Source: Methanobacteriota archaeon (GTDB taxonomy: Archaea > Thermoplasmatota > Poseidoniia > Poseidoniales > Thalassarchaeaceae). From it: a stretch of 64,000 nucleotides of DNA. This document shows positions 1 through 64,000 of the stretch, in pieces (the first letter of the stretch is position 1; each line of letters opens with the position of its first letter). Both the position numbers and the translations under genes were made by a program. Below the pieces are notes generated by a model. The model was not told the origin of the DNA and searched no databases. It worked only from the letters and a program-made list of their open reading frames with translations. The DNA lies in contig BPDA01000001.1 of assembly GCA_019654055.1 (NCBI GenBank), positions 17,938-81,937 on the forward strand. Direction: 5' to 3'.

Positions 1-850
1 GGCCCAAGCTAGGAAGAGCGCAGTCTCGCTGCCCGGCCATGTCGGGAGCCAGTGGTCCGCCATGGCCGCAGTGTTGGAGAGCCTCGGGTCGATGACGATG
101 AGCTTGGCGCCATCCATCATTCCCTCCAAGATTCGCTGCGCATGCGGGTTGAAGTAGTGCCCCGTCTCGAGATGTGAGGAGGTCAACAGGATGACCTTGG
201 CGTTGGAGTGGTCCGGACTGGGCCGGTCGTGGTGGTGCCACAGGCTGTAGCCGGTGCGGGCCCCTGCAGAGCAGATGTTGGTGTGGCTGTTGTGGCCGTC
301 GACCCCCCAGGCCTTCAGCACCCTCTCGACGTAGCCCTCGTTGCCCGGCCTGCCGACGTGGTACACCACCCGATCCTTCGCCCCGGTCTTCAGCGAGGCC
401 CGAATCTTCGCTGCGATCTCGTCCAGCGCTTGGTCCCAGTATATCCTCTCCCAGCCGCCCTCGCCTCGCTTACCGACCCTCTTCAGGGGGTAGAGTATGC
501 GTTCCGTGTCGTTGATCTGGTTGATCGTGGCGGGCCCCTTGGCACAGGTCCTGCCACGGCTCCCTGGATGGTGGGGATTACCCTCGAACTTAGTGACCTC
601 CTCAGACTCCTTGTCAACGTAGGCCAGCATACCGCAAGCCGACTCGCAGTTGAAGCAGGTTGTCGGCACCAGCGAGTACCGCCGCTCGACGCGCTTGGGC
701 CACTCGTTGGCGTCGAGCTCGACGTGGTCATGCCAGTCCTCAGGGTCCGGGAACTTGCGAAGGTCAGTGGTCTCGGGTGAGGAATACTCACGATCTAAAT
801 CGGGGATGATGCGCAGTTTCTGCGCTATCGATTCTATGAAGGTCCGCGCC
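1..850 (-). CDS. Molybdopterin (bis-MGD) oxidoreductase catalytic subunit, N-terminal part (PsrA/TtrA/PhsA-like); gene continues past window start
   Basis: Minus-strand frame is open from the ATG at 850..848 to the window edge; that is why it is absent from the ORF track. Translation MARTFIESIAQKLRIIPDLDREY...LVPTTCFNCESACGMLAYVDKE...VVYHVGRPGNEGY...VILLTSSHLETGHYFNPHAQRI shows the N-terminal Cys-cluster 4Fe-4S motif and MGD-binding stretches. No RRxFLK twin-arginine motif is visible. Confidence 0.75.
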
Positions 851-862
851 ATCTAATTCACC

Positions 863-1606
863 TCAGTGCAGGGTCTCCAGCTGCGGTTTAATCACCGTGC
901 CGTGGGCATGACTGGCGACCACGGCCATCAGGATGGCGAAGACAAGCATCGACAGGATGCCGGGCGACGCCATCAGGAGCACGCCGCCAGCCCCGACCAC
1001 AACCATCTCGAAGATCATCTTGGCCTCGAGGAGGCCGTCCTCGGACCACGAGCGACCGCGAGCCTGCTTCAGCAGCCAGGCGGTGTAGACTCCAGTGAGC
1101 AGGGCCAGTGGGACTCCTGCGTAAGCCAGATACTCCAGATAGATTCGATCGAGGCCGAACAGCAGCACTGCCCCGCTGCAGGCCAGCACCCCTCCGAATC
1201 CCCCTAGCAGGTAGGCGCCCTTGACCAGCCACGAGTCCCAGTTCGGGCGCAGCATCACGTAGACGAAGCGCTCGGGACGGTCGAGGTCGAGGATTAGGAG
1301 GACCCCGGTCAGCCCGAGGAAGGCCGTGCAGCCGATGACCAGCCGCCACCACATCCCGTCAGTCATCTCCAGCATGCCAGAGAGCATCAAAGCCATCGCC
1401 AGCATGTAGGTCCCAGTTGCGATGGCCTTGGTCACCACGTACGCGGAGACCTCCCAGCCCCAGAGCACCCCCTTGGACGGCTGGTCGTACAAGCGCTTCG
1501 GCTTGCCCGCCTCCTCCTCCAGCCTCGACATAACGTCGTGGATGATTGCCCTGTCTCTTGGGGCGGCCGCCTTGGCCTTCTTCTCTAAGGCCAGTTGGAC
1601 TATCAT
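863..1606 (-). CDS. NrfD/PsrC-like integral membrane subunit of the Mo oxidoreductase (start uncertain, possibly up to ~1690)
   Basis: C-terminal 248 aa of ORF 863..2227 carries about 6 predicted TM helices and the NrfD-type loop LILDLDRPERFVYVMLRPNWDSWLVKGAYLLGG. The upstream ~200 aa of that ORF is S/T/P-rich off-frame overlap with the Fe-S gene. Confidence 0.55.
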   Translation of the reverse strand: MIVQLALEKKAKAAAPRDRAIIHDVMSRLEEEAGKPKRLYDQPSKGVLWGWEVSAYVVTKAIATGTYMLAMALMLSGMLEMTDGMWWRLVIGCTAFLGLTGVLLILDLDRPERFVYVMLRPNWDSWLVKGAYLLGGFGGVLACSGAVLLFGLDRIYLEYLAYAGVPLALLTGVYTAWLLKQARGRSWSEDGLLEAKMIFEMVVVGAGGVLLMASPGILSMLVFAILMAVVASHAHGTVIKPQLETLH

Positions 1607-1691
1607 CGAGTGGGTGTCGGCGGCGCCGGATCTCTGCTCGGCGTACTTGGCGAAGTGGCCTACGCCCGCAGCCTGGTCTGTCCACAGGTAC

Positions 1692-2277
1692 TCACCGGAG
1701 CGCTCGGTCGGGATGAGGGTCGAGACTATCTTCACTGGTCTCGACATAGAACACGTTCGGCTTGGCGCCGGACTCGGGCTTGCGCACGATGGTCTCGTGC
1801 TCGTTGAGGTAGCCGGAGATTGACGAGTTAGGGTCATCGAGGTCGCCGGAGATGATGGCCTCGACAGGGCAGACGACGACGCAGGACGGCTCGTAGGAGT
1901 GCTCAATTCGGTGGGCGCAGTAGTTGCACTTAGCCGCAGTACCTTTGTTCGGGTCGATGTACAGGGCATCGTAGGGGCAGGCCTGCATGCAGGACTTGCA
2001 TCCGATGCAGCGATCATCGTCGAAATCGACGATGCCGTCCTCGCGGGTGAACAGCGCTGTGGTGGGGCAGATCGTCGTGCAGGGAGAATCCTCGCAGTGG
2101 TTGCAGCGGTGGACGCTGAACTCCCTAGTGACATCGGGATAGGTACCCTTCTCGATGTACTTGACGTGGGTCCGGTTGACTCCGATTGGGACATCATGCT
2201 CGGACTTGCAGGCGACCGTGCAGGCATGGCAGCCGATACACTTCCTGTTGTCTATCACGAAGCCGTAATTGACCATG
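1692..2277 (-). CDS. 4Fe-4S ferredoxin-type electron-transfer subunit (PsrB/TtrB/NrfC-like)
   Basis: MVNYGFVIDNRKCIGCHACTVACKSEHDVPIGVNRTHVKY...CNHCEDSPCTTICPTTALF...CIGCKSCMQACPYDALYID...CNYCAHRIEHSYEPSCVVVCP, four CxxCxxC(xxxCP) clusters. ATG at 2277..2275. Confidence 0.8.
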
Positions 2278-3497
2278 GTCCGCCCTCTATGAGGGCGGAC
2301 AGGCCCTTTCGGCAAATGAGCCTTCTCCAACCACATACAAGCAGGCTTACTATGCCTAAAGCTCACTATCCAGGTTCCTATGCTAGATCCAATGTTCCCC
2401 AACATTGTCACTAGAAGCACCTTCCCGACCTTGTTCCTCCAGAATAGGGAGGCGCTGTCCAATGCAAGGAATTCCTGTGCGTCCCTACCGGTGGGAGCGA
2501 CGACCTTCAGCTGCGTGTATCCAGCGAACCAACCCGCTGCGAGAGTCGGGTTCAGGGACGTAATCGGTGAAGCCACAGACCCGACCAGAATCGAGAGAGG
2601 ATGCCCTCTAGCGAGCAGGACGCCTAAACCAGTCAAGCTCGCATTGACGACTAACCATGCCGCAGCTGTCTGCTTTAGAGCATCCATTTTTCCCGTGTAA
2701 CCCATCCAAGCCACCGCACCTAGGAGGAACAGAGGTATGGCGATCATCAGCACCTTGGGCCAGATTGATTTTCCGGGTTCCTCGCTGAGCTCCTTGAGTC
2801 TAGAGGCGGACTCCATCGCTGGTTCTGACAATTGATCCTGAACTCCCTCTAGGTGACCAGCCCCGATTACGGCGAGCACCTTGCCCCTGCCCCTGATCTG
2901 CTGTATCCTGCCTGCTAGGAAAGCATCCCTCTCGTCTATCAGAACGGAGCCGGCCGCCGGCGCCACCTCTCGAGCCTCCTCCATCAGGTTGCTGAGCATG
3001 TCCGAGTCCTCGAGCAACTCCTCTATCGAGGCCTCCTCCTCGTCGTCCTCCTGCCACAGTAAGGCGTCCAGGACCCGGAACTTCTCTCTGAAACCCATCT
3101 TCGACCAGGCCCTCCTGAGGGTTATCACGACATCCCTGTCGATCAGTTCCACCGGGACTCCCGCCTCGTCGGCAGCCTCGATTGCAGCCAGCAGCTCCGC
3201 CCCGGGCTTCTCGCCTGAGGCGATGCCCATACGACGCTGCTCGGCGGCCAGCGCCGACTGCAGCAGGATCATGTGCGACCTACCCTCATTGAGGATTTTC
3301 AGCAGGTCCTCGTTGTCCAGCCCGTCCGGCTCCAGTAACGCTGCCTTGCGTGACTCGCACAGCTCCACTGCGACCAAGTCCGGCCGCCACTCCGCGATCT
3401 GCTGGCGTACTAGCTCGACGGAGACACTACTGACGTGGGCGGTGCCGACCAGCCTCAGCCCATCGTCTATGTCGACGACGTTCCTCTGAGCTCCCAT
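2278..3497 (-). CDS. TraB/PrgY/GumN-family protein, in frame with the downstream Fe-S subunit gene (no stop codon between them)
   Basis: MGAQRNVVDIDDGLRLVGTAHVSSVSVELVRQQIAEWRPDLVAVELCESRKAALL... is TraB-family-like, with a C-terminal hydrophobic region. The ORF 1692..3497 continues without a stop into the ferredoxin-type subunit. Confidence 0.6.
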
Positions 3498-4384
3498 CAG
3501 CCGACCTCCAATGCTCTCATCGCCGAGTACAGGTCGGCGTGTTCGGCGACGTCGTGCACCCTGATGACGTCGACGCCCAGGTCAATTGCCCTAGCAGCGA
3601 TGCCAAGGCTCCCAGCCAATCGGTCAGAGGTGTCCTTTCGTCCTAGCAGGTGGTGAAACATTGACTTGCGGCTGACCCCCCAGAGCAGCGGCATCCGTTC
3701 GTCGGGGACGACCAATCGCCCGGCCGAGAGCAGCGCTAGGTTGTGCTCAAGCCTCTTGCCGAAGCCGATTCCCGGGTCCGCGATAACCACGCTCGGGTCG
3801 ACGCCGACCTCGAACAGACTCGTTGCAGCCACCTCCAAGACGCCCCTGATCTCGGCCACGATGTCGTGGTAGGTGGGGCTGTCCTGCATGTTCTCTGGGA
3901 GCCCCTGCATGTGCATGATGCAGATGGGGCAGCCGCGCTGCGCGACCAAACCGGTCATCAGCGGGTCGGATAGCGCGGAGACGTCATTGACCATGTCGGC
4001 ACCTGCGTCTAGAGCGGCAGCGGCGACACTCGCCCTGCGGGTGTCAATCGATATGCAGACGTCGGGAATCGCCTCCCTCACGGCCTCGACGGCTGGAATC
4101 GCCCTGCCCGCCTCCTCTTCTGGGTCTACTGGGGAGGCTCCAGGACGGGTCGACTCGGCGCCGATGTCTATCCAGTCAGCGCCGTCATCCACCATTCGGC
4201 GAGCTCTCTCGACGGCCAACTCGAGGGAATCTACCCTAGAGTCAGCGTGGAACGAGTCTGGAGTGAGGTTCAGAACCCCCATAATCCGCGGAATACCGTC
4301 GTTTCGGCGGTTCAGCATAGGTCGCCAGTCGGCCATCTTCGCACACCCATCCGACGCATGCTTTATGATGTGACGGAGGAGCAA
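3497..4384 (-). CDS. folP: Dihydropteroate synthase
   Basis: MGVLNLTPDSFHADSRVDSLELAVERARRMVDDGADWIDIGAESTRPGA...ISIDTRRASVAAAALDAGADMVNDVSAL...VVIADPGIGFGKRLEHNLALL...IRVHDV are the DHPS pterin-binding motifs. The true start is probably an internal ATG (MADW.../MGVLNL...). The stop overlaps the traB ATG (TGATG). Confidence 0.85.
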   Translation of the reverse strand: MLLRHIIKHASDGCAKMADWRPMLNRRNDGIPRIMGVLNLTPDSFHADSRVDSLELAVERARRMVDDGADWIDIGAESTRPGASPVDPEEEAGRAIPAVEAVREAIPDVCISIDTRRASVAAAALDAGADMVNDVSALSDPLMTGLVAQRGCPICIMHMQGLPENMQDSPTYHDIVAEIRGVLEVAATSLFEVGVDPSVVIADPGIGFGKRLEHNLALLSAGRLVVPDERMPLLWGVSRKSMFHHLLGRKDTSDRLAGSLGIAARAIDLGVDVIRVHDVAEHADLYSAMRALEVG

Positions 4385-4391
4385 TCCCTCG

Positions 4392-5060
4392 ATGGTACTG
4401 GGAGAAGACTCGCATGAAGAAGCGGCATCCGCTCCCGCGCCCGCTGCTGTAGCAGCGGAAATCGATGACGCCCCATCGGCCTACAATGTCGAGATGATGG
4501 AGTCCATCGTGCAGCGACTCAGGCCCGAGGACAGGCACCAGATACGCGACATGATATCAGAGAGAGGGAGGATGTCGGGGGCCCTCGGAATCGCCTGCTT
4601 CCTGTTTTGGTGGGTGGCGGTCCACATGGGGGGGGATTCGTTGGGCGACTCGGACCTGCCCGCATCCCTCATCGGCGACTTCAGCTACTATCACCTCAGC
4701 CTCGTGGTTCCTGGGGTGACGCTCGTCGCCACCATCCTACTGACTATGGGCAGGGAAAAGGGCCAGTCGCTCACCTCCAACGCCGGGGGGGTGCTGGCCG
4801 TGATGGCACTGTTCCTAGTTGTCGAGCCCATCGGTAGGATGGCGCTGCTGGGCGACTTGGACACCCAGACCGCCCTGACGGCTTCGGGAAGGTTGGCGAT
4901 TATCGCCGCCCTGATCCACATGGCCACCAAGATGATGGTGGATTCCATACTTCTCGAGTGGGTCCGAGGCTTCATGATGAGCAGTGACATCGACGTGCTT
5001 CCCGAGAGACAGGACCCAATCATCGAGGGTCATGCTGATGAGGCACCCCCTCTCGTCTGA
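4392..5060 (+). CDS. Hypothetical membrane protein (about 4 TM helices, acidic N-terminus)
   Basis: 222-aa ORF with coding-like codon usage; hydrophobic segments ALGIACFLFWWVAVHMGG, LSLVVPGVTLVATILLTMG, GVLAVMALFLVVEPIG, LAIIAALIHMATKMM. No recognisable family. Confidence 0.45.
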   Translation: MVLGEDSHEEAASAPAPAAVAAEIDDAPSAYNVEMMESIVQRLRPEDRHQIRDMISERGRMSGALGIACFLFWWVAVHMGGDSLGDSDLPASLIGDFSYYHLSLVVPGVTLVATILLTMGREKGQSLTSNAGGVLAVMALFLVVEPIGRMALLGDLDTQTALTASGRLAIIAALIHMATKMMVDSILLEWVRGFMMSSDIDVLPERQDPIIEGHADEAPPLV

Positions 5061-5613
5061 GCGCGTGACCGAAGCCCCCAGACCCAGGATATCCGTGCTC
5101 AGGCTCGGCCACCGGCGCGAGCGTGACAAGCGGATTACGTCGCACCTCGGGCTGACCGCCCGTGCCTTCGGGGCTGACGAGGTCATACTTTCTGGTGAAG
5201 AGGACCCTTCGGCCATAGAGACTTGGAACTCGGTGACAGAGAGGTTCGGCGGTGACTTCGAGTGCCGCTACGAGGCCAAGCCCATGAGTTGGCTGCGACG
5301 GTTCTCGAAGGGCGGCACGGTGATCCACCTGACGATGTACGGGGAGCCCTGGAGGGAGGCCGTCGACGACATCCCTCTAGATGCACCCGCTACCGTCGTC
5401 GTCGGCGGGACCAAGGTGCCAGGTGAGTTGTTCAAGCTAGCCGACCACAACATCTCGATAGGCAACCAGCCTCACTCCGAGGTCGCCGCCCTAGCGGTCT
5501 TCCTCGAGTCGTGGGTAGGCCCTCTCGACGAGTCCGAAAGGTTCGTCGGAGGGGAGATCGAGGTGGTCCCCAGCGAGCGTGCCAAGAGAGTCAGAAACCA
5601 CTCTGGCGAGTGA
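5032..5613 (+). CDS. tRNA (cytidine56-2'-O)-methyltransferase aTrm56 (SPOUT family)
   Basis: ISVLRLGHRRERDKRITSHLGLTARAFGADEVILSGEED...IHLTMYGEP...ISIGNQPHSEVAALAVFLE matches the aTrm56 signatures LRLGHRxERDKRxTTHVALTARAFGA and IGNQPHSEVAALAV. The start may be ATG 5032 (overlapping the upstream gene) or a GTG near 5064. Confidence 0.7.
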   Translation: MLMRHPLSSERVTEAPRPRISVLRLGHRRERDKRITSHLGLTARAFGADEVILSGEEDPSAIETWNSVTERFGGDFECRYEAKPMSWLRRFSKGGTVIHLTMYGEPWREAVDDIPLDAPATVVVGGTKVPGELFKLADHNISIGNQPHSEVAALAVFLESWVGPLDESERFVGGEIEVVPSERAKRVRNHSGE

Positions 5614-5647
5614 GTCCCGGAAGCCCCGGGCGCCCATTTCATTCTCA

Positions 5648-7013
5648 ATGATTAAGAGGGGTACTCCAGCAGGATTGCTGATGTCGGGTACGGCACCGTC
5701 GCGGGGCTTTGTCCCCGGCGCTGGCGTACCGGGGGTGAATAATCCCCCTTCCTTCGCCGATGCTGCCGACTCACTGCTCGAGCCAGCAGAGCGTCAGCAG
5801 GCCAGCGGCGAGTCCGGGCTGCTGCTGCTGGCTGATGGCACCAGCTACGAGGGCAGGCTGTTCGGTTCCGAGGGCATAGCGCAGGGTGAATTGGTGTTCA
5901 CCACCGGCATGTGCGGCTATCAAGAGAGCCTGACCGACCCGTCCTTCGCAGGACAGGTCCTGACATTCACGTGGCCCCTGCTGGGCAACTACGGCATACT
6001 CCCTGGAATCTCCGAGTCCTCAGGAGTCCACCCGCGTGGCGTCGTGTGCAAGGAGCTGATGAAGGTCCCCGACCACCGTGACTCGGTTGGCAGCGTGCAC
6101 GATTTCCTCGCAGCTCACGGCGTCCCCGGAATCGAGGGGGTCGATACACGCTCTCTTACTCGCAGGGTGCGCGAGCACGGAACAGTACTGTGCGTCTTCG
6201 GCCCCAAGGACCGGGCTGCCGAGATGAAGCAGACACTGAGGGAGATGACCCCACCCGACGCCGACGACCTAGTGGCCTCGGTGACCCGAGGGGATGCCGT
6301 ACTGCTCAACCCCGGAGGCTCAGGACGGCGACGGCAACCCACTGCCCCGACTCGCTGCACTGGATTGCGGAATCAAGCACAACATCCTGCGCGAGCTTTG
6401 CCAGCGCTTCGAGGTCGTCTGGTGCCCCGCTTCCATGCCCTTCGACGAGATCGTCTCCGAATGGCGGCCAGACGCCCTGTTCGCATCCAACGGCCCGGGC
6501 GACCCCGCCCATCCCGGCGATGCCACCTCGGCGCGAGAGTCGCTTGCAGCCGCCGTGCGCGCGGACATGCCGGTGATGGGAATCTGCCTCGGCCATCAAC
6601 TGATGGGCCTTGCAGCGGGCCTGCGCACCTACAAGTTGCGGTACGGCCACAGAGGGGCCAACCAGCCCGTGGTAGACCTGCGCACGGGCAAGGTCAACAT
6701 CACCAGCCAGAACCACGGCTTCGCCGTCGAGGACCCGGACAAGGGTATGCTAGCACCGCACCCCAGCGGAGCCCACTCCGACACCGGCGAGAACGCTCTG
6801 GAGGCGGACTTCGAGGTTCGCCACATCAACGCCAACGACCGAACCGTGGAAGGCCTCGACTTGGTCGGCAAGCCCGCCTTCACCATCCAGTTCCACCCCG
6901 AGGCCTGCCCTGGCCCCCACGACGCCTCGCCGCTGTTCGACCGCTTCTCCGAGATGGTGGCTGAGCATCTTGCAGGCGGCCAGAGGGCCGTGGTCAAGGG
7001 AGGTGATAGCTGA
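5648..7013 (+). CDS. carA: Carbamoyl-phosphate synthase small subunit, interrupted by an apparent 1-nt frameshift near 6303-6312
   Basis: N-domain in the frame of ORF 5579 (LLLLADGTSYEGRLFGSEGIAQGELVFTTGMCGYQESLTDPSFAGQVLTFTWPLLGNYG...). Glutamine amidotransferase domain in the frame of ORF 6294 (RLAALDCGIKHNILREL...SNGPGDP...GICLGHQLM...QFHPEA). The switch lies inside aaccccggaggctcag. There is a ~50-aa N-terminal extension. Confidence 0.8.
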
Positions 7014-9937
7014 TGCCGAGGCGCGAGGACATCAGTAAGGTGGTCATCTTGGGCAGCGGGCCGATTCGAATCGGCCAAGCAGCCGAGTTCGACTTCTCGG
7101 GCTCGCAGGCCTGCAGAGCCCTACGGGCGGACGGTTACGAGGTCGTCCTAATCAACTCCAACCCAGCGACCATACAGAACGACCCCGAGATGGCCGACCG
7201 GATCTACATCGAGCCGCTGCTGCCCGAGGTGGTCAAGCGCATAATGGAGCTTGAGAAGCCCGATGCTCTGCTGGCAGGGATGGGTGGGCAGACCGCGCTA
7301 AACATCGCCGCAGCCCTAGCCCATGACGGCTCTCTCGACGAACTGGGCGTCGAACTCATTGGCTGCAACCTCACGGCCATCGAGGAGGCTGAGGACCGCG
7401 ACCTGTTCAAGAAGGTCTGCGAGGAGATCGACCTGCCGGTGTGCAAGGCGATAGCCTGCGACTCGATAGAGCAGGTGCTGGAGTCCGTAGACCAACTCGG
7501 CGGATTTCCCCTACTAATCAGGCCGGCATTCACCCTCGGCGGATTGGGTGGAGGTACCGCGTACAACACCGGTGAACTGGTCGAGATAGCCAGTCAGGGC
7601 ATCCTGCACTCCGCGATAGGGCAGGTGCTGATCGAGGAGAGCATACTGGGCTGGCAGGAGCACGAGTATGAGGTGATGCGAGATGACGCCGACAACGCCA
7701 TCATCGTGTGCACCATGGAAAACCTCGACCCTATGGGTGTCCACACCGGCGAGTCCGTGGTGGTAGCCCCCCAGCAGACGCTCTCCGACCGGGACCACCA
7801 GGTCCTGCGCGACGCTGCGCTCAAGCTGATCAGGAGGCTGAACATCAGAGGAGGGTGCAACGTGCAGTTCGCAGTCGAGCAGTCCACCGGCGAGTACCGC
7901 GTCATCGAGGTCAACCCCCGAGTCTCCCGCTCCTCCGCCCTCGCATCGAAGGCCACCGGGTATCCGATCGCCCGGATGGCGGCCCTCATCGCAGTCGGTT
8001 ACACGCTCGATGAGCTGCCGAATCCAATAACCGGCGAGGGCACCACTGCCGCCTTTGAGCCGACCCTAGACTACTGTGTGGTCAAGATACCTCGCTGGCC
8101 CTTCGACAAGTTCCGCACAGCCGACCGCACGATCGGCACCTCGATGAAGTCCACCGGCGAAGTGATGGCGATAGGCCGCGGCTTCGAGGAGGCCTTCCTC
8201 AAGGCATGGTCGAGCCTTGAGTATGGACAGCCCCACCCCAGACCTCTGACCATGGCAGACGCATCAGGCGGCGAGTCGATGGATGAGCGAGCCTTCGAAC
8301 CACTCCCCGAGGCCCTTCTAGAGGATTGGCTTAGGGTACCTAGCGACAGGCGCATGGGAGCCCTGTTCGAGGCCTTCCGCCGTGGCTACACCACAGAGGA
8401 CGTGCGCGACATGACAGGAGGGGTCACGCGCTGGTTCCTGCACCGGTTTGAGAACATGGCCGCCATCGAGACCGAGATACGCGCGGCTGGCGAGATCGGC
8501 CTCAATCCGGCTGATGTGCCGGAGGAGGAGATGAGGATGTGGAAGGGCGCCGGCTTCACTGATTTACACATCGCCGACGCGCTGGCCGGCTTCCCAGCCA
8601 GCGGGTTCAAGCTCCTGTCCGAAGGCTCCGACGAGTTCGCAGTCACCCTAAGGCGCCACCAGCTCGGAGTGCATCCAGTGTTCAGGATGGTTGACTCGTG
8701 CGCAGCCGAGTTCGCTGCTGTCACCCCGTACTACTACACCACCTACGAGGGAGGCTCGGCATCGGGCGGAATCGACTACGTGCCCGGACTCGAAGAGTCA
8801 CTAAAGCAGAGGATTGTGGTCATCGGCTCGGGTCCGATACGGATAGGTCAGGGAATCGAATTCGACTACGGCTGCGTCCACGCGGTCGGCGCCATCCGCG
8901 AACTCGGCCACGAGGCCATCATCATCAACAACAACCCTGAAACCGTCTCCACTGATTTCGACACGAGTGACAGGCTATACTTCGACCCACTAACGCTCGA
9001 GGCCGTCTCCGAGATACTCCTCAGAGAGAGGGCCCACGGCATCCTGCTACAGTTCGGCGGGCAGACCGCCATCAACCTCGCACTACCCCTCTCGGACAGC
9101 CTCACACACCTCTCGACCCTCGGGCTTCACCTGGTCATGGAGGGCACTTCTCCCGATGCGATTGACGAGGCCAGCGACCGCGAGCGCTTCGAGGAGTTCG
9201 CCGCCCGAAATGGTCTGAGGATGCCGAGGGGGTCGACGGCGACCACGCCGGATGAGGTCAGGCAGGCCGCCCATGAGATCGGCTATCCTGTGTTGATTCG
9301 CCCCTCCTACGTATTGGGAGGAAGGGGGATGGAGATACTCTCGAACGACAAGCAGTTGGAGGCCTACATGGAGGAGGCGTTCCTCGCCCCCGACCGCCCG
9401 CTGCTGATTGACGAGTACCTCGGCAACGCGATTGAGCTTGACGTAGACGCGGTGTGCGACGGCGAGGAGGTGCTAGTGGGCGCCATAATGGAGCACCTCG
9501 AGGAGGCAGGTATACACTCAGGCGACTCGACCTGCTTTATCCCACCGCAGAACATCCCCGAGCACGTCCTCGCAGAGGTCGAGGATTGGACCAGAAAGAT
9601 CGGCATCGAACTAGGCATCAGGGGCTGCTACAACATCCAGTTCGCCATCCGCGATGAGGTCCTGCATGTGCTCGAGGTCAACCCGAGAGGCTCGCGCACC
9701 TTCCCGTTCGTGGCCAAGGCGACCGGTGTGCCGCTGGCTAGGATCGCCGCTAGGCTCGCGCTGGGAGAGAAGCTCAGCGAGCTCAACGTACCGGAGCCGC
9801 AGACCGATGCGGTCTGCGTCAAGGCACCCGTGTTCCCTTTCATCAAGTTGCGAGGCCTCGACCCAGCGCCTGGCCCGGAGATGAAGTCCACAGGTGAGGT
9901 GATGGGTTCGCATGCGAGGCCGGCCGCCCCTCCCTGA
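7013..9937 (+). CDS. carB: Carbamoyl-phosphate synthase large subunit (two ATP-grasp halves; C-terminal MGS-like allosteric domain missing from the intact ORF)
   Basis: 974-aa ORF MPRREDISKVVILGSGPIRIGQAAEFDFSGSQACRALRADGYEVVLINSNPATI..., the second half-repeat RIVVIGSGPIRIGQGIEFDYGCVHAV..., and both MKSTGEVM motifs. The ORF stops about 18 codons after the second MKSTGEVMG. carA and carB overlap ATGA-style at 7013. Confidence 0.9.
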   Translation: MPRREDISKVVILGSGPIRIGQAAEFDFSGSQACRALRADGYEVVLINSNPATIQNDPEMADRIYIEPLLPEVVKRIMELEKPDALLAGMGGQTALNIAAALAHDGSLDELGVELIGCNLTAIEEAEDRDLFKKVCEEIDLPVCKAIACDSIEQVLESVDQLGGFPLLIRPAFTLGGLGGGTAYNTGELVEIASQGILHSAIGQVLIEESILGWQEHEYEVMRDDADNAIIVCTMENLDPMGVHTGESVVVAPQQTLSDRDHQVLRDAALKLIRRLNIRGGCNVQFAVEQSTGEYRVIEVNPRVSRSSALASKATGYPIARMAALIAVGYTLDELPNPITGEGTTAAFEPTLDYCVVKIPRWPFDKFRTADRTIGTSMKSTGEVMAIGRGFEEAFLKAWSSLEYGQPHPRPLTMADASGGESMDERAFEPLPEALLEDWLRVPSDRRMGALFEAFRRGYTTEDVRDMTGGVTRWFLHRFENMAAIETEIRAAGEIGLNPADVPEEEMRMWKGAGFTDLHIADALAGFPASGFKLLSEGSDEFAVTLRRHQLGVHPVFRMVDSCAAEFAAVTPYYYTTYEGGSASGGIDYVPGLEESLKQRIVVIGSGPIRIGQGIEFDYGCVHAVGAIRELGHEAIIINNNPETVSTDFDTSDRLYFDPLTLEAVSEILLRERAHGILLQFGGQTAINLALPLSDSLTHLSTLGLHLVMEGTSPDAIDEASDRERFEEFAARNGLRMPRGSTATTPDEVRQAAHEIGYPVLIRPSYVLGGRGMEILSNDKQLEAYMEEAFLAPDRPLLIDEYLGNAIELDVDAVCDGEEVLVGAIMEHLEEAGIHSGDSTCFIPPQNIPEHVLAEVEDWTRKIGIELGIRGCYNIQFAIRDEVLHVLEVNPRGSRTFPFVAKATGVPLARIAARLALGEKLSELNVPEPQTDAVCVKAPVFPFIKLRGLDPAPGPEMKSTGEVMGSHARPAAPP

Positions 9938-10304
9938 AGGCACGACTCGCACGGAGTTCCCGTCCAGTCGAGGGGGGGTCTACATCACCGTCAAGGAGGG
10001 ACAAGCTAGCCATAATGACGAGGCCCGCGGGCTGCAGGAGATGGGTTCACCTCTATGCCACCAGGGGACAGCCCACGTGCTGCGCATGTAGGGGGCTGAG
10101 TAAAGACCTGCTACAGGTTTGCCGAGCGCCGTAGCCCGATGCCCTAGACCTATGGGGCAAGGCAAGATTCACCTCGTCATTAACACACCACGCTCGACCG
10201 GAGGGGCAGTACTAGATGGGAACATGATGCGCAGGCTCGCAGTCGAACTCAACATTCCTTCGTCACCACAATGGCAGGCGCTCACATGGAGGTCGAGGCG
10301 ATAG
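9938..10304 (+). pseudogene. Degenerate remnant of the carB C-terminal MGS-like domain, spread over three frames with in-frame TAG/TAA
   Basis: Frame fragments GGVYITVKEGQ..ARGLQEMG..HQGTAHVL and RPMGQGKIHLVINTPRSTGGAVLDGNMMRRLAVELNIP align to the CarB MGS-like domain (LLSVREGDK..KLLKQGFEL.ATHGTA..L ... [31 protein letters not shown]). They are separated by frame switches and by the stops TAG and TAA near 10088-10105. Confidence 0.5.
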
Positions 10305-10396
10305 ACGAGGCGATGAAGGGAATGCCAGAGCCAAGGCTCCTAGAGATAGGATCACTAGAATGAGAAAAGTGAAATTTACTCCTCAGAGCATATATA

Positions 10397-10404
10397 TTTA
10401 TATA
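10397..10404 (+). promoter_or_regulatory. Archaeal TATA box (tttatata) about 24 nt upstream of the ATG of the island HTH gene; implies a leaderless transcript
   Basis: gcatatatatttatatacccctcaagtgtcccccctATG; the spacing is typical of archaeal BRE/TATA-to-start distance. Confidence 0.35.
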
Positions 10405-10423
10405 CCCCTCAAGTGTCCCCCCT

Positions 10424-10657
10424 ATGACCCCTCAAAGGAGAGCAACTGAGGACGATGTCAAGGCTATCTTCTGTTATCGCGGAGCGGGTTTCTCTCTGGA
10501 TGAGACTGCTGACTATACCGGCCTCACTCGCCACACTGTTTCCTACCAATTGAGGAAGCTCAGGTACTCTGCAGAAGATGGCGGTATTTCTGAGGTTCTA
10601 CGTTCTCTGGAGTTAGTAGATAACTCTGAATTGATCAAAATGGAACTCAACTTCTAG
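10424..10657 (+). CDS. Small helix-turn-helix DNA-binding protein (77 aa)
   Basis: DDVKAIFCYRGAGFSLDETADYTGLTRHTVSYQLRKL has a classic HTH pattern (hydrophobic core, G turn, TxxTVxxxLxKL recognition helix). Confidence 0.5.
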   Translation: MTPQRRATEDDVKAIFCYRGAGFSLDETADYTGLTRHTVSYQLRKLRYSAEDGGISEVLRSLELVDNSELIKMELNF

Positions 10658-11472
10658 AGATTTCCAAACTTCTCATGGAGAATTTGACCTCCAGGATAGT
10701 TAAGCAATCTCGAGGATCCTTACGATGGTGTCGAACCAGATTTCTAGAGGGAGAGTGGGAAGAACCAGCAAAAATCGAATCGATGCCATTAGGTCATTTC
10801 TGTTAGTGAGATGTATGATATTGACGGCACCGAACTCCTGGTTATAGGTTCGATATTGGAAGACTCAAATCCATGATGGGTTTTCTTGAGAATAGGGGGC
10901 ACAGGGTATTTTCCTCATCACCGTTTCCACACACTCCCTTTCCCAGTACACACCGAGGAGTTTTGTGATGAACAGGGCAAGGAGATCATGGCTAGAAAGG
11001 AGAACTCAGGGAAGTTACTTGTTCTGGAGATCACGACCCATACTACAGGGAGGAACTCGCACAGCACGACACACTTGTCACAAATAAACCCTTGATTGCT
11101 ACCCCTCCCCTTTCCCCATTCAGGCCCAGATTTCTGGATTTAGTTGGGAGGGGCCAGAGCCCACTTTCAGCAACCTTCCCGAGTTAGAGAACCCCGTTGT
11201 GAAGGAAGAACCGGATGTCCCAAAACCGTGCTAGGGGAGTAGTCTATGCGATGTTATCTCAAAGGAATCCATCCACCAATCAAAAATTCATTTCAAAGTC
11301 GCTTCGGAAATTCTGGGGCTGAAGTGGGAAGAACAGGTCAAGTGGCCAAGAGGATGGGCCAAGCAACTCAAGCAGAAACTGCAACTCTCAGGTAAGACGT
11401 TCTCTATTCAGTTAAAGCATCTGATGGGGGATGAGATTACGATAAATAATTCAATAGTCAGGAGGATTATTA

Positions 11473-11964
11473 TTGACGATTAACCTCCAAGAATCATCCC
11501 AACAAATTGTCGTATCTATTGATGGGATGAGCGTCGCTTTCTCGCAACTCGCTAGCCAGAAATTCGACTGTGATCGGATTCGAGCATGTGTCCAATATTT
11601 CGAGGAACTTGATGTTGACATCAAAATCGCACTATTTATGCCCGCGTACATCGAGAATGAGGATTTCAGAAAGGAGATGAAATCTCGTAGTAATCTCGAT
11701 CTACATTTGGTAACGGGAATGAGGCCAAAATCTCCTCGAGATGACAAGTATACTCTAGGGGAGACCGTGCTTTCAGACGGTTTCTTCGTGTCAAACGACA
11801 AAAGAATGCATGAACATAGTAAAAATAAACTGGTAGACAGAGCTTGGATCTCAAGCAGGAGGATTGGGTTCCGTTTCGGGAAAGGCCCAGTCTTCATCCC
11901 AGGATTTCCGGAGCAATGGCACAAGGTGTGCGCAGAACTCCGATCTCCAAGGGATGGCAATTAG
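11473..11964 (+). CDS. Zc3h12a/NYN-like (PIN-related) ribonuclease domain protein
   Basis: TTG start 6 nt after GGAGGA. IVVSIDGMSVAF...IALFMPAYIE...LVTGMRPKSPRDDKYTL...DGFFVSNDKRMHE parallels the Regnase-1 NYN motifs (VVIDGSNVAMS / VFVPSW / LVFTPSRR..DD / DGIVVSND), including the candidate catalytic Asp residues. Confidence 0.65.
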   Translation: MTINLQESSQQIVVSIDGMSVAFSQLASQKFDCDRIRACVQYFEELDVDIKIALFMPAYIENEDFRKEMKSRSNLDLHLVTGMRPKSPRDDKYTLGETVLSDGFFVSNDKRMHEHSKNKLVDRAWISSRRIGFRFGKGPVFIPGFPEQWHKVCAELRSPRDGN

Positions 11965-11987
11965 GAGGTGATAGAATAGCCAAGAAA

Positions 11988-12104
11988 ATGAATAGAAGTG
12001 CAGCTGCACGAATTCAGCGTGCTGGAGCTAAGCGAGGCAGCGCTGGAAAGAAAAGCTTCTCCGCCAGAGCGCAGAGAGCGGCAGCGAAGAACTCCAGAAA
12101 GTGA
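11988..12104 (+). CDS. 38-aa Lys/Arg/Ala-rich basic peptide (MNRSAAARIQRAGAKRGSAGKKSFSARAQRAAAKNSRK)
   Basis: Preceded by AGGAGGTGA 16 nt upstream; immediately downstream of the NYN gene stop; resembles KGG-repeat-type small basic stress peptides. Below the ORF-track length cut-off. Confidence 0.35.
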   Translation: MNRSAAARIQRAGAKRGSAGKKSFSARAQRAAAKNSRK

Positions 12105-12137
12105 GTACGTGGCGCCCTAGGTATGGCGTAAAACTGC

Positions 12138-13698
12138 CTAAATTAGGGTTTCAAAATCAGGCCTTTCCATCTCTGCCATGATGGACGCCACGCGTGGCCC
12201 GTGGCTCTTTCCAAGGATGATCCAATACAGTGCGACATAGGCTTCACCCCCGTAAATTTCCCGGGCTTCGGTTGCAACCAATCTGATACAATCACCAATT
12301 GCCTTGGCAGTCCACTCACAGTCACTGATGGCACTGCTCAATGAAGAAAGAAACGCATTTTGCTCATCGGTCAGGTTGGTGCGTACTTCTTCACTAACAC
12401 TCGATTGCACCTCAACCTTGGCCGCATCCGGGAAGTGCGGGCCATCGACCCAGTTCCGCATCCTGCGCAACCTACCAGCAAGAGGTGCCCCGGGATCCCC
12501 CTCTAGGTGCCCCGACCTGCGCAGGGAGCCCACACGTCATCATCGCTCGACTTAATCTGCGCGAGCTTTGGCGAGATGCCGGAAGGAAACCCGCAATAAA
12601 ATTCAGAGGGTTTTGACCCCCCTTGACCTGACTGAGCCGAGTGCCCCAATTGGGTGTCCCGACCCACCTGCGGGCGCCGAAAACCCCTTCTTCCGACCCC
12701 CGGGGAGGCCCCGCCCCAAACCGCTCGTACTCGTCAGCGGTCGTGAACAGGGCGGGCCCCCGTATCGAAGTCGATGTGGCGCCCCACCTTGCTCCTGCGA
12801 TGACGTAACGCATAATCTCAGGGGGAACTAGGGCTAGGGCGTCCATAGGCCCCACAGTCAACCCCTTCGAGCTCGACATCGGCCCCATTCCCTTAGCTGG
12901 ATCCACTCGTAGACCATCTTGTGAGGCGGCTCGCTGCCCAGCATCTCGCAGTTTGGTATCCCGGTGTCGTAGCTGCCCCCGGCGGCACCGTGGCCCTTTT
13001 CCCCCGGGCTCGCAGGTGATGCCGTGGATGCCCCACTTGGCGGCCCAGTCGATTCTCCAGGGAATTTTCCCTGGCAGTCCTGATGCCCAAATTCCCTCGA
13101 GCCTTGCTGTCGACCCAGTGCACGTGCGGATGCTCGTATCCGGTTACGCTGACCCCGTCGATCTGCCGTCGGAGCCGAGGGGGTTGTACGGAAACCAGTC
13201 TTCGGGCCCCTTCCCTCCGGAGACCTCCTCGATGACTCGACGAATTTCGTCCCTCTGCTCAATCGCCGAGTGGGTCTTATCGGCGAAGGCACCGCTCTCG
13301 TAGGTCTCGTGGTTCATCACGACCTCTGGCTCGACCCCTATCTGCTTGAGCGCTGCTAGAAAGGGAGCGAGGAAGTGGTCAGCGTAGCTTCCGCCATCCT
13401 GACCCGGCTCCCCGTCCGGCCCTGGTGCCGGGATGTATGCCAGTGGGTGGCCGATGTACTGCTCGTAGGAGGGCGAGAGGAAGTCGTAGACCCTGCGCAG
13501 GGGGTCCATCGAGTCGACGATGAAGATGTAGCGCGAACCCCTTCCCGCGTCTAGGCAGGCGCGGTGAATCATCTCGGCAGTCAGTATCTCGCGCAGGTGG
13601 CCGACGTGGAACTCGCCAGAGGGAGTTATTCCCGAGGCGATGACCTGTGATTCGCCACGCACCCTCAGAGTCTGCGCGGTGTGGTCCGCCCAGTGCAT
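12138..13698 (-). pseudogene. lysK: Class I lysyl-tRNA synthetase, fragmented by an in-frame TAA and at least five frameshifts
   Basis: Intact N-terminal 184 aa with HIGH motif (SGITPSGEFHVGHLREILTAEMIHRA). Later conserved blocks GKIPWRIDWAAKWGIHGITCEPGGKG, HGAAGGSYDTG...EPPHKMVYEWIQL, KGMGPMSSSKGLTVGPMDALALVPPEIMRYVIA and the C-terminal EIYGGEAYVALYWIILGKSHGPRVASIMA lie in alternating frames. TAA sits right after DWFPYNPLGSDGRSTGSA. Confidence 0.75.
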
Positions 13699-13707
13699 TC
13701 TACTCCC

Positions 13708-14290
13708 TCAGACTGAAACTACTCTGACCAGTCCACGGAGGGGCACGCCCTCGAGCTCGTTGTTGTTCGACTTGTTGGCGAGCACCATACAGAGTTTGAC
13801 GTCAGCTCCCGCTGACCTGAGGTTCCTGATGGTCTTGCTCATAGTGGTTCCAGAGGACAATACGTCGTCGACCACGACCACGCTCTTGCCGGCCACGCCA
13901 GCGAAGACCTCGGAGAGGTGGCCGCCCTCTCCTCGCTAATGCTCCTGCTGATTGATAGATCGAGGTCCATCTGCCCCGCTATGGCCTGAGCGAAGGCGAT
14001 TCCGTTGAGGCTGATGCCCACTATCGCATCCACCTCATCACCAATCTCCTCCTCGATGATGTCACGAAGATGTAGGAGGCGGCCTCTATCCTTCCGGCCT
14101 TGACCGCGATTGATCTCCAGCCTACCTGGATGTCCGAGGGGCGGTCCTCGGTGGCGACCCCGCTCGAGGACAGCCACTGGATGGTAGTCTGGGACAGCGA
14201 GAGCTCGTCGGCTATCTGCTGGGTGTTCAGACCCTTGTTGCGAAAAGTCTCGACCTTGCCTCGCAACTCCTCTATACTGAGTGGCATCAA
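13708..14290 (-). CDS. GfcR/PyrE-like regulator (N-terminal HTH + phosphoribosyltransferase domain), split over three frames
   Basis: HTH piece (LNTQQIADELSLSQTTIQWLSS, ORF 14021..14290). PRT N-part (VDAIVGISLNGIAFAQAIAGQMDLDLSISRS, frame of ORF 13839..14300). PRT binding motif (KSVVVVDDVLSSGTTMSKTIRNLRSAGADV, ORF 13708..13896). Confidence 0.6.
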
Positions 14291-14359
14291 ACCGCCCCAC
14301 CGCTGGCTATCTATGAACTCACCGGGGATGGAATGTGGGTAAAACCCGTCTTTGGGGCG

Positions 14360-14808
14360 CTAGAAGCGCCCGGTGCTGCCAAAACCGCCCTCTCCACGCT
14401 CGGTCTCCCCTAGCTCCTCGAAGTCGACTTCGCGGAAACTGAGGTCGGGTATCGGCGAGATCAGCATCTGGGCTATCCTCTCGCCGGCCTTGACCGTGTA
14501 CGAGTCCCCCTCACCTATCCAGGTCATCAGCACGAACAGCTCACCTCGATAGTCCGCGTCGATGGTGCCGATGCTGTGCGGCAGGATGAGGCCCTTGGAG
14601 CCCAGCGAAGAGCGCGCCCTCACCTGTCCCTCGTAGCCCACAGGGATTGCCACATGGAGCCCCGTACGCAGCTTGACACTCTGGCGGAACGGCACTGACG
14701 TGTCCTCGAGCGCGTACAGGTCCCAGCCCGCGGCGTGCTCGCTTCCCCTAGTCGGCACCTCGCATCGGGGTGGGTCCGTGCCACCATGACCTCGAGCCCC
14801 CCGTCCAT
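14360..14808 (-). CDS. dut: dUTP diphosphatase, with an apparent 1-nt deletion near 14765
   Basis: RGSEHAAGWDLYALEDTSVPFRQSVKLRTGLHVAIPVGYEGQVRARSSLGSKGLILPHSIGTIDADYRGELFVLM...GERIAQML...GFGSTG are dUTPase motifs I-V. The N-terminus MDGGLEVMVARTHPDAR lies in another frame; the switch is inside ccccgatgcgaggtgccgactagg. Confidence 0.75.
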
Positions 14809-14898
14809 GGGTCCCGTTCTCCGCCCCGGTCTTTGACCGTTCGCAAGCCGCTGATGACGCCCGGTGGGGTGAAAAGGGGGCCATGATTCGGCAGGCCG

Positions 14899-15426
14899 AT
14901 GGCCGACTACGAGTACGATGCCCTGCTCGACCGTGCGCGCGAGCGCATACCCAAGGACATCAGCGAACGCTCGCGCTGGACCATGCCCGAGCCGGACATC
15001 CTCATCGAGGGTAGCCAGACCATCCTGAGGAACTTCGCCGACGTGGTCAATGCGATGGACCGCGACGCCAACCACGTCTACCAGTTCCTGCTCAACGAGC
15101 TAGGTACCTCAGGCACCCGTGAGCAGGTCCGTGTGATGTTCAAGGGACGCGTTCCCCCTGCCAGGATTAAGGAGAAACTAGTCGCCTACGTCAAGGCATT
15201 CATTCTGTGCGACCAGTGCCGCGCACCCGACACCCGCTTCATCAAGGAGGGCAGGACCAGCCTGCTGAAGTGCCAGGCCTGCGGAGCAACCCTAGGCCAG
15301 TCAGGCTCTGAGTCTGCGGACTGCTTTGGCCCCATTGCCGAATGCCGGAGGAATCGACCTCTCGGAAGACATCGAGTTCGTTGCAATGGCGACGTCCTCG
15401 CGATGATGGTTCCCGGTGGGATGTAG
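14899..15426 (+). CDS. Translation initiation factor 2 beta subunit (aIF2-beta); ORF about 30 aa longer than usual at the C-terminus
   Basis: YEYDALLDRARERIPKD...MPEPDILIEGSQTILRNFADV...HVYQFLLNELGTSGTREQVRVMFKGRV...VKAFILCDQCRAPDTRFIKEGRTSLLKCQACGA carries the eIF2-beta C4 zinc ribbon. Confidence 0.8.
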   Translation: MADYEYDALLDRARERIPKDISERSRWTMPEPDILIEGSQTILRNFADVVNAMDRDANHVYQFLLNELGTSGTREQVRVMFKGRVPPARIKEKLVAYVKAFILCDQCRAPDTRFIKEGRTSLLKCQACGATLGQSGSESADCFGPIAECRRNRPLGRHRVRCNGDVLAMMVPGGM

Positions 15427-16445
15427 TCAGGAGAAGTCGAGCAGGATCTTCCCGCGATTCTTGCGGTCGTGCATGTGCCTCTGGGCCTCGGCGACCTCTC
15501 GAAGCGCCATACTGAGTCGATGACCGGGTCTACCTGGCCTTTGAGGAGCATGCCCGAGAGGGCTTCGAGATGCCCCTTGAACACAGACTCGTCATCCAGC
15601 AGCCCCATGTGGACCCCGAAGACTGCCTTGTTCGAACGCATCATCTTCAACGGGTCGAACTTGGGCGTCGATGCCCACATCCTGAGGGCCGTCACCATGG
15701 AGCGCCTGTCTCCCTTGACGGCTGCTGAGGCTCCGAAGCAGTAGAGCCTGCCACCGCGTCGGAGTGCCTTGTAGGAGCGCATCAAGTGGTTGCCTCCGAC
15801 AGGATCTATGGCGTGGTGAACTCCCTTTCCACCAGTCATTGACTTGCATACCGTGACGAAGTCCTCGGACTTGCTGTCGACGAAGTGCATCCCTAGCGAC
15901 TCGACGAATTCTCTCTTTGGGGTCGATGCGGTGCCAATGACTGTGGAGGCTCCGTACGCTTTGCAGATCTGGGCAACGGCAGTACCCACGCCTCCGGCAG
16001 CGTGGTGGACGAGTACGGTCTCCCCTTCTGACAGGTTGCCCAGATGCACAAGCATGTGGTAGGCAGTACCGTAGGTCACCGGGATGGCTGCAGCTTGGTC
16101 GAACGAGATTGAGTCTGGTATCCGAATCACCCGCCCGGCGTCTAGGGCAATCTGCTCGGAGTAGCCTCCGAAACCGGTCATCGCCAGCACCCTGTCCCCC
16201 GAATCCAGGCCCTCGACATCGTTTCCGACCTCGATTACCTCACCGGGCCCTGCTTCGTAACCGGGTGTGAAGGGGTAGTCAGGGTTCGATCCGTACAGTC
16301 CCTGGCGCATCATCAGGTCTGCGAAGTTGATTCCAGCTCGGTGTATGCGAACGGTGACCTGACCGGGCCCGGGCACCGGGTCATCGACCTCGACTATGCG
16401 TATCGAGTCGACCCCGCCGACCTTAGGGTACACCACCTTGCGCAA
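15427..16445 (-). CDS. Zinc-type alcohol dehydrogenase / quinone oxidoreductase (MDR family), frameshift near 15500
   Basis: MRKVVYPKVGGVDSIRIVEVDDPVPGPGQVTVRIHRAGINFADLMMRQGLY...VLVHHAAGGVGTAVAQICKAYGA...; after ...DPVIDSVW the conserved C-terminus FERVAEAQRHMHDRKNRGKILLDFS* appears in the +1 frame, ending at TGA 15427. Confidence 0.7.
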
Positions 16446-16760
16446 TCAATCACCCATCAGGTACTCGCTGGCGACATCCCCGCCCGCAAGGTGCTGCAGT
16501 ATCCGCCCCATCCCCTCGTCGTCTTCTGGCAGGGTGTACCATGTCCCCTCGGGGTAGACTACGCATGACGGCCCGCTCTCGCAGTTGTCAAGGCAGCCCG
16601 CCTTGTTGACGCGCACGTCCTTCAGCCCCTCGGCTTTCGCGGCTCGCTTCAGGCGAGTAAGGATCTCGAGTGAGTTCTTGGCAGCGCAGCACCCGCGCGG
16701 ACTCTCTGGGGACCTCTCGTTAGTACATACGAAAACGTGCATCCTGAACTGGTGCGTCAT
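16446..16760 (-). CDS. Thioredoxin-like [2Fe-2S] ferredoxin
   Basis: HVFVCTNERSPESPRGCCAAKNS...VNKAGCLDNCESGPSCVVYPEGTWY shows the four-Cys pattern of the Fdx_thiored / NuoE-like family. Confidence 0.65.
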   Translation of the reverse strand: MTHQFRMHVFVCTNERSPESPRGCCAAKNSLEILTRLKRAAKAEGLKDVRVNKAGCLDNCESGPSCVVYPEGTWYTLPEDDEGMGRILQHLAGGDVASEYLMGD

Positions 16761-16768
16761 CCCCTCAC

Positions 16769-17095
16769 CTATATCTCATCGAACTTGGCTGCGAGTACGA
16801 AGTCAGACTCGGTAAGACCGTCAATCTTGTGTGTCCAGATCTTCGCCATCACTCGGCCCCAGCCCAGCTCGAAGTCGGCATGGTGGCCCTGCTCCTCGCA
16901 GATGGCAGCGGCAGAGTTGGTGAACTCTAGGGCCGAGACGAAGTCTGGGAACGACCACACCCTCTCGAGGTGGTGACCGTCCACGACGTTCCACTCTTCG
17001 TGCACCTGAGGAATCAGGGTGGCGCACTCGCCCTCGCTCAAGGGAGGCACTCCTCCTTCGCAGGGCACGCATGTCCTCGATGATAGGTCGGCCAT
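16769..17095 (-). CDS. Pterin-4a-carbinolamine dehydratase (PCD/DCoH)
   Basis: CVPCEGGVPPLSEGECATL...WSFPDFVSALEFTNSAAAICEEQGHHADFELGWGRVMAKIWTHKIDGLTESDFVLAAKFD matches the PCD fold signature (E..HHP.....W..V.....TH..GL..D..LA). Confidence 0.7.
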   Translation of the reverse strand: MADLSSRTCVPCEGGVPPLSEGECATLIPQVHEEWNVVDGHHLERVWSFPDFVSALEFTNSAAAICEEQGHHADFELGWGRVMAKIWTHKIDGLTESDFVLAAKFDEI

Positions 17096-17098
17096 GGC

Positions 17099-17557
17099 TC
17101 AGCCCCACAGGTGGCTGTCGTCACTGCCGTCGGCACTGCGCTCGGCTTCCTCGTGCATGCTGGAGCGTCGACGCATGTCCTCCTTCTCGAAGGTCATGAG
17201 CTCCCTATCCTCGATGTAGGGGTGACGCAGGTGAGTGACCAGACGGACCTCGACAATCACATCCCTAGCGATGGAGCGGAACTCGCCGTTCTCGTCGAGC
17301 ACCTCCACCGCGCTCCTCGAGGTCCCAATCAGCATCCCCCTTACCCAGGGGTCAGTATCCGAGGGAAGCGCCCTAGCATCGAGCAACACCTCGATGATGT
17401 CGTCCTTCCTGAGCCCTGACTTGCGCTCCAGTAGGGGCCCGTGGAAAACATCGTTCAGGTCATTCAGGTCAGGCGAGCCGTACTCCTCGTATATCCTCCT
17501 AGCCCAGCCGGGCAGGTCATCGATTCTCTTGCCTCTACGCTTCGCAGTCATGGCCAT
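17099..17557 (-). CDS. Hypothetical protein (about 150 aa, basic N-terminus MAMTAKRRGKRIDDLPGW...)
   Basis: ORF 17099..17671, probable internal start. Divergent from the Nog1-like GTPase gene. No family recognised. Confidence 0.4.
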   Translation of the reverse strand: MAMTAKRRGKRIDDLPGWARRIYEEYGSPDLNDLNDVFHGPLLERKSGLRKDDIIEVLLDARALPSDTDPWVRGMLIGTSRSAVEVLDENGEFRSIARDVIVEVRLVTHLRHPYIEDRELMTFEKEDMRRRSSMHEEAERSADGSDDSHLWG

Positions 17558-17664
17558 GCGTGAGAGTGGTGATAGAAAAGGAGTCGGATGCCCCAAATCG
17601 GGCCTATGGCCCGAACTGGTGGCTTGAAGTGGGATGGTAGGGGCGCAAGGTCGGAGGGGAGCCC

Positions 17665-18696
17665 ATGGCATCGGTGGACTGGCGTCATATACCCACGGTT
17701 CTGTATCCGCAGGAGATCCTCGATAAGGCGTTCAGAAGGGCCAGCAAGCAGTCCGATCTCGTCGAGGACCCTGACAAGTACCACAGGGTGCGCAAGCAGA
17801 TGAACAGGATGGTGCAGGCAGCAGCCGATGTCATCGACACCACGCTGCTGAAGTGGGTCGCTAGGTGGCCGAGCCTGAACGCGCTTTCCGAGTTCGACCA
17901 AGCCTTGGTCGATGCGGCCGTTGGAAACGACGAGTACCGCAAGACCCTCGGTACGATCCAGTGGGGAGCAGAGCAGGTCCGCAAGATAGCGGGGGAGACT
18001 CAGAGGAAGATACTCCGGTTGCGCAGAATCGAGGGGTTCCACGATGCACGTCGCCATGCCTACGGCAGGTTCTCCTCTATACTGGACCAGATCTCGCCGC
18101 AGATACTGTGGCTCGGAGAGGCCCGTGATGTACTTCGCGAGCTACCTTCGCTCGACCCGGCCGAGCCCTGCATCGTAGTGGCAGGGGCTCCCAATGTGGG
18201 CAAGTCGGCTCTGATTACCGCGCTCTCGAGCGGAGAGCCCGAGGTCGCGTCATACCCGTTCACCACCAAACAACTCCACCTAGGGCACTTCGTGCATCGC
18301 AGGAGGCCCTATCAGATGGTAGACACACCGGGACTACTCGATAGGCCAATGTCGGAGCGCAACCGTATCGAGATGCAGGCAATCGCCGCCCTAGAGCACA
18401 TCGGTGACGCGCTGCTGTTCCTAGTTGATGCGACGGAGGGAAGCACATCTCCGCTAGACGAGCAGGAGCATCTGCTATCCGAGGTCAAGCAGCTGATGTC
18501 GGAGCGTCCGATGATAGTCATTCACAGCAAGAGCGACATCCTCGAAAGTCCTCCCGAAGGGGCGGAGACGTTAATCAGTGCACAGACAGGACATGGTCTG
18601 GAGGACCTCCGCGCGAGACTCATTGAGACGATTGCGGCTGACGTGGTGGTCGACCCTCTAAGCTTGCCTGAGAACTGGCACAGGAACGAGGAGTAG
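17665..18696 (+). CDS. NOG1-family GTP-binding protein (archaeal Nog1/Obg-like GTPase)
   Basis: N-terminal NOG1 region ILDKAFRRASKQ...; G1 GAPNVGKSALITALS; G2/G3 YPFTTKQLHLGH / DTPGLLDRP; G4 HSKSD. Confidence 0.75.
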   Translation: MASVDWRHIPTVLYPQEILDKAFRRASKQSDLVEDPDKYHRVRKQMNRMVQAAADVIDTTLLKWVARWPSLNALSEFDQALVDAAVGNDEYRKTLGTIQWGAEQVRKIAGETQRKILRLRRIEGFHDARRHAYGRFSSILDQISPQILWLGEARDVLRELPSLDPAEPCIVVAGAPNVGKSALITALSSGEPEVASYPFTTKQLHLGHFVHRRRPYQMVDTPGLLDRPMSERNRIEMQAIAALEHIGDALLFLVDATEGSTSPLDEQEHLLSEVKQLMSERPMIVIHSKSDILESPPEGAETLISAQTGHGLEDLRARLIETIAADVVVDPLSLPENWHRNEE

Positions 18697-18816
18697 TCAC
18701 TCGACCTTCCAGTGGTGACCGCATACCGTGCAGTAGAGCTTGTAGCCACCGAAAGAGAGCGGTAGTCCAGAGACGTCCACAGCCGTCCCGCAGAGTTCGC
18801 AGTTGCGGACTCGCAT
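18697..18816 (-). CDS. Small zinc-ribbon protein (39 aa; MRVRNCELCGTAVDVSGLPLSFGGYKLYCTVCGHHWKVE)
   Basis: CxxC...CxxC ribbon; starts 18816 and stops 18697, abutting the Nog1 stop. Below the ORF-track cut-off. Purely sequence-based. Confidence 0.35.
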   Translation of the reverse strand: MRVRNCELCGTAVDVSGLPLSFGGYKLYCTVCGHHWKVE

Positions 18817-18861
18817 GGCTACTGCACCCCGCCTCGGTTTTTCAACAAGACTGATTTCCGG

Positions 18862-19452
18862 TCAGGCTTCCCTAAAGCGCTTCCAGAATCTCATCAGTCT
18901 CTCGTGCACGAACATCTCGCCGGATCCCGCTAACAGCAGGATCGCCACGAACGCCAGCAGTATCTCGACCACCGGGTTCAACGCTATCTCAGGAGTTATG
19001 GTGACCAGCTGCTTGCCGCCTACGCCCGAGGTGTCGGTGCTCGCCGTAGCGAATCTGTACTCACCGGGTCTGAGCTCGAACACCATCGAACCGTCACTCC
19101 CGTCGTCACCGCCGGCGATGAAGTCGAAGTCGTCTGCAGTGCAGGTAGTCAGCCCGTTAGAGTCGGGCTCGCAGCCGCTGGGAGGGGGGCTGGCTATGAC
19201 CCCTATCCAACTGCTGTCGGACTGGTTCCACTCAATCGTGAGCTCGATGTCCAGCAGCACGAAGGCGGTAGGAGATACGAGGTCCTCACTGGTCATCCCG
19301 ACCGGACATCCCGCCGCATCGTCGGTGCACGGGACTAGTGGGATGTCGGTCCGGCTGGCATCGAGCGTCGGCCCGTAGAGGCTGACCACAACCAGCAGGG
19401 CGCAGATTATCCCCATCACCGCTGGCAGCACTGACAAGATTCGAATCATCAT
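18862..19452 (-). CDS. Hypothetical exported/membrane-anchored protein (N-terminal signal/TM, C-terminal TM)
   Basis: MMIRILSVLPAVMGIICALLVVVSLYG... with a C-terminal EILLAFVAILLLAGSG helix; Cys-containing acidic middle region. Confidence 0.45.
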   Translation of the reverse strand: MMIRILSVLPAVMGIICALLVVVSLYGPTLDASRTDIPLVPCTDDAAGCPVGMTSEDLVSPTAFVLLDIELTIEWNQSDSSWIGVIASPPPSGCEPDSNGLTTCTADDFDFIAGGDDGSDGSMVFELRPGEYRFATASTDTSGVGGKQLVTITPEIALNPVVEILLAFVAILLLAGSGEMFVHERLMRFWKRFREA

Positions 19453-19480
19453 CGCTGTGCCGACCTCCTGCCCCCTTGAT

Positions 19481-19798
19481 TCAACCTGACGCCCCCATGG
19501 CCTGTAGCAGGACCAGAAGTATCGCTATGGCAGGGAATAGGTAGAGCATTACTGTCAGCCTCTTCCTCGAGCCCTCCCTCTTCCTCTGCTTCTCGGCGCA
19601 CTCCTCGTCGGAGCAGACCGGGGGGTCGGCGTCGAGCGGGATTGGGGCCCAGCACACCGAGCAGTGCCGATGCTCCCCGACAGCGAACTCACGTCGGGCA
19701 CGCTCCCTCCTCTGGGTGTCTCGCTGCCTCTTCGCAGCCTCGCGGACCTCGCCTGCGGTCCTCTGAGCCGCCTTCCGAATCTTGTCTGCCCTACTCAT
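19481..19798 (-). CDS. Small CxxC...CxxC zinc-finger protein with C-terminal TM helix (about 105 aa)
   Basis: MSRADKIRKAAQRTAGEVREAAKRQRDTQRRERARREF...HCSVCWAPIP...PPVCSDEEC...LTVMLYLFPAIAILLVLLQA. The ATG overlaps the pyrH stop (ATGA). Confidence 0.4.
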   Translation of the reverse strand: MSRADKIRKAAQRTAGEVREAAKRQRDTQRRERARREFAVGEHRHCSVCWAPIPLDADPPVCSDEECAEKQRKREGSRKRLTVMLYLFPAIAILLVLLQAMGASG

Positions 19799-20494
19799 TC
19801 GACCACCGTGCCTCCGAAGTCCCCGCCCTCCATGGCCACTCGGATTGCCTCCGGGTCCCTGCCATCGAGTATGCACAGTGGCATGCCGGCGATAGCCGCA
19901 GCGCTCGCACCCATGGGGTCGACGACCTGAGAAGGGCCGGCTTGAGAATGCTCGGCCGGGCCGACGATGGATTGTAGCTGCGAGTGAGTGAGTCGATCGT
20001 GGGCCACCGCATCGGGATCGGTCCTAGGGTCGGAGTCGTGTACCTTGGAGACATTGGTCGCAATGACGCAGCGTTCGGCAGCGACCGCGACAGCGAGCCT
20101 GATGGCGACCGCGTCGGTGGTGTGACCGGGGCGAGTCCCCCCCATGACGACGACTTGACGGTCCTCGAGTAGAGAGGCCGCCTCGTTGACACTTCGGGGG
20201 ATGGTGCCTGAGACCGGGATGCCGGCATCGGCAAGACTCTCCCTGACTATGGCTGCGTTGAGGCGGGTCGCTGCGATTCCTATCCTATCGAGTCTGTCCT
20301 CCGAGTCCACGATGGGCCTAGCGAGGGCTATCCCCTCGCGCGCGGCGGCTCCGCCGCCGACCCCCAAAGCCGAGCCTGTCGTCCATTGTCACACGGTCCC
20401 TGACGACCTCGATTAGTCCCTCGAGCCAGCTGTGCCTGTGCTCGACCTCGGGCCTGAGCAGGCTGCCTCCGAGTGCCACTATCACCGTCGCCAT
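19795..20494 (-). CDS. pyrH: Uridylate (UMP) kinase, archaeal type, frameshift near 20365
   Basis: N-part MATVIVALGGSLLRPE... in the frame of ORF 20318..20878. Remainder VVGGGAAAREGIALARPIVDSEDRLDRIGIAATRLNAAIV...VVVMGGTRPGHTTDAVAIRLA...CILDGRDPEAI in the frame of ORF 19795..20367. Confidence 0.75.
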
Positions 20495-20590
20495 CGAAGG
20501 ATGGGCGTACATGCCCCCTTTCAATGCCTGCGGCGTCGGCGCGGTGAAGGGTTGAAATGCCGCCCCTCGGGCCTCCGACAGAGGTACAGC

Positions 20591-21843
20591 ATGTCTGATG
20601 AGTTGGAGCAGCAGCAGCGCAGGCTCCGTCTGAAGAAGGCTCTCGAGGAGCTCACAGCCATGCGTGGCATGGGCACCGAGCTGGTCACAGTCATCGTGCC
20701 GCCTGACAAGATGATTCACGACGTCAGACAGCATCTCTCCCAGGAGGCGGGCCAAGCTGCCAACATCAAGTCGAAGTCGACAAGGAAGCACGTGGCGGAC
20801 GCCATAGAGTCGGCCATAGCCACCATCAACCGCTACAAGACCCCGGGAGAATCGGGAATCGCGATCTTCGTGGGCCACGTCATCGTAGGTAACAACAAGT
20901 CACGCCTGATATCCACGGTGGTCGACGACCCGCCCCAGCCGTTCCCATCGTTCCGCTACCGCTGCGATTCGCGGTTCGAGCTCAGCCAACTCGAGGAGAT
21001 GCTGATCGACAGGGCAGCCTACGGACTGTTCGTCATAGACCGCTTTCCCAGTCAGGGTTACGGGTTGGCAACCGGCAAGCGAATGCACTGTCAGGAGCAC
21101 ATTACCTCGCAAGTCCCATCCAAGCACGGCAGGGGGGGCCAGTCCGCGCAGCGCTTTGAGCGTCTGATAGAGGAGGCAGCTCACAACTTCTTCAAGAAGT
21201 CCGCCGAGCGGGCATGCTCCTACTGGCTGCCCCAGTTGGAGAACCTCGAGGGCATCATTGTCGGGGGACCGGGAGCCACCAAGGACTACGTCGTCAAGAA
21301 CGACTACTTTCACCACGAGATAAAGAAGTTGATTCGCGAACCCCACTTCGACGTCGGCTACTCAAATGAGAGCGGCCTGCGCGAGCTGTTGCAGCGAGCC
21401 GGCGGCCTGATGGACCAAATCGAGTTGGAGGCCGAGCGTAACCTAGTCGATCAGTTCCTGAGCGAGGTCATGCAGCCGCATCCGAAGGCGACTTACGGCG
21501 AGGCCATGATTAGGTCTGCACTGAATCAGGGCGCGGTGCACACTCTACTGTTATCCGAGGCCCTGCGCAAGCGCAGAGTAGGTTGGTCATGCAAGCCCTG
21601 CGGGCACGAGTGGGAGGCCACGCAGACAAGCCTCTCCGACATCCCGAACTGCCCGTCCTGCGATTCGGAGGACATCAGGGAGGACCCTGACAGGTCGATG
21701 GACCTGATGGACGAGTTGACCATGCTCGCAGGGGCCCCACCTCAGCCAAGGTCAGCCTGATTTCGATGGACACCGAGGAGGGAGCGACCTTGAACGACGG
21801 CTTCGGCGGCATCGCCGCACTGCTGAGGTACGCATGGAGCTGA
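20591..21843 (+). CDS. Peptide chain release factor aRF1 (eRF1 family), with a CxxC...CxxC insertion in the C-domain and a frameshift about 100 nt before the true stop
   Basis: NIKS (QAANIKSKSTRKHV) and GGQ (KHGRGGQSAQRFERL) motifs. The conserved C-terminal ...LNDGFGGIAALLRYAWS* is read in the +2 frame (stop 21841..21843), whereas the track ORF ends at 21760. Confidence 0.85.
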
Positions 21844-21847
21844 TCCG

Positions 21848-23588
21848 ATGAGAATGCTGGCAGAGGCGGTTTACCCAGCGATGGGCCTGACTCTGTCCGG
21901 GATGGGGGTCACTGAGTCCGACTGCGCCGATTTGCTAGGGCCGGCTACCGTCGAGGAGCATGGCGACCTAGCACTGCCATGCCACAGCCTAGCAGCAGTT
22001 CTGCGACGCTCTCCCATGGATATTGCAGAGGAAGTGTCTTTGACGCTCGCACCGGCCCTTGCCGGTATCGCGAAGGTCTCAGCAGTAAGTGGGTTCGTTA
22101 ACCTGAGTGCCGAGCCGGAATGGCTCGCTGTCCGACTCTCCGAACTGCTCGCAGACGACCGCCTAGGCATAGCTGAGGAGGAAGCGCGGGTGGCGGCAGT
22201 CGACTACTCCGCGCCCAACGTGGCCAAGGAGATGCACGTGGGCCACCTCAGGTCAACGGTCATCGGTGACGCGATAGTCCGCATGTTAACTTACAAGGGG
22301 CACACTGTGTACAGGGAGAACCACGTTGGCGACTGGGGGACTCCGTTCGGGATGCTGATTGAGCACCTGCTGGACCTCGGCGAGGCCAACGCCGCCGAGG
22401 AGCTCAGCGTGGGCGACCTCGACGGCTTCTACAAGCAGGCCCGAGCCAAGTTCGAATCCGACGACGACTTCGTCGAGCGCTCGAGGAGGAGGGTGGTGCT
22501 GTTGCAGGGCGGTGACGAGGAGACTCTGAGGCTGTGGAGCGTCCTCGTCGAAGAGTCAATGCGCTACTTCAACGAGGTCTACCAGATGCTGGGGGTGCTG
22601 CTGACCAGAGACGACATCATGGGTGAGTCGAGCTATCACCACCTGCTTCCCGTTGTAGTGCAGAGGCTGGACGAGAGTGGCCTGCTGGAGGAGAGCGAGG
22701 GCGCACGTGTGGTGTACCCGGGTGGTTGGGTCAACCGGGAGGGCGAGCCCATGCCAGTAATCATCTCGAAGGCGGACGGTGGTTACAACTACGCCACCAC
22801 AGACCTCGCCTGCATAATCGACCGTGTCGAGAGACTCGGTTGCGACGACCTCCTCTACGTGGTAGGGACTCCTCAGTCCCAGCACTTCGACATGGTGTTC
22901 GAAGTGGCCCAGCAAGCTGGTTTCATGGGCGTTTCGCATAATGCCGTGCACGTCAAGTTCGGCTCGGTGCTGGATTCCGACGGCAAGATACTGAAGAGCC
23001 GCGAGGGCGAGGTAATCAAGTTGGTCGACCTCCTCAGGGAGTCGATTAACAGAGCCGAGCAGGCGGTCGCCGAGAGGAACCCGGAGCTGAAGGGTGCCCA
23101 GAGGCAGGAGGTGGCAAGAGCCATCGGGATCGGCGCTGTGAAGTACGCCGACCTGTCAACCGAGAGGACCAAGGACTACGTCTTCGATTGGGACAGGATG
23201 CTCTCGTTCGAGGGCAACACCTCGCCATACCTCCAGTACGCCCATGCTAGGATATGCAGTATCTTCCGGCGCTCTGGGGCCGAGCGCTCCTCGCTCAGGG
23301 TCGCCGACATCTCCCTCGACCGGTCCGAGGAGCAGTTGCTAGCCAGACGACTGGCCAACTTCGCAGCGGTCACAGACGACACGCTGGCCACTTACTCTCC
23401 GCATCGCCTGTGCACCTACCTGCACTCGGTCGCCTCGGCCTTCGCAACGTTCTACGAGTCCTGTCCGGTTCTTCCCTGCCGAGGACGAAGCGACGATGAC
23501 CAGCAGGCTGGCCCTGTGCGATTTGACAGCCAAGACAATCTCGACGGGACTAGGCCTGTTAGGCATTGACTCGCCCGAGCAAATGTAA
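21848..23588 (+). CDS. argS: Arginyl-tRNA synthetase, frameshift about 100 nt before the true stop
   Basis: VDYSAPNVAKEMHVGHLRSTVIGDAI (HIGH), ArgRS catalytic core, MSFEG...YLQYAHARICSIFRR; the conserved terminus AEDEATMTSRLALCDLTAKTISTGLGLLGIDSPEQM* lies in the +2 frame after ...FYESCPVLP. Confidence 0.85.
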
Positions 23589-23612
23589 TGTGCAGTACCT
23601 CGTGGACCCACC

Positions 23613-24077
23613 ATGCCGGCCATTGGTGACACAGCCCCCGACTTCACTCTGACAGCCCATGACAAGTCCTCGGTCACTCTGAGTGAGATGAGGGGCGACA
23701 GGGTCGTACTCGCCTTTTTCCCCGCTGCTTTCACCGGAGTGTGCACCAACGAGATGTGCACCTTCTCGGATGGGATGACCGTCTTGGGGTCCGGTGGCGC
23801 GTCGGTGCTTGGAATCTCCGTGGACTCCCCTTTCTCTAACTCCGCGTTCGCCGAGGCGAACGACATCTCTTTCCCGCTGCTTTCTGATGTCCACAGGGAG
23901 GCTGTCAACGCCTACGACGTCGCCCTAGCGGACTTCGTCATCCCGGGGTACACGGTGGCTCAGCGCTCGGTCTTCGTGGTCGAGGCGGACGGCAGTATCG
24001 GGTACGTCTGGGTCGCGGAAAACCCCGGGCAGGAGCCAGACTACGAGGCAGTGATGGCTCACTGCGCCTCGCCGTAG
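23613..24077 (+). CDS. Peroxiredoxin (AhpC/TSA-Bcp family)
   Basis: GDTAPDFTLTAHDKSSVTLSEMRGDRVVLAFFPAAFTGVCTNEMCTFSD carries the peroxidatic Cys in the FTxVCTxE context. Confidence 0.75.
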   Translation: MPAIGDTAPDFTLTAHDKSSVTLSEMRGDRVVLAFFPAAFTGVCTNEMCTFSDGMTVLGSGGASVLGISVDSPFSNSAFAEANDISFPLLSDVHREAVNAYDVALADFVIPGYTVAQRSVFVVEADGSIGYVWVAENPGQEPDYEAVMAHCASP

Positions 24078-25717
24078 GCGAGGTACCTCGCTACCGAGCC
24101 GTAGATGATTCCGGATACCATGAGACTCTCCTCGTTGAAGCGGTCCATGGTGTCGAGGTAGGTGTGGTACTCGGTCGAGCCCGAGCCGTAGCATACTATG
24201 GCCCGTCCGTAGTCCTTGTCGACTCCTTCGTCCTCGTCTATTCCGTAGACGAACGGAGCGTGGTCCGAGTTGTACGGCATCTCGGTCGAAGCGAGCTTCC
24301 TGACGTCGATCGGGTACTTGTCTGCCAGCTCTGGGTAGGCCTGCGAGAACGCATCCACCACACCGGTGATGTGAGCGACATCAGCCTGGTTGTTGCCGAA
24401 CATGGTCAACCCGGAGTTCCGCTCCGCATCGACGTGGTTCATGTCGAGGTTGATGTAAAGCCTGAGATTCTCCTCCAGCATCGTCCTGTGCTTGTCCACC
24501 CACTCGGTCGAGCCCCACAGCCCCTCCTCCTCACCACCCCAGGTGCAGAAGTAGAGCGTCATCTCAGGAGTACCGAGCCTGAACTCCAGCAGTCCGAACT
24601 GCCTAGCAATCTCCTGTAGGGTGGCCACCCCCGAGGTGTCGTCGACGGCCCCCTGCCCGTTGTACACAGTATCGTGATGCGCGCCGAAGATCACCAGCGA
24701 CTCCGTCTTGCCCTCGATGATTCCGCAGGGCACTCGGATGGTGGCCGTTCCCGCGTTGTTCACATCGGTGATGAACTGCAACCGGGCATCGCCATTGATG
24801 ACCTCGTCGATGATGGTCTGACCAACGCTCCTCGAGACCATAATGAAGCCCAGGCCATCCGGAATCGGGTCTATCGAGGATATCCCGACCGACTTGAAGT
24901 AGGGCACGCAGTCGTCCGCCACCAGTTCGTCGCAGTTCTGCCTGTCATTGATCAGGATGAGTCCCTCCAAGTCGTTATCAGCCGCCCGCTCGAATAGGGC
25001 GGTGTTGCCCTCTGTCTCGGGCTTCAGCCAGACCAACCCCACTGCGTTCGACGCAGAGCCCCAATCGGCCGAGTCGTTACCGGTCCCGAGGTCGATTACC
25101 GGCATGTCATCGACGTAGCGAACGAAGGAGGAGCCGCTGTATCCCTGCAGGACGAAGTCCTCGCGATGGGAGAATTCGACTATCTCGCGGTTGACGTCCG
25201 CCGTCGTGCAAGGGGTGGGACCGCCGATTATGACGCCGATGTCACCCGGCGTGCACAGTGAGAGCTCGGGCTCGCTGCCTATGACGAACATCGGAACATC
25301 GAACTCCTCGAGGGTCGCCGGTATTCCCATCGACGAGAAGTTGAGCTTAATCGAATCGGCGGTGTTCTTCTCCTCTATGGTCCCCGAGAGCCTCCCCTCC
25401 CAATCCGGATGGCCCAAGTCGACCAGAGACTGCGCGTAGACTCTTGACTGCTCAGCGTCGAACTCGATGAGCTGGTAGTCGGGCTCACCTTGGATCCACT
25501 CGATAATCTCGTCACTGTATAGAATCGCGCCGCCCGAGCCGCCGACGAGTATCAGCGCGCTCACGACCAGCACGGGTATCGGAAGTTCACGAGCGCGCGC
25601 GATGCTATCAGCAAGCGTCTTTCGGGCCTTGGAAGCATTGCTTTCTGCCTCGATGACCTCTGCGTCCACGACCGGCTCCACAGAACCCTCGCCCCTTCGC
25701 CGGACTATTGAACCCAC
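24059..25717 (-). CDS. M28-family zinc aminopeptidase with PA domain and N-terminal membrane anchor
   Basis: IFGAHHDTVYNGQGAVDDTSGVATLQEIAR...FCTWGGEEEGLWGS...STEYHTYLDT are M28 metal-binding motifs. N-terminal TM PIPVLVVSALILVGG. Confidence 0.7.
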   Translation of the reverse strand: MGSIVRRRGEGSVEPVVDAEVIEAESNASKARKTLADSIARARELPIPVLVVSALILVGGSGGAILYSDEIIEWIQGEPDYQLIEFDAEQSRVYAQSLVDLGHPDWEGRLSGTIEEKNTADSIKLNFSSMGIPATLEEFDVPMFVIGSEPELSLCTPGDIGVIIGGPTPCTTADVNREIVEFSHREDFVLQGYSGSSFVRYVDDMPVIDLGTGNDSADWGSASNAVGLVWLKPETEGNTALFERAADNDLEGLILINDRQNCDELVADDCVPYFKSVGISSIDPIPDGLGFIMVSRSVGQTIIDEVINGDARLQFITDVNNAGTATIRVPCGIIEGKTESLVIFGAHHDTVYNGQGAVDDTSGVATLQEIARQFGLLEFRLGTPEMTLYFCTWGGEEEGLWGSTEWVDKHRTMLEENLRLYINLDMNHVDAERNSGLTMFGNNQADVAHITGVVDAFSQAYPELADKYPIDVRKLASTEMPYNSDHAPFVYGIDEDEGVDKDYGRAIVCYGSGSTEYHTYLDTMDRFNEESLMVSGIIYGSVARYLAYGEAQ

Positions 25718-25743
25718 GCCGGAGGGGAATCATTCTCAGCCGG

Positions 25744-26329
25744 TTAGTCGCGGCTGACCTCGTCCCCGGTCCAGCGCCTGCCCAGCGAGTGCTCGACCCC
25801 CATCTGGTCGAGAATCCGAGCAACCACGAAGTCCACTAGGTCCCCTATGCTCTCAGGCGAGTTGTAGAACCCAGGACTGGCAGGCAGTATCACTACCCCC
25901 CAGGCCGACATCCTAGCCATAGCTTCGAGATGAGGGGTCGAGACAGGAGCCTCCCTAGGGACTACAATGAGCTTGCGTCTCTCCTTCAACGCCACCTAGA
26001 GCGCTTCTGGTTGCTAGGTTGTCGGAAATCCCGGCCGCAATCTTACCGACGGTGGTCCCGCTGGCCGGGCATACGACGTAGGCGTCGAAGCGAGCGGAGC
26101 CCGAGGCGGAGCGAGCGGCGAGATTGTTGTTGTCCTCTAGCGTGACACCGTCCCGCTCGCCTATGTCATGTGGGGTGATGCCGCACTCGAGGTCGAGGTT
26201 GATTGCTCCGGCGCTGGTGATAATCAGGCTGACCTGCCACCCCGCGCCCAGCAGTTCGTCGACCAGACGCACGCCGTACTGCGCACCAGACGCGCCGGTG
26301 ATAGCCACCACGGCCTCGGGCATGGACAA
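25744..26329 (-). CDS. ubiX: Flavin prenyltransferase UbiX-like, frameshift near 25985
   Basis: N-part [22 protein letters not shown]...[27 protein letters not shown] (ORF 25955..26329). C-part [66 protein letters not shown] (ORF 25744..25995). Confidence 0.7.
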
Positions 26330-26363
26330 CGGTCATCGCCACTGTCCTTCAATGGTTGCTTAC

Positions 26364-27575
26364 CTACAGGCTCCGTCCTAGGGCCTCGGCGAGGTACCTG
26401 TACTCGTCCTGATGGTTGTACAGCTGCGCCGAGATGCGGATGTACCTGACACCGTGGTGGCGCCACGGCATTACAGGGACTTGGATGCCGTACTCGTCGA
26501 GCAGGAGATTATGGAACGGGTCGCCCTCTAGGCTCATCGGGCCGACTTCGCCCTCCGTCGTGATCTCGACGGAAGCCAGCGCCGATACCATGGAGTCGGG
26601 AAACGGTGGACTGGTTCCCAGTGCCTCGCACAGTATACCCCTGCCCTCTATGGCGAGGGCGTGGTTGCGTCGCATGATCTCGGGCCACCCTCCCTCGACT
26701 AGGTCACCGAGGTACTCGATTGCCTTCGGGATGCACATCCACGCGGAGGGATCCTGCGTCCCGGGCCATGCGAACTCGAACTCGAACTTCTCCTGCGCAT
26801 CGCCCTCGAACGATGCCCCATGACTGATGTTCAGAGGCCGGACGAGGTGCTTACGGTCCTCGCGGATGTGTAGGAACGCGGAACCCTTCGGGGAGCACAG
26901 CCACTTGTGACAGTTTCCTGTGCAGTAGGCCGGAGCCAGCTCTGACAGGTCCAGGGGGACGATTCCCGGGCCATGTGCGGCGTCCAGTAGCACGTCTACT
27001 CCCCTAGATTGCAGTTGCAAAGTCAGCTCCTCGAACGGCATCCTCATGCCCGTCGGACTGGTCACGGTGTCGATTAGGGCGAGCACGGTTCTGTCGGTCA
27101 CCGCGCCCATGATGATGTCAAGCACCTCCTGCGGACCCTCGACCCTGAAGGGGACCTCGACCACCACCGTCTTCGCCCCAGACCTCTCGGTGACGAAGTC
27201 GACGGCATTCCAGCAGGCCTGATAAGAGTGGTCGGGGACGATAATCTCGTCCCCGGGCTGCAGTCGCAGGCTCCTGAGCACGGTGTTAATCCCCTGAGTG
27301 GCGTTGCTGACGAAGACCATGCCATCGACGTCCGCGTTCACGAACTCCGACAGCGCCCGACGAGCATCGTCCCACAGGCCGATGTTTTCCCTCTCGAAGA
27401 AACGCACCGGGTCCTTCTCCATCAGGGCCCTAATCCTCCTCTGCTCGTCCATAATCGCGGCGGGAGTGGCTCCAAAGGAGCCATGGTTCAGGAAGACGGT
27501 GTTGGGGTCGAGCGTCCAGTGCTCGGCCAAGTCGCCCTTGCGCGGGCGATTCATGCGGGCATCTCCGGACCCCAC
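26364..27575 (-). CDS. Class V PLP-dependent aminotransferase (cysteine desulfurase / isopenicillin-N epimerase-like)
   Basis: FLNHGSFGATPAAIMD...VFVSNATQGINTVL...VLLDAAHGPG...NCHKWLCSPKGSAFL fits the fold-type I class V pattern, with the PLP lysine in HKW. Confidence 0.7.
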   Translation of the reverse strand: MGSGDARMNRPRKGDLAEHWTLDPNTVFLNHGSFGATPAAIMDEQRRIRALMEKDPVRFFERENIGLWDDARRALSEFVNADVDGMVFVSNATQGINTVLRSLRLQPGDEIIVPDHSYQACWNAVDFVTERSGAKTVVVEVPFRVEGPQEVLDIIMGAVTDRTVLALIDTVTSPTGMRMPFEELTLQLQSRGVDVLLDAAHGPGIVPLDLSELAPAYCTGNCHKWLCSPKGSAFLHIREDRKHLVRPLNISHGASFEGDAQEKFEFEFAWPGTQDPSAWMCIPKAIEYLGDLVEGGWPEIMRRNHALAIEGRGILCEALGTSPPFPDSMVSALASVEITTEGEVGPMSLEGDPFHNLLLDEYGIQVPVMPWRHHGVRYIRISAQLYNHQDEYRYLAEALGRSL

Positions 27576-28225
27576 TCTACTGGCTGAGACGGTGAGCGCC
27601 CCAGGCTCGCCTCGCAGTTCTCGAGCAGCGCCCGTTCGACTCGAGAGATGTCGATTGGGTTTCCAGCAGGGTCCCTATCGTAACCCAGTTGAGCGAGGCT
27701 GGAGTGCACTCCAGCGTTCATGCCGCATCCTTCTAGGTCCTCGACGCGTGTCCCGGGGGTGCGGATGTTGATTGACATGCCATGGCGACTAACCCAGTGG
27801 AGGAAGGAAAGCCCAATCGAGCAGACCTTGTGGCCATCCACCCAGGCCCCTTGCATGGATGGATCCTTGTAGGCTGGCACACCGCAATCCGCGAGTGCGA
27901 CTATCGCCCAGTCCTCGAGCCTGCCGATTATTGCCCTGATGCTCTGCTCCCCGACTCCCCACTTGACGATGGGGTACGCTACCAACTGCCCGGGCCCGTG
28001 CCAGGTAATTCCCCCTCCTCTGTCGGTAGGCGAGGTGGGGTATCCTTGCACCTCCACGCCGTCTCTAACTGCCTTCGGTCCCACGGTCACGACCTCTGGG
28101 TGCTCCACGAGGATGAGGGTATCTGGAACCTCGTCATTGATTCTCTGCTGCTGCATCTCTTTCATCGCCTCGGCCATGATGTGATGCTCGACTACTCCGG
28201 CTCTAAGGACTCTCAACTCGCTCAT
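27551..28225 (-). CDS. lipB: Octanoyl/lipoyl-[acyl-carrier/GcvH]-protein N-octanoyltransferase
   Basis: LILVEHPEVVTVGPKAVRD...RGGGITWHGPGQLVAYPIV...GHKVCSIGLS are LipB signature motifs (RGG.TYHGPGQ / K.AA.G). Overlaps the aminotransferase gene by 25 nt. Confidence 0.8.
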   Translation of the reverse strand: MSELRVLRAGVVEHHIMAEAMKEMQQQRINDEVPDTLILVEHPEVVTVGPKAVRDGVEVQGYPTSPTDRGGGITWHGPGQLVAYPIVKWGVGEQSIRAIIGRLEDWAIVALADCGVPAYKDPSMQGAWVDGHKVCSIGLSFLHWVSRHGMSINIRTPGTRVEDLEGCGMNAGVHSSLAQLGYDRDPAGNPIDISRVERALLENCEASLGRSPSQPVEWGPEMPA

Positions 28226-28233
28226 GCTATCCC

Positions 28234-29682
28234 TCAGCCGATGTGTATCGCGTGACCCAGCGTCTTCAGTACGCTCTCGTGGAAGGCCTCTGACATGGTC
28301 GGATGGGCGTGGACCGTCCCGGCCACGTCCTCGAGCAGTGCACCCATCTCCAGTGCGAGGACGAACTCTGCGTGCATCTCAGCCACATGGGTCCCGACCG
28401 CCTGCACCCCGAGGATGACATGGTCGGACTCCCTTGCAGTCACTCGGACGAAGCCACCAGTCTTCTCCGCCTCGATGCTCAGGGCCCTACCACTCGCGGC
28501 AAACGGGAACTTACCCACGATTATCTGCTCACCGCGTTCCTCGGCCTCGTGCGGAGTCAGGCCGACGGAGATTATCTCGGGCTCGGTGAACACGATGGCA
28601 GGGATGGCGACCTTGTCGAACTCTCGCTCGTGTCCGGCGATGATCTCCGCGACCATTTCTCCCTCAGCGCTTGCCTTGTGGGCGAGCATCGGCTCGCCAG
28701 CCACGTCACCGATGGCATAGACCCCAGGGACAGAGGTGCGACACCTCCTATCGATTCTGATGAAGCGCCCGGCCGCATCCATGCGGACCCCGGTGTTCTC
28801 CAGACCCCAGCCCTTGGTGTTGGGCTTGCGGCCGACGGTCACGAGGACCTTGTCGACCTTGATGGAATGCTCTTCGCCGGCCTTCTCGAAAGTGAGCTCC
28901 ACCTTCCTCGCAGCCCCCTTGCCCTTGATTTCGGTGCCTCGAGCTAGGGCGTTGGTGTGCACGGCAACTCCATGCTTCTTGAGCCAGATTTCCAGCGGCC
29001 TGCGTAGCTCGGCGTCCATTATCGCTAGGATGCTGTCGAGTCCCTCGACGACCGTGACCTCGGTGCCCAGCTTGGCCAGTGCGCACCCGAGCTCCAGGCC
29101 GATGTATCCACCGCCGACTATGGCAGCGCTCTTTGGGAGTCTTTCGAGGTCGAGCGCGCCTGTGGACGAGAGTATGAACTCCTCGTCACAGGGCATGAAG
29201 GGCAGGTCGATGTGGCTGGAACCGGTTGCGATGATTACGTTCTCAGCTTCAATCCCGACTGTCCCGTCAGCTGTCTCTACGGTGCACCTCTTGGCCCCCT
29301 CGAAGGTAGCCCAGCCCTTGACCAACTCCGCACCTGCGCCCTTAAGCAGCGCCTCCACGCCCTTGTTCAGACGCTCGACTATCGAGTCCTTCCATGACAC
29401 CATAGCGGCCATGTCCACTCCCGGTTCGCCGTCAACGGAGATTCCCATGTGACCTCCCTCGGAGGCATGCTGCCGCAGATGCTCGAAGCGCTCTGCAGCG
29501 TGGATAATCGCCTTACTCGGTATGCAACCTCGGATTAAGCAGGTGCCGCCGGCCTTGTCGGCTTCGACTATAATCGTCCTCAGGCCCAGTTGCGCAGCCC
29601 TGATTGCGGCGACATAGCCCCCGGGTCCTGCCCCGACGACCAGTACGTCGCATCTGCGTGTCTCGCCCATTGTCCACCTCAC
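28234..29682 (-). CDS. lpd: Dihydrolipoyl dehydrogenase (E3)
   Basis: DVLVVGAGPGGYVAAIRAAQLGLRTIIVEADKAGGTCLIRGCIPSKAI (FAD-binding plus redox CxxxxC); NAD-binding GGGYIGLELG; C-terminal HAHPTMSEAF. ATGA overlap with the E2 gene at 29679..29682. Confidence 0.9.
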   Translation of the reverse strand: MRWTMGETRRCDVLVVGAGPGGYVAAIRAAQLGLRTIIVEADKAGGTCLIRGCIPSKAIIHAAERFEHLRQHASEGGHMGISVDGEPGVDMAAMVSWKDSIVERLNKGVEALLKGAGAELVKGWATFEGAKRCTVETADGTVGIEAENVIIATGSSHIDLPFMPCDEEFILSSTGALDLERLPKSAAIVGGGYIGLELGCALAKLGTEVTVVEGLDSILAIMDAELRRPLEIWLKKHGVAVHTNALARGTEIKGKGAARKVELTFEKAGEEHSIKVDKVLVTVGRKPNTKGWGLENTGVRMDAAGRFIRIDRRCRTSVPGVYAIGDVAGEPMLAHKASAEGEMVAEIIAGHEREFDKVAIPAIVFTEPEIISVGLTPHEAEERGEQIIVGKFPFAASGRALSIEAEKTGGFVRVTARESDHVILGVQAVGTHVAEMHAEFVLALEMGALLEDVAGTVHAHPTMSEAFHESVLKTLGHAIHIG

Positions 29683-30936
29683 ATGAAGATGAGCGCAGGG
29701 TGCTCGAGCATCCTCCTCAGGTGCTGCACGAGGGCTGCGCCATCGGCCCCGTCCACGACCCGATGGTCGAACGAGCTGGATAGGTTCATGATTCTGCGAA
29801 CCACAATCTGCCCGTCCCTGACGACGGGCATATCACGGGCCTTGTGAACGCCGAGTATGGCTACCTCGGGGTGATTGATGATAGGGGTGGCTCCAAGCCC
29901 GCCGTCCCGGCCCAGACTAGTAATGGTGAACGTGGACCCTGTCAGGTCTTCTAGGCTGGCGGTGCCATCGCGCGCGGCGCTGGCTACCCGCTGCATCTCC
30001 GCCGCGGCCTGCCAGGCGTCCATCGCCTCGACGTGCTTGACCACAGGTACATACAGGCCCCTGTCGGTTTGAGTGGCTATGCCGATGTGAACGGCGCCGT
30101 GGCGAGCGACGACACCCCCTTGGTCGTCGTAGTTGGCGTTGCACTCGGGGTGCTCGGGCATTATCCTCGATAGTGCCAGCATGATGAACGGGAGGTAGGT
30201 CAGCTTGGGCTGGCTCTCGTCACGGGAGGCGTTGAGTACCTGCCTGAGCGCCTCGAGCTCGGTGACGTCGACCTCCTCGAAGTACGAGAAGTGCGGTATC
30301 GTGCTCTTGCTGATGGTCATCTGTTCGGCGATCTTCCGGCGCAGGCCGACCACCTTGACCTCGGTCACGTCAGTGCGCTTGGTCGAGTATGACGATGGGG
30401 CTGCACCGGTCACCGCACCATCGGCGGCAATGTAGGCATCGAGGTCCGCGTGGCGGACCCTCCCTGCGGGACCCGAGCCCCTGACTTGAGACAGGTCGAC
30501 GCCCGCCTCCCTCGCTCGGCGCCTGATGGCCGGACTCGCGAGAACCTTGCTGGATGCCGCTGCGAGAGCGGGAGCCGGCTTTGCAGCAGCAGGAGCCGGA
30601 GTCGGATCGGCTGCCGGTTCCGGAGCAGGAGGAGGCGTGGGAGGAGACGCTGCTTCTGGCTCTGCCTCGGGTTTACTGGCCGGAGCCGCGTCAGCATCGG
30701 AGTCGAACTCGACCAGAGTCGAACCGACGGCCACCATGTCGCCCACATCGCCGCTAAGGGAGGTCACGACGCCAGTGACCGGAGAGGGTATGGTGACGGT
30801 TGCCTTGTCGGTCATTACATCCACGATAGGATCATCCTCGGTGACCGTGTCACCCGCGGCGACGTGCCACTGCACGACCTCGCCTTCGACGACGCCCTCC
30901 CCTATGTCGGGCAGCTTGAATACCTGCTTGCCCATG
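29679..30936 (-). CDS. 2-oxoacid dehydrogenase E2 (dihydrolipoamide acyltransferase)
   Basis: Lipoyl domain (KLPDIGEGVVEGEVVQWHVAAGDTVTEDDPIVDVMTDKATVTIPSP); Ala/Pro linker; E3-binding domain (SPAIRRRAREAGVDLSQVRGSGPAGRV); catalytic SFDHRVVDGA. Confidence 0.85.
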
Positions 30937-30938
30937 CT

Positions 30939-31947
30939 CAGTCCTCCTGCGTCCCGCGTATCGCCGCGGCTATGCGAGCGGGTCCCGGCATGTAATCCCA
31001 TTCAGTGGTGTGGGGGAACGGGGTGTCCCACCCGGTGACCCTCCGTATGGGGTCTCGAGGTGGTAGAAGCAACGCTCCTGCACCGATGCCGCCATTTCCG
31101 CACCGAACCCGCTGGTCTTAGGCGCCTCATGAACAATTACACATCTCCCGGTTTTCTCTATGGAGGCGACCACGGAATCTCGGTCCCATGGGACGAGGCT
31201 CTGCAGGTCGATGAGGTCACATGATACCCCACTGTCGCGGATTGCCTGCTCGCAGACGTGGACCATCGCCCCCCATGCTATCACGGTGCACTCGTCACCC
31301 TCCATCGCCAGACGTGCCTCTCCGAGGGGCACCGTGTAGTGCGACTCGGGCACCTCTGCCTCCGGGTGTCCGTCCCATGTCGGCACGTTGTGCGGGTCGC
31401 CGTAGAACGGCCCCCTGTAGCATCTCTTCGGCTCAAAGAAGATGACCGGGTCATTGCTCTCCACGGCGCTGATGAGGAGCCCCTTGGCGTTGTAAGGGGT
31501 CGAGCAGTAGACCACCTTCAGTCCGGGGGTGTGCGTGAACTGCGACTCGGGGGACTGCGAGTGGTGGTGGCCTCCCCTGATCCCACCTCCAGCCGGGGTC
31601 CGAACAGTCACGGGCGACCAGAACTCCCCTCCCGAGCGGTGCCTAATCTTGGCCAGCTCGTTGACAATCTGGTCGTATGCCGGGAAGATGTAGTCAGCGA
31701 ACTGAATCTCGACCACGGGTCTTAGCCCGTTGATGCCCATACCGAATGCGGTGGCCAGGATTCCTCCCTCGGAGAGGGGCGTGTCAAAGACGCGATGGGA
31801 GCCGTGCTTGGCCTGCAGGCCGTCGGTGGTCCTGAAGACCCCGCCGAAGTAGCCGACGTCCTGGCCGAAGACGATGACGTCGTCGTCTCCATCTAGGACT
31901 ATGTCGAGGGCGCTATTGAGCGACTGAATCATGTTCATGTTCGGCAT
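30939..31947 (-). CDS. 2-oxoacid dehydrogenase E1 beta subunit, frameshift near 31040
   Basis: MPNMNMIQSLNSALDIVLDGDDDVIVFGQDVGYFGGVFRTTDGLQAKHGSHRVFDTPLSEGGILATAFGMG...; after ...LETP the conserved terminus IRRVTGWDTPFPHTTEWDYMPGPARIAAAIRGTQED* appears in the +1 frame (TGA 30941..30939, then GC, then the E2 ATG). Confidence 0.85.
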
Positions 31948-31948
31948 G

Positions 31949-33187
31949 CTATCCCTCCATGGCTTCGTCGAACTGCTCCTCGAGGTGCCACGGCATCTCC
32001 TCGTAGACCTCGGTGAAGATGGTGTCAGCCCCCGGGTACGGGCCGCTGGCCATGTCCCCATATCCCACGGCCTCCTTGTACGCGCTGGTAACCTCTCCGT
32101 CGATTCTTTCCTCGAGATCGGCCTGCCGCTCTTCACTCCACTCTCCTATCTCGATTAGGTGGTCGCGAAGTCTCTCGACGGGGTCGCCCCCGGGCCATTT
32201 CTCGTGCTCGTCGCCCGGGCGGTACCGACTAGGGTCGTCGCTGCTGCTGTGTGCCCCGGCGCGGTACGTCAGCACCTCGATGTGAGTCGCCCCGGTGCCC
32301 GAGGCAGCGCGCTCCCGGGCCCACTTGGTGACCGCGTACAGAGCGAGAAAGTCGTTACCGTCGACCCTAATCGAGGGCAGCCCGTACGGCAGCCCCCTCG
32401 AGGCGAACTCGCCATCTCCGGTGGCGAAGTTCGCATGAGTGGATATCGCCCACTGGTTGTTCACGACGTTGAGTATGACGGGCGCCTTGAAGACACCAGC
32501 GAAGTTGAGGGCGTAGTGGTAGTCTCCCTCTGCGCTGGCACCGTCTCCAATCCAGGTGATGGTGACCTCGTCAAGGTCCTTGTACCGAGAGGCCATGGCT
32601 ACCCCCACGGCCTGACTGAACTGGGTTCCTACTGGGCTCGAGACCGAGATGAAGCGACCGTCCTTGTAGGAGTAGTGGACCGGCATCTGCCTGCCCTTGA
32701 TGTTGTCCTCAACGTTCCCTAGGCAGTGGCAGATCATGCTGACCATGTCACGTCCCCTGACAAACTGGGCGCCCGGCTGCCTATACGTCGGAAAGATCCA
32801 GTCCTGTTCCTCGAGTGCCATGGTCTGCGCTATTGCGACGCATTCCTCGCCGAACGAGCGCATGTAGAACGAGAGCTTCCCCGTCCTCTGGAGTTTCATC
32901 ATACGATCGTCGAAGATCCTCAGCCTGACCATGTGCTCGAGCCCCTCGCGTAGCTCGTCGGCGCTGAGCCCGGGATCCCATGCTCCTGTTGCTTTGTTGT
33001 CGTCACCTAGGACCCTGACTAGGCCATCGGCATGCGCGGATGTCTCTTCCGCTTCGCACTTGGCGGGGTCAGGACGATCTAGATCCCCTGGCTTCCATGG
33101 CCAAGACTCGAAGGTGGACTCCTCGCCCGGCCTGAAGGGAGCGTCAGGTATGCTTAGTCCGGACTTCTTCTTCTCCTTGCGCGCCAT
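31949..33187 (-). CDS. 2-oxoacid (branched-chain/pyruvate) dehydrogenase E1 alpha subunit
   Basis: TPP-binding GDGASAEGDYHYALNFAGVFKAPVILNVVNNQWAIST; YRAGAHSSSDDPSRYR phosphorylation-loop-like region. The stop abuts the E1beta ATG. Confidence 0.85.
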   Translation of the reverse strand: MARKEKKKSGLSIPDAPFRPGEESTFESWPWKPGDLDRPDPAKCEAEETSAHADGLVRVLGDDNKATGAWDPGLSADELREGLEHMVRLRIFDDRMMKLQRTGKLSFYMRSFGEECVAIAQTMALEEQDWIFPTYRQPGAQFVRGRDMVSMICHCLGNVEDNIKGRQMPVHYSYKDGRFISVSSPVGTQFSQAVGVAMASRYKDLDEVTITWIGDGASAEGDYHYALNFAGVFKAPVILNVVNNQWAISTHANFATGDGEFASRGLPYGLPSIRVDGNDFLALYAVTKWARERAASGTGATHIEVLTYRAGAHSSSDDPSRYRPGDEHEKWPGGDPVERLRDHLIEIGEWSEERQADLEERIDGEVTSAYKEAVGYGDMASGPYPGADTIFTEVYEEMPWHLEEQFDEAMEG

Positions 33188-33210
33188 CTAGAACCACCTT
33201 TCCTCGAGCA

Positions 33211-34125
33211 TCACGCCTGCCCTCCGAGCAGAACCGGCTGTCCTCCGTGGGATTCCTCCCACAATAGGCCCGCCCTGTAGCTTGAGCGCACCAGCGGTCC
33301 GCTGGCCACAGCATCGAAACCCATCTCGCGTGCGTCGCGGTCCCAACGTTGGAATTGGGCCGGCTCCGGGAACCTGTCAACCGGGAGGTGCCTGTCCCCT
33401 GGCTGTAGGTACTGTCCTAGGGTAATCATGCTGACCCCGGCCTCGCGCAGCATGCGCATGGCCTGCGTGACCTCCTCGTCAGTCTCTCCGAGACCGACCA
33501 TGATGCTGGATTTGATACGGATGTCCGGGCGCAGCCGGCGCGCCTCCCGGAGGACGGTCAGTGACTGCTCGAATGAGGCGCGCGGGTCGCGTACCACCGA
33601 ATCAAGCCGAGGAACGCACTCTACGTTGTGTGCGAACACCCTCAGGGGCAGGTCGTCGAGGAGTGCCGCCAGTGCATCGAGGTTACCGTCGAGATCGGAG
33701 CACAGCAGCTCCAAGCCGACCTCGGGACTGCGCTGGCTGACTGCGAGGATGCAGTCGCGATAGTGGCTGGCGCCCCCGTCCGACAGGTCATCCCGGTTGA
33801 CGACCGTGATGACCGCGTGACTGAGCCCCATCCTAGCAACGGCCTCAGCCAGTTCGTCGGGCTCGTTCGAATCCAGAGCAGGTGGGGCCTTGACAGTCCC
33901 GACGGCGCAGAATCTGCAGCCCCGGGTGCATACCTCGCCAGCGACCATGAACGTCGCGGTGCCCCTGCCCCAGCAGTCGTGCACGTTGGGGCACCTGGCC
34001 TCCTCGCACACCGTGTGCAACCCATGCTCGTGGACGTTGGAACTGGTCTCCAGGTAGCGAACTCTGGCAGCACCAGTCGGAAGCGTCGTAGCGAACCACT
34101 TGGGTAGACGCTTTCGCTTCGACAT
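33211..34125 (-). CDS. lipA: Lipoyl synthase (radical SAM)
   Basis: CEEARCPNVHDCW (N-terminal auxiliary cluster) and CTRGCRFCAVGT (radical-SAM CxxxCxxC), then ...SSIMVGLGET...ITLGQYLQP. Start taken at MSKRKRLPKW. Confidence 0.85.
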   Translation of the reverse strand: MSKRKRLPKWFATTLPTGAARVRYLETSSNVHEHGLHTVCEEARCPNVHDCWGRGTATFMVAGEVCTRGCRFCAVGTVKAPPALDSNEPDELAEAVARMGLSHAVITVVNRDDLSDGGASHYRDCILAVSQRSPEVGLELLCSDLDGNLDALAALLDDLPLRVFAHNVECVPRLDSVVRDPRASFEQSLTVLREARRLRPDIRIKSSIMVGLGETDEEVTQAMRMLREAGVSMITLGQYLQPGDRHLPVDRFPEPAQFQRWDRDAREMGFDAVASGPLVRSSYRAGLLWEESHGGQPVLLGGQA

Positions 34126-34321
34126 GCGACGCTCCCGCGCACTCTCCCTAGACACTCCTCCGCAACCGCCGCCCGCCGCGGATTCGGGGTCGATGGTGGG
34201 CAGGTGCGTTGCCATCGCCCCATCGGAAGAACTCGCGCCGTTAATCATTCTCCTACGGAGAATCGCCCGGGATTGCGCGATACAACGGGTAATATCGGGA
34301 GTGGTCTTCGGCAAGGCGTGG

Positions 34322-35072
34322 TGAAGGGCGCGGTTCTGGTCACTGGGGGCGCTAGGCGCATAGGCAGGGCGATTTGCCTGCGTCTAGCCGCCGACGGCCA
34401 TCCCATCGTGGTGCACTATCGGCGTTCGGACGATGAGGCCGAAGGGCTGGTGGACACTATCCGGTCATCCGGAGGAACTGCGCTAGCCCTGCAATCAGAC
34501 TTGTCAGACGCCGCATCGGCGATTCCCTTGTCCAGCGGGCTGGGGGGGAATCCGCCTTAGGTGGCATCGTCAACAATGCCTCGATGTTCGTGCATGACGA
34601 CCTAGACAGCGTAGACACGGAATGCTGGGACGCTCACATGGATGTGAACGCAAGGTCCCCGATGCTGATGATTCGCGCCCTCAACCAGCAGCTCGATGAC
34701 GATGGCAGGGCATGTGTGGTGAACGTACTCGACCAGAAGATAGCCGAACCCAACCCCGATCACCTCTCCTACACGGCCTCGCGCTACGCCATGCTCGGCC
34801 TGACAGACGCGCTAGCCCGCGGCCTAGCCCCTCGCATACGCGTCAATGCCGTGGCGCCCGGCCACACTATGCCCAGCGACGACCAGAGCGAGGCCGGCTT
34901 CGCTAGGGCGCAATCCGACACTCCACTCGGGCGCGGACCCACTCCCGAGGACGTCGCAGACGCGGTGTCATACCTGATGGGCGCCGAGGCGGTGACTGGA
35001 CAGGTCCTGTTCGTGGACTCGGGCGAGAGGTTTCTGTCCCGGGCCAGGGATGTCCTGTTTGAGACGGAGTGA
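34322..35072 (+). CDS. Short-chain dehydrogenase/reductase, pteridine-reductase (FolM/PTR1)-like, frameshift near 34545
   Basis: GTG start. VLVTGGARRIGRAICLRLAADGHPIVVHYRRSDDEAEGLV...ALALQSDLSD in the frame of ORF 34204. Continuation ...IVNNASMFVHDDLDSV...YTASRYAMLGLTDALARGLAPRIRVNAVAPGHT in the frame of ORF 34584 carries the YxxxR/K active site. Confidence 0.65.
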
Positions 35073-35076
35073 TTTC

Positions 35077-35475
35077 ATGACCAACCACAGCGAGGCACTG
35101 ATTCGGATGCTTGAGGAGTGCAAAGAAGCCTCATCGCTGTTCATGGAAGGTGTCGTGAGGGAGGTCGACGTCGGAATCCACTCTCATGAGATTGGCTCGC
35201 CGCAGAGAGTCAGGTTCGACATCCACATCATACTGGAGGATACTCAGGCAGGAGGGGACTCGATAGACGAAGTGCTCGACTACGAGTACCTAGTGGCCTC
35301 GCTGGACAGGGCGCTTGGAATGGGGCGCCCGGCCCTTCTGGAGACCTTGGCCACCAGGATAATCGACGAGGTCATCGCACCCTCCGAGGTCTCTGCGGCC
35401 TCGGTCAGTGCGACCAAGTTGGACGCATTGCCCGACGAAGGTAGGCTGGGATGCACTCTGACTCGCGTCAAGTGA
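35077..35475 (+). CDS. folB: Dihydroneopterin aldolase-like protein (FolB family)
   Basis: VREVDVGIHSHEIGSPQRVRFDIHIILE...SIDEVLDYEYLVASLDRAL...ALLETLATRIIDEVIA...SVSATKL fits the FolB pattern (G.H..E...Q.F..D..L...D.VDY..V...ALLE.LA..I...V.V.KP). Confidence 0.6.
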   Translation: MTNHSEALIRMLEECKEASSLFMEGVVREVDVGIHSHEIGSPQRVRFDIHIILEDTQAGGDSIDEVLDYEYLVASLDRALGMGRPALLETLATRIIDEVIAPSEVSAASVSATKLDALPDEGRLGCTLTRVK

Positions 35476-35476
35476 T

Positions 35477-35562
35477 TGGTGCAGAGGGCAGGATTCGAAC
35501 CTGCGAAGCGCTAAGCACCGGAGTTTAAGTCCGGCCCCTTTGACCAACTCGGGTACCTCTGC
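35477..35562 (-). tRNA. tRNA-Leu (anticodon UAA), long variable arm, CCA encoded
   Basis: Reverse complement GCAGAGGTACCCGAGTTGGTCAAAGGGGCCGGACTTAAACTCCGGTGCTTAGCGCTTCGCAGGTTCGAATCCTGCCCTCTGCACCA. It has a 7-bp acceptor stem, a D-arm, an anticodon stem CCGGA/TCCGG with loop CTTAAAC, a 16-nt variable arm, a GGTTCGAATCC T-loop and a terminal CCA. Confidence 0.85.
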
Positions 35563-35679
35563 GGACCCCCAGCGGGGCCATCCTCACTTGAACCGAGCGC
35601 ACGCAGCAGTGTCACAACTGATACATCTCGTACCCTTGGGGTACGAACGCTTTAACGCCACTCTTACGGCGGAAACAGC

Positions 35680-38613
35680 GTGCAGGCTAGCAGCACGACG
35701 AATAGCGGTCGCGGCCATTTCAGGCTGGCCATTGCCTTGACTATGGTGATTCTGGCCCCCATCTGCCTATCCCTGGCCCCTGCTTCGGAATTGCGCTCGA
35801 TTGAGCCCATGTCAGCCGACGACGACGTCGAATTGAAGCTCTACACCCTGTACATCTCCTCGCAGAACACCTCGGCCGGCGGTGACGGTCACATCACCAC
35901 GGAGGTCCCCGAGTCAGGGGGCCAGGACAGCTCAAGTGCTCTGGACAGCGAAGTCGAGTTCCGCTCCAGCGACATGCTCTCCTCGCTAATCGTCTACGGC
36001 AGGTCACAGCACGGCAGCTCTAGTTCGTACTATCTCCCACTGGACATGTTCCTTCGGGCGACGGGCCCGAGTGGCTCCACGGTCGAGTGGTCGATTAGGC
36101 TGAAGGCCGGCGGCTCCGAGATCGGAACAGCGTCCTGGGATACCGACGCCTGCACGCAGAGCTTCACGAACAGCTGCAGCTTCGACCACGAGGAGTTCGA
36201 AATTGACCTCGGTGGCGACCAGTCGTTCACGGTCTCGAAGGATGAGAGAATGGAGATCACAGTCAGTGCCGAGATGTCGGGCTGTGACGGCGGCTCGATT
36301 CCAGGCGGCTCCAGTTGCGAGGCCGAAGTGGCTTGGAACGAGATTGACGACGAGAACAACAGGTACTCCCAACTTGAGGTTGAGGCGAATGCGATATCCA
36401 ATAGCATCGTCGTCCTCCAACGCGAGGGCGCCGAGCTGGCCGAGGGCGCCGAACTCGACTGGTACCCCAACGACATCCTCTCAGAGCGTGCCATGCAGTT
36501 CACCTTCGATGTCAAGAGTTCCTTCGGGCGCTACGACATCGAGTCTACCCGTCTGATTATGAGGGACCCGGACGGAGTCTACCGAATCGACCACATCATC
36601 AACGAGGATGATGAGGACATCGAGGACACCAGCCAAGGCATCTTTGGCGAGTACATCTGGACCTACCCGAGCGGCCTGCCTGCCGGGGAGTACTCGGTCG
36701 AACTGGAGATCACCGATATCCAGGGTAACGCCTTCTTGATTGAGCACGACCCGGTCGAGATGCACCAATGGGGAGTCTCGCTCAACCACCGCCTGAACAA
36801 GCTGACCGAGTACATCGCCCCCGGCGAGACTACTGCGATTCCCTTGCAGCTGGTGCACAAGGGGGACTCCACCAAGTCGATGGAGGTTGAGATGGAGGTT
36901 CTGACGAACCTAGGTAGCTCGTGGATTCTCGAGTTCGACTCACCGGGCGGCTACACTCTCAACGCTGGCGGCGATATACTCAACCCAATCCTCACACTCA
37001 CCGCGCCCGACGACCTGACAGGAACTCCCGAGGGCATAGAGATTAGGGCCGTGGCCGAGGCCGAGGTGGACAGCGTGCTGCAGGTGGTCGACCAGGACAT
37101 TCTGCAACTCGACCTCGAGAAGATCGACGTATACCAACCCCCAGAGGTCTCGGTCTGGAACGAGGAGCACGACGTCCAGATAGCGAACTCGACACGACCC
37201 GACGACTTCGACCAGACCGTCCCGAGGTACGTGGAGTATGAGGAGTTCACCCCGTTCCTGCTGGAGATATTCAACACTGGTTTCGATGCCGACACGTTCA
37301 GGGTCGATGTACTGCAGAGGGCCAAGTCGATTATCCAGATATACGACAACGACACCGGTGAGAGAATTCTCGAGGACGAGGGTGACGGGACCTTCCACAC
37401 AGCTCTTCTGGAGCGCCACTCGACGCAGGTACTACTGTTCAACGTCAAACCGTCCTCGGACAGGGACGACCCCGACATCGGCGAGATCGAGGTCGAGGTA
37501 ATCAGCAATGGCAACTCGTCCCTGCGTACGACGGTGGTCTTCACGATACAGAGGACCTTCGGCATCTACGCCGAGGTTTCGCAGGACTGCGACGGCTCCC
37601 CTCTGGGTCACATCAGGGTTTCACTTTGCTCACCCTCTTCTGGTAACGCTGTGGTCGACCTCAGGGTGAGGATAACCAACAGTATGACCAGCGGAGAGTC
37701 TGCCAGCTGGTGGAGGATACAGAACCCGGCGTCTCTAGAGGAGAACACAGACAGGGACCCGGCCTACGGACAGTGGCAGTTCATGGTGCTGGACGAGGAC
37801 GGCGACGCTGTTCCGAGGGTGTCCCTCGGTCCCGGCGACTTCACCGAGGTCTTCGTCACCGTGACCCTGACTAGCCAGGTTGTCGCAGGTAACCACACCG
37901 TCTACCTACGAATAATCGAGGACATAGATGACGACAATCCGAGGTACTTCGACCTCCCGATGGTGTTCGAGGTCGAGGCGGGTAATCCTAATCTGCAGAT
38001 AGTACAGGTCTCCCCCAACTACGAGCTGCTGCCCGGTGAGGCCTACTCGATCCAACTCAAGGTCAAGAACAACGGCAATGGACCGTTGACCGTACTTCTG
38101 GATGCAGAGGTCGAGGAGTCTGGCTGGAGCGTCGACATCGAGGGCCCCTCTGGATCCCCACTGATAGAGCTAGAAGCCTTCGAGGAGGCCACCTTCAACC
38201 TCGAGGTCAGCGTCCCTGATTCGGCGAACAACGGCGAACAGGTCCCCGTCCAGATTACCGCCACGCCCTTCGATACCGAACAGAGCTGGCCCGAGCAGTA
38301 CACCGCCGAGGCCACAGTGACGATGACAGTGGGAATCTCATCGCTGCTTGACATCCTGATCAACGAGATAACTCACCCACGCCTCTCCACCATGGCAATC
38401 AGCTTGGTCGGCATCCTGTTGCTGTTCGCTGGAATCCAGAGCAGGATGAACCGTCGCAGGTGGACTGCGCATCTGGCTTACCTTGAGTCACTGGGGGGCG
38501 ACGAAGATGAAGAGGGGGACGACGACGAGGACCCCGATTTACCCGCTCCAGTTACCTCCGTAGAGGAGGATGAGTCGGACGATTACGAGGACGACGAGAT
38601 CGAACTCGTCTGA
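35680..38613 (+). CDS. Large acidic cell-surface protein (977 aa; N-terminal signal anchor, C-terminal TM helix, poly-acidic cytoplasmic tail)
   Basis: N-terminal hydrophobic FRLAIALTMVILAPICLSLAPA; many NxS/T sequons; C-terminal LSTMAISLVGILLLFAGIQS followed by GGDEDEEGDDDEDPD...DDYEDDEIELV. No enzymatic domain recognised. Confidence 0.5.
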   Translation: MQASSTTNSGRGHFRLAIALTMVILAPICLSLAPASELRSIEPMSADDDVELKLYTLYISSQNTSAGGDGHITTEVPESGGQDSSSALDSEVEFRSSDMLSSLIVYGRSQHGSSSSYYLPLDMFLRATGPSGSTVEWSIRLKAGGSEIGTASWDTDACTQSFTNSCSFDHEEFEIDLGGDQSFTVSKDERMEITVSAEMSGCDGGSIPGGSSCEAEVAWNEIDDENNRYSQLEVEANAISNSIVVLQREGAELAEGAELDWYPNDILSERAMQFTFDVKSSFGRYDIESTRLIMRDPDGVYRIDHIINEDDEDIEDTSQGIFGEYIWTYPSGLPAGEYSVELEITDIQGNAFLIEHDPVEMHQWGVSLNHRLNKLTEYIAPGETTAIPLQLVHKGDSTKSMEVEMEVLTNLGSSWILEFDSPGGYTLNAGGDILNPILTLTAPDDLTGTPEGIEIRAVAEAEVDSVLQVVDQDILQLDLEKIDVYQPPEVSVWNEEHDVQIANSTRPDDFDQTVPRYVEYEEFTPFLLEIFNTGFDADTFRVDVLQRAKSIIQIYDNDTGERILEDEGDGTFHTALLERHSTQVLLFNVKPSSDRDDPDIGEIEVEVISNGNSSLRTTVVFTIQRTFGIYAEVSQDCDGSPLGHIRVSLCSPSSGNAVVDLRVRITNSMTSGESASWWRIQNPASLEENTDRDPAYGQWQFMVLDEDGDAVPRVSLGPGDFTEVFVTVTLTSQVVAGNHTVYLRIIEDIDDDNPRYFDLPMVFEVEAGNPNLQIVQVSPNYELLPGEAYSIQLKVKNNGNGPLTVLLDAEVEESGWSVDIEGPSGSPLIELEAFEEATFNLEVSVPDSANNGEQVPVQITATPFDTEQSWPEQYTAEATVTMTVGISSLLDILINEITHPRLSTMAISLVGILLLFAGIQSRMNRRRWTAHLAYLESLGGDEDEEGDDDEDPDLPAPVTSVEEDESDDYEDDEIELV

Positions 38614-38695
38614 GCCGGTGTGAATCGGTGTCCGAACGGCGCTCCATTCGTCTTAAGACCCGTACTTTCTGCCGTAGGCAGCAGAAGGCCTGAGC

Positions 38696-41600
38696 ATGCG
38701 CGCGGTTTCTGCACCCACATCGCTCTACGAGACGTCGCGCAAGCGCCGGTCGGCCCTGCTGTTCAGCGCCCTGCTACTACTGTCCTCCTACGCCGCCCTC
38801 GAGTTCGGTGCCTGGGAGGCCCGGGCCTCGACCGATGCCGATGGTGACGGCCTGACCTACGGGCTTGAGTTCTACATCAACACCCAGCCTCAGGATTGGG
38901 ACTCCGACAACGACGGCCTTCCGGACGGTTGGGAGTGGCAGTACGGCTTGGACCCCCTATCAGCCACGGGGGACAACGGCTCTACGGGAGACCCCGACGG
39001 GGACGCCTTCACCAACCTCAACGAGTACCAGTACGGCATACCGACAGGCTGGGATTCATCCTCTACCCCATCTGTACTCGACAACGGGGTCTGGTGGAAT
39101 GGTACCGTCCCCACGAGGAACTGGGACGAGGAGAGTGCCATGCAGATCATTCAGGGCACCGGCTCGGACGGTGCTGACGAGGACCCGATGGGCAATATCT
39201 GCAACGACCAGATGGACAACGACAAGGATGGCCTCGTCGACACATTCGACAACGACGGTGACGGCGACGCCGACTGTAGCAGCGACGACGATGACGGCGA
39301 CGGGCTAATCGATGAGGATCCCGATGGATGGGACACCGACGGGGATGGCATGCCGGACGCTTGGGAGGTCGCCAACAACCTCGACCCGACCTCGAACTCA
39401 AACATGGACGGTGCGTACGGCGACCCCGACGGAGACGGATTAGGAAACCTGTGGGAGTACGTCAACCCCGCCTGGGGGACTCGAAACGGCTCGACCAACC
39501 CACCCACGCAATACTTCCGACCGGGTCCATTCAACATGACCGGCACCGAGTCCCCATGCAACCCCGTGCTCGGCTTGGGCCCGGGCGGCTGCGTCATATT
39601 CACCGCCGAGGTCGACGGCATCACCCAGACCGACCCGAACAACAACGACACCGACGGCGACGGTCTGAATGACTCGTATGAGGCATTCGTGCTTCTCACC
39701 GACCCGACCGCCGTCGACACCGACGGCGACGGAATCTGGGACGGCGTCGAGGTGAACGGCTCGTATGGCGACCCTCCTCAAGCCAGTGACCCACGCAACA
39801 ACAACACCGACGGCGATCAGTTCGATGACGGCGAGGAGGACGTCAACGGCAATGGCATAGTGGACCTCGGAGAGACCGATCCGACTCGAATAGAGGACGC
39901 CGGCGACATGGACAACGACGGCATAGACAACTGGGAAGAGAACATGACATGCACGCTGTGGAACGTCTCCGACACCGATGGCGGAGGAATCAACGACGGC
40001 GACGAGTTGACGCTAGCTCATTCGACCGATCCATGCGTCTCCACGGAGGATGTCGTCAAGCAGATTATGGGGTGGGATTCATCGAACTCGATTCTCACCC
40101 TGAACACCACCACCGGGCTCGACCCGAACCCGGTTGACTGGAGGCAGCAGGGCGCTGCGATGGCCTACTATGTATCCTCGAATGGCAGCCTCACCGGCTT
40201 CAGGTACGAGTCTATCATCTCCGACACTTTACGCAATGTCGACACCGACAGACCGAGCGATGCCGACACAGTGGTGTTCCTCAACTTCTCGTGGTGCTGG
40301 AACGCCACCGCCGGCGCGATTAATGAGCCACACTGTGACGACGACTACTTCGATACCGATGGTGACGGCCTCGCCGACTGGGAGGAAGGCCTCGGGACAT
40401 GGGGCTACCTGTCTCTGCCCAACATGTCGGACACCGACGGCGATGGGGTGGACGACCTCAACGAGATACTCAACGAGACCGACCCGAGCATCGCCTGCCA
40501 CAACCTACTCGATAGCGACGGCGACGGTCTCAACAATTACTTCGAGAACACCACCGGGTGTCCTTTGATTTACGGTCTGGGAGGCAATGGCACCATCGAC
40601 ACCTACTACACCATGTGGAACGTCACAGACACCGACAATGGCGGTGTGGCCGACGGCAGGAGTACCTCGACGGGACCAACCCGCAGAACAACTCGGCCGA
40701 CGACCTGAACCCCGTCGACACCGACGGCGACGGTATCCCCGACACCATCGAGCAGCAGATTGGGACCGACTGGAGAGACCCCGACACCGACGGAGGGGGA
40801 GTGCCCGACGGGCAGGAGTGCCCCTCCAGAGTACTGGGACCTCGGCTGCCTAGATGCCGAGGGCAACCCGTGGGACCCCACCGACGATATCGACGAGAAC
40901 ATGCTGTACTTCGTCGCCGAGAACACCTCAGCCGGTGTGGACCCGGATCTGAGGCACTACTGGAGGTGGCATACCTACGACTACTACACTGGCGTGTCAT
41001 GGGGAGTCAACACCACGTTGGTCGGTTACACTCAGATGTTATTCGACTGGTCCACCACACAGGGAGTAGCCGACTCCAGCTTCTGGCAGGAGAACGAATC
41101 GCTGGATGGACCATACAGTACGACGAAGACGGCATCTTAGGTCCGGGTGACGAGCTGATAGCGCCCTACAACGCTGTGAACTTCACCAGTTGGATGGACA
41201 ACAACGCGGGCTGAACTTCTCGAACTTCACCCGCGACATCCTCATCGATCAATCGACCGTGGACACCCTGTATGTGACAGCCCCACAGGTCTTCTTCGGC
41301 CCGCAGATTATAGCCAACTCCACCTCGTTTTCAGGAAGCAGCTACGCCTACGATCTCCCCGACGATTTCCTCGGCAAGAGCAGTTATTTCGTCGAAGAAG
41401 TAACTCAGACGGTAATCAACGAATCCGGGGCTTTCAGCGCATGGGATAAGGTGCTGGCGATCCAGGACTACCTGATCAACGGCAACGCCAGCACCAACTT
41501 CACTCTGAACTACGACGGCTCGGGGAGGGTCGACGGACTCGATGAGGACAGCGATATCGCCCACTGGATACTCAACGGCTCGCAGGAGGGCAGCTGCGAC

Positions 41601-44600
41601 GAGTTCACGACTGTGTTCTCCGTCATGCTCAGGCTCGCGGGAATCCCAACGAGAAAGGTCACCGGGTTCGCTGGAGGGACCTGGACGGGCAAGTCGTTCG
41701 AGGTTTACGGAAAGGACTTCACCAGGTGGGTCGAGGTCCACTTGGAGACCAATCAGAACCAAGGCGGCCTCGACATGGGCTGGATCCCGTTCGAGGCCTG
41801 CCCGCCGATGGCCGAACTCGAAGTTGTGGATTTGGATTGGGGGCCGACATGGGTGGAGAGGAACCTGTCCACCGGCGACATCTGGCTTAACGGGACCCTC
41901 CAGTTCGCCGACAACGAGACGGCCGCTGAAAACGTCACGATGTACCTCTACCTAGTCAGGTCCAACGATACTGGGGACGTGCCGGGTAGCGCGGCTCTGT
42001 CCGAGCACCTTGTTGACAACGGCACCACCGATGCGAACGGCAGCTTCAGTCTGAACGGCACCCCCGAGAAGGTCATCAACCCCGGATTCGGCTCGCTCGT
42101 TATCCACGTCTTCGAGAAAGGCTACGTCGGCTCGCAAGGCATCACCTTCACTTGGCGTCTGAACATCTCGGACGACGCCAATCTGAGCATCGGCGAGCCG
42201 CCCCCTCCTGACGAGCCGATGCTCGGCGCCGGCGTCGAGACTCTGGTCACCGGCGACATGTCATGGGCCAGCACCCCGTACAACGACCCATCCGAGTTAG
42301 ACAGCCTACAGGTCATCCTGAACTACACCACCGCGAGCGACGGCCCAATTAGCCTGATTGCAGATGTCGGGGCAGGGGGTTACTACGAGTTCTCCCTGAG
42401 TATCAATGAATCCGAACCGCTCGGCCTGATCAACGCCTCGTTGAACTTCTATGGTTGGCACGAGGAGGACCTCAACAACGCCAGCACCCCTTCCTACCAC
42501 CTCAGGCCGGCCACGGTGCCGTTCATGTTCAACATCACCCCCGCCCCTAACCTCACCGTAACGCTCGAGGGAGAGGGGGCCAACAACAGCATCCTCGAAG
42601 TTGACTCGCAGATCTACCTCAACGGCACCGTGCTGAGCAGGGGGCCGAACTCCGAGGCGCTGAACGGGACGTTAATTCTCAAGATGCGGCGTGCCAACAC
42701 CAACGGCCCTTTCACGACGCTCACCTCGTGGTACCTGAACGACAGCAACTGGACATCCTCTCCCGGCGAGTTCTCGGTGAGTTGGCTGTTCTCTGCCGTC
42801 CGTGTGCCGCTGCCTGCCGGCGAGGTCCAAGTCAAGCTGGAGTTTGACTCGGAAGGCCTCTTTGCCAATGACCAAGTCACATTCTCGGACGAGTATGGAA
42901 TACGCAGCTACGTCAACTTCGCCTACACCCTGCAACCCCTGCCTCGAGGCAATCTGGCAGTGGTCGAGGTCGTACTCACCGACCACACCAACACCTCCTT
43001 GGCGGATTTCCTCGGTACCTACATTCTGGAGCTCAACGGGACCGAGGAGTGGAACATCACCGATCCATCAGAGCCTAGGCTGGATGTGGCATTCACCCCG
43101 CCTTGGGAGACCTTCGCCGGCGACTACAGCTGGGTTTTGAACTTCTCGGGCTCGACCTGGCTGCAACCAGCTGAGGCAGTCGACGTGGTACGAATCCAGG
43201 GCAGGGCCAATGCCACCGTTCAACTGGGGCTCGAATGGACGCCCAGAGGGGCAACCAACTGGGTGGCCGGGTTCGCCAACGATATCTTCCACGACATCCC
43301 GGTACTAGGCAACAACTCCTCTGTGGTGGTGCAGTTGCTGGTGCCGTCCACCCTGCCCCCGGCGCCTGACGGCTCCCCGGCCCCGCCGGTAATCCACAGA
43401 TTGGCTTCCGGGTGGATTGACAACGCGACGGGGGCTACAACCTCAGCTTCGAGATGCCCTCGGGTGTAGGCTCCGGGGTGTATGACCTAAGGGCCGTACT
43501 CGACTTCAACCAGAACCCACCCTCCGGCGGAGTCTTCTTCAAGGTCCAGGACGATGCCGTATACGCCGCCGGCATACAAACTGAGTTCGTGGTAGATGCC
43601 GCTCCGAGCGCACTGATAGTGGTAGCCGGCTCGACCATGATAGTCAATGCCACCATCACCGACGTCGAGGACAACTCTCTGCTGCAGGGTGTGCTCGCTG
43701 ACATCTACTTCGATTGGGGCGGCGCTTCCGAGGCAATCATGGAGAACCAGACCACCGGGTCCGACGGTGTCGCGGCGTTCAGTCCGGTGATTCCCGCCGA
43801 TACGGCGCCCGGGTACTACACCATCCGGGTGCACGCACCGGACGACAAGTCGGACAACCTGACCGTCGCTGACGCAGGCAGATGGCTTGGCAACGACAGC
43901 ATGGTCAACCTCACGGTGCAGGTATCTAGCTTCGTCGAGATAGACAGCATACCCGTTGAGGTCACCGCAGGGCAGGCGTTCGCCATAAGTGGCAGGGTGA
44001 TTGACGCGGTCGACGCCAACAGGACCGTCAATGGGCCGATGGCAGTGGAGGTGTTCTTCCTGGCCGACTCCAGTGAGACTCTAGTGCAGAGCGCCACCAC
44101 GACCAGCAACGGCTCGTTCGCAATCTCAGTACCCACGGACCCATTGGGTGACGGCGTCACCAGCGGACTCAAGACCGTGGTGGTCAGCGTCATCAACGGC
44201 AGCACGCCGTTCTACCTAACTGGCACAGGAAACGCTTCGATACTCGTGCGTGGGGTGACCCAGTTCGTCGACAAGAGCCCAATCATCAACACCGTCGCGG
44301 ACCGTGGTTCATCGATCAACTTCGGGGCCCGACTGGTGGAGTCGAGCGACAATGACAGGCAGATCGGCAACGCGACCATAGGGGCGAAGTTCCACGACAC
44401 GTGGCTGCCAGCGATTCAGACGAACGGTGTGGGCGTGGTGAACTTCTCGTTCGCTATACCGCATTCTCATCCGCTTGGACTGATAGCCATCACGCTGTTC
44501 TTCAACGGCTCATCCACTCTGCACTCCACCACCACCACCATCACCACCATCACTGTCAGATCCCCTACCATCCTCACCGTCGACCCAATCACGGACAACC

Positions 44601-47600
44601 CTGCGGCGGGCGATTCGTTCTCGGTCAACGGCACGCTGACCTCCAGTAACGGCAGTGGCATTACAGACCGCGATGGCAACAGCCTCGCTCTGTCACTGAC
44701 GTTCTCGATTGACGGACAGAGCAACACTTTCACAGTTCCACACGGGCATGCGCACTTCACACCTAACGGCTCATGGCACGTCGAGATACGCCTGGATCTC
44801 ACCTTCCCGAGAGGTACCCACGACCTGATGGCCACATATACTCCCAATGTGAACTACTACGGCGCAAGCTCAGGTAACTCGACCTTCGACAGCCGTGGGT
44901 ACTCACTGCTGACCATCACCGACCCTCAGGACCTCGACCCGGACAGCAGGACCATCCGAGGAGACGTAATCAGCGTGAACGTTTCGCTGATTGACAACGC
45001 CGGTCAACCGATCGTGGCAGAACCGGTCGACATCCTGATTGACGGCATCTTCACTTCAAGGAGCTCCACTGACATCAATGGCAGCATGAACGCGCTCATT
45101 GATGTCAACATCAACAGGGCCCCCGGCCCGATGACGATTACCGCCGACTTCGGAGGAATCAGCGGCACCACCGGGCTGCTGGGAGATGAGTCTTGGACCC
45201 GCGTCATCATCCTCGCACCGACCGAGCTGGAGATTACCTCCATCACCGGTTCGGCCATAGCCGGCGAGAGTGTGACCTTCAGCGGCACCCTGCTCGACGA
45301 GCACGGCCAGTTCCTAATCCACGGAGGTAACCCACGAGGCGGAATCATCCACCTTGAGATAGACGGTGTCACTGTCGGTCCGATATACTCCACGCAGTCC
45401 AACGCCAGCACCGGAGAGTGGTCGATAACCTACGACCTGCCGCTGGATGCAGACTATGGCTTGCACACAGTTACAGTCAGGTTCCTCGGGGGATTCACCT
45501 GGGTGGACCCGATGGGTCAGGGCGATTCGCTCAACCCCGAGTACTACCTGCCCTCGTCGTACATGACGACGTTCAACGCAACCCAGACCTCGCAAGTGGT
45601 TCTGACGACTCCTCCGGGGGAGGTTGACAGGAACGAACTACTCCTGATTGAGGGTATGCTGACTGACGGCTCGGGCAGGATACTTCCGAACAGGAACCTA
45701 GAGGTCTCGATGAACGGGGAGTTCCTGACTGGGCTCTCTGTGGGCGAAAACGGGACCTTCAGTCTGTACATCCCCGTACCTCCTGACATGGAGCTGGGGC
45801 CACGAATAGTACTGATCACGTACCAAGGAGAGGAGTTCGTACTGGGCTCCAACTCCTCTACCATCTTCACAGTGTACGGGCCCGTCGAGATATCCGTAGT
45901 TCAGCCCCAAGCCGTAGCGGTAGGAGACCCTCTGATGCTGAGCGGGACTGTCAGGGACAACCTGCCCGGGGGCTGGCTCGCCAACCACTCGCTACAGATT
46001 TTCGTCGACGGAATCCTCGTCGGAATCACCAGTTCGGACGAGAACGGAGAGTGGTCGTACCTGTGGACCGTCTCGGACTTCCTAGAGGTCGGCAACCACA
46101 CTCTGACAATCAGGGCGCCCGAGCAGGGCTACCACCGGGTCGGCTCCACCGAGTCCGTCCTGATAATCGCCTACCACACGGGAATGACCCTGCAGGTCGA
46201 TTCTCCCGTAGTAACGAGAGGAGGCTCTTGGAACTTCACCGGGCGTCTGTTCGACGAGGACTCCTCAGGCCGTCCGGGGCTCGAGGGTAGGGAGTTGACC
46301 GTACGGATCGATGGCGAGGTCGCAGGTACCGTCACCACATCAATCGACGGCACCTTCAGCTACACCCACGATTTGGGGTACGCAATCGCACGCGGACCGC
46401 ACAACATAGCCTTCGCCTTCCTTGGCGAAACCTACTACCTACCAGTCCAGTACAACGTCACAGTATACGTCAGGGCGGACATAGAGATTGAGGTGTTCTC
46501 CAACAACCTCGACATAATTCGAGGGGACCCATTCGCCAAGATCAGGTTGCAGGGACGGATTCTTGAGATAGGCGGAGAGTCCAACGTGATGAGCAACATG
46601 ACGATATCATTGCACTGGGATGATCTGATTCTACCGCTGTCCGGGAACCCATGGGACGATGACGGGACCGAGCACTTCGGTCTCGCCACCAACGCAATCC
46701 ACAGCATGCCCCCGGGTCCACTGACCCTGACCGTAAGAGTCGAGCCCGACGGTTCTAGTTACCTCAATGGCGCCACCGTCGAGGTCGAGGTCGAGATTCT
46801 AATCTCCGTGGCCTACCGATTCAATCCCGAGTCCCTGTTCGTAGCCGAGGACCAGAGGCTGCTGTCAGGCTCAATCAACGTCACCGCGCTCGACACCGGG
46901 CAGGTGGTGCCCGACTTCCCGATATCGGCCTATCTGGTGAACGGCAGCTGCGTCAACAAGGACTCGCCGCACTTCGCCGTGGTCGGGCTCACCGATCAGA
47001 ACGGCCTGTTCACCTACCAGTTCGAATCGTTCACCGGACTTCCATCATTCCACAACCAGACCTTCTGGGGCGGGCTGCGGGTGTGTTTCGCGACTGACTC
47101 CGAATTTGTCGATCCGATTAACAAGACGTGGCCCCCTATGTTCCGCGACGGTCTCGACGTCGAGTACGAGCAGCAGTCAGGCAAGGCCTTCGGATTCTCA
47201 ACCATCCTGCTGGCCGCGCTGCTCACCCTCGCACTGCTGATTGGGGCGGCCATGCTGATGCGTAGGCGCAAGCAGGCCGCCATAGACGAATTGGCTGGTG
47301 TGTTCAGCTACACGGCCGAGCTACTGGCTGCCGGCGACGAGGTCAGGGAGGCCATCTTCAACTGTTACGAGAGCCTGTGCCAGATCCTGATGCGCAGGGG
47401 GTTCTTGCGCCGTGACTTCGAGACCGTACGCGAATTCGAGCTGGCGATTCGCAACGCCCTACCAATCAGCGAGCAGGCCCTAATCGCGCTCGACAGGATT
47501 TTCGAGGAGGCTAGGTACTCCAGTCACGTGCTCGGGGAGCCTCATCGGCAGAACGCGCAGATGGCACTGTCCACCGTCCTGCAGGAGATCGACGAGCTGC

Positions 47601-47650
47601 AAGAGGTCCCTGAGAGAGACTCCTATGTGGTCGACGATGGAATCAGGTGA
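38696..47650 (+). CDS. Giant (~2980 aa) cell-surface protein: signal peptide, thrombospondin type 3-like Ca-binding repeats, transglutaminase-like core, many Ig-like/sequon-rich repeats, TM anchor, DUF4129-like cytoplasmic tail; at least five apparent frameshifts (40.6-41.2 kb and ~43.43 kb)
   Basis: TSP3 repeats DTDGDGMPDAWE, DPDGDGLGNLWE, DTDGDGLNDSYE, DTDGDGIWDGVE, DTDGDGLADWEE, DSDGDGLNNYFE, DTDGDGIPDTIE. Transglutaminase core GSCDEFTTVFSVMLRLAGIPTRKVTGFAGG...FTRWVEVHL...GWIPFEA (Cys/His/Asp). C-terminal LLAALLTLALLIGAAMLMRRRKQ plus a tail resembling DUF4129. ORFs 38696-40708, 40558-41214, 40760-41140, 41190-43469 and 43454-47650 join into one reading frame if single-nt indels are allowed. 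Confidence 0.6.
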
Positions 47651-48083
47651 ACTCGAGACTCAACTCGCCTTCCGACCAGACGGCCCTCGCCAGTGCACTA
47701 CCTTCCGGCAGGGCGAACTTCCTGAGGATGCCTCCAAAGCGTTCCGGTGCGATGAGTCGGACCACATCCCCCCGCTCATTAGCCAGCCTCTCTACTACTA
47801 ACTCCTCGGGGAGAGTCGAAGGAAGGGGGATGCTGATTCTGTCGGCACTCAATGAGCCACCCAGTTCAGCTAGCATCTCGTCCAGAGGCTGGATGTCCCT
47901 AGCTAGGGACTTGGCTGCCTCAATCGGCTCGGATACGTCTGACACCACTTTGGCATGCTCTCCGCGCACCTCCTCGAGATGAGGTAGGTCGGAGAGGAAC
48001 TCCTCATGCATCCGCTCCGCCCCCAAATCGAGGCCAGGTGTTACGACACCGAGAGAGGGCCCATGTCCTCCTAGCCCGGGCAT
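47643..48083 (-). CDS. Hypothetical small protein (about 120-145 aa), weak Hsp20/alpha-crystallin-like C-terminus
   Basis: MHEEFLSDLPHLEEVRGEHAKVVSDVSEPIE...VVRLIAPERFGGILRKFALPEGSALARAVWSEGELSLEFT. The upstream 110 aa of ORF 47643..48344 overlaps the XPD 3' end and is discounted. Confidence 0.35.
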   Translation of the reverse strand: MPGLGGHGPSLGVVTPGLDLGAERMHEEFLSDLPHLEEVRGEHAKVVSDVSEPIEAAKSLARDIQPLDEMLAELGGSLSADRISIPLPSTLPEELVVERLANERGDVVRLIAPERFGGILRKFALPEGSALARAVWSEGELSLEFT

Positions 48084-48150
48084 CTCCACTTGCACCCGAG
48101 ACCATTGCATGCGCACCATCACGAGAGCCGCACTCGGATGAACCCATTGC

Positions 48151-50265
48151 TCATTCAGTGTACCTAGCTGGGTCAGGAAACTTCCTGAAGAAGCGCCCAG
48201 TGTGCCTCGCAGTCCTGTCCGAATCGACCGATTCCACCGCGTGGATTCCATCAGGCATACAGATTCTGAAGCCGCGCTGGAGCAGGCGCTTCTCCAGTAG
48301 CACCACCAGAGCACGGTCGGCCGCCTTCCTGATTGGCCTACCAATGGCTTGCAGGAGCCTGTTCACAGCTGGCTGAGAGCCGGCGTATCTCCATGCCAGC
48401 GCACTGTCGTACTCATCCTCGTAGTACTCCCTCAGAGCGTCCTGACGGGCGCTGGGAGGAGGCAAGGGCAGGCCGATGCAAATCACCGCATCGAGGATGT
48501 TCCCAGGGTAGTCGACGCCCTCGGCCAGCTTGCCACCTAGGACCCCCGCGAGCAGGGCTGGGGTCTTCGAACGCCTCAGTTGGTGGAGTCTGTCAACCAT
48601 ACTGTCCATCTGCTCCTTAGATGCTCCCGAACGCTCTTCCAACAACTGACGACTGCGCACTACCCAGTCCTCGTCTTCTAGGACTATCTGCTCCAGCAGG
48701 GCGTAGCTCGGAGCGAACACGGCGACGTGCCCTGGCGTCTGGCGCAGTACCGAGTGGATGTGCGCGCGTATCCTAGCAGTATTCTCTTCGCCCCGTTCAG
48801 CGTATCGACTGGTGACATCCTTTGCAATGAGAACCGGCCTCCTCTCGGAGAGGAAGTGAGAGGTATATTCCTTGACTATTGATACTCTGGATTTAGGGAC
48901 CTTGAGTAGGTCGTAGTACATCTGCGGAGGGAACAGAGTTCCTGACATCATGACACCACCTCGACACTCGTCAAGAAGCCCCTCGCTGACCACTCCAGGG
49001 TCCAGCAGATGAGTAGTCAGTCTGTGCTCTTCGCCCCCTAGTTTATCGTGGACGAGTGCGAAAGCGGGACTATCGTGGTGCTGCATGCAGGTGTGCAGCA
49101 GGATGGCCAGCCTAACGCAGGCTGTCTCTTCCTCGATATCGTCATCATCCTCGACAATGTCGACTCTTATCGATTGCAACATCCTGACTAGGTCGCCTAG
49201 CTCGATGGCTCGCTCGACGTCTTCGACCAGTATCGTCGAGATTCGACTTAGAAATTCCGTCATCGAGACTCTTTGATCATCGGTCCTGCTCGAAGATAGG
49301 CCACCGTCTATCTCGGCGAACCACTTCGGCAACTCGTTTCTCAGTCTGCGCATTGTAGCCTTCATTCTTCTGAGTCTGTCTAGTTCAGCGTTGTTCGAAT
49401 CAGCCTCGGCTCCGTCAAGCGATGCGCCCTCTGACTGAGTCCTCTCTGTATGCTCTTCAATCTCGTAAATCGCGTCCCTAATCACCTTCATCCTAATTGT
49501 GCGTTCGAATCCCTTGCGAATCCTATCTGGGAGATTGTGTGCCTCATCAACCACAAGCAGCGTGTTCTCCAACCCTATGCCCATCGCTGAGAGGGAGGAC
49601 TCCCTCACGGCCTCTACGAATACGTGATTGTAGTCGCATACCACCACATCAGCAGACGAAGCCGACTCTCTCGCTGCCTTCCAAGGGCAGATACCGTGGG
49701 GCATCCCCTCGTCGCCGGCCTTGCACATCGAGACGAGCTCGTCTACATGCAACGGATCGCGCAGTATCCGGGGGCGGATAAGATTGGCATCGGCGAGCCA
49801 CGGCCGACAGGTGCGCGAGCCTCGCTTCTCGGCACACAGCCTCGAGAATAACGCCCGGTGCTCGTGCCTAATCTCGTTGATGCACATTCCCTGCTGCCCA
49901 ATTAGGTCCACCAGCCTGACCCCGGGAGTGTCAGGCTCGAGCCTCTCGTTGATTCTGCGGACCGTGTCGACTACTATCCTGTGCTGCGACTGACGACCAG
50001 TCAGGAACATCACCACAGGAGGTTCTTCCGAGCTCCTCGCGACCTCGATTGCAGCGGCCAGAGCCGCCGCCGTCTTGCCAATTCCCGTTGGCGCGGCGGC
50101 CAGCAGGAATCCCCCGGCCCCGAGTGCTGCGATACCGTCGCCAATCATCTCAGCCTGGGCGTCACGAAGGTCCTCGTGGGCGATGAAACTCCCTGCACCG
50201 GACGTTGGACCCGCCTTCATGGAAGCGGACCTGATGATAGACCGACCAAGAAGATTGGCCATCAT
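48151..50265 (-). CDS. XPD/Rad3-family (DinG-like) ATP-dependent 5'-3' DNA helicase with 4Fe-4S domain
   Basis: Walker A AAPTGIGKTAAALAAAI; Fe-S Cys residues (GMCINEI, LCAEKRGSRTCRPW, MCKAG..GICPW); DEAH box LLVVDEAHNL; C-terminal helicase motifs (VLGGKLAEGVDYPG...QAIGRPIR). Confidence 0.8.
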   Translation of the reverse strand: MMANLLGRSIIRSASMKAGPTSGAGSFIAHEDLRDAQAEMIGDGIAALGAGGFLLAAAPTGIGKTAAALAAAIEVARSSEEPPVVMFLTGRQSQHRIVVDTVRRINERLEPDTPGVRLVDLIGQQGMCINEIRHEHRALFSRLCAEKRGSRTCRPWLADANLIRPRILRDPLHVDELVSMCKAGDEGMPHGICPWKAARESASSADVVVCDYNHVFVEAVRESSLSAMGIGLENTLLVVDEAHNLPDRIRKGFERTIRMKVIRDAIYEIEEHTERTQSEGASLDGAEADSNNAELDRLRRMKATMRRLRNELPKWFAEIDGGLSSSRTDDQRVSMTEFLSRISTILVEDVERAIELGDLVRMLQSIRVDIVEDDDDIEEETACVRLAILLHTCMQHHDSPAFALVHDKLGGEEHRLTTHLLDPGVVSEGLLDECRGGVMMSGTLFPPQMYYDLLKVPKSRVSIVKEYTSHFLSERRPVLIAKDVTSRYAERGEENTARIRAHIHSVLRQTPGHVAVFAPSYALLEQIVLEDEDWVVRSRQLLEERSGASKEQMDSMVDRLHQLRRSKTPALLAGVLGGKLAEGVDYPGNILDAVICIGLPLPPPSARQDALREYYEDEYDSALAWRYAGSQPAVNRLLQAIGRPIRKAADRALVVLLEKRLLQRGFRICMPDGIHAVESVDSDRTARHTGRFFRKFPDPARYTE

Positions 50266-53195
50266 CTGGTGATGATGGCTTCGGAATCGCGGCTGTCTAG
50301 GATTACCTTCAGCGGCTCATCCAAGCTGACATGGCGGAGGGCCCCGGAATCGGTTGAAGCCGCAACCGAGTCCAACCACTCCCAGTCGACGAAGTCGTCG
50401 GGACCTATCGTAAGGTAGCCGATGTTGAATGTGATGATGTTCTGGAAGAAGTGAGTACCCTGAGAAGGCTCGACGTGGATGTCCGTCATGGGAACCTCGA
50501 CAATCACACTGGAGCCCATGATGTGGTCCCACTGGGCCGGGATGCCCAGCGAAGGGTCCGATGACCCCCATCTGCCCGGCCCAATCAGCACGTAGGGCCG
50601 GTCCTCCGCCCGTAGGGCTGCATCTATGGCAGCAATCTCGGAAATCAGGTCCGTCGTCCGCATCCTATCCAGCCTCTCCGGGTGGACGTACACCACGTCC
50701 CTGATGCCCTCAATGACCCCGTTTCCGAGAGATTGGCTGCATATGCACATTGCCTTGGAACGTTCGACATCGGCCAGATCGATGTCTATGTCGACGGACT
50801 CCTCCATCATCGGTCTGACCTGCAGGATGGCGAACCTCCGTTTCCCCGAGTCCTGATTGATGGACATCGCGAACTCGAGCTCGACGGGGGAGCCGATGTA
50901 GTTCTGGCAGGTGTTGAGGACGTGACTGAGTATCTCCGAGAGCGGAAACCTCCCATGCTTGAGTACCGGGGCGAAGGTGACGACCCTCGGACCACCATCC
51001 ACAGCCAGAGAGTCGACCATGCGGTCGTCCGAGACAACATAGGTCGAACCTACGAGAGCCAGACAACCGTCCTCCTCGGCCTCAGCCAGACTGAGATTGA
51101 GCAAGTTATCCTCCTCTTCAGCGTGGACTTCTCCGTCCTCCTGCCTCATTGGAATGGCGAAGAAGTTGCGTTGAGAGGTGTCCAGGGTGGCTTGGTTGCT
51201 GTAGAACTGGTGGATTCTACGAGGCTGGCCCGGGCTGTACCTCAGGCACTTACCTCCATTGGAGACCTGACGACCCAGCCCTATGCATATCGCTGCAATC
51301 CCGTCTTCTGCTAGAATGGGTTCGACGGGGTAGTGATTACGACTCCTGGCAGCCCCCGATATGGTCGGGTAGAAACGCCCGTTTACCTCGTCACCGACCA
51401 GGTCCTGTATGACCACAGCCATGCGCTCGTCCTCTATGGTGCTCGGCGTGGCTGCGACGTACGCCTTGGCCCTGCGGTAATATGTTGAAGCGTAGACCAG
51501 TTTGATCGCCTCGAGGACCCTCTTCAGCCTGACCACGGGATCCGGGTGGTCGTTGGCCAGCATGTAGGTCGCGTACACCCCCGCGAAAGGCTGGTGACTG
51601 GAATCCTCAAGCAGGCTCGACGAGCGTACAGCCAAGGGCCACTTCGTCTGTTGCAGCATCACCGAGATCTTCTTCTCCATCTCGTCTGTGAAACCGGCTT
51701 TCAAGAAGGCCCCGTTGACCTCCTCGTCCTCGTGATCCTCGTGAGCGAATCTGCCAAGGCCATTGTCCTCTACAAACTCCTCGAACACGTCAGTGCCGAT
51801 TACCACCGACCTTGGCACCACGAACTCGACATCGGGGAACTCGCTGCCCAGCCCCAGATCGAGCATGCGGGTGAATAGGAAGGCCAGCCCCCTGCCCTTA
51901 CCACCTAGGCTGCCCCTCCCTATCCTCTGGAAGCCAGCACCCTCACGCTTGGCGTCGTAGTCCCCAATCGTACGCATCCTGACCTGGACGATATGACTCC
52001 TGACGGAGTCTGCAAGATACTTCCTGATTCCCTCTGTGGTGTCGAAGTCACCAATCTTCTTCGGCCTCATCCCTGCCGCCAAGCTGAACTCCGAACGCGT
52101 CCTCAGCCAATGAGAGAACTGATTTCTCCCGGCATGGTACTCAATCGAGTCAATCGGGACACTCTCGAGCCCGTGCATGAATTCCTCGAGGTTCGAGGCC
52201 CTAGTGACCTCGCTCCCGTCAGGCATTCTGAATACGAAGTCGCCGAAGTTCATCTCATCGACCATGAACTCCTCTATCCTCCTGTACAACTGGGTGTCCT
52301 CCTTGTGCAGGAAGCGGACGCCAAGCGCCTCGGCATCCTCCTTCAGTTCGATGTTCTTCGACTGGAACAGTATGGGCATGTAGCGATGACCCTCCTGAGC
52401 GTAGCGCACCAGCTCAAGGCCAGCCGTGTCCCTCTGTCCGCCTTGGTTGGGGAACTTGCCGTCGGTGAAAATTCCGATTATGTTGTTGTGGTACCTGTCG
52501 ATGATCGACTTGGCGGAATTCATGTCTGAGGCCAATAGAATCTTGCCCCTAGCCCTGAGCCTCAGAAGCTTCTGATGGAGGTTCCCGCCCTCTCCCATCA
52601 GACGCGTTGTCTGCTCCACCAACTGCCTGTACAGCAATGGGAGGTACATGGAGTAGAACCTGCGACTGTCCTCGATGAGCAGGATGACCTGAACATCGCC
52701 GTCCCTCACGTCGTTCTCGACGTTCCGCTCGTCCTCAATCAGCTTGCAGATTGACAGCAGTATCCTGCTATCACCAGTCCACACGAAGATTCGATCAATC
52801 CCCTCGCCAGCGCTCAGGGTCGCTAACTCGCGGGTATTGTGACTCAGCATGACCACGGGCAGCCCCTCGACGATTCGCTTCGCCTCGGTCCCGAACGCCT
52901 TGACGTCCATCTCCCCGACCCTTGTCATGGTGATTACGAGATCGAACTCGCGCGTGCGTAGCAGCCCGAGGGCGTCCCGGGCATCGGGGCTGTGGATGAT
53001 GCGGGGAGCCTGAGAGAGGTTGAGGTCGGAGTACTCCTCCTGCATAATCTCCGCTAGGTACCCCGATTCTTCCAGCAGGTAGTGGTCGAAGTGACTGGCG
53101 ACGAGAAGGACGTCTCGGACTCTGAACGGCGTCAGTCGCTCGAAGCGACTCCAGTCGGAGATGCTCTCGCCCATGCACTCGGATGGGAGCATCAT
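50262..53195 (-). CDS. 977-aa protein with two N-terminal receiver-like (pseudo-REC) domains and a PPDK_N / PEP-synthase-type ATP-grasp nucleotide-binding domain; degenerate swivel-like C-terminus
   Basis: RVRDVLLVASHFDHYLLEESGYLA...DLVITMTRVGEMD and DVQVILLIEDSRRFYSMYLPLLYRQL...IFTDGKFP are receiver-like. AVRSSSLLEDSSHQPFAGVYATYMLANDHPDPVVRLKRVLEAIKLVYASTYYRRAKAY is the PPDK_N signature (VRSSA..ED....FAG...T). The C-terminal YVLIGPGRWGSSDPSLGIPAQW loosely resembles the PEP-utilising mobile domain but lacks the His. The stop overlaps the XPD ATG (ATGA). Confidence 0.6.
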   Translation of the reverse strand: MMLPSECMGESISDWSRFERLTPFRVRDVLLVASHFDHYLLEESGYLAEIMQEEYSDLNLSQAPRIIHSPDARDALGLLRTREFDLVITMTRVGEMDVKAFGTEAKRIVEGLPVVMLSHNTRELATLSAGEGIDRIFVWTGDSRILLSICKLIEDERNVENDVRDGDVQVILLIEDSRRFYSMYLPLLYRQLVEQTTRLMGEGGNLHQKLLRLRARGKILLASDMNSAKSIIDRYHNNIIGIFTDGKFPNQGGQRDTAGLELVRYAQEGHRYMPILFQSKNIELKEDAEALGVRFLHKEDTQLYRRIEEFMVDEMNFGDFVFRMPDGSEVTRASNLEEFMHGLESVPIDSIEYHAGRNQFSHWLRTRSEFSLAAGMRPKKIGDFDTTEGIRKYLADSVRSHIVQVRMRTIGDYDAKREGAGFQRIGRGSLGGKGRGLAFLFTRMLDLGLGSEFPDVEFVVPRSVVIGTDVFEEFVEDNGLGRFAHEDHEDEEVNGAFLKAGFTDEMEKKISVMLQQTKWPLAVRSSSLLEDSSHQPFAGVYATYMLANDHPDPVVRLKRVLEAIKLVYASTYYRRAKAYVAATPSTIEDERMAVVIQDLVGDEVNGRFYPTISGAARSRNHYPVEPILAEDGIAAICIGLGRQVSNGGKCLRYSPGQPRRIHQFYSNQATLDTSQRNFFAIPMRQEDGEVHAEEEDNLLNLSLAEAEEDGCLALVGSTYVVSDDRMVDSLAVDGGPRVVTFAPVLKHGRFPLSEILSHVLNTCQNYIGSPVELEFAMSINQDSGKRRFAILQVRPMMEESVDIDIDLADVERSKAMCICSQSLGNGVIEGIRDVVYVHPERLDRMRTTDLISEIAAIDAALRAEDRPYVLIGPGRWGSSDPSLGIPAQWDHIMGSSVIVEVPMTDIHVEPSQGTHFFQNIITFNIGYLTIGPDDFVDWEWLDSVAASTDSGALRHVSLDEPLKVILDSRDSEAIITR

Positions 53196-53402
53196 GCATC
53201 AAAGTTCAGACTGAGATGGTAGGGTGTCCCGCACGAGACGTGCGAGACGGTGTGTGTCGAAATTCAACGAAAGCGCTCCCGATCGGTCTTGCGTGACCTG
53301 CCTCTGGCAGCCCTCGGCACATCACGGGAGTCATAGCCGACCGCGTCGGAGAGCTTGGCTCTGGCTCGCAAGCCCTCTAGGCCGCAGAGAACGGGTTGGG
53401 CG

Positions 53403-53436
53403 AGGGGGCGTCGGTGACGCCCCCCCGCGTTTTTCT
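53403..53436 (+). terminator. Perfect 9-bp GC hairpin followed by a T5 tract (intrinsic-terminator-like) in the 272-nt intergenic region
   Basis: GGGGGCGTC-GGT-GACGCCCCC then CCGCGTTTTTCTCG on the plus strand; no annotated plus-strand gene upstream. Confidence 0.3.
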
Positions 53437-53467
53437 CGTGCATCCCATCATCGCTCATTCTCTCACC

Positions 53468-53818
53468 TCATAGAGCGTTTGAATCATCATCGAAGCGCGC
53501 ACGCAGATCGTCCATGCGCATGGAGAGCACCTGGTCCACCGTAGCACCCTCAAGAGTAGCCTTGGCAATGTGCTCGCGGGCAGCTTGCCGCAGCACCGAG
53601 GCTGCCGACTCCCCCCGTAGCCTGCAGAAGTCCCGCATCCTCGCCGTGAGGTCGGGTCCGAGGTCAACCTCAATCCGCTCTCCCATCGAGGGCAGGGGCG
53701 AAGCGAGGTACCTGCGGACGGCCTCTCTAATCACGTCGGAGCGGTTTCGCATGCCGTCGAGGCCAACCCGCTGGTCGATTTCTAGCAAGTGATCCTCGGG
53801 GACCCTCAGCGAGACCAT
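53468..53818 (-). CDS. Ribbon-helix-helix (CopG/NikR-like) transcriptional regulator
   Basis: MVSLRVPEDHLLEIDQRVGLDGMRNRSDVIREAVRRYL is an RHH motif (beta-strand, helix, G turn, helix). Start taken at the internal M of ORF 53468..53965. Confidence 0.55.
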   Translation of the reverse strand: MVSLRVPEDHLLEIDQRVGLDGMRNRSDVIREAVRRYLASPLPSMGERIEVDLGPDLTARMRDFCRLRGESAASVLRQAAREHIAKATLEGATVDQVLSMRMDDLRARFDDDSNAL

Positions 53819-54014
53819 TGGACTGACACCGGCCACCTCATGCTCCTCCTGAGTCCGGCAGACCCGGTGGGGGCACTTAACTGTATTGCAATTGAAAGAC
53901 AAATGAAATACGATGATTGTGAAACGACTCCGGGAATTTTCGCACGTCTCCCAGCGACCCGGCAATAGTGCGTTTCAAGGCCAAACGTCCTTTCGAAGTC
54001 CCGCAGGGTCGGGC

Positions 54015-55331
54015 ATGAAGGTCATCAACGATGCGATACACGGCCAGTTCTCGCTGGATGGAGTTCGCGGCGACCTGCTAGCCACCCCGGAGATGAACAA
54101 GCTCAGTCACATCAAGCAGCTCGGACTGGCGCACCTAGTCTTCCCCGGGGCCCACCACACTAGGTTCGAGCACTCCCTAGGGGCGTCGCACATCGCAGGC
54201 ATGATGGCCGAGTCATTGGACTTGGACGAGCACGAGACCGAGACTGTCCAAGCAGCTGCTATGCTCCACGACGTCGGTCACGGGCCATACTCACACACGC
54301 TCGAGCACATCCTGCACGAGCGCGGAGGGATGGACCACATGTCGATTACAGAGGGGATTATCCTCGGTAATTACGATGTCCTGCGAGAAGGCGAGCAGTC
54401 ATCGGTGCCCGAACGCCAGACGGTTCCGGACATTCTGGAGAGGCACGGCTTGGAACCCAAGGAGGTGGCCGACCTCATCAGGGGACCTGGAGCCGGCGGC
54501 ACCGAGCGCTCGCTGACAGCGTGGACCGAGGGCAGCGAGGACTTCGTGGACGAGGACCTGACACTAGCGCATCTGGTTCACGGGCCGGTGGACTGCGACC
54601 AGTTGGACTACCTGCTTCGCGACTCGCACTTCACAGGCGTCAATCATGGTAATGTCGATCACCGCAGGTTGATTTCATCTCTCCAAAGGCACGCCGGCGA
54701 TATAGCTGTGGAGGAAGGCGGATTAGCATCGCTGGAGGGGATGTTGATGGCACGAGCGCTAATGTACAGTGGAGTTTACTTCCATAGGGTTAACAGGATT
54801 ACCGAAGTTATGCTCTCGAGGGCGGTAGAGCGCAGTTCGGAAAACATGCCCGGAGTTATGGATCTTCAGCGCAGGGTCGATGCAGAGATATGGGAGGTCC
54901 TAGCAGCTGCCGGAGATTACGCACAGGATATCATCAGGAGGCTGAAGTACAGAAATCTCCTCAAGGTATCTTGGGGTCTCCGGGGAGATGAACTCGATGA
55001 AGAACAGAAAACTCTCCTTCAGGAGATTGGAACGAACTCTGAATCACGCACGCAGTTAGAGGACGATCTTGCACATCGAGCCGGGCTCGAACCAGGATAC
55101 GTAGCCATCGACGTCCCTCAGGCCAAGGTCCTACTGGGTGAGGACCGAATGGAGATGGTAGACGTCAAGATTGTTGGCGACGACGGCCGCACTAGAAGAT
55201 TGCAAGATCACACCCCGATTGCTGATGCTCTGAAGAAGCGCCAAGTGAGCCAGACAGCGGTCTACGTGATCACTCTCCCGGGCCATCAGTCGAATGTGGC
55301 GCAGTTGGCCGAAAGACATCTTTTCTCCTGA
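54015..55331 (+). CDS. HD-domain phosphohydrolase, dGTP triphosphohydrolase (dGTPase/SAMHD1)-like
   Basis: INDAIHGQFSL...HHTRFEHSLGASHIAGMMAE...AAMLHDVGHGPYSHTLEHIL...DCDQLDYLLRDSHFTGV are the H..HD.G.GP.SH and D..DYL.RD motifs typical of dGTPase-like HD enzymes. Confidence 0.7.
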   Translation: MKVINDAIHGQFSLDGVRGDLLATPEMNKLSHIKQLGLAHLVFPGAHHTRFEHSLGASHIAGMMAESLDLDEHETETVQAAAMLHDVGHGPYSHTLEHILHERGGMDHMSITEGIILGNYDVLREGEQSSVPERQTVPDILERHGLEPKEVADLIRGPGAGGTERSLTAWTEGSEDFVDEDLTLAHLVHGPVDCDQLDYLLRDSHFTGVNHGNVDHRRLISSLQRHAGDIAVEEGGLASLEGMLMARALMYSGVYFHRVNRITEVMLSRAVERSSENMPGVMDLQRRVDAEIWEVLAAAGDYAQDIIRRLKYRNLLKVSWGLRGDELDEEQKTLLQEIGTNSESRTQLEDDLAHRAGLEPGYVAIDVPQAKVLLGEDRMEMVDVKIVGDDGRTRRLQDHTPIADALKKRQVSQTAVYVITLPGHQSNVAQLAERHLFS

Positions 55332-55432
55332 GTTTTATCGGCCCCTACGGGGCCGTTCGATTCACTAATCCCATTGGGATACCATTCAAAAGCACCCCCT
55401 CGGTCGCGCAAGCGCCCGGTACCTCATAGTAG

Positions 55433-56815
<1,383 letters not shown>

Positions 56816-56821
56816 AAATTT

Positions 56822-57655
56822 TCAGCGGACACGTGGCCCATCTCCCTTGCCATCGGGAACGTACCCATATCCAGTATCCTCATCGACCAATTCTTCATGA
56901 ATTTGTTCGGGGACTTCGTCCTCATGCAGTGATGAGAGGAATTTCTTGAGCCTCTCGCTCTTTGGATTGTTGATAATCGAAGAGGGCCCTTCCTCCGCCA
57001 CAACGCCCTCGTCCATGTATATCACCCGGTCAGCCACGTCTCTGGCGAAGCCGATCTCGTGGGTGACAATCAGCATTGTCATGCCCTCGTCCGCCAGCCC
57101 TCTGATGGTCTCGAGGACCGAGCCGATTAGCTCGGGGTCAAGGGCGCTGGTGGGCTCGTCGAATAGCAACACTTCGGGGCGCATCGCCAGAGCACGCGCT
57201 ATTGCGACCCTCTGCTTCTGGCCGCCTGAGAGATTCCCCGGGTAGGCGTCAATCCTGTCTAGCATGTCGACACGCTCGAGCACCGACATTGCCCACTCCT
57301 CGGCCTCGCCCTTGCTCATCTTCCTAACGTGCCTGAGCCCCAGCGTGACGTTGTCCAATACCTTCAGGTGGGCGAATAGCTCGAAGGACTGGAAAACCAT
57401 CCCTATCCTAGACCTCAGGTTGTTCACGTCCGTGTGAGGCGTGTTAATCTGCTCGCCCTTCAGGTAAATCTCACCCTCGGTCGGCTCGATCAGTCGGTTT
57501 ATGCAGCGCAGAACAGTCGACTTACCGCTGCCCGAAGAGCCGATGATTGCCACCGACTCGCCTTGGTTGACATCGAAGGATATGCCCCTGACGGCATGGA
57601 CTCCGCCAGAGTAGATCATGTGCAGATCTTCTACGTCCAACACCTTGTCCGGCAA
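56822..57655 (-). CDS. Polar amino-acid ABC transporter ATP-binding protein (GlnQ/HisP-like)
   Basis: Walker A GSSGSGKST; Q-loop; signature LSGGQKQRVAIARAL; Walker B LLFDEPTSALD; H-loop. Acidic C-terminal tail. Confidence 0.85.
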   Translation of the reverse strand: MPDKVLDVEDLHMIYSGGVHAVRGISFDVNQGESVAIIGSSGSGKSTVLRCINRLIEPTEGEIYLKGEQINTPHTDVNNLRSRIGMVFQSFELFAHLKVLDNVTLGLRHVRKMSKGEAEEWAMSVLERVDMLDRIDAYPGNLSGGQKQRVAIARALAMRPEVLLFDEPTSALDPELIGSVLETIRGLADEGMTMLIVTHEIGFARDVADRVIYMDEGVVAEEGPSSIINNPKSERLKKFLSSLHEDEVPEQIHEELVDEDTGYGYVPDGKGDGPRVR

Positions 57656-59848
57656 TCAATCACCCCCTGTCATCCCCAATCCCGGTATCCTAGTCTTCTC
57701 CTCCATCCACCTGAGGAACAGTGCTAGCGTCCAAGTGACCACGAAGTACGATATCAGGACCATCCCCCAAGCGTATGCGTATTGGAATGTACTGGCAACT
57801 ATCAGCTTCCCTTGCCTAGTGAGCTCAGCGTACCCAATAATCATCGCGAGCGACGAGTTGAGGACCAAGTTGACCATCTCGTTGCCCATCGGGGGGATGC
57901 AGATCCTAATCGCCTGTGGCATTATCACCCTGCGCATGGTCTGCAGGTAAGTCAGGCCAACGCTCCTGCCGGCCTCCATCTGGGCCGAAGGTATGGCTTG
58001 GATGGCGCCTCTGATGGTCTCACACTGGTACGCCCCGGAATTGAATCCGAGGGCGCAGATGGCACTGATGAAGGCCGAGTCGTAGAACAGTCCGCCAATC
58101 AACGTGCCATAGTTCTCCTCGGAGTAATCGTACGTGGCGAAGATGTCCGTGATGAAGTTGCGATCCTGCTCCAGTTTATCGAAGCTGAAGATCTCCAAAC
58201 CCGGCTCCTGGATTAGGGCACCCAGTCGGAGCCCGAAGTGGATGAACAGGAATTGCACAATCAGCGGGGTGTTGCGGAAGAAGTCGGTGTACACGGTCGC
58301 TAGGGTGTTCAGCGGCCTGACCCTCCAGGGGTTAATCGTAATCGTCCTTATCTTGACTTTGGAGAACCTGCCGTTGTTGCTGAGGAACAGCAGCCCAAGG
58401 AATGTCAGGGCAATCCCCAGGAGTATCCTCGCAAAGGACTCGGGTGCACCAACAGGGAGGAAGATGTACTCTATACCTTGCAGCCCAAGGCCCCTGGACC
58501 CGGGTATGGCCGAGTTGATCAGATACAGGCCGCTCGCCAGTATCGGAATACCTGTGATCCTGACGTGCCTAGGTTTGAAGCGCTCCACGATGTACCTCAG
58601 GGACGTCGGAGATGTCTTGCACATCGCAAGGGTCACTCCGAGGAAGAATCCGAGTATTATTCCGAAGGCGACGATCTTCACCGTTGCCATGAATCCGTCT
58701 AGAAACATCTCCTTGGTTTCATCGACGAAAACGCCGAAGTTGCTGTACTCGGGTACTACGAAGCCGACTTGGTCGTCCACGCCGGCATCTTCGGTCCACA
58801 GTATCGCACCACCGTCTCCCACGGCTATTCCGATGAATCCAGTCAGCATCTGTATGTGGTTGAAGTCGGAGTCGTTGCCCAACGGGTTGATCTGCTGCGA
58901 GACGATGGTTCCGCCGTTGGTGCTTATCGAGAGGTACCCTCCCTCTCCGGTCATCATCAGTTTGGTAGTAGTGACTACCTCAATCGATGTTAGTTCCACA
59001 CCAAGATTGGAGGGATTCAGGACGTACTCATTGCTGGCTGGAGGATAGTGCCTCTCGAAGTTGATTAGAGTCCAGAGGTAGCCGACCTCAGTCCCTGATA
59101 CGACATTGCTCATCGACATGAGAATCCGACCGTCATCGGTAATCGCGTATATCCTGACGGGGCTGTAGAACTCAACTGCGACGATTTCCGCTTCGCCCAT
59201 CTCTTCGGGGGGTTCGCGGTAGTCCCAAGTCGCACCTCCATCGGCGGAGAACAGGATGGTTCCATTCGCCCCGACGATGACTCCCAACTCATCATCGTAG
59301 AACGAAACCGCCATCAAGTCGGACCCTATGGACAACGAAACACTCTCCCACCCTCCGTTCTCGTATCTGGAGATGGTCCCCCCGTCACCGACGACGACGA
59401 CGCTCTGGCTACCTGTCAGAGAGACCCCATTCACATGAGAGCCCTCTGGTAGGGAGATATCCAACCAATCCGAATCCTGATCTTGCTTAAGGAGCACCAG
59501 TCCGGAATTCCCGGCGACCAAAAGCGCACCGAATCTCGATTCGGAGTGGTGAATGTCGACTACAGTCGGTGACTCGGCAATCTCCCAGGTCAATCCGCTG
59601 TCACTGCTGTTGAGCATCACTCCCTCGGTACCGAACGCCCACACCTGGTCGCCGAATTCAACAGCGGTGAGAAGGTTCTCCGAGGTACCGCTCTCTACAA
59701 TCTCCCAACTGCTCTGGAACTCCTTGGCCTGAATCGGCGAGACGAAGGTGACAAGCACAATCAATGAGGCGATGGCAATTATTCGGGTAACTTTGGGCGC
59801 CATAGGTTCCGTTGACCTAGAAACCTGCTTTTGCATGGCTACCCCCAC
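57656..59848 (-). CDS. Fusion: N-terminal signal anchor + extracellular BNR/Ycf48-like beta-propeller domain (~350 aa) + polar amino-acid ABC transporter permease (HisM/GlnP-like)
   Basis: N-terminal MAPKVTRIIAIASLIVLVTFVSPIQA. Repeated S-x-D-x-G-x-T-W blades (SSDSGLTWE, SADGGATWD, STNGGTI...). Permease core with EAA loop EAGRSVGLTYLQTMRRVIMPQAIRICIPPMGNEMVNL. Single uninterrupted 730-aa ORF. Confidence 0.7.
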   Translation of the reverse strand: MGVAMQKQVSRSTEPMAPKVTRIIAIASLIVLVTFVSPIQAKEFQSSWEIVESGTSENLLTAVEFGDQVWAFGTEGVMLNSSDSGLTWEIAESPTVVDIHHSESRFGALLVAGNSGLVLLKQDQDSDWLDISLPEGSHVNGVSLTGSQSVVVVGDGGTISRYENGGWESVSLSIGSDLMAVSFYDDELGVIVGANGTILFSADGGATWDYREPPEEMGEAEIVAVEFYSPVRIYAITDDGRILMSMSNVVSGTEVGYLWTLINFERHYPPASNEYVLNPSNLGVELTSIEVVTTTKLMMTGEGGYLSISTNGGTIVSQQINPLGNDSDFNHIQMLTGFIGIAVGDGGAILWTEDAGVDDQVGFVVPEYSNFGVFVDETKEMFLDGFMATVKIVAFGIILGFFLGVTLAMCKTSPTSLRYIVERFKPRHVRITGIPILASGLYLINSAIPGSRGLGLQGIEYIFLPVGAPESFARILLGIALTFLGLLFLSNNGRFSKVKIRTITINPWRVRPLNTLATVYTDFFRNTPLIVQFLFIHFGLRLGALIQEPGLEIFSFDKLEQDRNFITDIFATYDYSEENYGTLIGGLFYDSAFISAICALGFNSGAYQCETIRGAIQAIPSAQMEAGRSVGLTYLQTMRRVIMPQAIRICIPPMGNEMVNLVLNSSLAMIIGYAELTRQGKLIVASTFQYAYAWGMVLISYFVVTWTLALFLRWMEEKTRIPGLGMTGGD

Positions 59849-59921
59849 TGCCTGAGGCGCCCGGTTGAATATAGTCTAGGCGGACCACCAATTCTAAGTC
59901 GGCATCGCAGCCTCTCGGACC

Positions 59922-60902
59922 ATGAGATGCATACCGACAGCCCTCTGCCTCGGCGTGCTTCTGCTGACAGCACCCAGCGTCTCGGCAGCGGGGGACGTCC
60001 AGTACGTCGTGGGCACTTCCGAGGAGACGGACCCCTCGGGCCTGTTGGAATCCCACCAGCATATCACCGAGGTCGCTTTCCAAGACTACAACATGGCCAT
60101 GCGGGACCTGATGGTGGGCAACATCGACTTCTTCCTGACCACTCACTCCATCGCGGCCGACCCGGCGACCTCAGAGAACACTCCCGGCCTTTCCATCGTC
60201 GGCATGGTGGAAGAGATTGAGTCGTACGTGCCTGTCGTTCTCCCCGACTCTCAAACCGTCATCGGGAGCATGGAATTGCTAGACGCCATGAACGTCGCAC
60301 TGGGGGAACTAATCTCTTCAAACTCTCTGTCAGCAACATACATGACTTGGTTCATCGGAGAGTCAGAGATGGACGCATCCTCGTTCGAGGGGAGCATCGG
60401 CGAGTGGCCTACTCCGACCGAGGGAGGCGTACTCCACTCGATTGTTGATAACCAGAGAGAGATGGTCGCTTGCATGTATGATCGGGACTCTCCCATGTCC
60501 TGGCAGGACGCCTCCGCCCAGATGAACGGCTACGAGGCGGAGGTTGCTCAGATGATGGCAAACAAAATGGGGACTCACTACGGGACACACATCACCTTCA
60601 GGGGCCACGACAGTGGTGGCGAGTTCGAAGCCATAGAGGACCTGAAGAGAGGAGACACCTGTGATTTCATCATGGCCTCCATAACTCCTCAGAAGGCCAT
60701 GTCGAAAGGCCTCATGGGAGGCATTCCGTATCACATCGAGGGATATGTGCTGATGGCATCCCTAGAGTCCCCTCCCTTACAGTCAGCACAGCATCTTTTC
60801 CTTTCGGCAGATGAGGATGAGGGCAGTGAGTTCGACCAGCGATGGATCGCAATCGCCGTCCTCTCGGCGTTCATCGCATACCAGTTGGCCCGTAGACAAT
60901 GA
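59922..60902 (+). CDS. Amino-acid ABC transporter substrate-binding protein (divergent SBP_bac_3-like) with signal peptide and C-terminal membrane anchor
   Basis: Signal MRCIPTALCLGVLLLTAPSVSAAG; periplasmic-binding-like core; C-terminal IAIAVLSAFIAYQLARRQ anchor. Divergently transcribed from the permease/ATPase genes. Confidence 0.6.
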   Translation: MRCIPTALCLGVLLLTAPSVSAAGDVQYVVGTSEETDPSGLLESHQHITEVAFQDYNMAMRDLMVGNIDFFLTTHSIAADPATSENTPGLSIVGMVEEIESYVPVVLPDSQTVIGSMELLDAMNVALGELISSNSLSATYMTWFIGESEMDASSFEGSIGEWPTPTEGGVLHSIVDNQREMVACMYDRDSPMSWQDASAQMNGYEAEVAQMMANKMGTHYGTHITFRGHDSGGEFEAIEDLKRGDTCDFIMASITPQKAMSKGLMGGIPYHIEGYVLMASLESPPLQSAQHLFLSADEDEGSEFDQRWIAIAVLSAFIAYQLARRQ

Positions 60903-60920
60903 CGTGAAGTCCGACCAGCA

Positions 60921-61865
60921 ATGTTCATCGTCGGATTCGCGCCAAACGATGTCATGGGAGAGCTGCTGTATCAGGGTAAGGTCAAGCAAGTTTGGAGCAC
61001 CGATGACCCTAATGTCCTCGAATTCAGGTACACGGACCAGATTTCAGTCTACGACCAAATCATCCCCTCGTTGATTCCTCGCAAGGGAGAGAGCCTCAAC
61101 CGAACAACGTGCCACTGGTTCGACCTAGTGAGCGATGAGGGGGTTTGCGAGACCCACCTAATCGAGATGAACGCCCCCGATCGTTGCCTTGCCAGACGCT
61201 TTGAGGTCATCAAGGAGCCCGGCGCTATACCCCGCGATATGGAAAACGTCTTCGTACCGCTGGAGGTTATTTGCAGGCACCACCTGTCGGGCTCCGGCTG
61301 GCGCAGGTATGCCAAGGGTGAGGTCGGGGCCGAGGAGTTCGGCTTCGAGCCCGGAACCGAGATCGAGGCGGGCTGCAAACTACCTCGTCCGTACCTTGAG
61401 GTGTCTACAAAGTTCGAGGCATTCGACAGGCTTCTCGACAGAGAGGAGGCATTGCAGATATCGAACCTCACCGAACAGGAGTTCGACTCATTGCTCGATA
61501 CGGTACTGAGGATTGATGCCATAATTGAGCGCGAGGCTGGAAAACGGGGGCTGATTCACGTCGACGGCAAGAAGGAGTTCGCCCTAGGCGAGGGCAGGAG
61601 GCCAGTTCTGGTGGATTCGTTCGGCACCCTGGACGAGGATAGGTGGTGGGATGCCGAGACCTACTCCAAAGGCCAGATAGTATCGCTTTCCAAGGAGTTC
61701 GTCCGCGAGCACTACATCGACATAGGACATCATGAGGCCCTGTACGATGCGAGGGAAAGGGGAATCGAGGAGCCTCCGATTCCCGCCTTGCCGCAGGAGA
61801 TGGTAGACAGGACAGCGCAGCTGTACGCATCAATGTACGAGCGACTGACCGGAGCCGAATTCTGA
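60921..61865 (+). CDS. purC: Phosphoribosylaminoimidazole-succinocarboxamide (SAICAR) synthase, long form
   Basis: LLYQGKVKQVWSTDDPNVLEFRYTDQISVYDQIIPSLIPRKGESLNRTTCHWFDL and downstream LIHVDGKKEF...LVDSFGTLDEDRWWD fit the PurC pattern. Confidence 0.8.
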   Translation: MFIVGFAPNDVMGELLYQGKVKQVWSTDDPNVLEFRYTDQISVYDQIIPSLIPRKGESLNRTTCHWFDLVSDEGVCETHLIEMNAPDRCLARRFEVIKEPGAIPRDMENVFVPLEVICRHHLSGSGWRRYAKGEVGAEEFGFEPGTEIEAGCKLPRPYLEVSTKFEAFDRLLDREEALQISNLTEQEFDSLLDTVLRIDAIIEREAGKRGLIHVDGKKEFALGEGRRPVLVDSFGTLDEDRWWDAETYSKGQIVSLSKEFVREHYIDIGHHEALYDARERGIEEPPIPALPQEMVDRTAQLYASMYERLTGAEF

Positions 61866-61866
61866 G

Positions 61867-62781
61867 GTGCGCATGGGCACTCACGATTACGAGGACGACT
61901 CTCGCAACGAAGACATTCTCGTATCGGTGAACGGGGACATCGTCCACCGCCAGGAAGCCAAGGTCTCGGTGTTCGACGCCGGCTTCCTGCTGGGCGATGG
62001 AGTCTGGGAGTCGTTCAGGCTGCACAATGGAACCATCGTATTTGCCGAGGACCATCTGGACAGGTTATTCCGTGGGGCCGAGTCGATTTCCCTCGACATT
62101 GGCATGTCGCGCAAGGAGGTACTGGAACAGGTGGATCGTGTGATATTGGCCAACGGCATGCATGACGGCGTACATGTTCGTTTGGTCGTATCTCGCGGCC
62201 TCAAGCCTACTCCCTATCAGGCCCCGTGGGTGATTTCGGGACCTCCGACCCTAGTCATCATGCCTGAGTACAAGAGGGCGGACGAGCGTAGGGCAGTGGA
62301 TGGAATCAGCCTCGTCACGGTCGACGTGCGGAGGGGCAATCAGAACGTCCAGGACCCTCGCATCAACAGTCTATCCAAGCACAACTGCATCGCTGCATGC
62401 GTTGACGCTGCAAGCAAGGGTGGCGATGAGGGCTTGATGCTCGACCCCTCGGGCAACGTAGCGACCTGCAACTCCACTCACTTCTTCGCCGTCCGCAACG
62501 GCGAGGTCTGGACCTCTACAGGTGAGCACTGTTTGGATGGCATCACTCGCAGGAAGGTGCTGGAGCTGTGTCACACGAACGGAATCCCCGCATTTGAGAA
62601 GGACTTCACCCCCGAGCAGGTCCGGACGGCCGATGAGGCCTTTGTGACCGGCACGTTCGCTGGTCTCACCCCGGTGGTGGAGTTCGACGGCAAGCCGATG
62701 AGTGGTGGCCAGAGGGGTCCTGTGTGCGAACGTCTGCAGGCACTCTATCTGGAATTGATCAGGAGCGAGTGTGGTGGCTGA
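61867..62781 (+). CDS. Class IV PLP aminotransferase (branched-chain amino acid / D-amino-acid aminotransferase family)
   Basis: VSVFDAGFLLGDGVWESFRLHNGTIVFAEDHLDRLFRGAESI...VHVRLVVSRG...GDEGLMLDPSGNVATCNSTHFFAVRNGEVWTS...LDGITRRKVLELC carries the fold-type IV motifs. Confidence 0.7.
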   Translation: MRMGTHDYEDDSRNEDILVSVNGDIVHRQEAKVSVFDAGFLLGDGVWESFRLHNGTIVFAEDHLDRLFRGAESISLDIGMSRKEVLEQVDRVILANGMHDGVHVRLVVSRGLKPTPYQAPWVISGPPTLVIMPEYKRADERRAVDGISLVTVDVRRGNQNVQDPRINSLSKHNCIAACVDAASKGGDEGLMLDPSGNVATCNSTHFFAVRNGEVWTSTGEHCLDGITRRKVLELCHTNGIPAFEKDFTPEQVRTADEAFVTGTFAGLTPVVEFDGKPMSGGQRGPVCERLQALYLELIRSECGG

Positions 62782-63508
62782 AGGCGTCAGCATCGCCATG
62801 TGGTCCGGGCCACGTAACATCTCGACGGCGATGATGTACTCGTTCGACAACCGGGCTGACTGCTTCGCGAGCGACGAACCGCTCTATGCCCACTACCTCT
62901 CTAGGACCGGCATCAAGCACCCTGATGCTGATGTCGTGATGACTCGCCACGAGACCGATGCCGATGCCGTGACTGACTATTTGACAGGGGCAATCCCCGG
63001 GGCCGCTGGGGTCTGGTACCAGAAGCACATGTGCCATCACATTCTACCAGATATGGACACTGGCTGGCTGGCCGCGCTCGAGAACTGCTTCCTCATACGT
63101 GATCCCAGAGAGGTCCTGCTCTCGCTCTCGAAGATAACCAACGAGGTATCGTTGTGGGCGACGGGCTTACCGCAGCAGGCGAGGCTGCTGGAGCAGGTCA
63201 CCGAGGAAAGCGGAGAGGTACCACCGATACTAGACGCACGCGACGTGCTCGAGGACCCCCGGGGTATGCTAGGGTTGCTCTGCGAGCGAGTGCGGATACC
63301 CTTCAGTGAGGAGATGTTGTCATGGAGGCCGGGTCCAAGGGAGTGCGACGGCATCTGGGCAGAGCACTGGTACGATTCGGTCTGGGCGTCCACCGGTTTC
63401 TCCCCTTACAGAGCTAGGCCGGGCGATTTAGCTCCAGAGCACGAGGCGATTCTGTCACAGGCACTGCCACTCTACGAGGGCATGTACTCGCTCAGGATGT
63501 CTCTGTAA
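62771..63508 (+). CDS. Sulfotransferase-family-like protein (hypothetical)
   Basis: IAMWSGPRNISTAMMYSF resembles the PAPS 5'-phosphate-binding loop (PKSGTTW-like). Overlaps the aminotransferase stop by 11 nt. Weak assignment. Confidence 0.4.
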   Translation: MVAEGVSIAMWSGPRNISTAMMYSFDNRADCFASDEPLYAHYLSRTGIKHPDADVVMTRHETDADAVTDYLTGAIPGAAGVWYQKHMCHHILPDMDTGWLAALENCFLIRDPREVLLSLSKITNEVSLWATGLPQQARLLEQVTEESGEVPPILDARDVLEDPRGMLGLLCERVRIPFSEEMLSWRPGPRECDGIWAEHWYDSVWASTGFSPYRARPGDLAPEHEAILSQALPLYEGMYSLRMSL

Positions 63509-63988
63509 TCAGTCCCTCATCAACCGCTTCAACCTAGCTTCAAAGTCATCCTCGTCGGGGCTTTCCGGGGCAGGCTTGGGAGTTTGCAACTCCTCCTCTT
63601 CCTCCTCGTCCGGAAGGACATCTTCCTCCTCGACGACTTCCCTAGCGACCTTCTCGTGGACCATCTTCTCCTCGGCAGCGGCCATGGCCATCTCCATCAG
63701 CTCCTTACCCTCTCGATAGTTCCTCACCATCCATGCCAGAGCCACGGACACCCCGATGACTAGCAAAGCCGCGGCCAGGGAGGTCCCCATGTCGTTGTAC
63801 TTGCTCGGATCCGTCTGACCTCCCGAGAGGATTATCCTGCTCTCGTCATCGCTTGGGTCCGAATCGACGTCCCATGGGAAGGCGCAGCCAATAGTCACCA
63901 CGACCTCGTCCCCGTCCTCGGCTGACCCTGGGCGATCCATCCCCACGGTCGGGGAGAATGTCCCTGTCAGGTCGACTCGATGCGTCAT
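63509..63988 (-). CDS. Hypothetical single-pass membrane protein with poly-acidic C-terminal tail
   Basis: TM GTSLAAALLVIGVSVALAWMV followed by EEEDVLPDEEEEEELQTPKPAPESPDEDDFE. Confidence 0.4.
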   Translation of the reverse strand: MTHRVDLTGTFSPTVGMDRPGSAEDGDEVVVTIGCAFPWDVDSDPSDDESRIILSGGQTDPSKYNDMGTSLAAALLVIGVSVALAWMVRNYREGKELMEMAMAAAEEKMVHEKVAREVVEEEDVLPDEEEEEELQTPKPAPESPDEDDFEARLKRLMRD

Positions 63989-64000
63989 CGAGTGATCTCC

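Follow-up and report, generated by a model that had tools for sequence, protein, structure and literature searches.

A three-gene AT-rich cassette with a Zc3h12a-type NYN RNase in a replaceable carB-lysK slot of Poseidoniales: a possible conflict module

The presence of a short AT-rich block flanked by housekeeping genes in a Poseidoniales (Marine Group II) genome raises the question of what this DNA encodes, how it is exchanged and whether it may act in biological conflict. In the window, i.e. the entire analysed stretch of 64,000 nucleotides, the block occupies positions 10364..12137 as an AT-rich variable slot without assigned strand. It is flanked by two convergent genes, namely carB, specifying the large subunit of carbamoyl-phosphate synthase (7013..10363, forward strand; collinear with the 1121-aa carB of reference L022), and lysK, specifying the class I lysyl-tRNA synthetase (12138..13698, reverse strand; identified by an Anticodon_2 match and by homology to the 525-aa lysK of L022). 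The original prediction placed a compositionally foreign block between these genes, and both aspects were borne out. The block takes up all the sequence, and no more, that separates the stop codons of carB (10361-10363) and lysK (12138-12140), and exhibits a GC content of 0.465, compared with a mean of 0.603 (sd 0.022, minimum 0.547; z=-6.2) for 587 other segments of the same length. Its tetranucleotide distance is similarly extreme (0.572 versus 0.238±0.038, with a maximum of 0.388 in other segments). Furthermore, the cassette retains a GC content of 0.39-0.48 in every genomic context, with flanks at 0.57-0.65.

Homology to relatives carrying other alleles ends at position 10356 and restarts at 12133. 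Independent contigs run across both of these junctions, indicating that the assembly is not chimeric; an assembly chimera was ruled out, as L001, L102 and L115 each independently cover the whole stretch from carB through the cassette to lysK. Recent insertion accompanied by a target-site duplication was also discarded, since the block borders fall at the two stop codons and different alleles are located between flanks that are conserved. The same block is not found in this slot in all relatives: the Poseidoniales references L022, L023 and L025 lack the cassette and carry other cargo. No carB-lysK site devoid of intervening genes was encountered, the nearest case being L022, in which the gap contains a single 123-aa ORF. 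The slot is occupied by other genes in other Poseidoniales, and the block is its cargo in the window.

Comparison of the cassette across contigs revealed extensive allelic diversity. At least five gene-1 alleles with 27-37% identity to the window type are located directly after carB in close relatives, and the C-terminal stretch of carB is 87-97% identical across the contigs with those divergent alleles. The L115 sequence is 95% identical to the window at the nucleotide level from exactly the RNase start onwards, and in L109 the same slot harbours an NYN+KH RNase together with a different basic repeat peptide. The cassette was also identified between folC and a dCMP deaminase gene (L104), as well as in other contexts. 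In several lineages it looks vertically inherited in one slot (e.g. L102, in which the cassette proteins are 72-76% and lysK 87% identical to the window type), and is therefore not obviously mobile on short time-scales. The block represents one allele of a three-gene AT-rich operon residing in a replaceable carB-lysK slot of high-GC Poseidoniales. Strains exchange these alleles through homologous recombination, which takes place in the conserved flanking sequence and where genes adjoin, with neither an integrase nor an att site taking part. Repeat and tRNA searches revealed no meaningful flanking repeats, no att-like boundaries and no tRNA within 20 kb, Rfam yielded no match in the 9.5-13 kb region, and a promoter and terminator scan returned no excess over chance. 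Searches for an integrative element or prophage remnant did not detect an integrase, tRNA, flanking repeat or viral homologue.

Both flanking genes had initially been described as degraded exactly at the borders of the block. This description was not upheld, as the indels are window-specific and are spread both inside and outside the block. They are deletion-biased and cluster at 9927-11262 and 12524-13162, with further ones at 13929, 14063 and 14757; about 38 lie within 9.9-13.2 kb. Both carA and another gene, located at 19.8-20.5 kb, are frameshifted as well. The carB gene is clean up to position 9926, contains about 10 window-specific indels at 9927-10258 and is again clean over its last ~100 nt. 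The lysK gene is split over three frames by 13 window-specific events at 12524-13162, and its last ~385 nt are clean. Elsewhere, lysK is represented by ORFs that continue uninterrupted to the contig ends (L001 and L002) or by a full-length 526-aa gene (L109). The apparent decay of the flanking genes is probably due to sequence error.

A similar situation was encountered within the block, where ~800 nt had been considered to lack an ORF. This claim had to be revised: in L001, which is 96% identical here, a single intact ORF of 355 aa (gene 1) runs across this region, and the window copy carries 13 indel events, none of them a multiple of 3, which leave just a 77-aa N-terminal ORF (10424-10657). 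Eight other copies of the window allele that cover gene 1, full-length or partial and from independent assemblies, all read through without a frameshift, and the gene-1 frameshifts in the window are most likely sequence errors. If the frameshifts were instead real pseudogenisation reaching into the flanks, the block might be a decaying virus, plasmid or mobile-element remnant without a current function. The low GC content, the 13 gene-1 indels in conjunction with frameshifted neighbours and the deletion bias would fit such a remnant. It is nonetheless very improbable, given that the eight other copies are free of gene-1 frameshifts, that dN/dS is well under 1 for all three genes, and that no integrase, tRNA, flanking repeat, viral-contig or PHROG match was found. 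Moreover, real decay would inactivate carB and lysK, the latter being the sole lysyl-tRNA synthetase gene seen in the window, which is implausible for a living cell.

When intact, gene 1 (10424..11483, forward strand) specifies an acidic protein of 355 aa, consisting of an HTH domain, a long and helical acidic linker, a divergent Zc3h12a-type NYN domain and a C-terminal winged helix. A TATA-box-like element, TTTATATA, was read from the sequence at positions 10397-10404 (forward strand), 19 nt before the gene-1 ATG, and would fit leaderless transcription. In most other alleles examined (L011, L102, L103, L104, L109, L115 and L117), a similar A/T-rich TATA-like element precedes the start by ~20-30 nt. 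From the predicted leaderless HTH gene with a TATA box, the TATA-like element was thus retained, but the separate small HTH gene proved to be the N-terminus of the frameshifted 355-aa HTH-NYN-like protein. The 10424-10657 ORF displayed weak HTH matches, all under the Pfam cut-offs, which are reached in relatives. Among distant relatives, an HTH protein of 84-86 aa is paired with an overlapping NYN gene.

By homology and fold, the central domain of the gene-1 product was assigned to the RNase_Zc3h12a/PRORP-type NYN domains. Alignment of the narrow gene-1 family against the RNase family using hhalign was not significant (probability 0.5%), and this comparison became informative once distant gene-1 members were added to the alignment. 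Although the domain keeps an invariant first Asp (D123) as well as DD205/206, the catalytic set is incomplete, with one Asp lost in the window allele. The equivalent of D244 is N in the window type (TNN for SND) and D, N or A across the clade, suggesting that this NYN domain may be nuclease-impaired. In the P0019 allele, gene 1 retains the canonical NYN motifs. Gene 1 exhibits a dN/dS of 0.14-0.52.

The second gene (11473..11964, forward strand) is predicted to encode a stand-alone 163-aa Zc3h12a-type NYN endoribonuclease. As proposed, its ORF is SD-led, with a TTG start 6 nt after GGAGGA (11461-11466), and this start overlaps the gene-1 stop by 11 nt; a stop/start overlap of 4-11 nt recurs in L001, L011, L115 and L117. 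The proposed Zc3h12a/NYN identity was corroborated by a profile search (PF11977; E=5.4e-12, 46.1 bits against a cut-off of 23), in which residues 13-148 matched profile positions 4-146 of 154. Most of the expected catalytic Asp residues are likewise conserved, D17, D90, D91 and N108-D109 being invariant in the family and aligning to the IDGSNVA, DDRF and SND motifs of ZC3H12C. The active site of MCPIP1 comprises the acidic residues D141, D225, D226, D244 and D248. Four of these five are kept in gene 2 (the equivalents of D141, D225, D226 and D244), and the D248 position is represented by an invariant His (H113), followed by E114. An identical 163-aa protein was found on 13 other contigs, and the RNase gene displays a dN/dS of 0.09-0.33. 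Unlike typical basic toxins, the RNase is near-neutral (pI 7.7). The notion that this type of RNase is foreign to archaea could not be sustained, as 23 archaeal members of PF11977 were listed in 2017; a census from that year listed the function of prokaryotic PF11977 members as unknown.

The third gene (11988..12104, forward strand) encodes a K/R/A-rich peptide of 38 aa, MNRSAAARIQRAGAKRGSAGKKSFSARAQRAAAKNSRK, with a pI of 12 and an internal AR.QRA..AK repeat, which is weakly SMP/LEA-D34-like. The tiny basic peptide noted previously is a real gene, as evidenced by a dN/dS of 0.01-0.06 at dS values of up to 1.3, the observed changes being mostly synonymous, and it represents a clear case of a strongly selected micro-protein missed by gene callers. 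Conversely, the element AGGAGGTGA, which had been read as leading the peptide gene, is located 18 nt upstream of the ATG and in homologues encodes the C-terminus of the RNase ('EEVI'). The peptide follows the RNase gene in every cassette contig that reaches that far, its copies being 95-100% identical to the window copy, and it is the most constrained part of the cassette. When padded to 42 aa for a homologue search, the peptide retrieved one relative. The 67-aa relative P0039 matched PF04927 (SMP) with 19.9 bits (E=9.5e-4), under the cut-off of 22, and the 38-aa peptide itself matched neither this profile nor any PDB entry. We know of no biochemical function assigned to SMP itself.

Alignment of five contexts revealed a conserved 3' element of ~45 nt after the peptide stop codon (12102..12146, forward strand), which moves with the cassette into other genomic contexts. 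It contains a 5-bp hairpin (R-CGCC / GGCG-U) with an 8-nt loop. In these five contexts the hairpin pairs exhibited one-sided changes only and no compensatory ones, so that any structural role is putative.

In the original prediction, a small HTH regulator preceded an NYN RNase acting as a toxin, with the 38-aa peptide conferring immunity or serving as antitoxin. In accordance with this model, RNase and peptide are co-inherited even when gene 1 is swapped (NYN163 is always accompanied by pep38, and NYN+KH by a different basic peptide), and toxin-antitoxin pairs in reversed order exist. However, intact copies do not contain a separate small HTH gene, and co-variation of a cognate inhibitor with its target would be anticipated. 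Conservation of the peptide at 92-100% among all copies while the RNase diverges (63-75% identity) argues against a co-evolving immunity protein. The peptide is, in addition, extremely basic in comparison with the near-neutral RNase, and a pep59-like ORF also follows an HTH+winged-helix gene without NYN, with no RNase gene in the available sequence of L118. This model as a whole is quite unlikely.

The cassette may represent a conflict-type module (defence, abortive infection or toxin-antitoxin-like addiction), a tentative reading to which we assign a probability of about 0.4; a toxin/immunity or abortive-infection role is plausible. Genes 1 and 2 are co-directional with an 11-nt overlap, an upstream DNA-binding domain (weak HTH) and a downstream PIN-like RNase, as in VapBC, but at 355 aa gene 1 exceeds the size of a small antitoxin (about 70-100 aa). 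All three proteins were compared with PADLOC-DB 2.0, in which 0 families matched at E≤1, no NCBIfam family was matched, and PHROG yielded no match beyond weak HTH ones. Scans of IMG/VR viral contigs with the RNase and gene-1 alignments detected no relatives, no recognisable defence genes were present among the neighbours in any context examined, and no description of such a module was found in the literature. In weighing the evidence, anatomy, operon coupling, selection, allele swaps, constant low GC content and patchy presence were counted for a conflict role. Counted against it were the lack of PADLOC, PHROG, NCBIfam and IMG/VR matches and of defence neighbours, the size of gene 1, the RNase pI, the His at the D248 position, the tiny family and the vertical-looking inheritance.

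Several of these observations would equally suit an RNA-processing or post-transcriptional operon unrelated to conflict, in which the NYN RNase, an RNA-binding paralogue and a basic RNA-binding peptide would mature or degrade host transcripts, with low GC content and allele diversity reflecting residence in a flexible slot. All three genes are under purifying selection, the cassette was kept in the same slot in L102 although its proteins have diverged to 72-76%, the eukaryotic relatives Regnase-1 and PRORP function in regulation or processing, housekeeping genes surround the cassette, and the defence library was not matched. Set against this are the patchy distribution (absence from L022, L023 and L025), the tiny family of only 27 representatives among 1.84 billion proteins, and AT-richness kept in every host context. 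Alleles of 27-37% identity between near-identical flanks, with one swap precisely at a gene junction, would also be unusual for housekeeping functions. Such an operon is regarded as doubtful.

Under the conflict reading, the operon would be transcribed from the TATA box as a leaderless mRNA and autoregulated through the gene-1 HTH. The impaired NYN domain and winged helix of gene 1 may bind RNA or the gene-2 enzyme, and by such binding gene 1 could set the specificity of the RNase or restrain it; NYN domains of Regnase-1 act as head-to-tail dimers. When triggered, for instance by a virus or by stress, the RNase encoded by gene 2 would cleave cellular or viral RNA. The invariant basic peptide may have a highly conserved target, either RNA or the ribosome, and serve there as a modulator or cofactor instead of being a co-evolving immunity protein. 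Gene 1 would represent the fast-evolving, swappable specificity component.

A more elaborate version, which is speculative and unlikely to hold in full, would be an undescribed three-component conflict system of Marine Group II. It would comprise a swappable, nuclease-impaired NYN paralogue with DNA- and RNA-binding domains as sensor/regulator, a Regnase/KHNYN-type effector and an ultra-conserved, basic SMP-like peptide acting on a conserved RNA or ribosomal site. Its alleles would be under balancing selection at a fixed slot, and it would be a prokaryotic counterpart, possibly antecedent, of the antiviral RNases Regnase-1, KHNYN and N4BP1. Marine Group II is among the most abundant uncultured archaea of the surface ocean, and to our knowledge almost nothing is known about its conflict or immunity systems. 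If correct, this proposal would extend the prokaryotic ancestry of eukaryotic innate-immunity RNases by an archaeal system and provide a testable role for prokaryotic PF11977 members; the small size of each of the three parts would permit direct tests in a heterologous host.

Among known systems, VapBC resembles the cassette in that the gene for a predicted PIN-like metal-dependent RNase lies directly downstream of, and overlaps, one that encodes an acidic protein carrying a DNA-binding domain, and in its AT-rich, patchy occurrence in several genomic contexts. It differs in that the nuclease of the cassette is of the NYN/PRORP type rather than the VapC type, the upstream protein is 355 aa with its own NYN-like and winged-helix domains rather than an antitoxin of 70-90 aa, and an ultra-conserved peptide gene makes up a third component. 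The replacement-type flexible genomic islands described by population genomics for marine prokaryotes such as Alteromonas and Haloquadratum share with the cassette divergent cargo alleles at a fixed core-gene position, homologous recombination and atypical composition. Unlike these islands, with their unrelated glycosylation and surface genes, the cassette is very small (1.8 kb, three genes) and its alleles have a common three-part architecture. With regard to SMP/LEA D-34 (PF04927), P0039 matches the C-terminal two-thirds of the profile through the common pattern AAARIQ.A.AK....G..K.SF..RAQRAAAKN, but the peptide has one short motif instead of tandem SMP domains. MARF1/limkain-b1 combines NYN with LOTUS/OST-HTH; in gene 1 LOTUS is one of many winged-helix matches and its assignment is tentative. 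Unlike MARF1/limkain-b1 and PRORP, gene 1 contains no PPR or RRM and has an N-terminal DNA-binding-type HTH. Compared with the eukaryotic Zc3h12a/Regnase-1 family (ZC3H12B-D, KHNYN and N4BP1; PF11977), gene 2 lacks the CCCH zinc finger, UBA and CUE domains, carries His for D248 and belongs to an archaeal operon that also encodes an HTH-fused paralogue and a small peptide. It nonetheless shares the equivalents of D141, D225, D226 and D244 with this family, several eukaryotic members of which restrict viruses, and the L109 allele, in which NYN is coupled to a KH-like domain, echoes KHNYN.

The cassette occupies an island between the stop codons of the convergent genes carB (10361-10363) and lysK (12138-12140), with a GC content of 0.465 against 0.603±0.022 elsewhere (z=-6.2; 587 other windows of equal length, the lowest at 0.547). 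The tetranucleotide distance between the island and the rest of the window was 0.572 (comparison 0.238±0.038), so the low-GC block of the original prediction is borne out, and the 163-, 38- and 77-aa ORFs described within it were all recovered at their predicted positions. No meaningful repeats were found around the island, and an Rfam search returned no match. The remaining window represents ordinary chromosome (helicase, PEP-utilising enzyme, ABC permease and large surface proteins), with carB being nearest at its C-terminus to Candidatus Poseidoniales MAGs (84, 81, 74, 71 and 70% identity) and MAG TMED173 (L022) being collinear with window positions 2.3-21 kb. The single tRNA gene of the window, tRNA-Leu(TAA) at 35.5 kb (35477-35562), adjoins a run of genes (35680-47650) whose secreted or surface-type products are of very large size (977, 670, 759 and 1398 aa) and contain NEW3, TSP3, transglutaminase, Big_3_5 and DUF4129 domains.

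The 77-aa ORF (10424-10657), which exhibits weak HTH matches and is preceded by TTTATATA 19 nt 5' of its ATG, had been read as a separate small gene followed by ~800 nt without an ORF. Comparison with contig L001 (96% identity to window 10307-12832, 27 gap openings) revised both points: L001 encodes a single intact 355-aa ORF from the same start, with an 11-nt overlap between its stop and the start of the RNase gene, and relative to it the window copy carries 13 indels, each of 1, 2 or 4 nt. The apparent HTH gene is thus the N-terminal part, and the seemingly empty stretch the frameshifted body, of gene 1 (10424-11483). The window-type allele was free of frameshifts in seven further full-length or partial copies (L002-L005, L007, L008 and L101; 97-100% amino-acid identity).

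Window-specific indels relative to intact relatives were shown to form a cluster of about 25 events at 9927-11262 (the last 430 nt of carB and gene 1), a second of 13 events at 12524-13162 in mid-lysK, and further events at 13929, 14063 and 14757. None was found in 8082-9926, and 11263-12523 contains only two in-frame length differences (6 and 3 nt). Also split across frames are carA (about 6.3 kb), a PRTase-like gene (13.7-14.3 kb) and a gene at 19.8-20.5 kb, while ORFs at 0.9-3.5 kb resemble frameshift fusions; 17-64 kb is otherwise largely clean, judged by its long, tightly packed ORFs. This distribution does not agree with the claim that carB and lysK decay exactly at the island borders. 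All frameshifted genes are intact in relatives, with lysK complete in L109 (526 aa) and open as far as the contigs reach in L001 and L002. Since no second lysyl-tRNA synthetase gene was seen in the window beside lysK, and most of the indels delete a single base, these events are probably local consensus errors. Furthermore, 11284-12248, which covers the RNase and peptide genes, is 100% identical to L001 between flanks that differ by 2.5-8.5% (gene 1 about 2.5%, lysK about 8.5%, plus indels), which points either to a mosaic consensus in the assembly or to recent recombination of the segment between strains.

The 163-aa product of gene 2 (11473-11964; TTG start 6 nt after GGAGGA) matched PF11977 (RNase_Zc3h12a; E=5.4e-12, 46.1 bits, cut-off 23), in agreement with its initial assignment. 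Residues D17, D90, D91 and N108-D109 are invariant in a seven-sequence family alignment and align with IDGSNVA, DDRF and SND of ZC3H12C. Among the MCPIP1 residues D141, D225, D226, D244 and D248 (PMC5499597), counterparts of the first four are retained, and the fifth, D248, is replaced by a His that is invariant in the family. Identical copies of this RNase are encoded by 13 short marine-metagenome contigs. In homologues the ORF extends 2-6 codons further, ending in 'EEVI' or 'EVIE'; a TAG stop (11962-11964), present in L102 as well as in the window, lies inside the conserved GGAGGTGAT, where most homologues have GAG (compare L011 2335-2355).

The gene-1 family is tiny: an index of 5.8 billion proteins contains six clusters of it, and a set of 1.84 billion proteins yielded 27 representatives. 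Alignment of 15 members revealed an HTH at the N-terminus (…GFS.DEIA..TGLSR.TVSYQL.KLK), a central block in which the Asp of 'VIDA.NV' is invariant and '[ST]N[DE]' nearly so, and a C-terminal block, 'WPKGW..QLK..L.LSGK.F'. From profile comparisons, the central block is assigned as a NYN domain: PF11977 was matched by 6 of the 15 members (best 1e-11), hhalign against the RNase family gave E=5e-5 over 123 columns, and the top PDB matches were KHNYN and ZC3H12B/C. The MCPIP1 D244 equivalent, which is D, N or A across the clade, is Asn (TNN) in the window type, suggesting that the NYN domain of this acidic protein (pI 4.9) is probably catalytically impaired.

The 38-aa peptide ORF (pep38; 11988-12104) follows the RNase gene in every cassette contig long enough to cover the position. 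Its proposed Shine-Dalgarno sequence, GGAGGTGA, is instead a remnant of RNase coding sequence, 18 nt from the peptide ATG. Copies were 95-100% identical to the window peptide and 92-100% identical among themselves, compared with 63-75% for the RNase and 49-72% for gene 1. Nucleotide changes are mostly synonymous, with Nei-Gojobori dN/dS values of 0.01-0.06 (dS up to 1.3) for pep38 against 0.09-0.33 (RNase) and 0.14-0.52 (gene 1); all three genes are under purifying selection, and the substitution pattern upholds the tiny basic peptide as a real gene under very strong constraint. The originally proposed role of the peptide as the immunity protein of the RNase fits their co-inheritance, but not the decoupled conservation of the two. 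The peptide has a pI of 12.0 and an internal repeat (AARIQRAGAK/SARAQRAAAK), and its stop codon is followed by a ~45-nt tail (12102-12146), kept in all cassette contexts, with a potential 5-bp hairpin and 8-nt loop for which the alignment of these contexts revealed no compensatory changes. Its sole database relative, P0039 (67 aa), is encoded directly 3' of a gene with weak SMODS/nucleotidyltransferase matches, both near Pfam thresholds (L114 1-994), a single instance that may hint at an association of such peptides with conflict enzymes acting on nucleotides or nucleic acids.

The carB and lysK genes are also convergent in other Poseidoniales; the gap between them is not empty in the reference genomes and holds a 123-aa ORF in L022, a ~420-aa zinc-ribbon protein in L025 (11189-12457), and the same protein (11902-13164) with a CPBP-like membrane protein in L023. 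In this ~420-aa protein, the zinc ribbon lies at the N-terminus and is followed by a coiled-coil/charged middle part and a C-terminus that is conserved. In closer relatives, in which the C-terminal stretch of carB is 87-97% identical across contigs, at least five gene-1 alleles lie directly after carB: the window type and, at 27-37% identity to it, P0014 (L109-L112), P0015 (L115), P0017 (L116) and P0019 (L113). L115 matches the window at 95% nucleotide identity exactly from the RNase start codon (11474) onwards, with identities of 95.7% for the RNase, 100% for the peptide and 94% for lysK, so that gene 1 alone is replaced. The slot of L102 contains a cassette of 72-76% identity, next to a lysK gene of 87% identity. 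In L109-L112 (L109 1426-2876), the slot holds alternative alleles of gene 2, a 417-aa NYN, coiled-coil and KH-like protein, and gene 3, a 59-aa N/R/G-rich peptide (pI 12) with three 'ARNQRSNS.NPNN' repeats, which shares an AR.QR....N pattern with pep38. Alleles and single genes are thus exchanged by recombination at a fixed slot. A pep59-like ORF was also observed in L118 (800-1000), after a 183-aa HTH and C-terminal-domain protein without a NYN domain; the codon corresponding to the GTG start of L109 is ATA here, so that this ORF may lack function or be translated from a non-canonical start.

Elsewhere, the cassette was located between folC-like and dCMP deaminase genes (L104), after a gene for a Lys-rich membrane protein (L103), and after carB without lysK (L011). 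A distant gene 1 and RNase pair lies between photolyase and AAA_18 genes in L117, where the small peptide was not seen. The distribution is patchy and the AT-richness persistent, cassette genes in all high-GC hosts having a GC content of 0.39-0.48 against 0.57-0.65 for their flanks. In two distant marine/sediment contigs (L106 9286-10567 and L122 2761-3934), an 84-86-aa protein with an HTH and a C-terminal hydrophobic helix, possibly membrane-tethered, is paired with a NYN protein from an overlapping gene; C2H2 zinc fingers flank the NYN protein in L106, and that of L122 carries the C-terminal domain of the cassette, indicating that the HTH-NYN linkage is older than the cassette.

Taken together, the locus is a three-gene operon comprising two paralogous NYN proteins, one fused to an HTH and probably crippled and the other predicted to be catalytic, and an ultra-conserved basic peptide. 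The combination of a PIN-like RNase with a partner that binds DNA, extremely diverse alleles set between flanks that are nearly identical, and a low GC content follows the pattern of conflict systems and favours a defence or toxin-antitoxin-like module, in which gene 1 would act as a changeable regulator and specificity subunit; we infer this function tentatively, with a probability of roughly 0.4. Counting against it, PADLOC, PHROGs and NCBIfam gave no match for the cassette, no viral homologues and no nearby defence genes were found, and part of the clade appears to have inherited the cassette vertically. A serious rival is a non-conflict role in RNA processing. A literature search found no paper describing this cassette, nor one in which Zc3h12a, phage, defense system and bacteria all occur together. 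NYN RNases of this type had been described as best known from eukaryotes and bacteria, but 23 archaeal and 154 bacterial PF11977 members, the latter of function listed as unknown, had already been counted (PMC5499597), and the domain is thus not new to archaea. Any likeness of the peptide to SMP/LEA D-34 proteins (PF04927) lies in its relative P0039, at a sub-threshold 19.9 bits, just under the cut-off of 22. The 417-aa protein of L109 resembles KHNYN, with the domain order reversed (NYN, then KH).

Follow-up and report, generated by a model that had tools for sequence, protein, structure and literature searches.

Frameshifts in an archaeal lysyl-tRNA synthetase gene beside a low-GC island are very probably consensus errors of a long-read metagenome assembly

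Spurious frameshifted "pseudogenes" are a known fault of unpolished PacBio and ONT consensus sequences, and the fault is worse when close strains co-occur. Genuine pseudogenes of aminoacyl-tRNA synthetases (aaRS) are found in endosymbionts and in reductive evolution of the Mycobacterium leprae type. In this study, we analyzed a 64-kb stretch of DNA (the window) containing lysK, the gene for an archaeal class I lysyl-tRNA synthetase (LysRS), which is broken by frameshifts in the deposited sequence. The original prediction, made from the window alone, offered two alternatives, a locally very poor assembly or a dead lysK with a backup LysRS elsewhere, and left them unranked.

The window belongs to the Marine Group II metagenome-assembled genome (MAG) CM1_200m.P32 from Pacific seawater at 200 m (Hiraoka et al., NAR 2022, PMC8919816). 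The CM1_200m data (BioProject PRJDB11069) comprise PacBio Sequel CCS reads of five or more passes, >99% accuracy and a mean length of 4.3-4.9 kb, and these HiFi reads were assembled with wtdbg2; a polishing step (HyPo) is mentioned for the ONT contigs alone, and the ONT data come from another sample only (PMC8919816). The assembler merges aligning 256-bp bins, pops bubbles and computes a partial-order-alignment consensus over edge sequences, in a single consensus round (10.1101/530972); this consensus is not allele-aware. In a benchmark of two other HiFi metagenome assemblers, which did not include wtdbg2, indels and mismatches rose sharply as the co-assembled genomes grew more similar (PMC10984382).

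The lysK product and its breaks

The gene lies on the minus strand, with an ATG start at 13698-13696 and a TAG stop at 12140-12138. Once the indels are removed, its product contains no internal stop, retains all conserved motifs and is 92% identical to the intact protein of L081, one of three near-identical short-read contigs (L081, L082 and L166; Table 1). The frame-corrected product matches TIGR00467 (lysS_arch) over the full length with 356.8 bits (intact L081, 388.8 bits; cut-off, 147.55); residues 1-330 match the catalytic domain PF01921 with 299 bits, and residues 421-511 correspond to PF19269 (Anticodon_2), the C-terminal anticodon-binding domain. The statement in the original prediction that all LysRS-I blocks are present and ordered, in alternating frames, is borne out by the motif positions and by tblastn, in which full coverage of lysK takes all three minus-strand frames. 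We take HVGH and MSSSKG to be the HIGH-type and KMSKS-type signature motifs of class I enzymes. A single uninterrupted lysK ORF is absent from the window and present in L081, L082 and ten GTDB relatives, and judging from these comparisons the real gene almost certainly encodes an ordinary, intact and essential class I LysRS of 522 aa.

The orthologue is encoded at 80 loci of GTDB species representatives; all ten full-length relatives that were translated carry an uninterrupted 525-aa lysK, and at two further loci the gene is cut off by the end of the contig. A natural split or frameshift hot-spot in the lysK of Marine Group II was considered and rejected, as the break points differ between matches and the examined genome loci are ORFs of 522-525 aa. 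The matches returned by protein searches were all at most 310 aa long and many were frameshifted, which looks like a bias of the search towards short proteins.

Relative to L081, lysK carries 12 frame-breaking indels of 1-2 nt, comprising nine deletions (11 nt in total) and three single-base insertions, all within 13162-12528, together with two 3-nt events that keep the frame (13106 and 12263); the indels were also placed by a G-INS-i alignment of the window lysK with ten full-length orthologues. The shattering described in the original prediction is therefore real, although "at least six frame segments" was an undercount, since the 12 indels divide the gene into 13 segments. Frame-breaking indels are absent from the first 536 nt and from the last 390 nt of the gene, so that all 12 fall within the central 635 of its 1561 nt (P ~2e-5 under an even spread), and the differences from L081 are patchy, occurring in patches of 10-70 nt between perfectly identical stretches. 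With 12 events per 635 nt, against one event per 7.7 kb in neighbouring sequence as measured with two close relatives (Poisson P ~2e-22), the damage density is indeed well above the window average, as had been claimed.

The first lysK ORF (13698-13144, 184 aa) ends with ...GSDGRSTGSA followed by the TAA. This stop codon does close the ORF at the predicted point, but its description as in-frame was an over-reading: the intact L081 gene carries the same GTA-ACC bases in frame, and the TAA is not an independent nonsense mutation because the reading frame has been shifted by the deletion at 13162. The 184-aa stump is identical to the NCBI protein CM1200mP32_00340, encoded on a contig of 170,797 bp from a MAG recorded as "Methanobacteriota archaeon"; the prefix of this locus tag is that of MAG CM1_200m.P32.

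Table 1. Features of the window and near-identical contigs (positions refer to the window)
Feature	Position	Strand	Remarks
lysK, class I lysyl-tRNA synthetase	12138..13698	-	522 aa once the frame is restored; from profile scores and intact relatives
First lysK segment, codons 1-178	13163..13698	-	No indels; aligned to L081
Three small garbled patches in first lysK segment	13541-13537, 13405-13403, 13216-13206	-	Amino acids altered, frame kept
HVGH block	13608-13597	-	Conserved with relatives
TAA closing first ORF	13146-13144	-	Out-of-frame GTA-ACC (Val-Thr), 5 codons past 1-nt deletion at 13162
Dense noise zone of lysK	12528..13162	-	12 frame-breaking indels and clustered neighbour-copying substitutions
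Frame-breaking lysK indel sites	13162, 13075, 13008, 12894, 12796, 12761, 12682, 12644, 12638, 12592, 12571, 12528	-	Relative to L081
WRIDWAAKWG block	13059-13030	-	
HGAAGGSYDTG block	12992-12960	-	
MSSSKG block	12879-12862	-	Conserved with relatives
VSFRHLA block	12590-12567	-	
Clean lysK 3' part (anticodon-binding end)	12138..12527	-	Identical to L081 and L166 apart from the garbled patch of the next row
Garbled patch in lysK 3' part	12248-12266	-	Includes a 3-nt insertion
Second dense noise zone, carB 3' end	9928..10259	+	18 deleted nt and 18 substitutions, mostly transversional
Low-GC island	10369..12129	.	1761 bp; GC 0.466 against 0.599 for the window; between carB and lysK
Island gene 1, 354-aa protein with N-terminal HTH in relatives	10424..11483	+	Shattered; 77-aa ORF 10424-10657, then frame changes
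Island gene 2, NYN/Zc3h12a-like RNase domain protein	11473..11964	+	163 aa, intact; PF11977, E = 5e-12
HTH-phosphoribosyltransferase (PRTase) gene	13708..14300	-	1-nt deletions at 13930 and 14064; intact, 217 aa, in L082
dUTPase-family gene (-), aIF-2 beta (+, 14899-15426) and adjacent sequence	14360..15498	.	Isolated indels at 14758, 15293 (+2), 15382 and 15498
Contig L081 (ENA UPTF01001235)	5394-10368		98.9% identity over this range, identical over most of lysK; SPAdes, coverage 21
Contig L082 (ERZ724561 NODE_168)	13250-18698		~99.3% identity over this range
Contig L166 (Tara Oceans CEVQ01132536)	11474-12527		99% identity over this range

Damage around the low-GC island

As the original prediction noted, lysK adjoins a low-GC island; yet the ~400 nt of lysK on the island side are clean. 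The island, not lysK, lies at the centre of the damage, which spans 9.9-15.5 kb (~5.6 kb), roughly one read length of the library. On the far side of the island, the ORF of carB (carbamoyl-phosphate synthase large subunit) ends early at 9937 (974 aa) instead of at 10363, with its last ~140 codons broken, and this noise mirrors that of lysK across the island. To the right of lysK, isolated indels disrupt the genes for the PRTase, the dUTPase and aIF-2 beta, and between 15.5 and 18.7 kb no frame-breaking indel relative to L082 was found. Within the span, the stretches 11474-12527 (bar the patch at 12248-12266) and 10260-10368 are clean. The rest of the window consists of long, essentially continuous ORFs of high GC3, with a background of about one indel per several kb; carA, for example, is split by a single 1-nt insertion at 6316.

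The island is an insertion relative to L081, in which the flanks abut directly, and AAAA is present at both junctions. Its first gene is damaged as well: the 354-aa protein of a marine contig, L161, matches two frames of the window in tblastn, and comparison with L161 shows ~12 short frame-breaking indels in 10646-11264; HTH matches for this gene are weak. The NYN protein encoded by the second gene is 99% identical to a Tara protein (P0121), and a homologous two-gene cassette follows carB in five marine contigs (L161-L165; 78% identity). A scan of viral contigs with the NYN protein gave no match, nor did a PADLOC search with both island proteins. Taken together, the sequences indicate that the island is a real accessory cassette (HTH + NYN RNase) that is present or absent between close strains. 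The idea that the island replaces the C-terminus of lysK, which ends with ...SLISET in GTDB relatives, was discarded, as the island-less L081 has the same ending as the window, ...ERPDFETLI.

Near-identical contigs and the spectrum of differences

Alignment to the closest available genome, proposed in the original prediction as a check, was decisive. Three independent short-read contigs from other ocean samples turned up in a scan of metagenomes for the frame-corrected protein and in a look-up of the island NYN protein. They match the window at 99-100% identity directly beside the damage, and each of them lacks every window indel that it covers. L081 contains an intact 522-aa lysK, an intact 1122-aa carB ending with ...EIGSLE and no island. 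In L082, lysK, the HTH-PRTase gene, the dUTPase gene and aIF-2 beta are all intact. L166 carries the island NYN gene joined to the 3' end of lysK exactly as in the window and sides with L081, against the window, at 12528, 12571 and 12592, the three indel sites within its coverage, which takes in only the last 96 nt of the lysK noise zone; L081, as stated, is island-less, and neither contig comes from the sample of the window.

By synteny and identity, the organism falls within Marine Group IIb (Thalassarchaeum-like). A 23-kb multiple alignment with relatives of ~80% identity revealed 35 window-unique indels whose lengths are not multiples of 3, against 0-5 unique indels of this kind in each of the four closest short-read MAG references; these window-unique indels form the dense cluster in lysK and are otherwise scattered. 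When divergence from the ~80% relatives was divided by codon position, third-position divergence equalled that among the references, and second-position mismatches were 3.5-fold higher, a result that fits either noise or decay.

In a three-way comparison over 12528-13216, the window shows 49 unique substitutions, 15 indel columns of its own and 18 further sites with a different base in each of the three sequences, compared with ten unique substitutions and no indels for L081 and no indels for L082; the window-unique differences amount to ~10% of this damaged stretch of 689 nt. In the clean flanks, 27 of 4534 nt (0.6%) are substituted relative to L081, with 23 transitions among these changes (85%), and there is one indel. 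The ~10% divergence and the dozen indels are not neutral decay, because the surrounding synonymous sites remain ~99% identical.

The differences in the noisy zone are also of another kind. There, 67 of 80 substitutions (84%) copy an adjacent base, where 46% would be expected at random (P = 7e-12), whereas only 7 of 27 (26%) do so in the clean 4.5 kb (Fisher P = 7e-8, noisy against clean); transitions account for 54% in the noisy zone and 85% in the clean zone, and deletions outnumber insertions in the noise. An insertion beside a deletion, once aligned, appears as a neighbour-copying "substitution", and this is an error mode of the PacBio type and not a natural mutation spectrum. Several indels lie in G/C runs. 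Plain homopolymer error can be set aside, as the isolated deletions at 13162, 13930, 14064, 14758, 15382 and 15498 are not in such runs, and it is the neighbour-copy signature that describes the noise. A consensus drawn from L081-type and L082-type alleles would fit in part only, as the noise starts at 13216, where both alleles are identical; where the alleles differ, the window is mostly L081-like.

Origin of the frameshifts

Based on these comparisons, we consider it very probable that the lysK frameshifts are consensus errors of the deposited assembly rather than mutations of the organism. The evidence argues for an artefact and not for a dead gene because near-identical short-read contigs lack the indels, and of the two alternatives in the original prediction it is the locally very poor assembly that these intact contigs, the island-centred damage and the technical spectrum of the differences favour. 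Most likely, strains with and without the cassette formed a bubble at the island in the assembly graph, and wtdbg2 popped this bubble and then computed its one consensus round blind to alleles. The path through the island was probably covered by very few reads, by conflicting reads or by both, and the outcome would be ~5.6 kb of raw-read-like errors, consisting of single-base deletions and of insertion-beside-deletion "substitutions". As to the exact technical cause, a single read of poor quality and a consensus made from several strains are both conceivable.

Besides the differing sample origin and limited coverage of the reference contigs and the merely partial fit to a mixture of L081-type and L082-type alleles, two points count against this explanation. 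HiFi reads of >99% accuracy should not show ~10% error; given that accuracy, the fault would therefore lie either with the consensus of the assembler or with a read rated better than it was. In addition, the sequence next to the island is clean at 12130-12527 and at 10260-10368, where a simple picture of a messy boundary predicts otherwise.

The other alternative, a genuine pseudogene in a strain whose lysK has decayed and whose lysine charging is taken over by another lysK or by a class II lysS elsewhere, seems to us very unlikely. The frameshifts do stand in the deposited sequence, where the submitter's annotation shows the 184-aa stump only. No second lysK was found by tblastn in the window, a search that spans 64 kb of a genome of ~2 Mb, so that another LysRS outside it is conceivable. 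A backup synthetase is unneeded, however, and decay is contradicted on several counts: the disruptions are not reproduced in L081, L082 or L166 at the sites covered; the stretch with ~10% unique divergence is embedded in flanks that are ~99% identical; the damage sits mid-gene within lysK and is not bounded by the gene, extending to carB, the island gene and the PRTase, dUTPase and aIF2-beta genes; the neighbour-copying, transition-poor spectrum is unlike that of the natural polymorphisms nearby; and indels are far too frequent relative to substitutions for natural decay.

Real local hypermutation or error-prone repair around the cassette insertion, leaving both flanks scarred in the island-bearing strain, would account for damage inside and on both sides of a strain-variable cassette and perhaps for the bias towards G among the changes (39 of 80, read on the coding strand of lysK), but we give it even less credence. 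The naturally island-bearing L166 is intact at its covered indel sites, the sequence directly beside the island is clean, and several essential single-copy genes would have been inactivated at once; we know of no mutagenic process that generates 84% neighbour-copying substitutions together with 1-nt deletions, as PacBio-type errors do. Taken literally, this explanation would posit a hypermutated zone of ~5 kb around a mobile HTH/NYN-RNase cassette, with lysK, carB and neighbouring essential genes inactivated in an island-bearing subpopulation of Marine Group II, which we regard as highly improbable; its carriers might be, for example, a dying or dependent lineage, DNA of non-viable cells or a virus-packaged fragment. 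Programmed recoding, by which lysK would be expressed through ribosomal frameshifting or RNA editing, has nothing in its favour beyond the apparent breakage of an essential gene and is virtually inconceivable. Within 635 nt it needs 12 shifts that vary in sign and size and share no slippery motif, and close relatives encode the same protein in one frame; the intact orthologues, with flanks at 99% identity, all but refute it.

The shattered lysK, real in the deposited file, is thus almost certainly not a feature of the organism, and with a normal lysK almost certainly present its biological weight is low. Its value is that of a quality warning: in at least one stretch of ~5.6 kb of the deposited MAG, the consensus is poor enough to break at least six genes (carB, the island gene, lysK, the PRTase gene, dUTPase and aIF2-beta), with scattered single-base frameshifts elsewhere, such as that in carA. 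The truncated proteins pass into gene catalogues, pseudogene counts, completeness estimates and protein databases, and the 184-aa stump is already listed in NCBI nr as a "hypothetical protein". Error hot-spots of long-read metagenomes can fall at strain-variable islands, precisely where readers might be inclined to take the errors for biology.

Compared with the archaeal class I LysRS family (TIGR00467, PF01921), the window product matches end to end and above the curated cut-offs, whereas its ORF is broken 12 times by breaks unique to its assembly. With the genuine aaRS pseudogenes of endosymbionts and of reductive evolution, the locus shares multiple frameshifts in a recognisable essential gene; those pseudogenes, however, are damaged over the whole gene, have neighbours of comparable divergence, show a natural spectrum and are reproducible across isolates, and the window displays none of these properties. 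Its errors differ from the usual errors of long reads in being unusually concentrated (patches of 0.3-1 kb that differ by ~10%) and in not falling mainly in long homopolymers. The pseudogenes of unpolished PacBio and ONT consensus sequences nevertheless share with this locus an unpolished assembly, here a wtdbg2 metagenome, a deletion bias among indels of 1-2 nt, neighbour-copying substitutions and short-read assemblies of the same lineage in which the gene is intact.

An accessory cassette at the carB 3' end

The low-GC island between carB and lysK, the class I lysyl-tRNA synthetase gene, is a genuine two-gene accessory cassette (Table). Several marine contigs of Marine Group II (MGII) have a homologous cassette, 78% identical, next to the 3' end of carB; the island cassette is also carried by the Tara Oceans contig L166 and is missing from L081, a 99%-identical short-read contig. 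When L166 and the window are compared 5' of the start codon of the NYN gene, no nucleotide similarity is recognisable. Neither PADLOC nor comparison with viral contigs returned a match for the cassette, and the tRNA-Leu(TAA) gene shows no association with the island.

Table. Features of the window (window positions, nt)
Feature	Position	Strand	Remarks
Overlapping ORFs	863-2227, 1692-3497	minus	different frames, ~500-nt overlap
carA ORFs	5579-6964, 6294-7013		overlapping
Low-GC island cassette	10369-12129		two genes
Island product 1			354 aa; N-terminal HTH
Island product 2			163 aa; predicted NYN/Zc3h12a-like RNase
HTH-PRTase gene	indels 13930, 14064		intact in L082
dUTPase-family gene	indel 14758		intact in L082
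aIF-2 beta gene	indels 15293, 15382		intact in L082
Further isolated indel	15498		
tRNA-Leu(TAA) gene	35477-35562	minus	sole tRNA gene of the window

A divergent lysK 3' allele

Upstream of ~13050, the short-read contig L082 is ~99% identical to the window, yet the 3' third of its lysK is strongly divergent, with 115 differences in 398 nt (window 12130-12750 against L082 5950-6544), and its LysK C-terminus is of the ...SLIREV type, as compared with ...RPDFETLI in the window, L081 and L166. This pattern suggests that a natural recombination breakpoint lies within lysK, adjoining the island insertion site.

Frame disruptions in other genes

At the carB 3' end (9928-10363), ~14 short deletions are present, and the carB ORF of the window ends at 9937 (974 aa); the intact carB of L081 encodes 1122 aa and ends at the equivalent of 10363. 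On the other side of lysK, the indels of 13708-15498 are isolated and have no substitution patches alongside them; they disrupt the HTH-PRTase, dUTPase-family and aIF-2 beta genes (Table). A further isolated frameshift, located beyond the main noisy span around the island, is found in carA, in which a 1-base insertion at 6316 (CCTCCGG versus CC-CCGG in L081) produces two overlapping ORFs. Comparison with relatives that share 80% identity placed 1-nt indels unique to the window at 1709, 2339 and 2364, within the two long overlapping ORFs of the minus strand (863-3497); this is possibly a further frameshift error, or else a pair of indels that compensate each other.

Truncated LysK proteins in the database

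Many database matches to the lysK N-terminus are truncated as well, each with an out-of-frame tail (P0018, P0022, P0028, P0030, P0035, P0037 and P0071); their break points vary from protein to protein, and several are encoded on ENA contigs 1.6-2.1 Mb in length. The C-terminus of protein P0003 (...VSYTHLTLPTNREV) may be an artefact, translated from a sequencing adapter where a contig ends. The truncated matches look like frameshift errors of other long-read MGII assemblies, in which case lysK stumps of this kind would be common in the protein collection.
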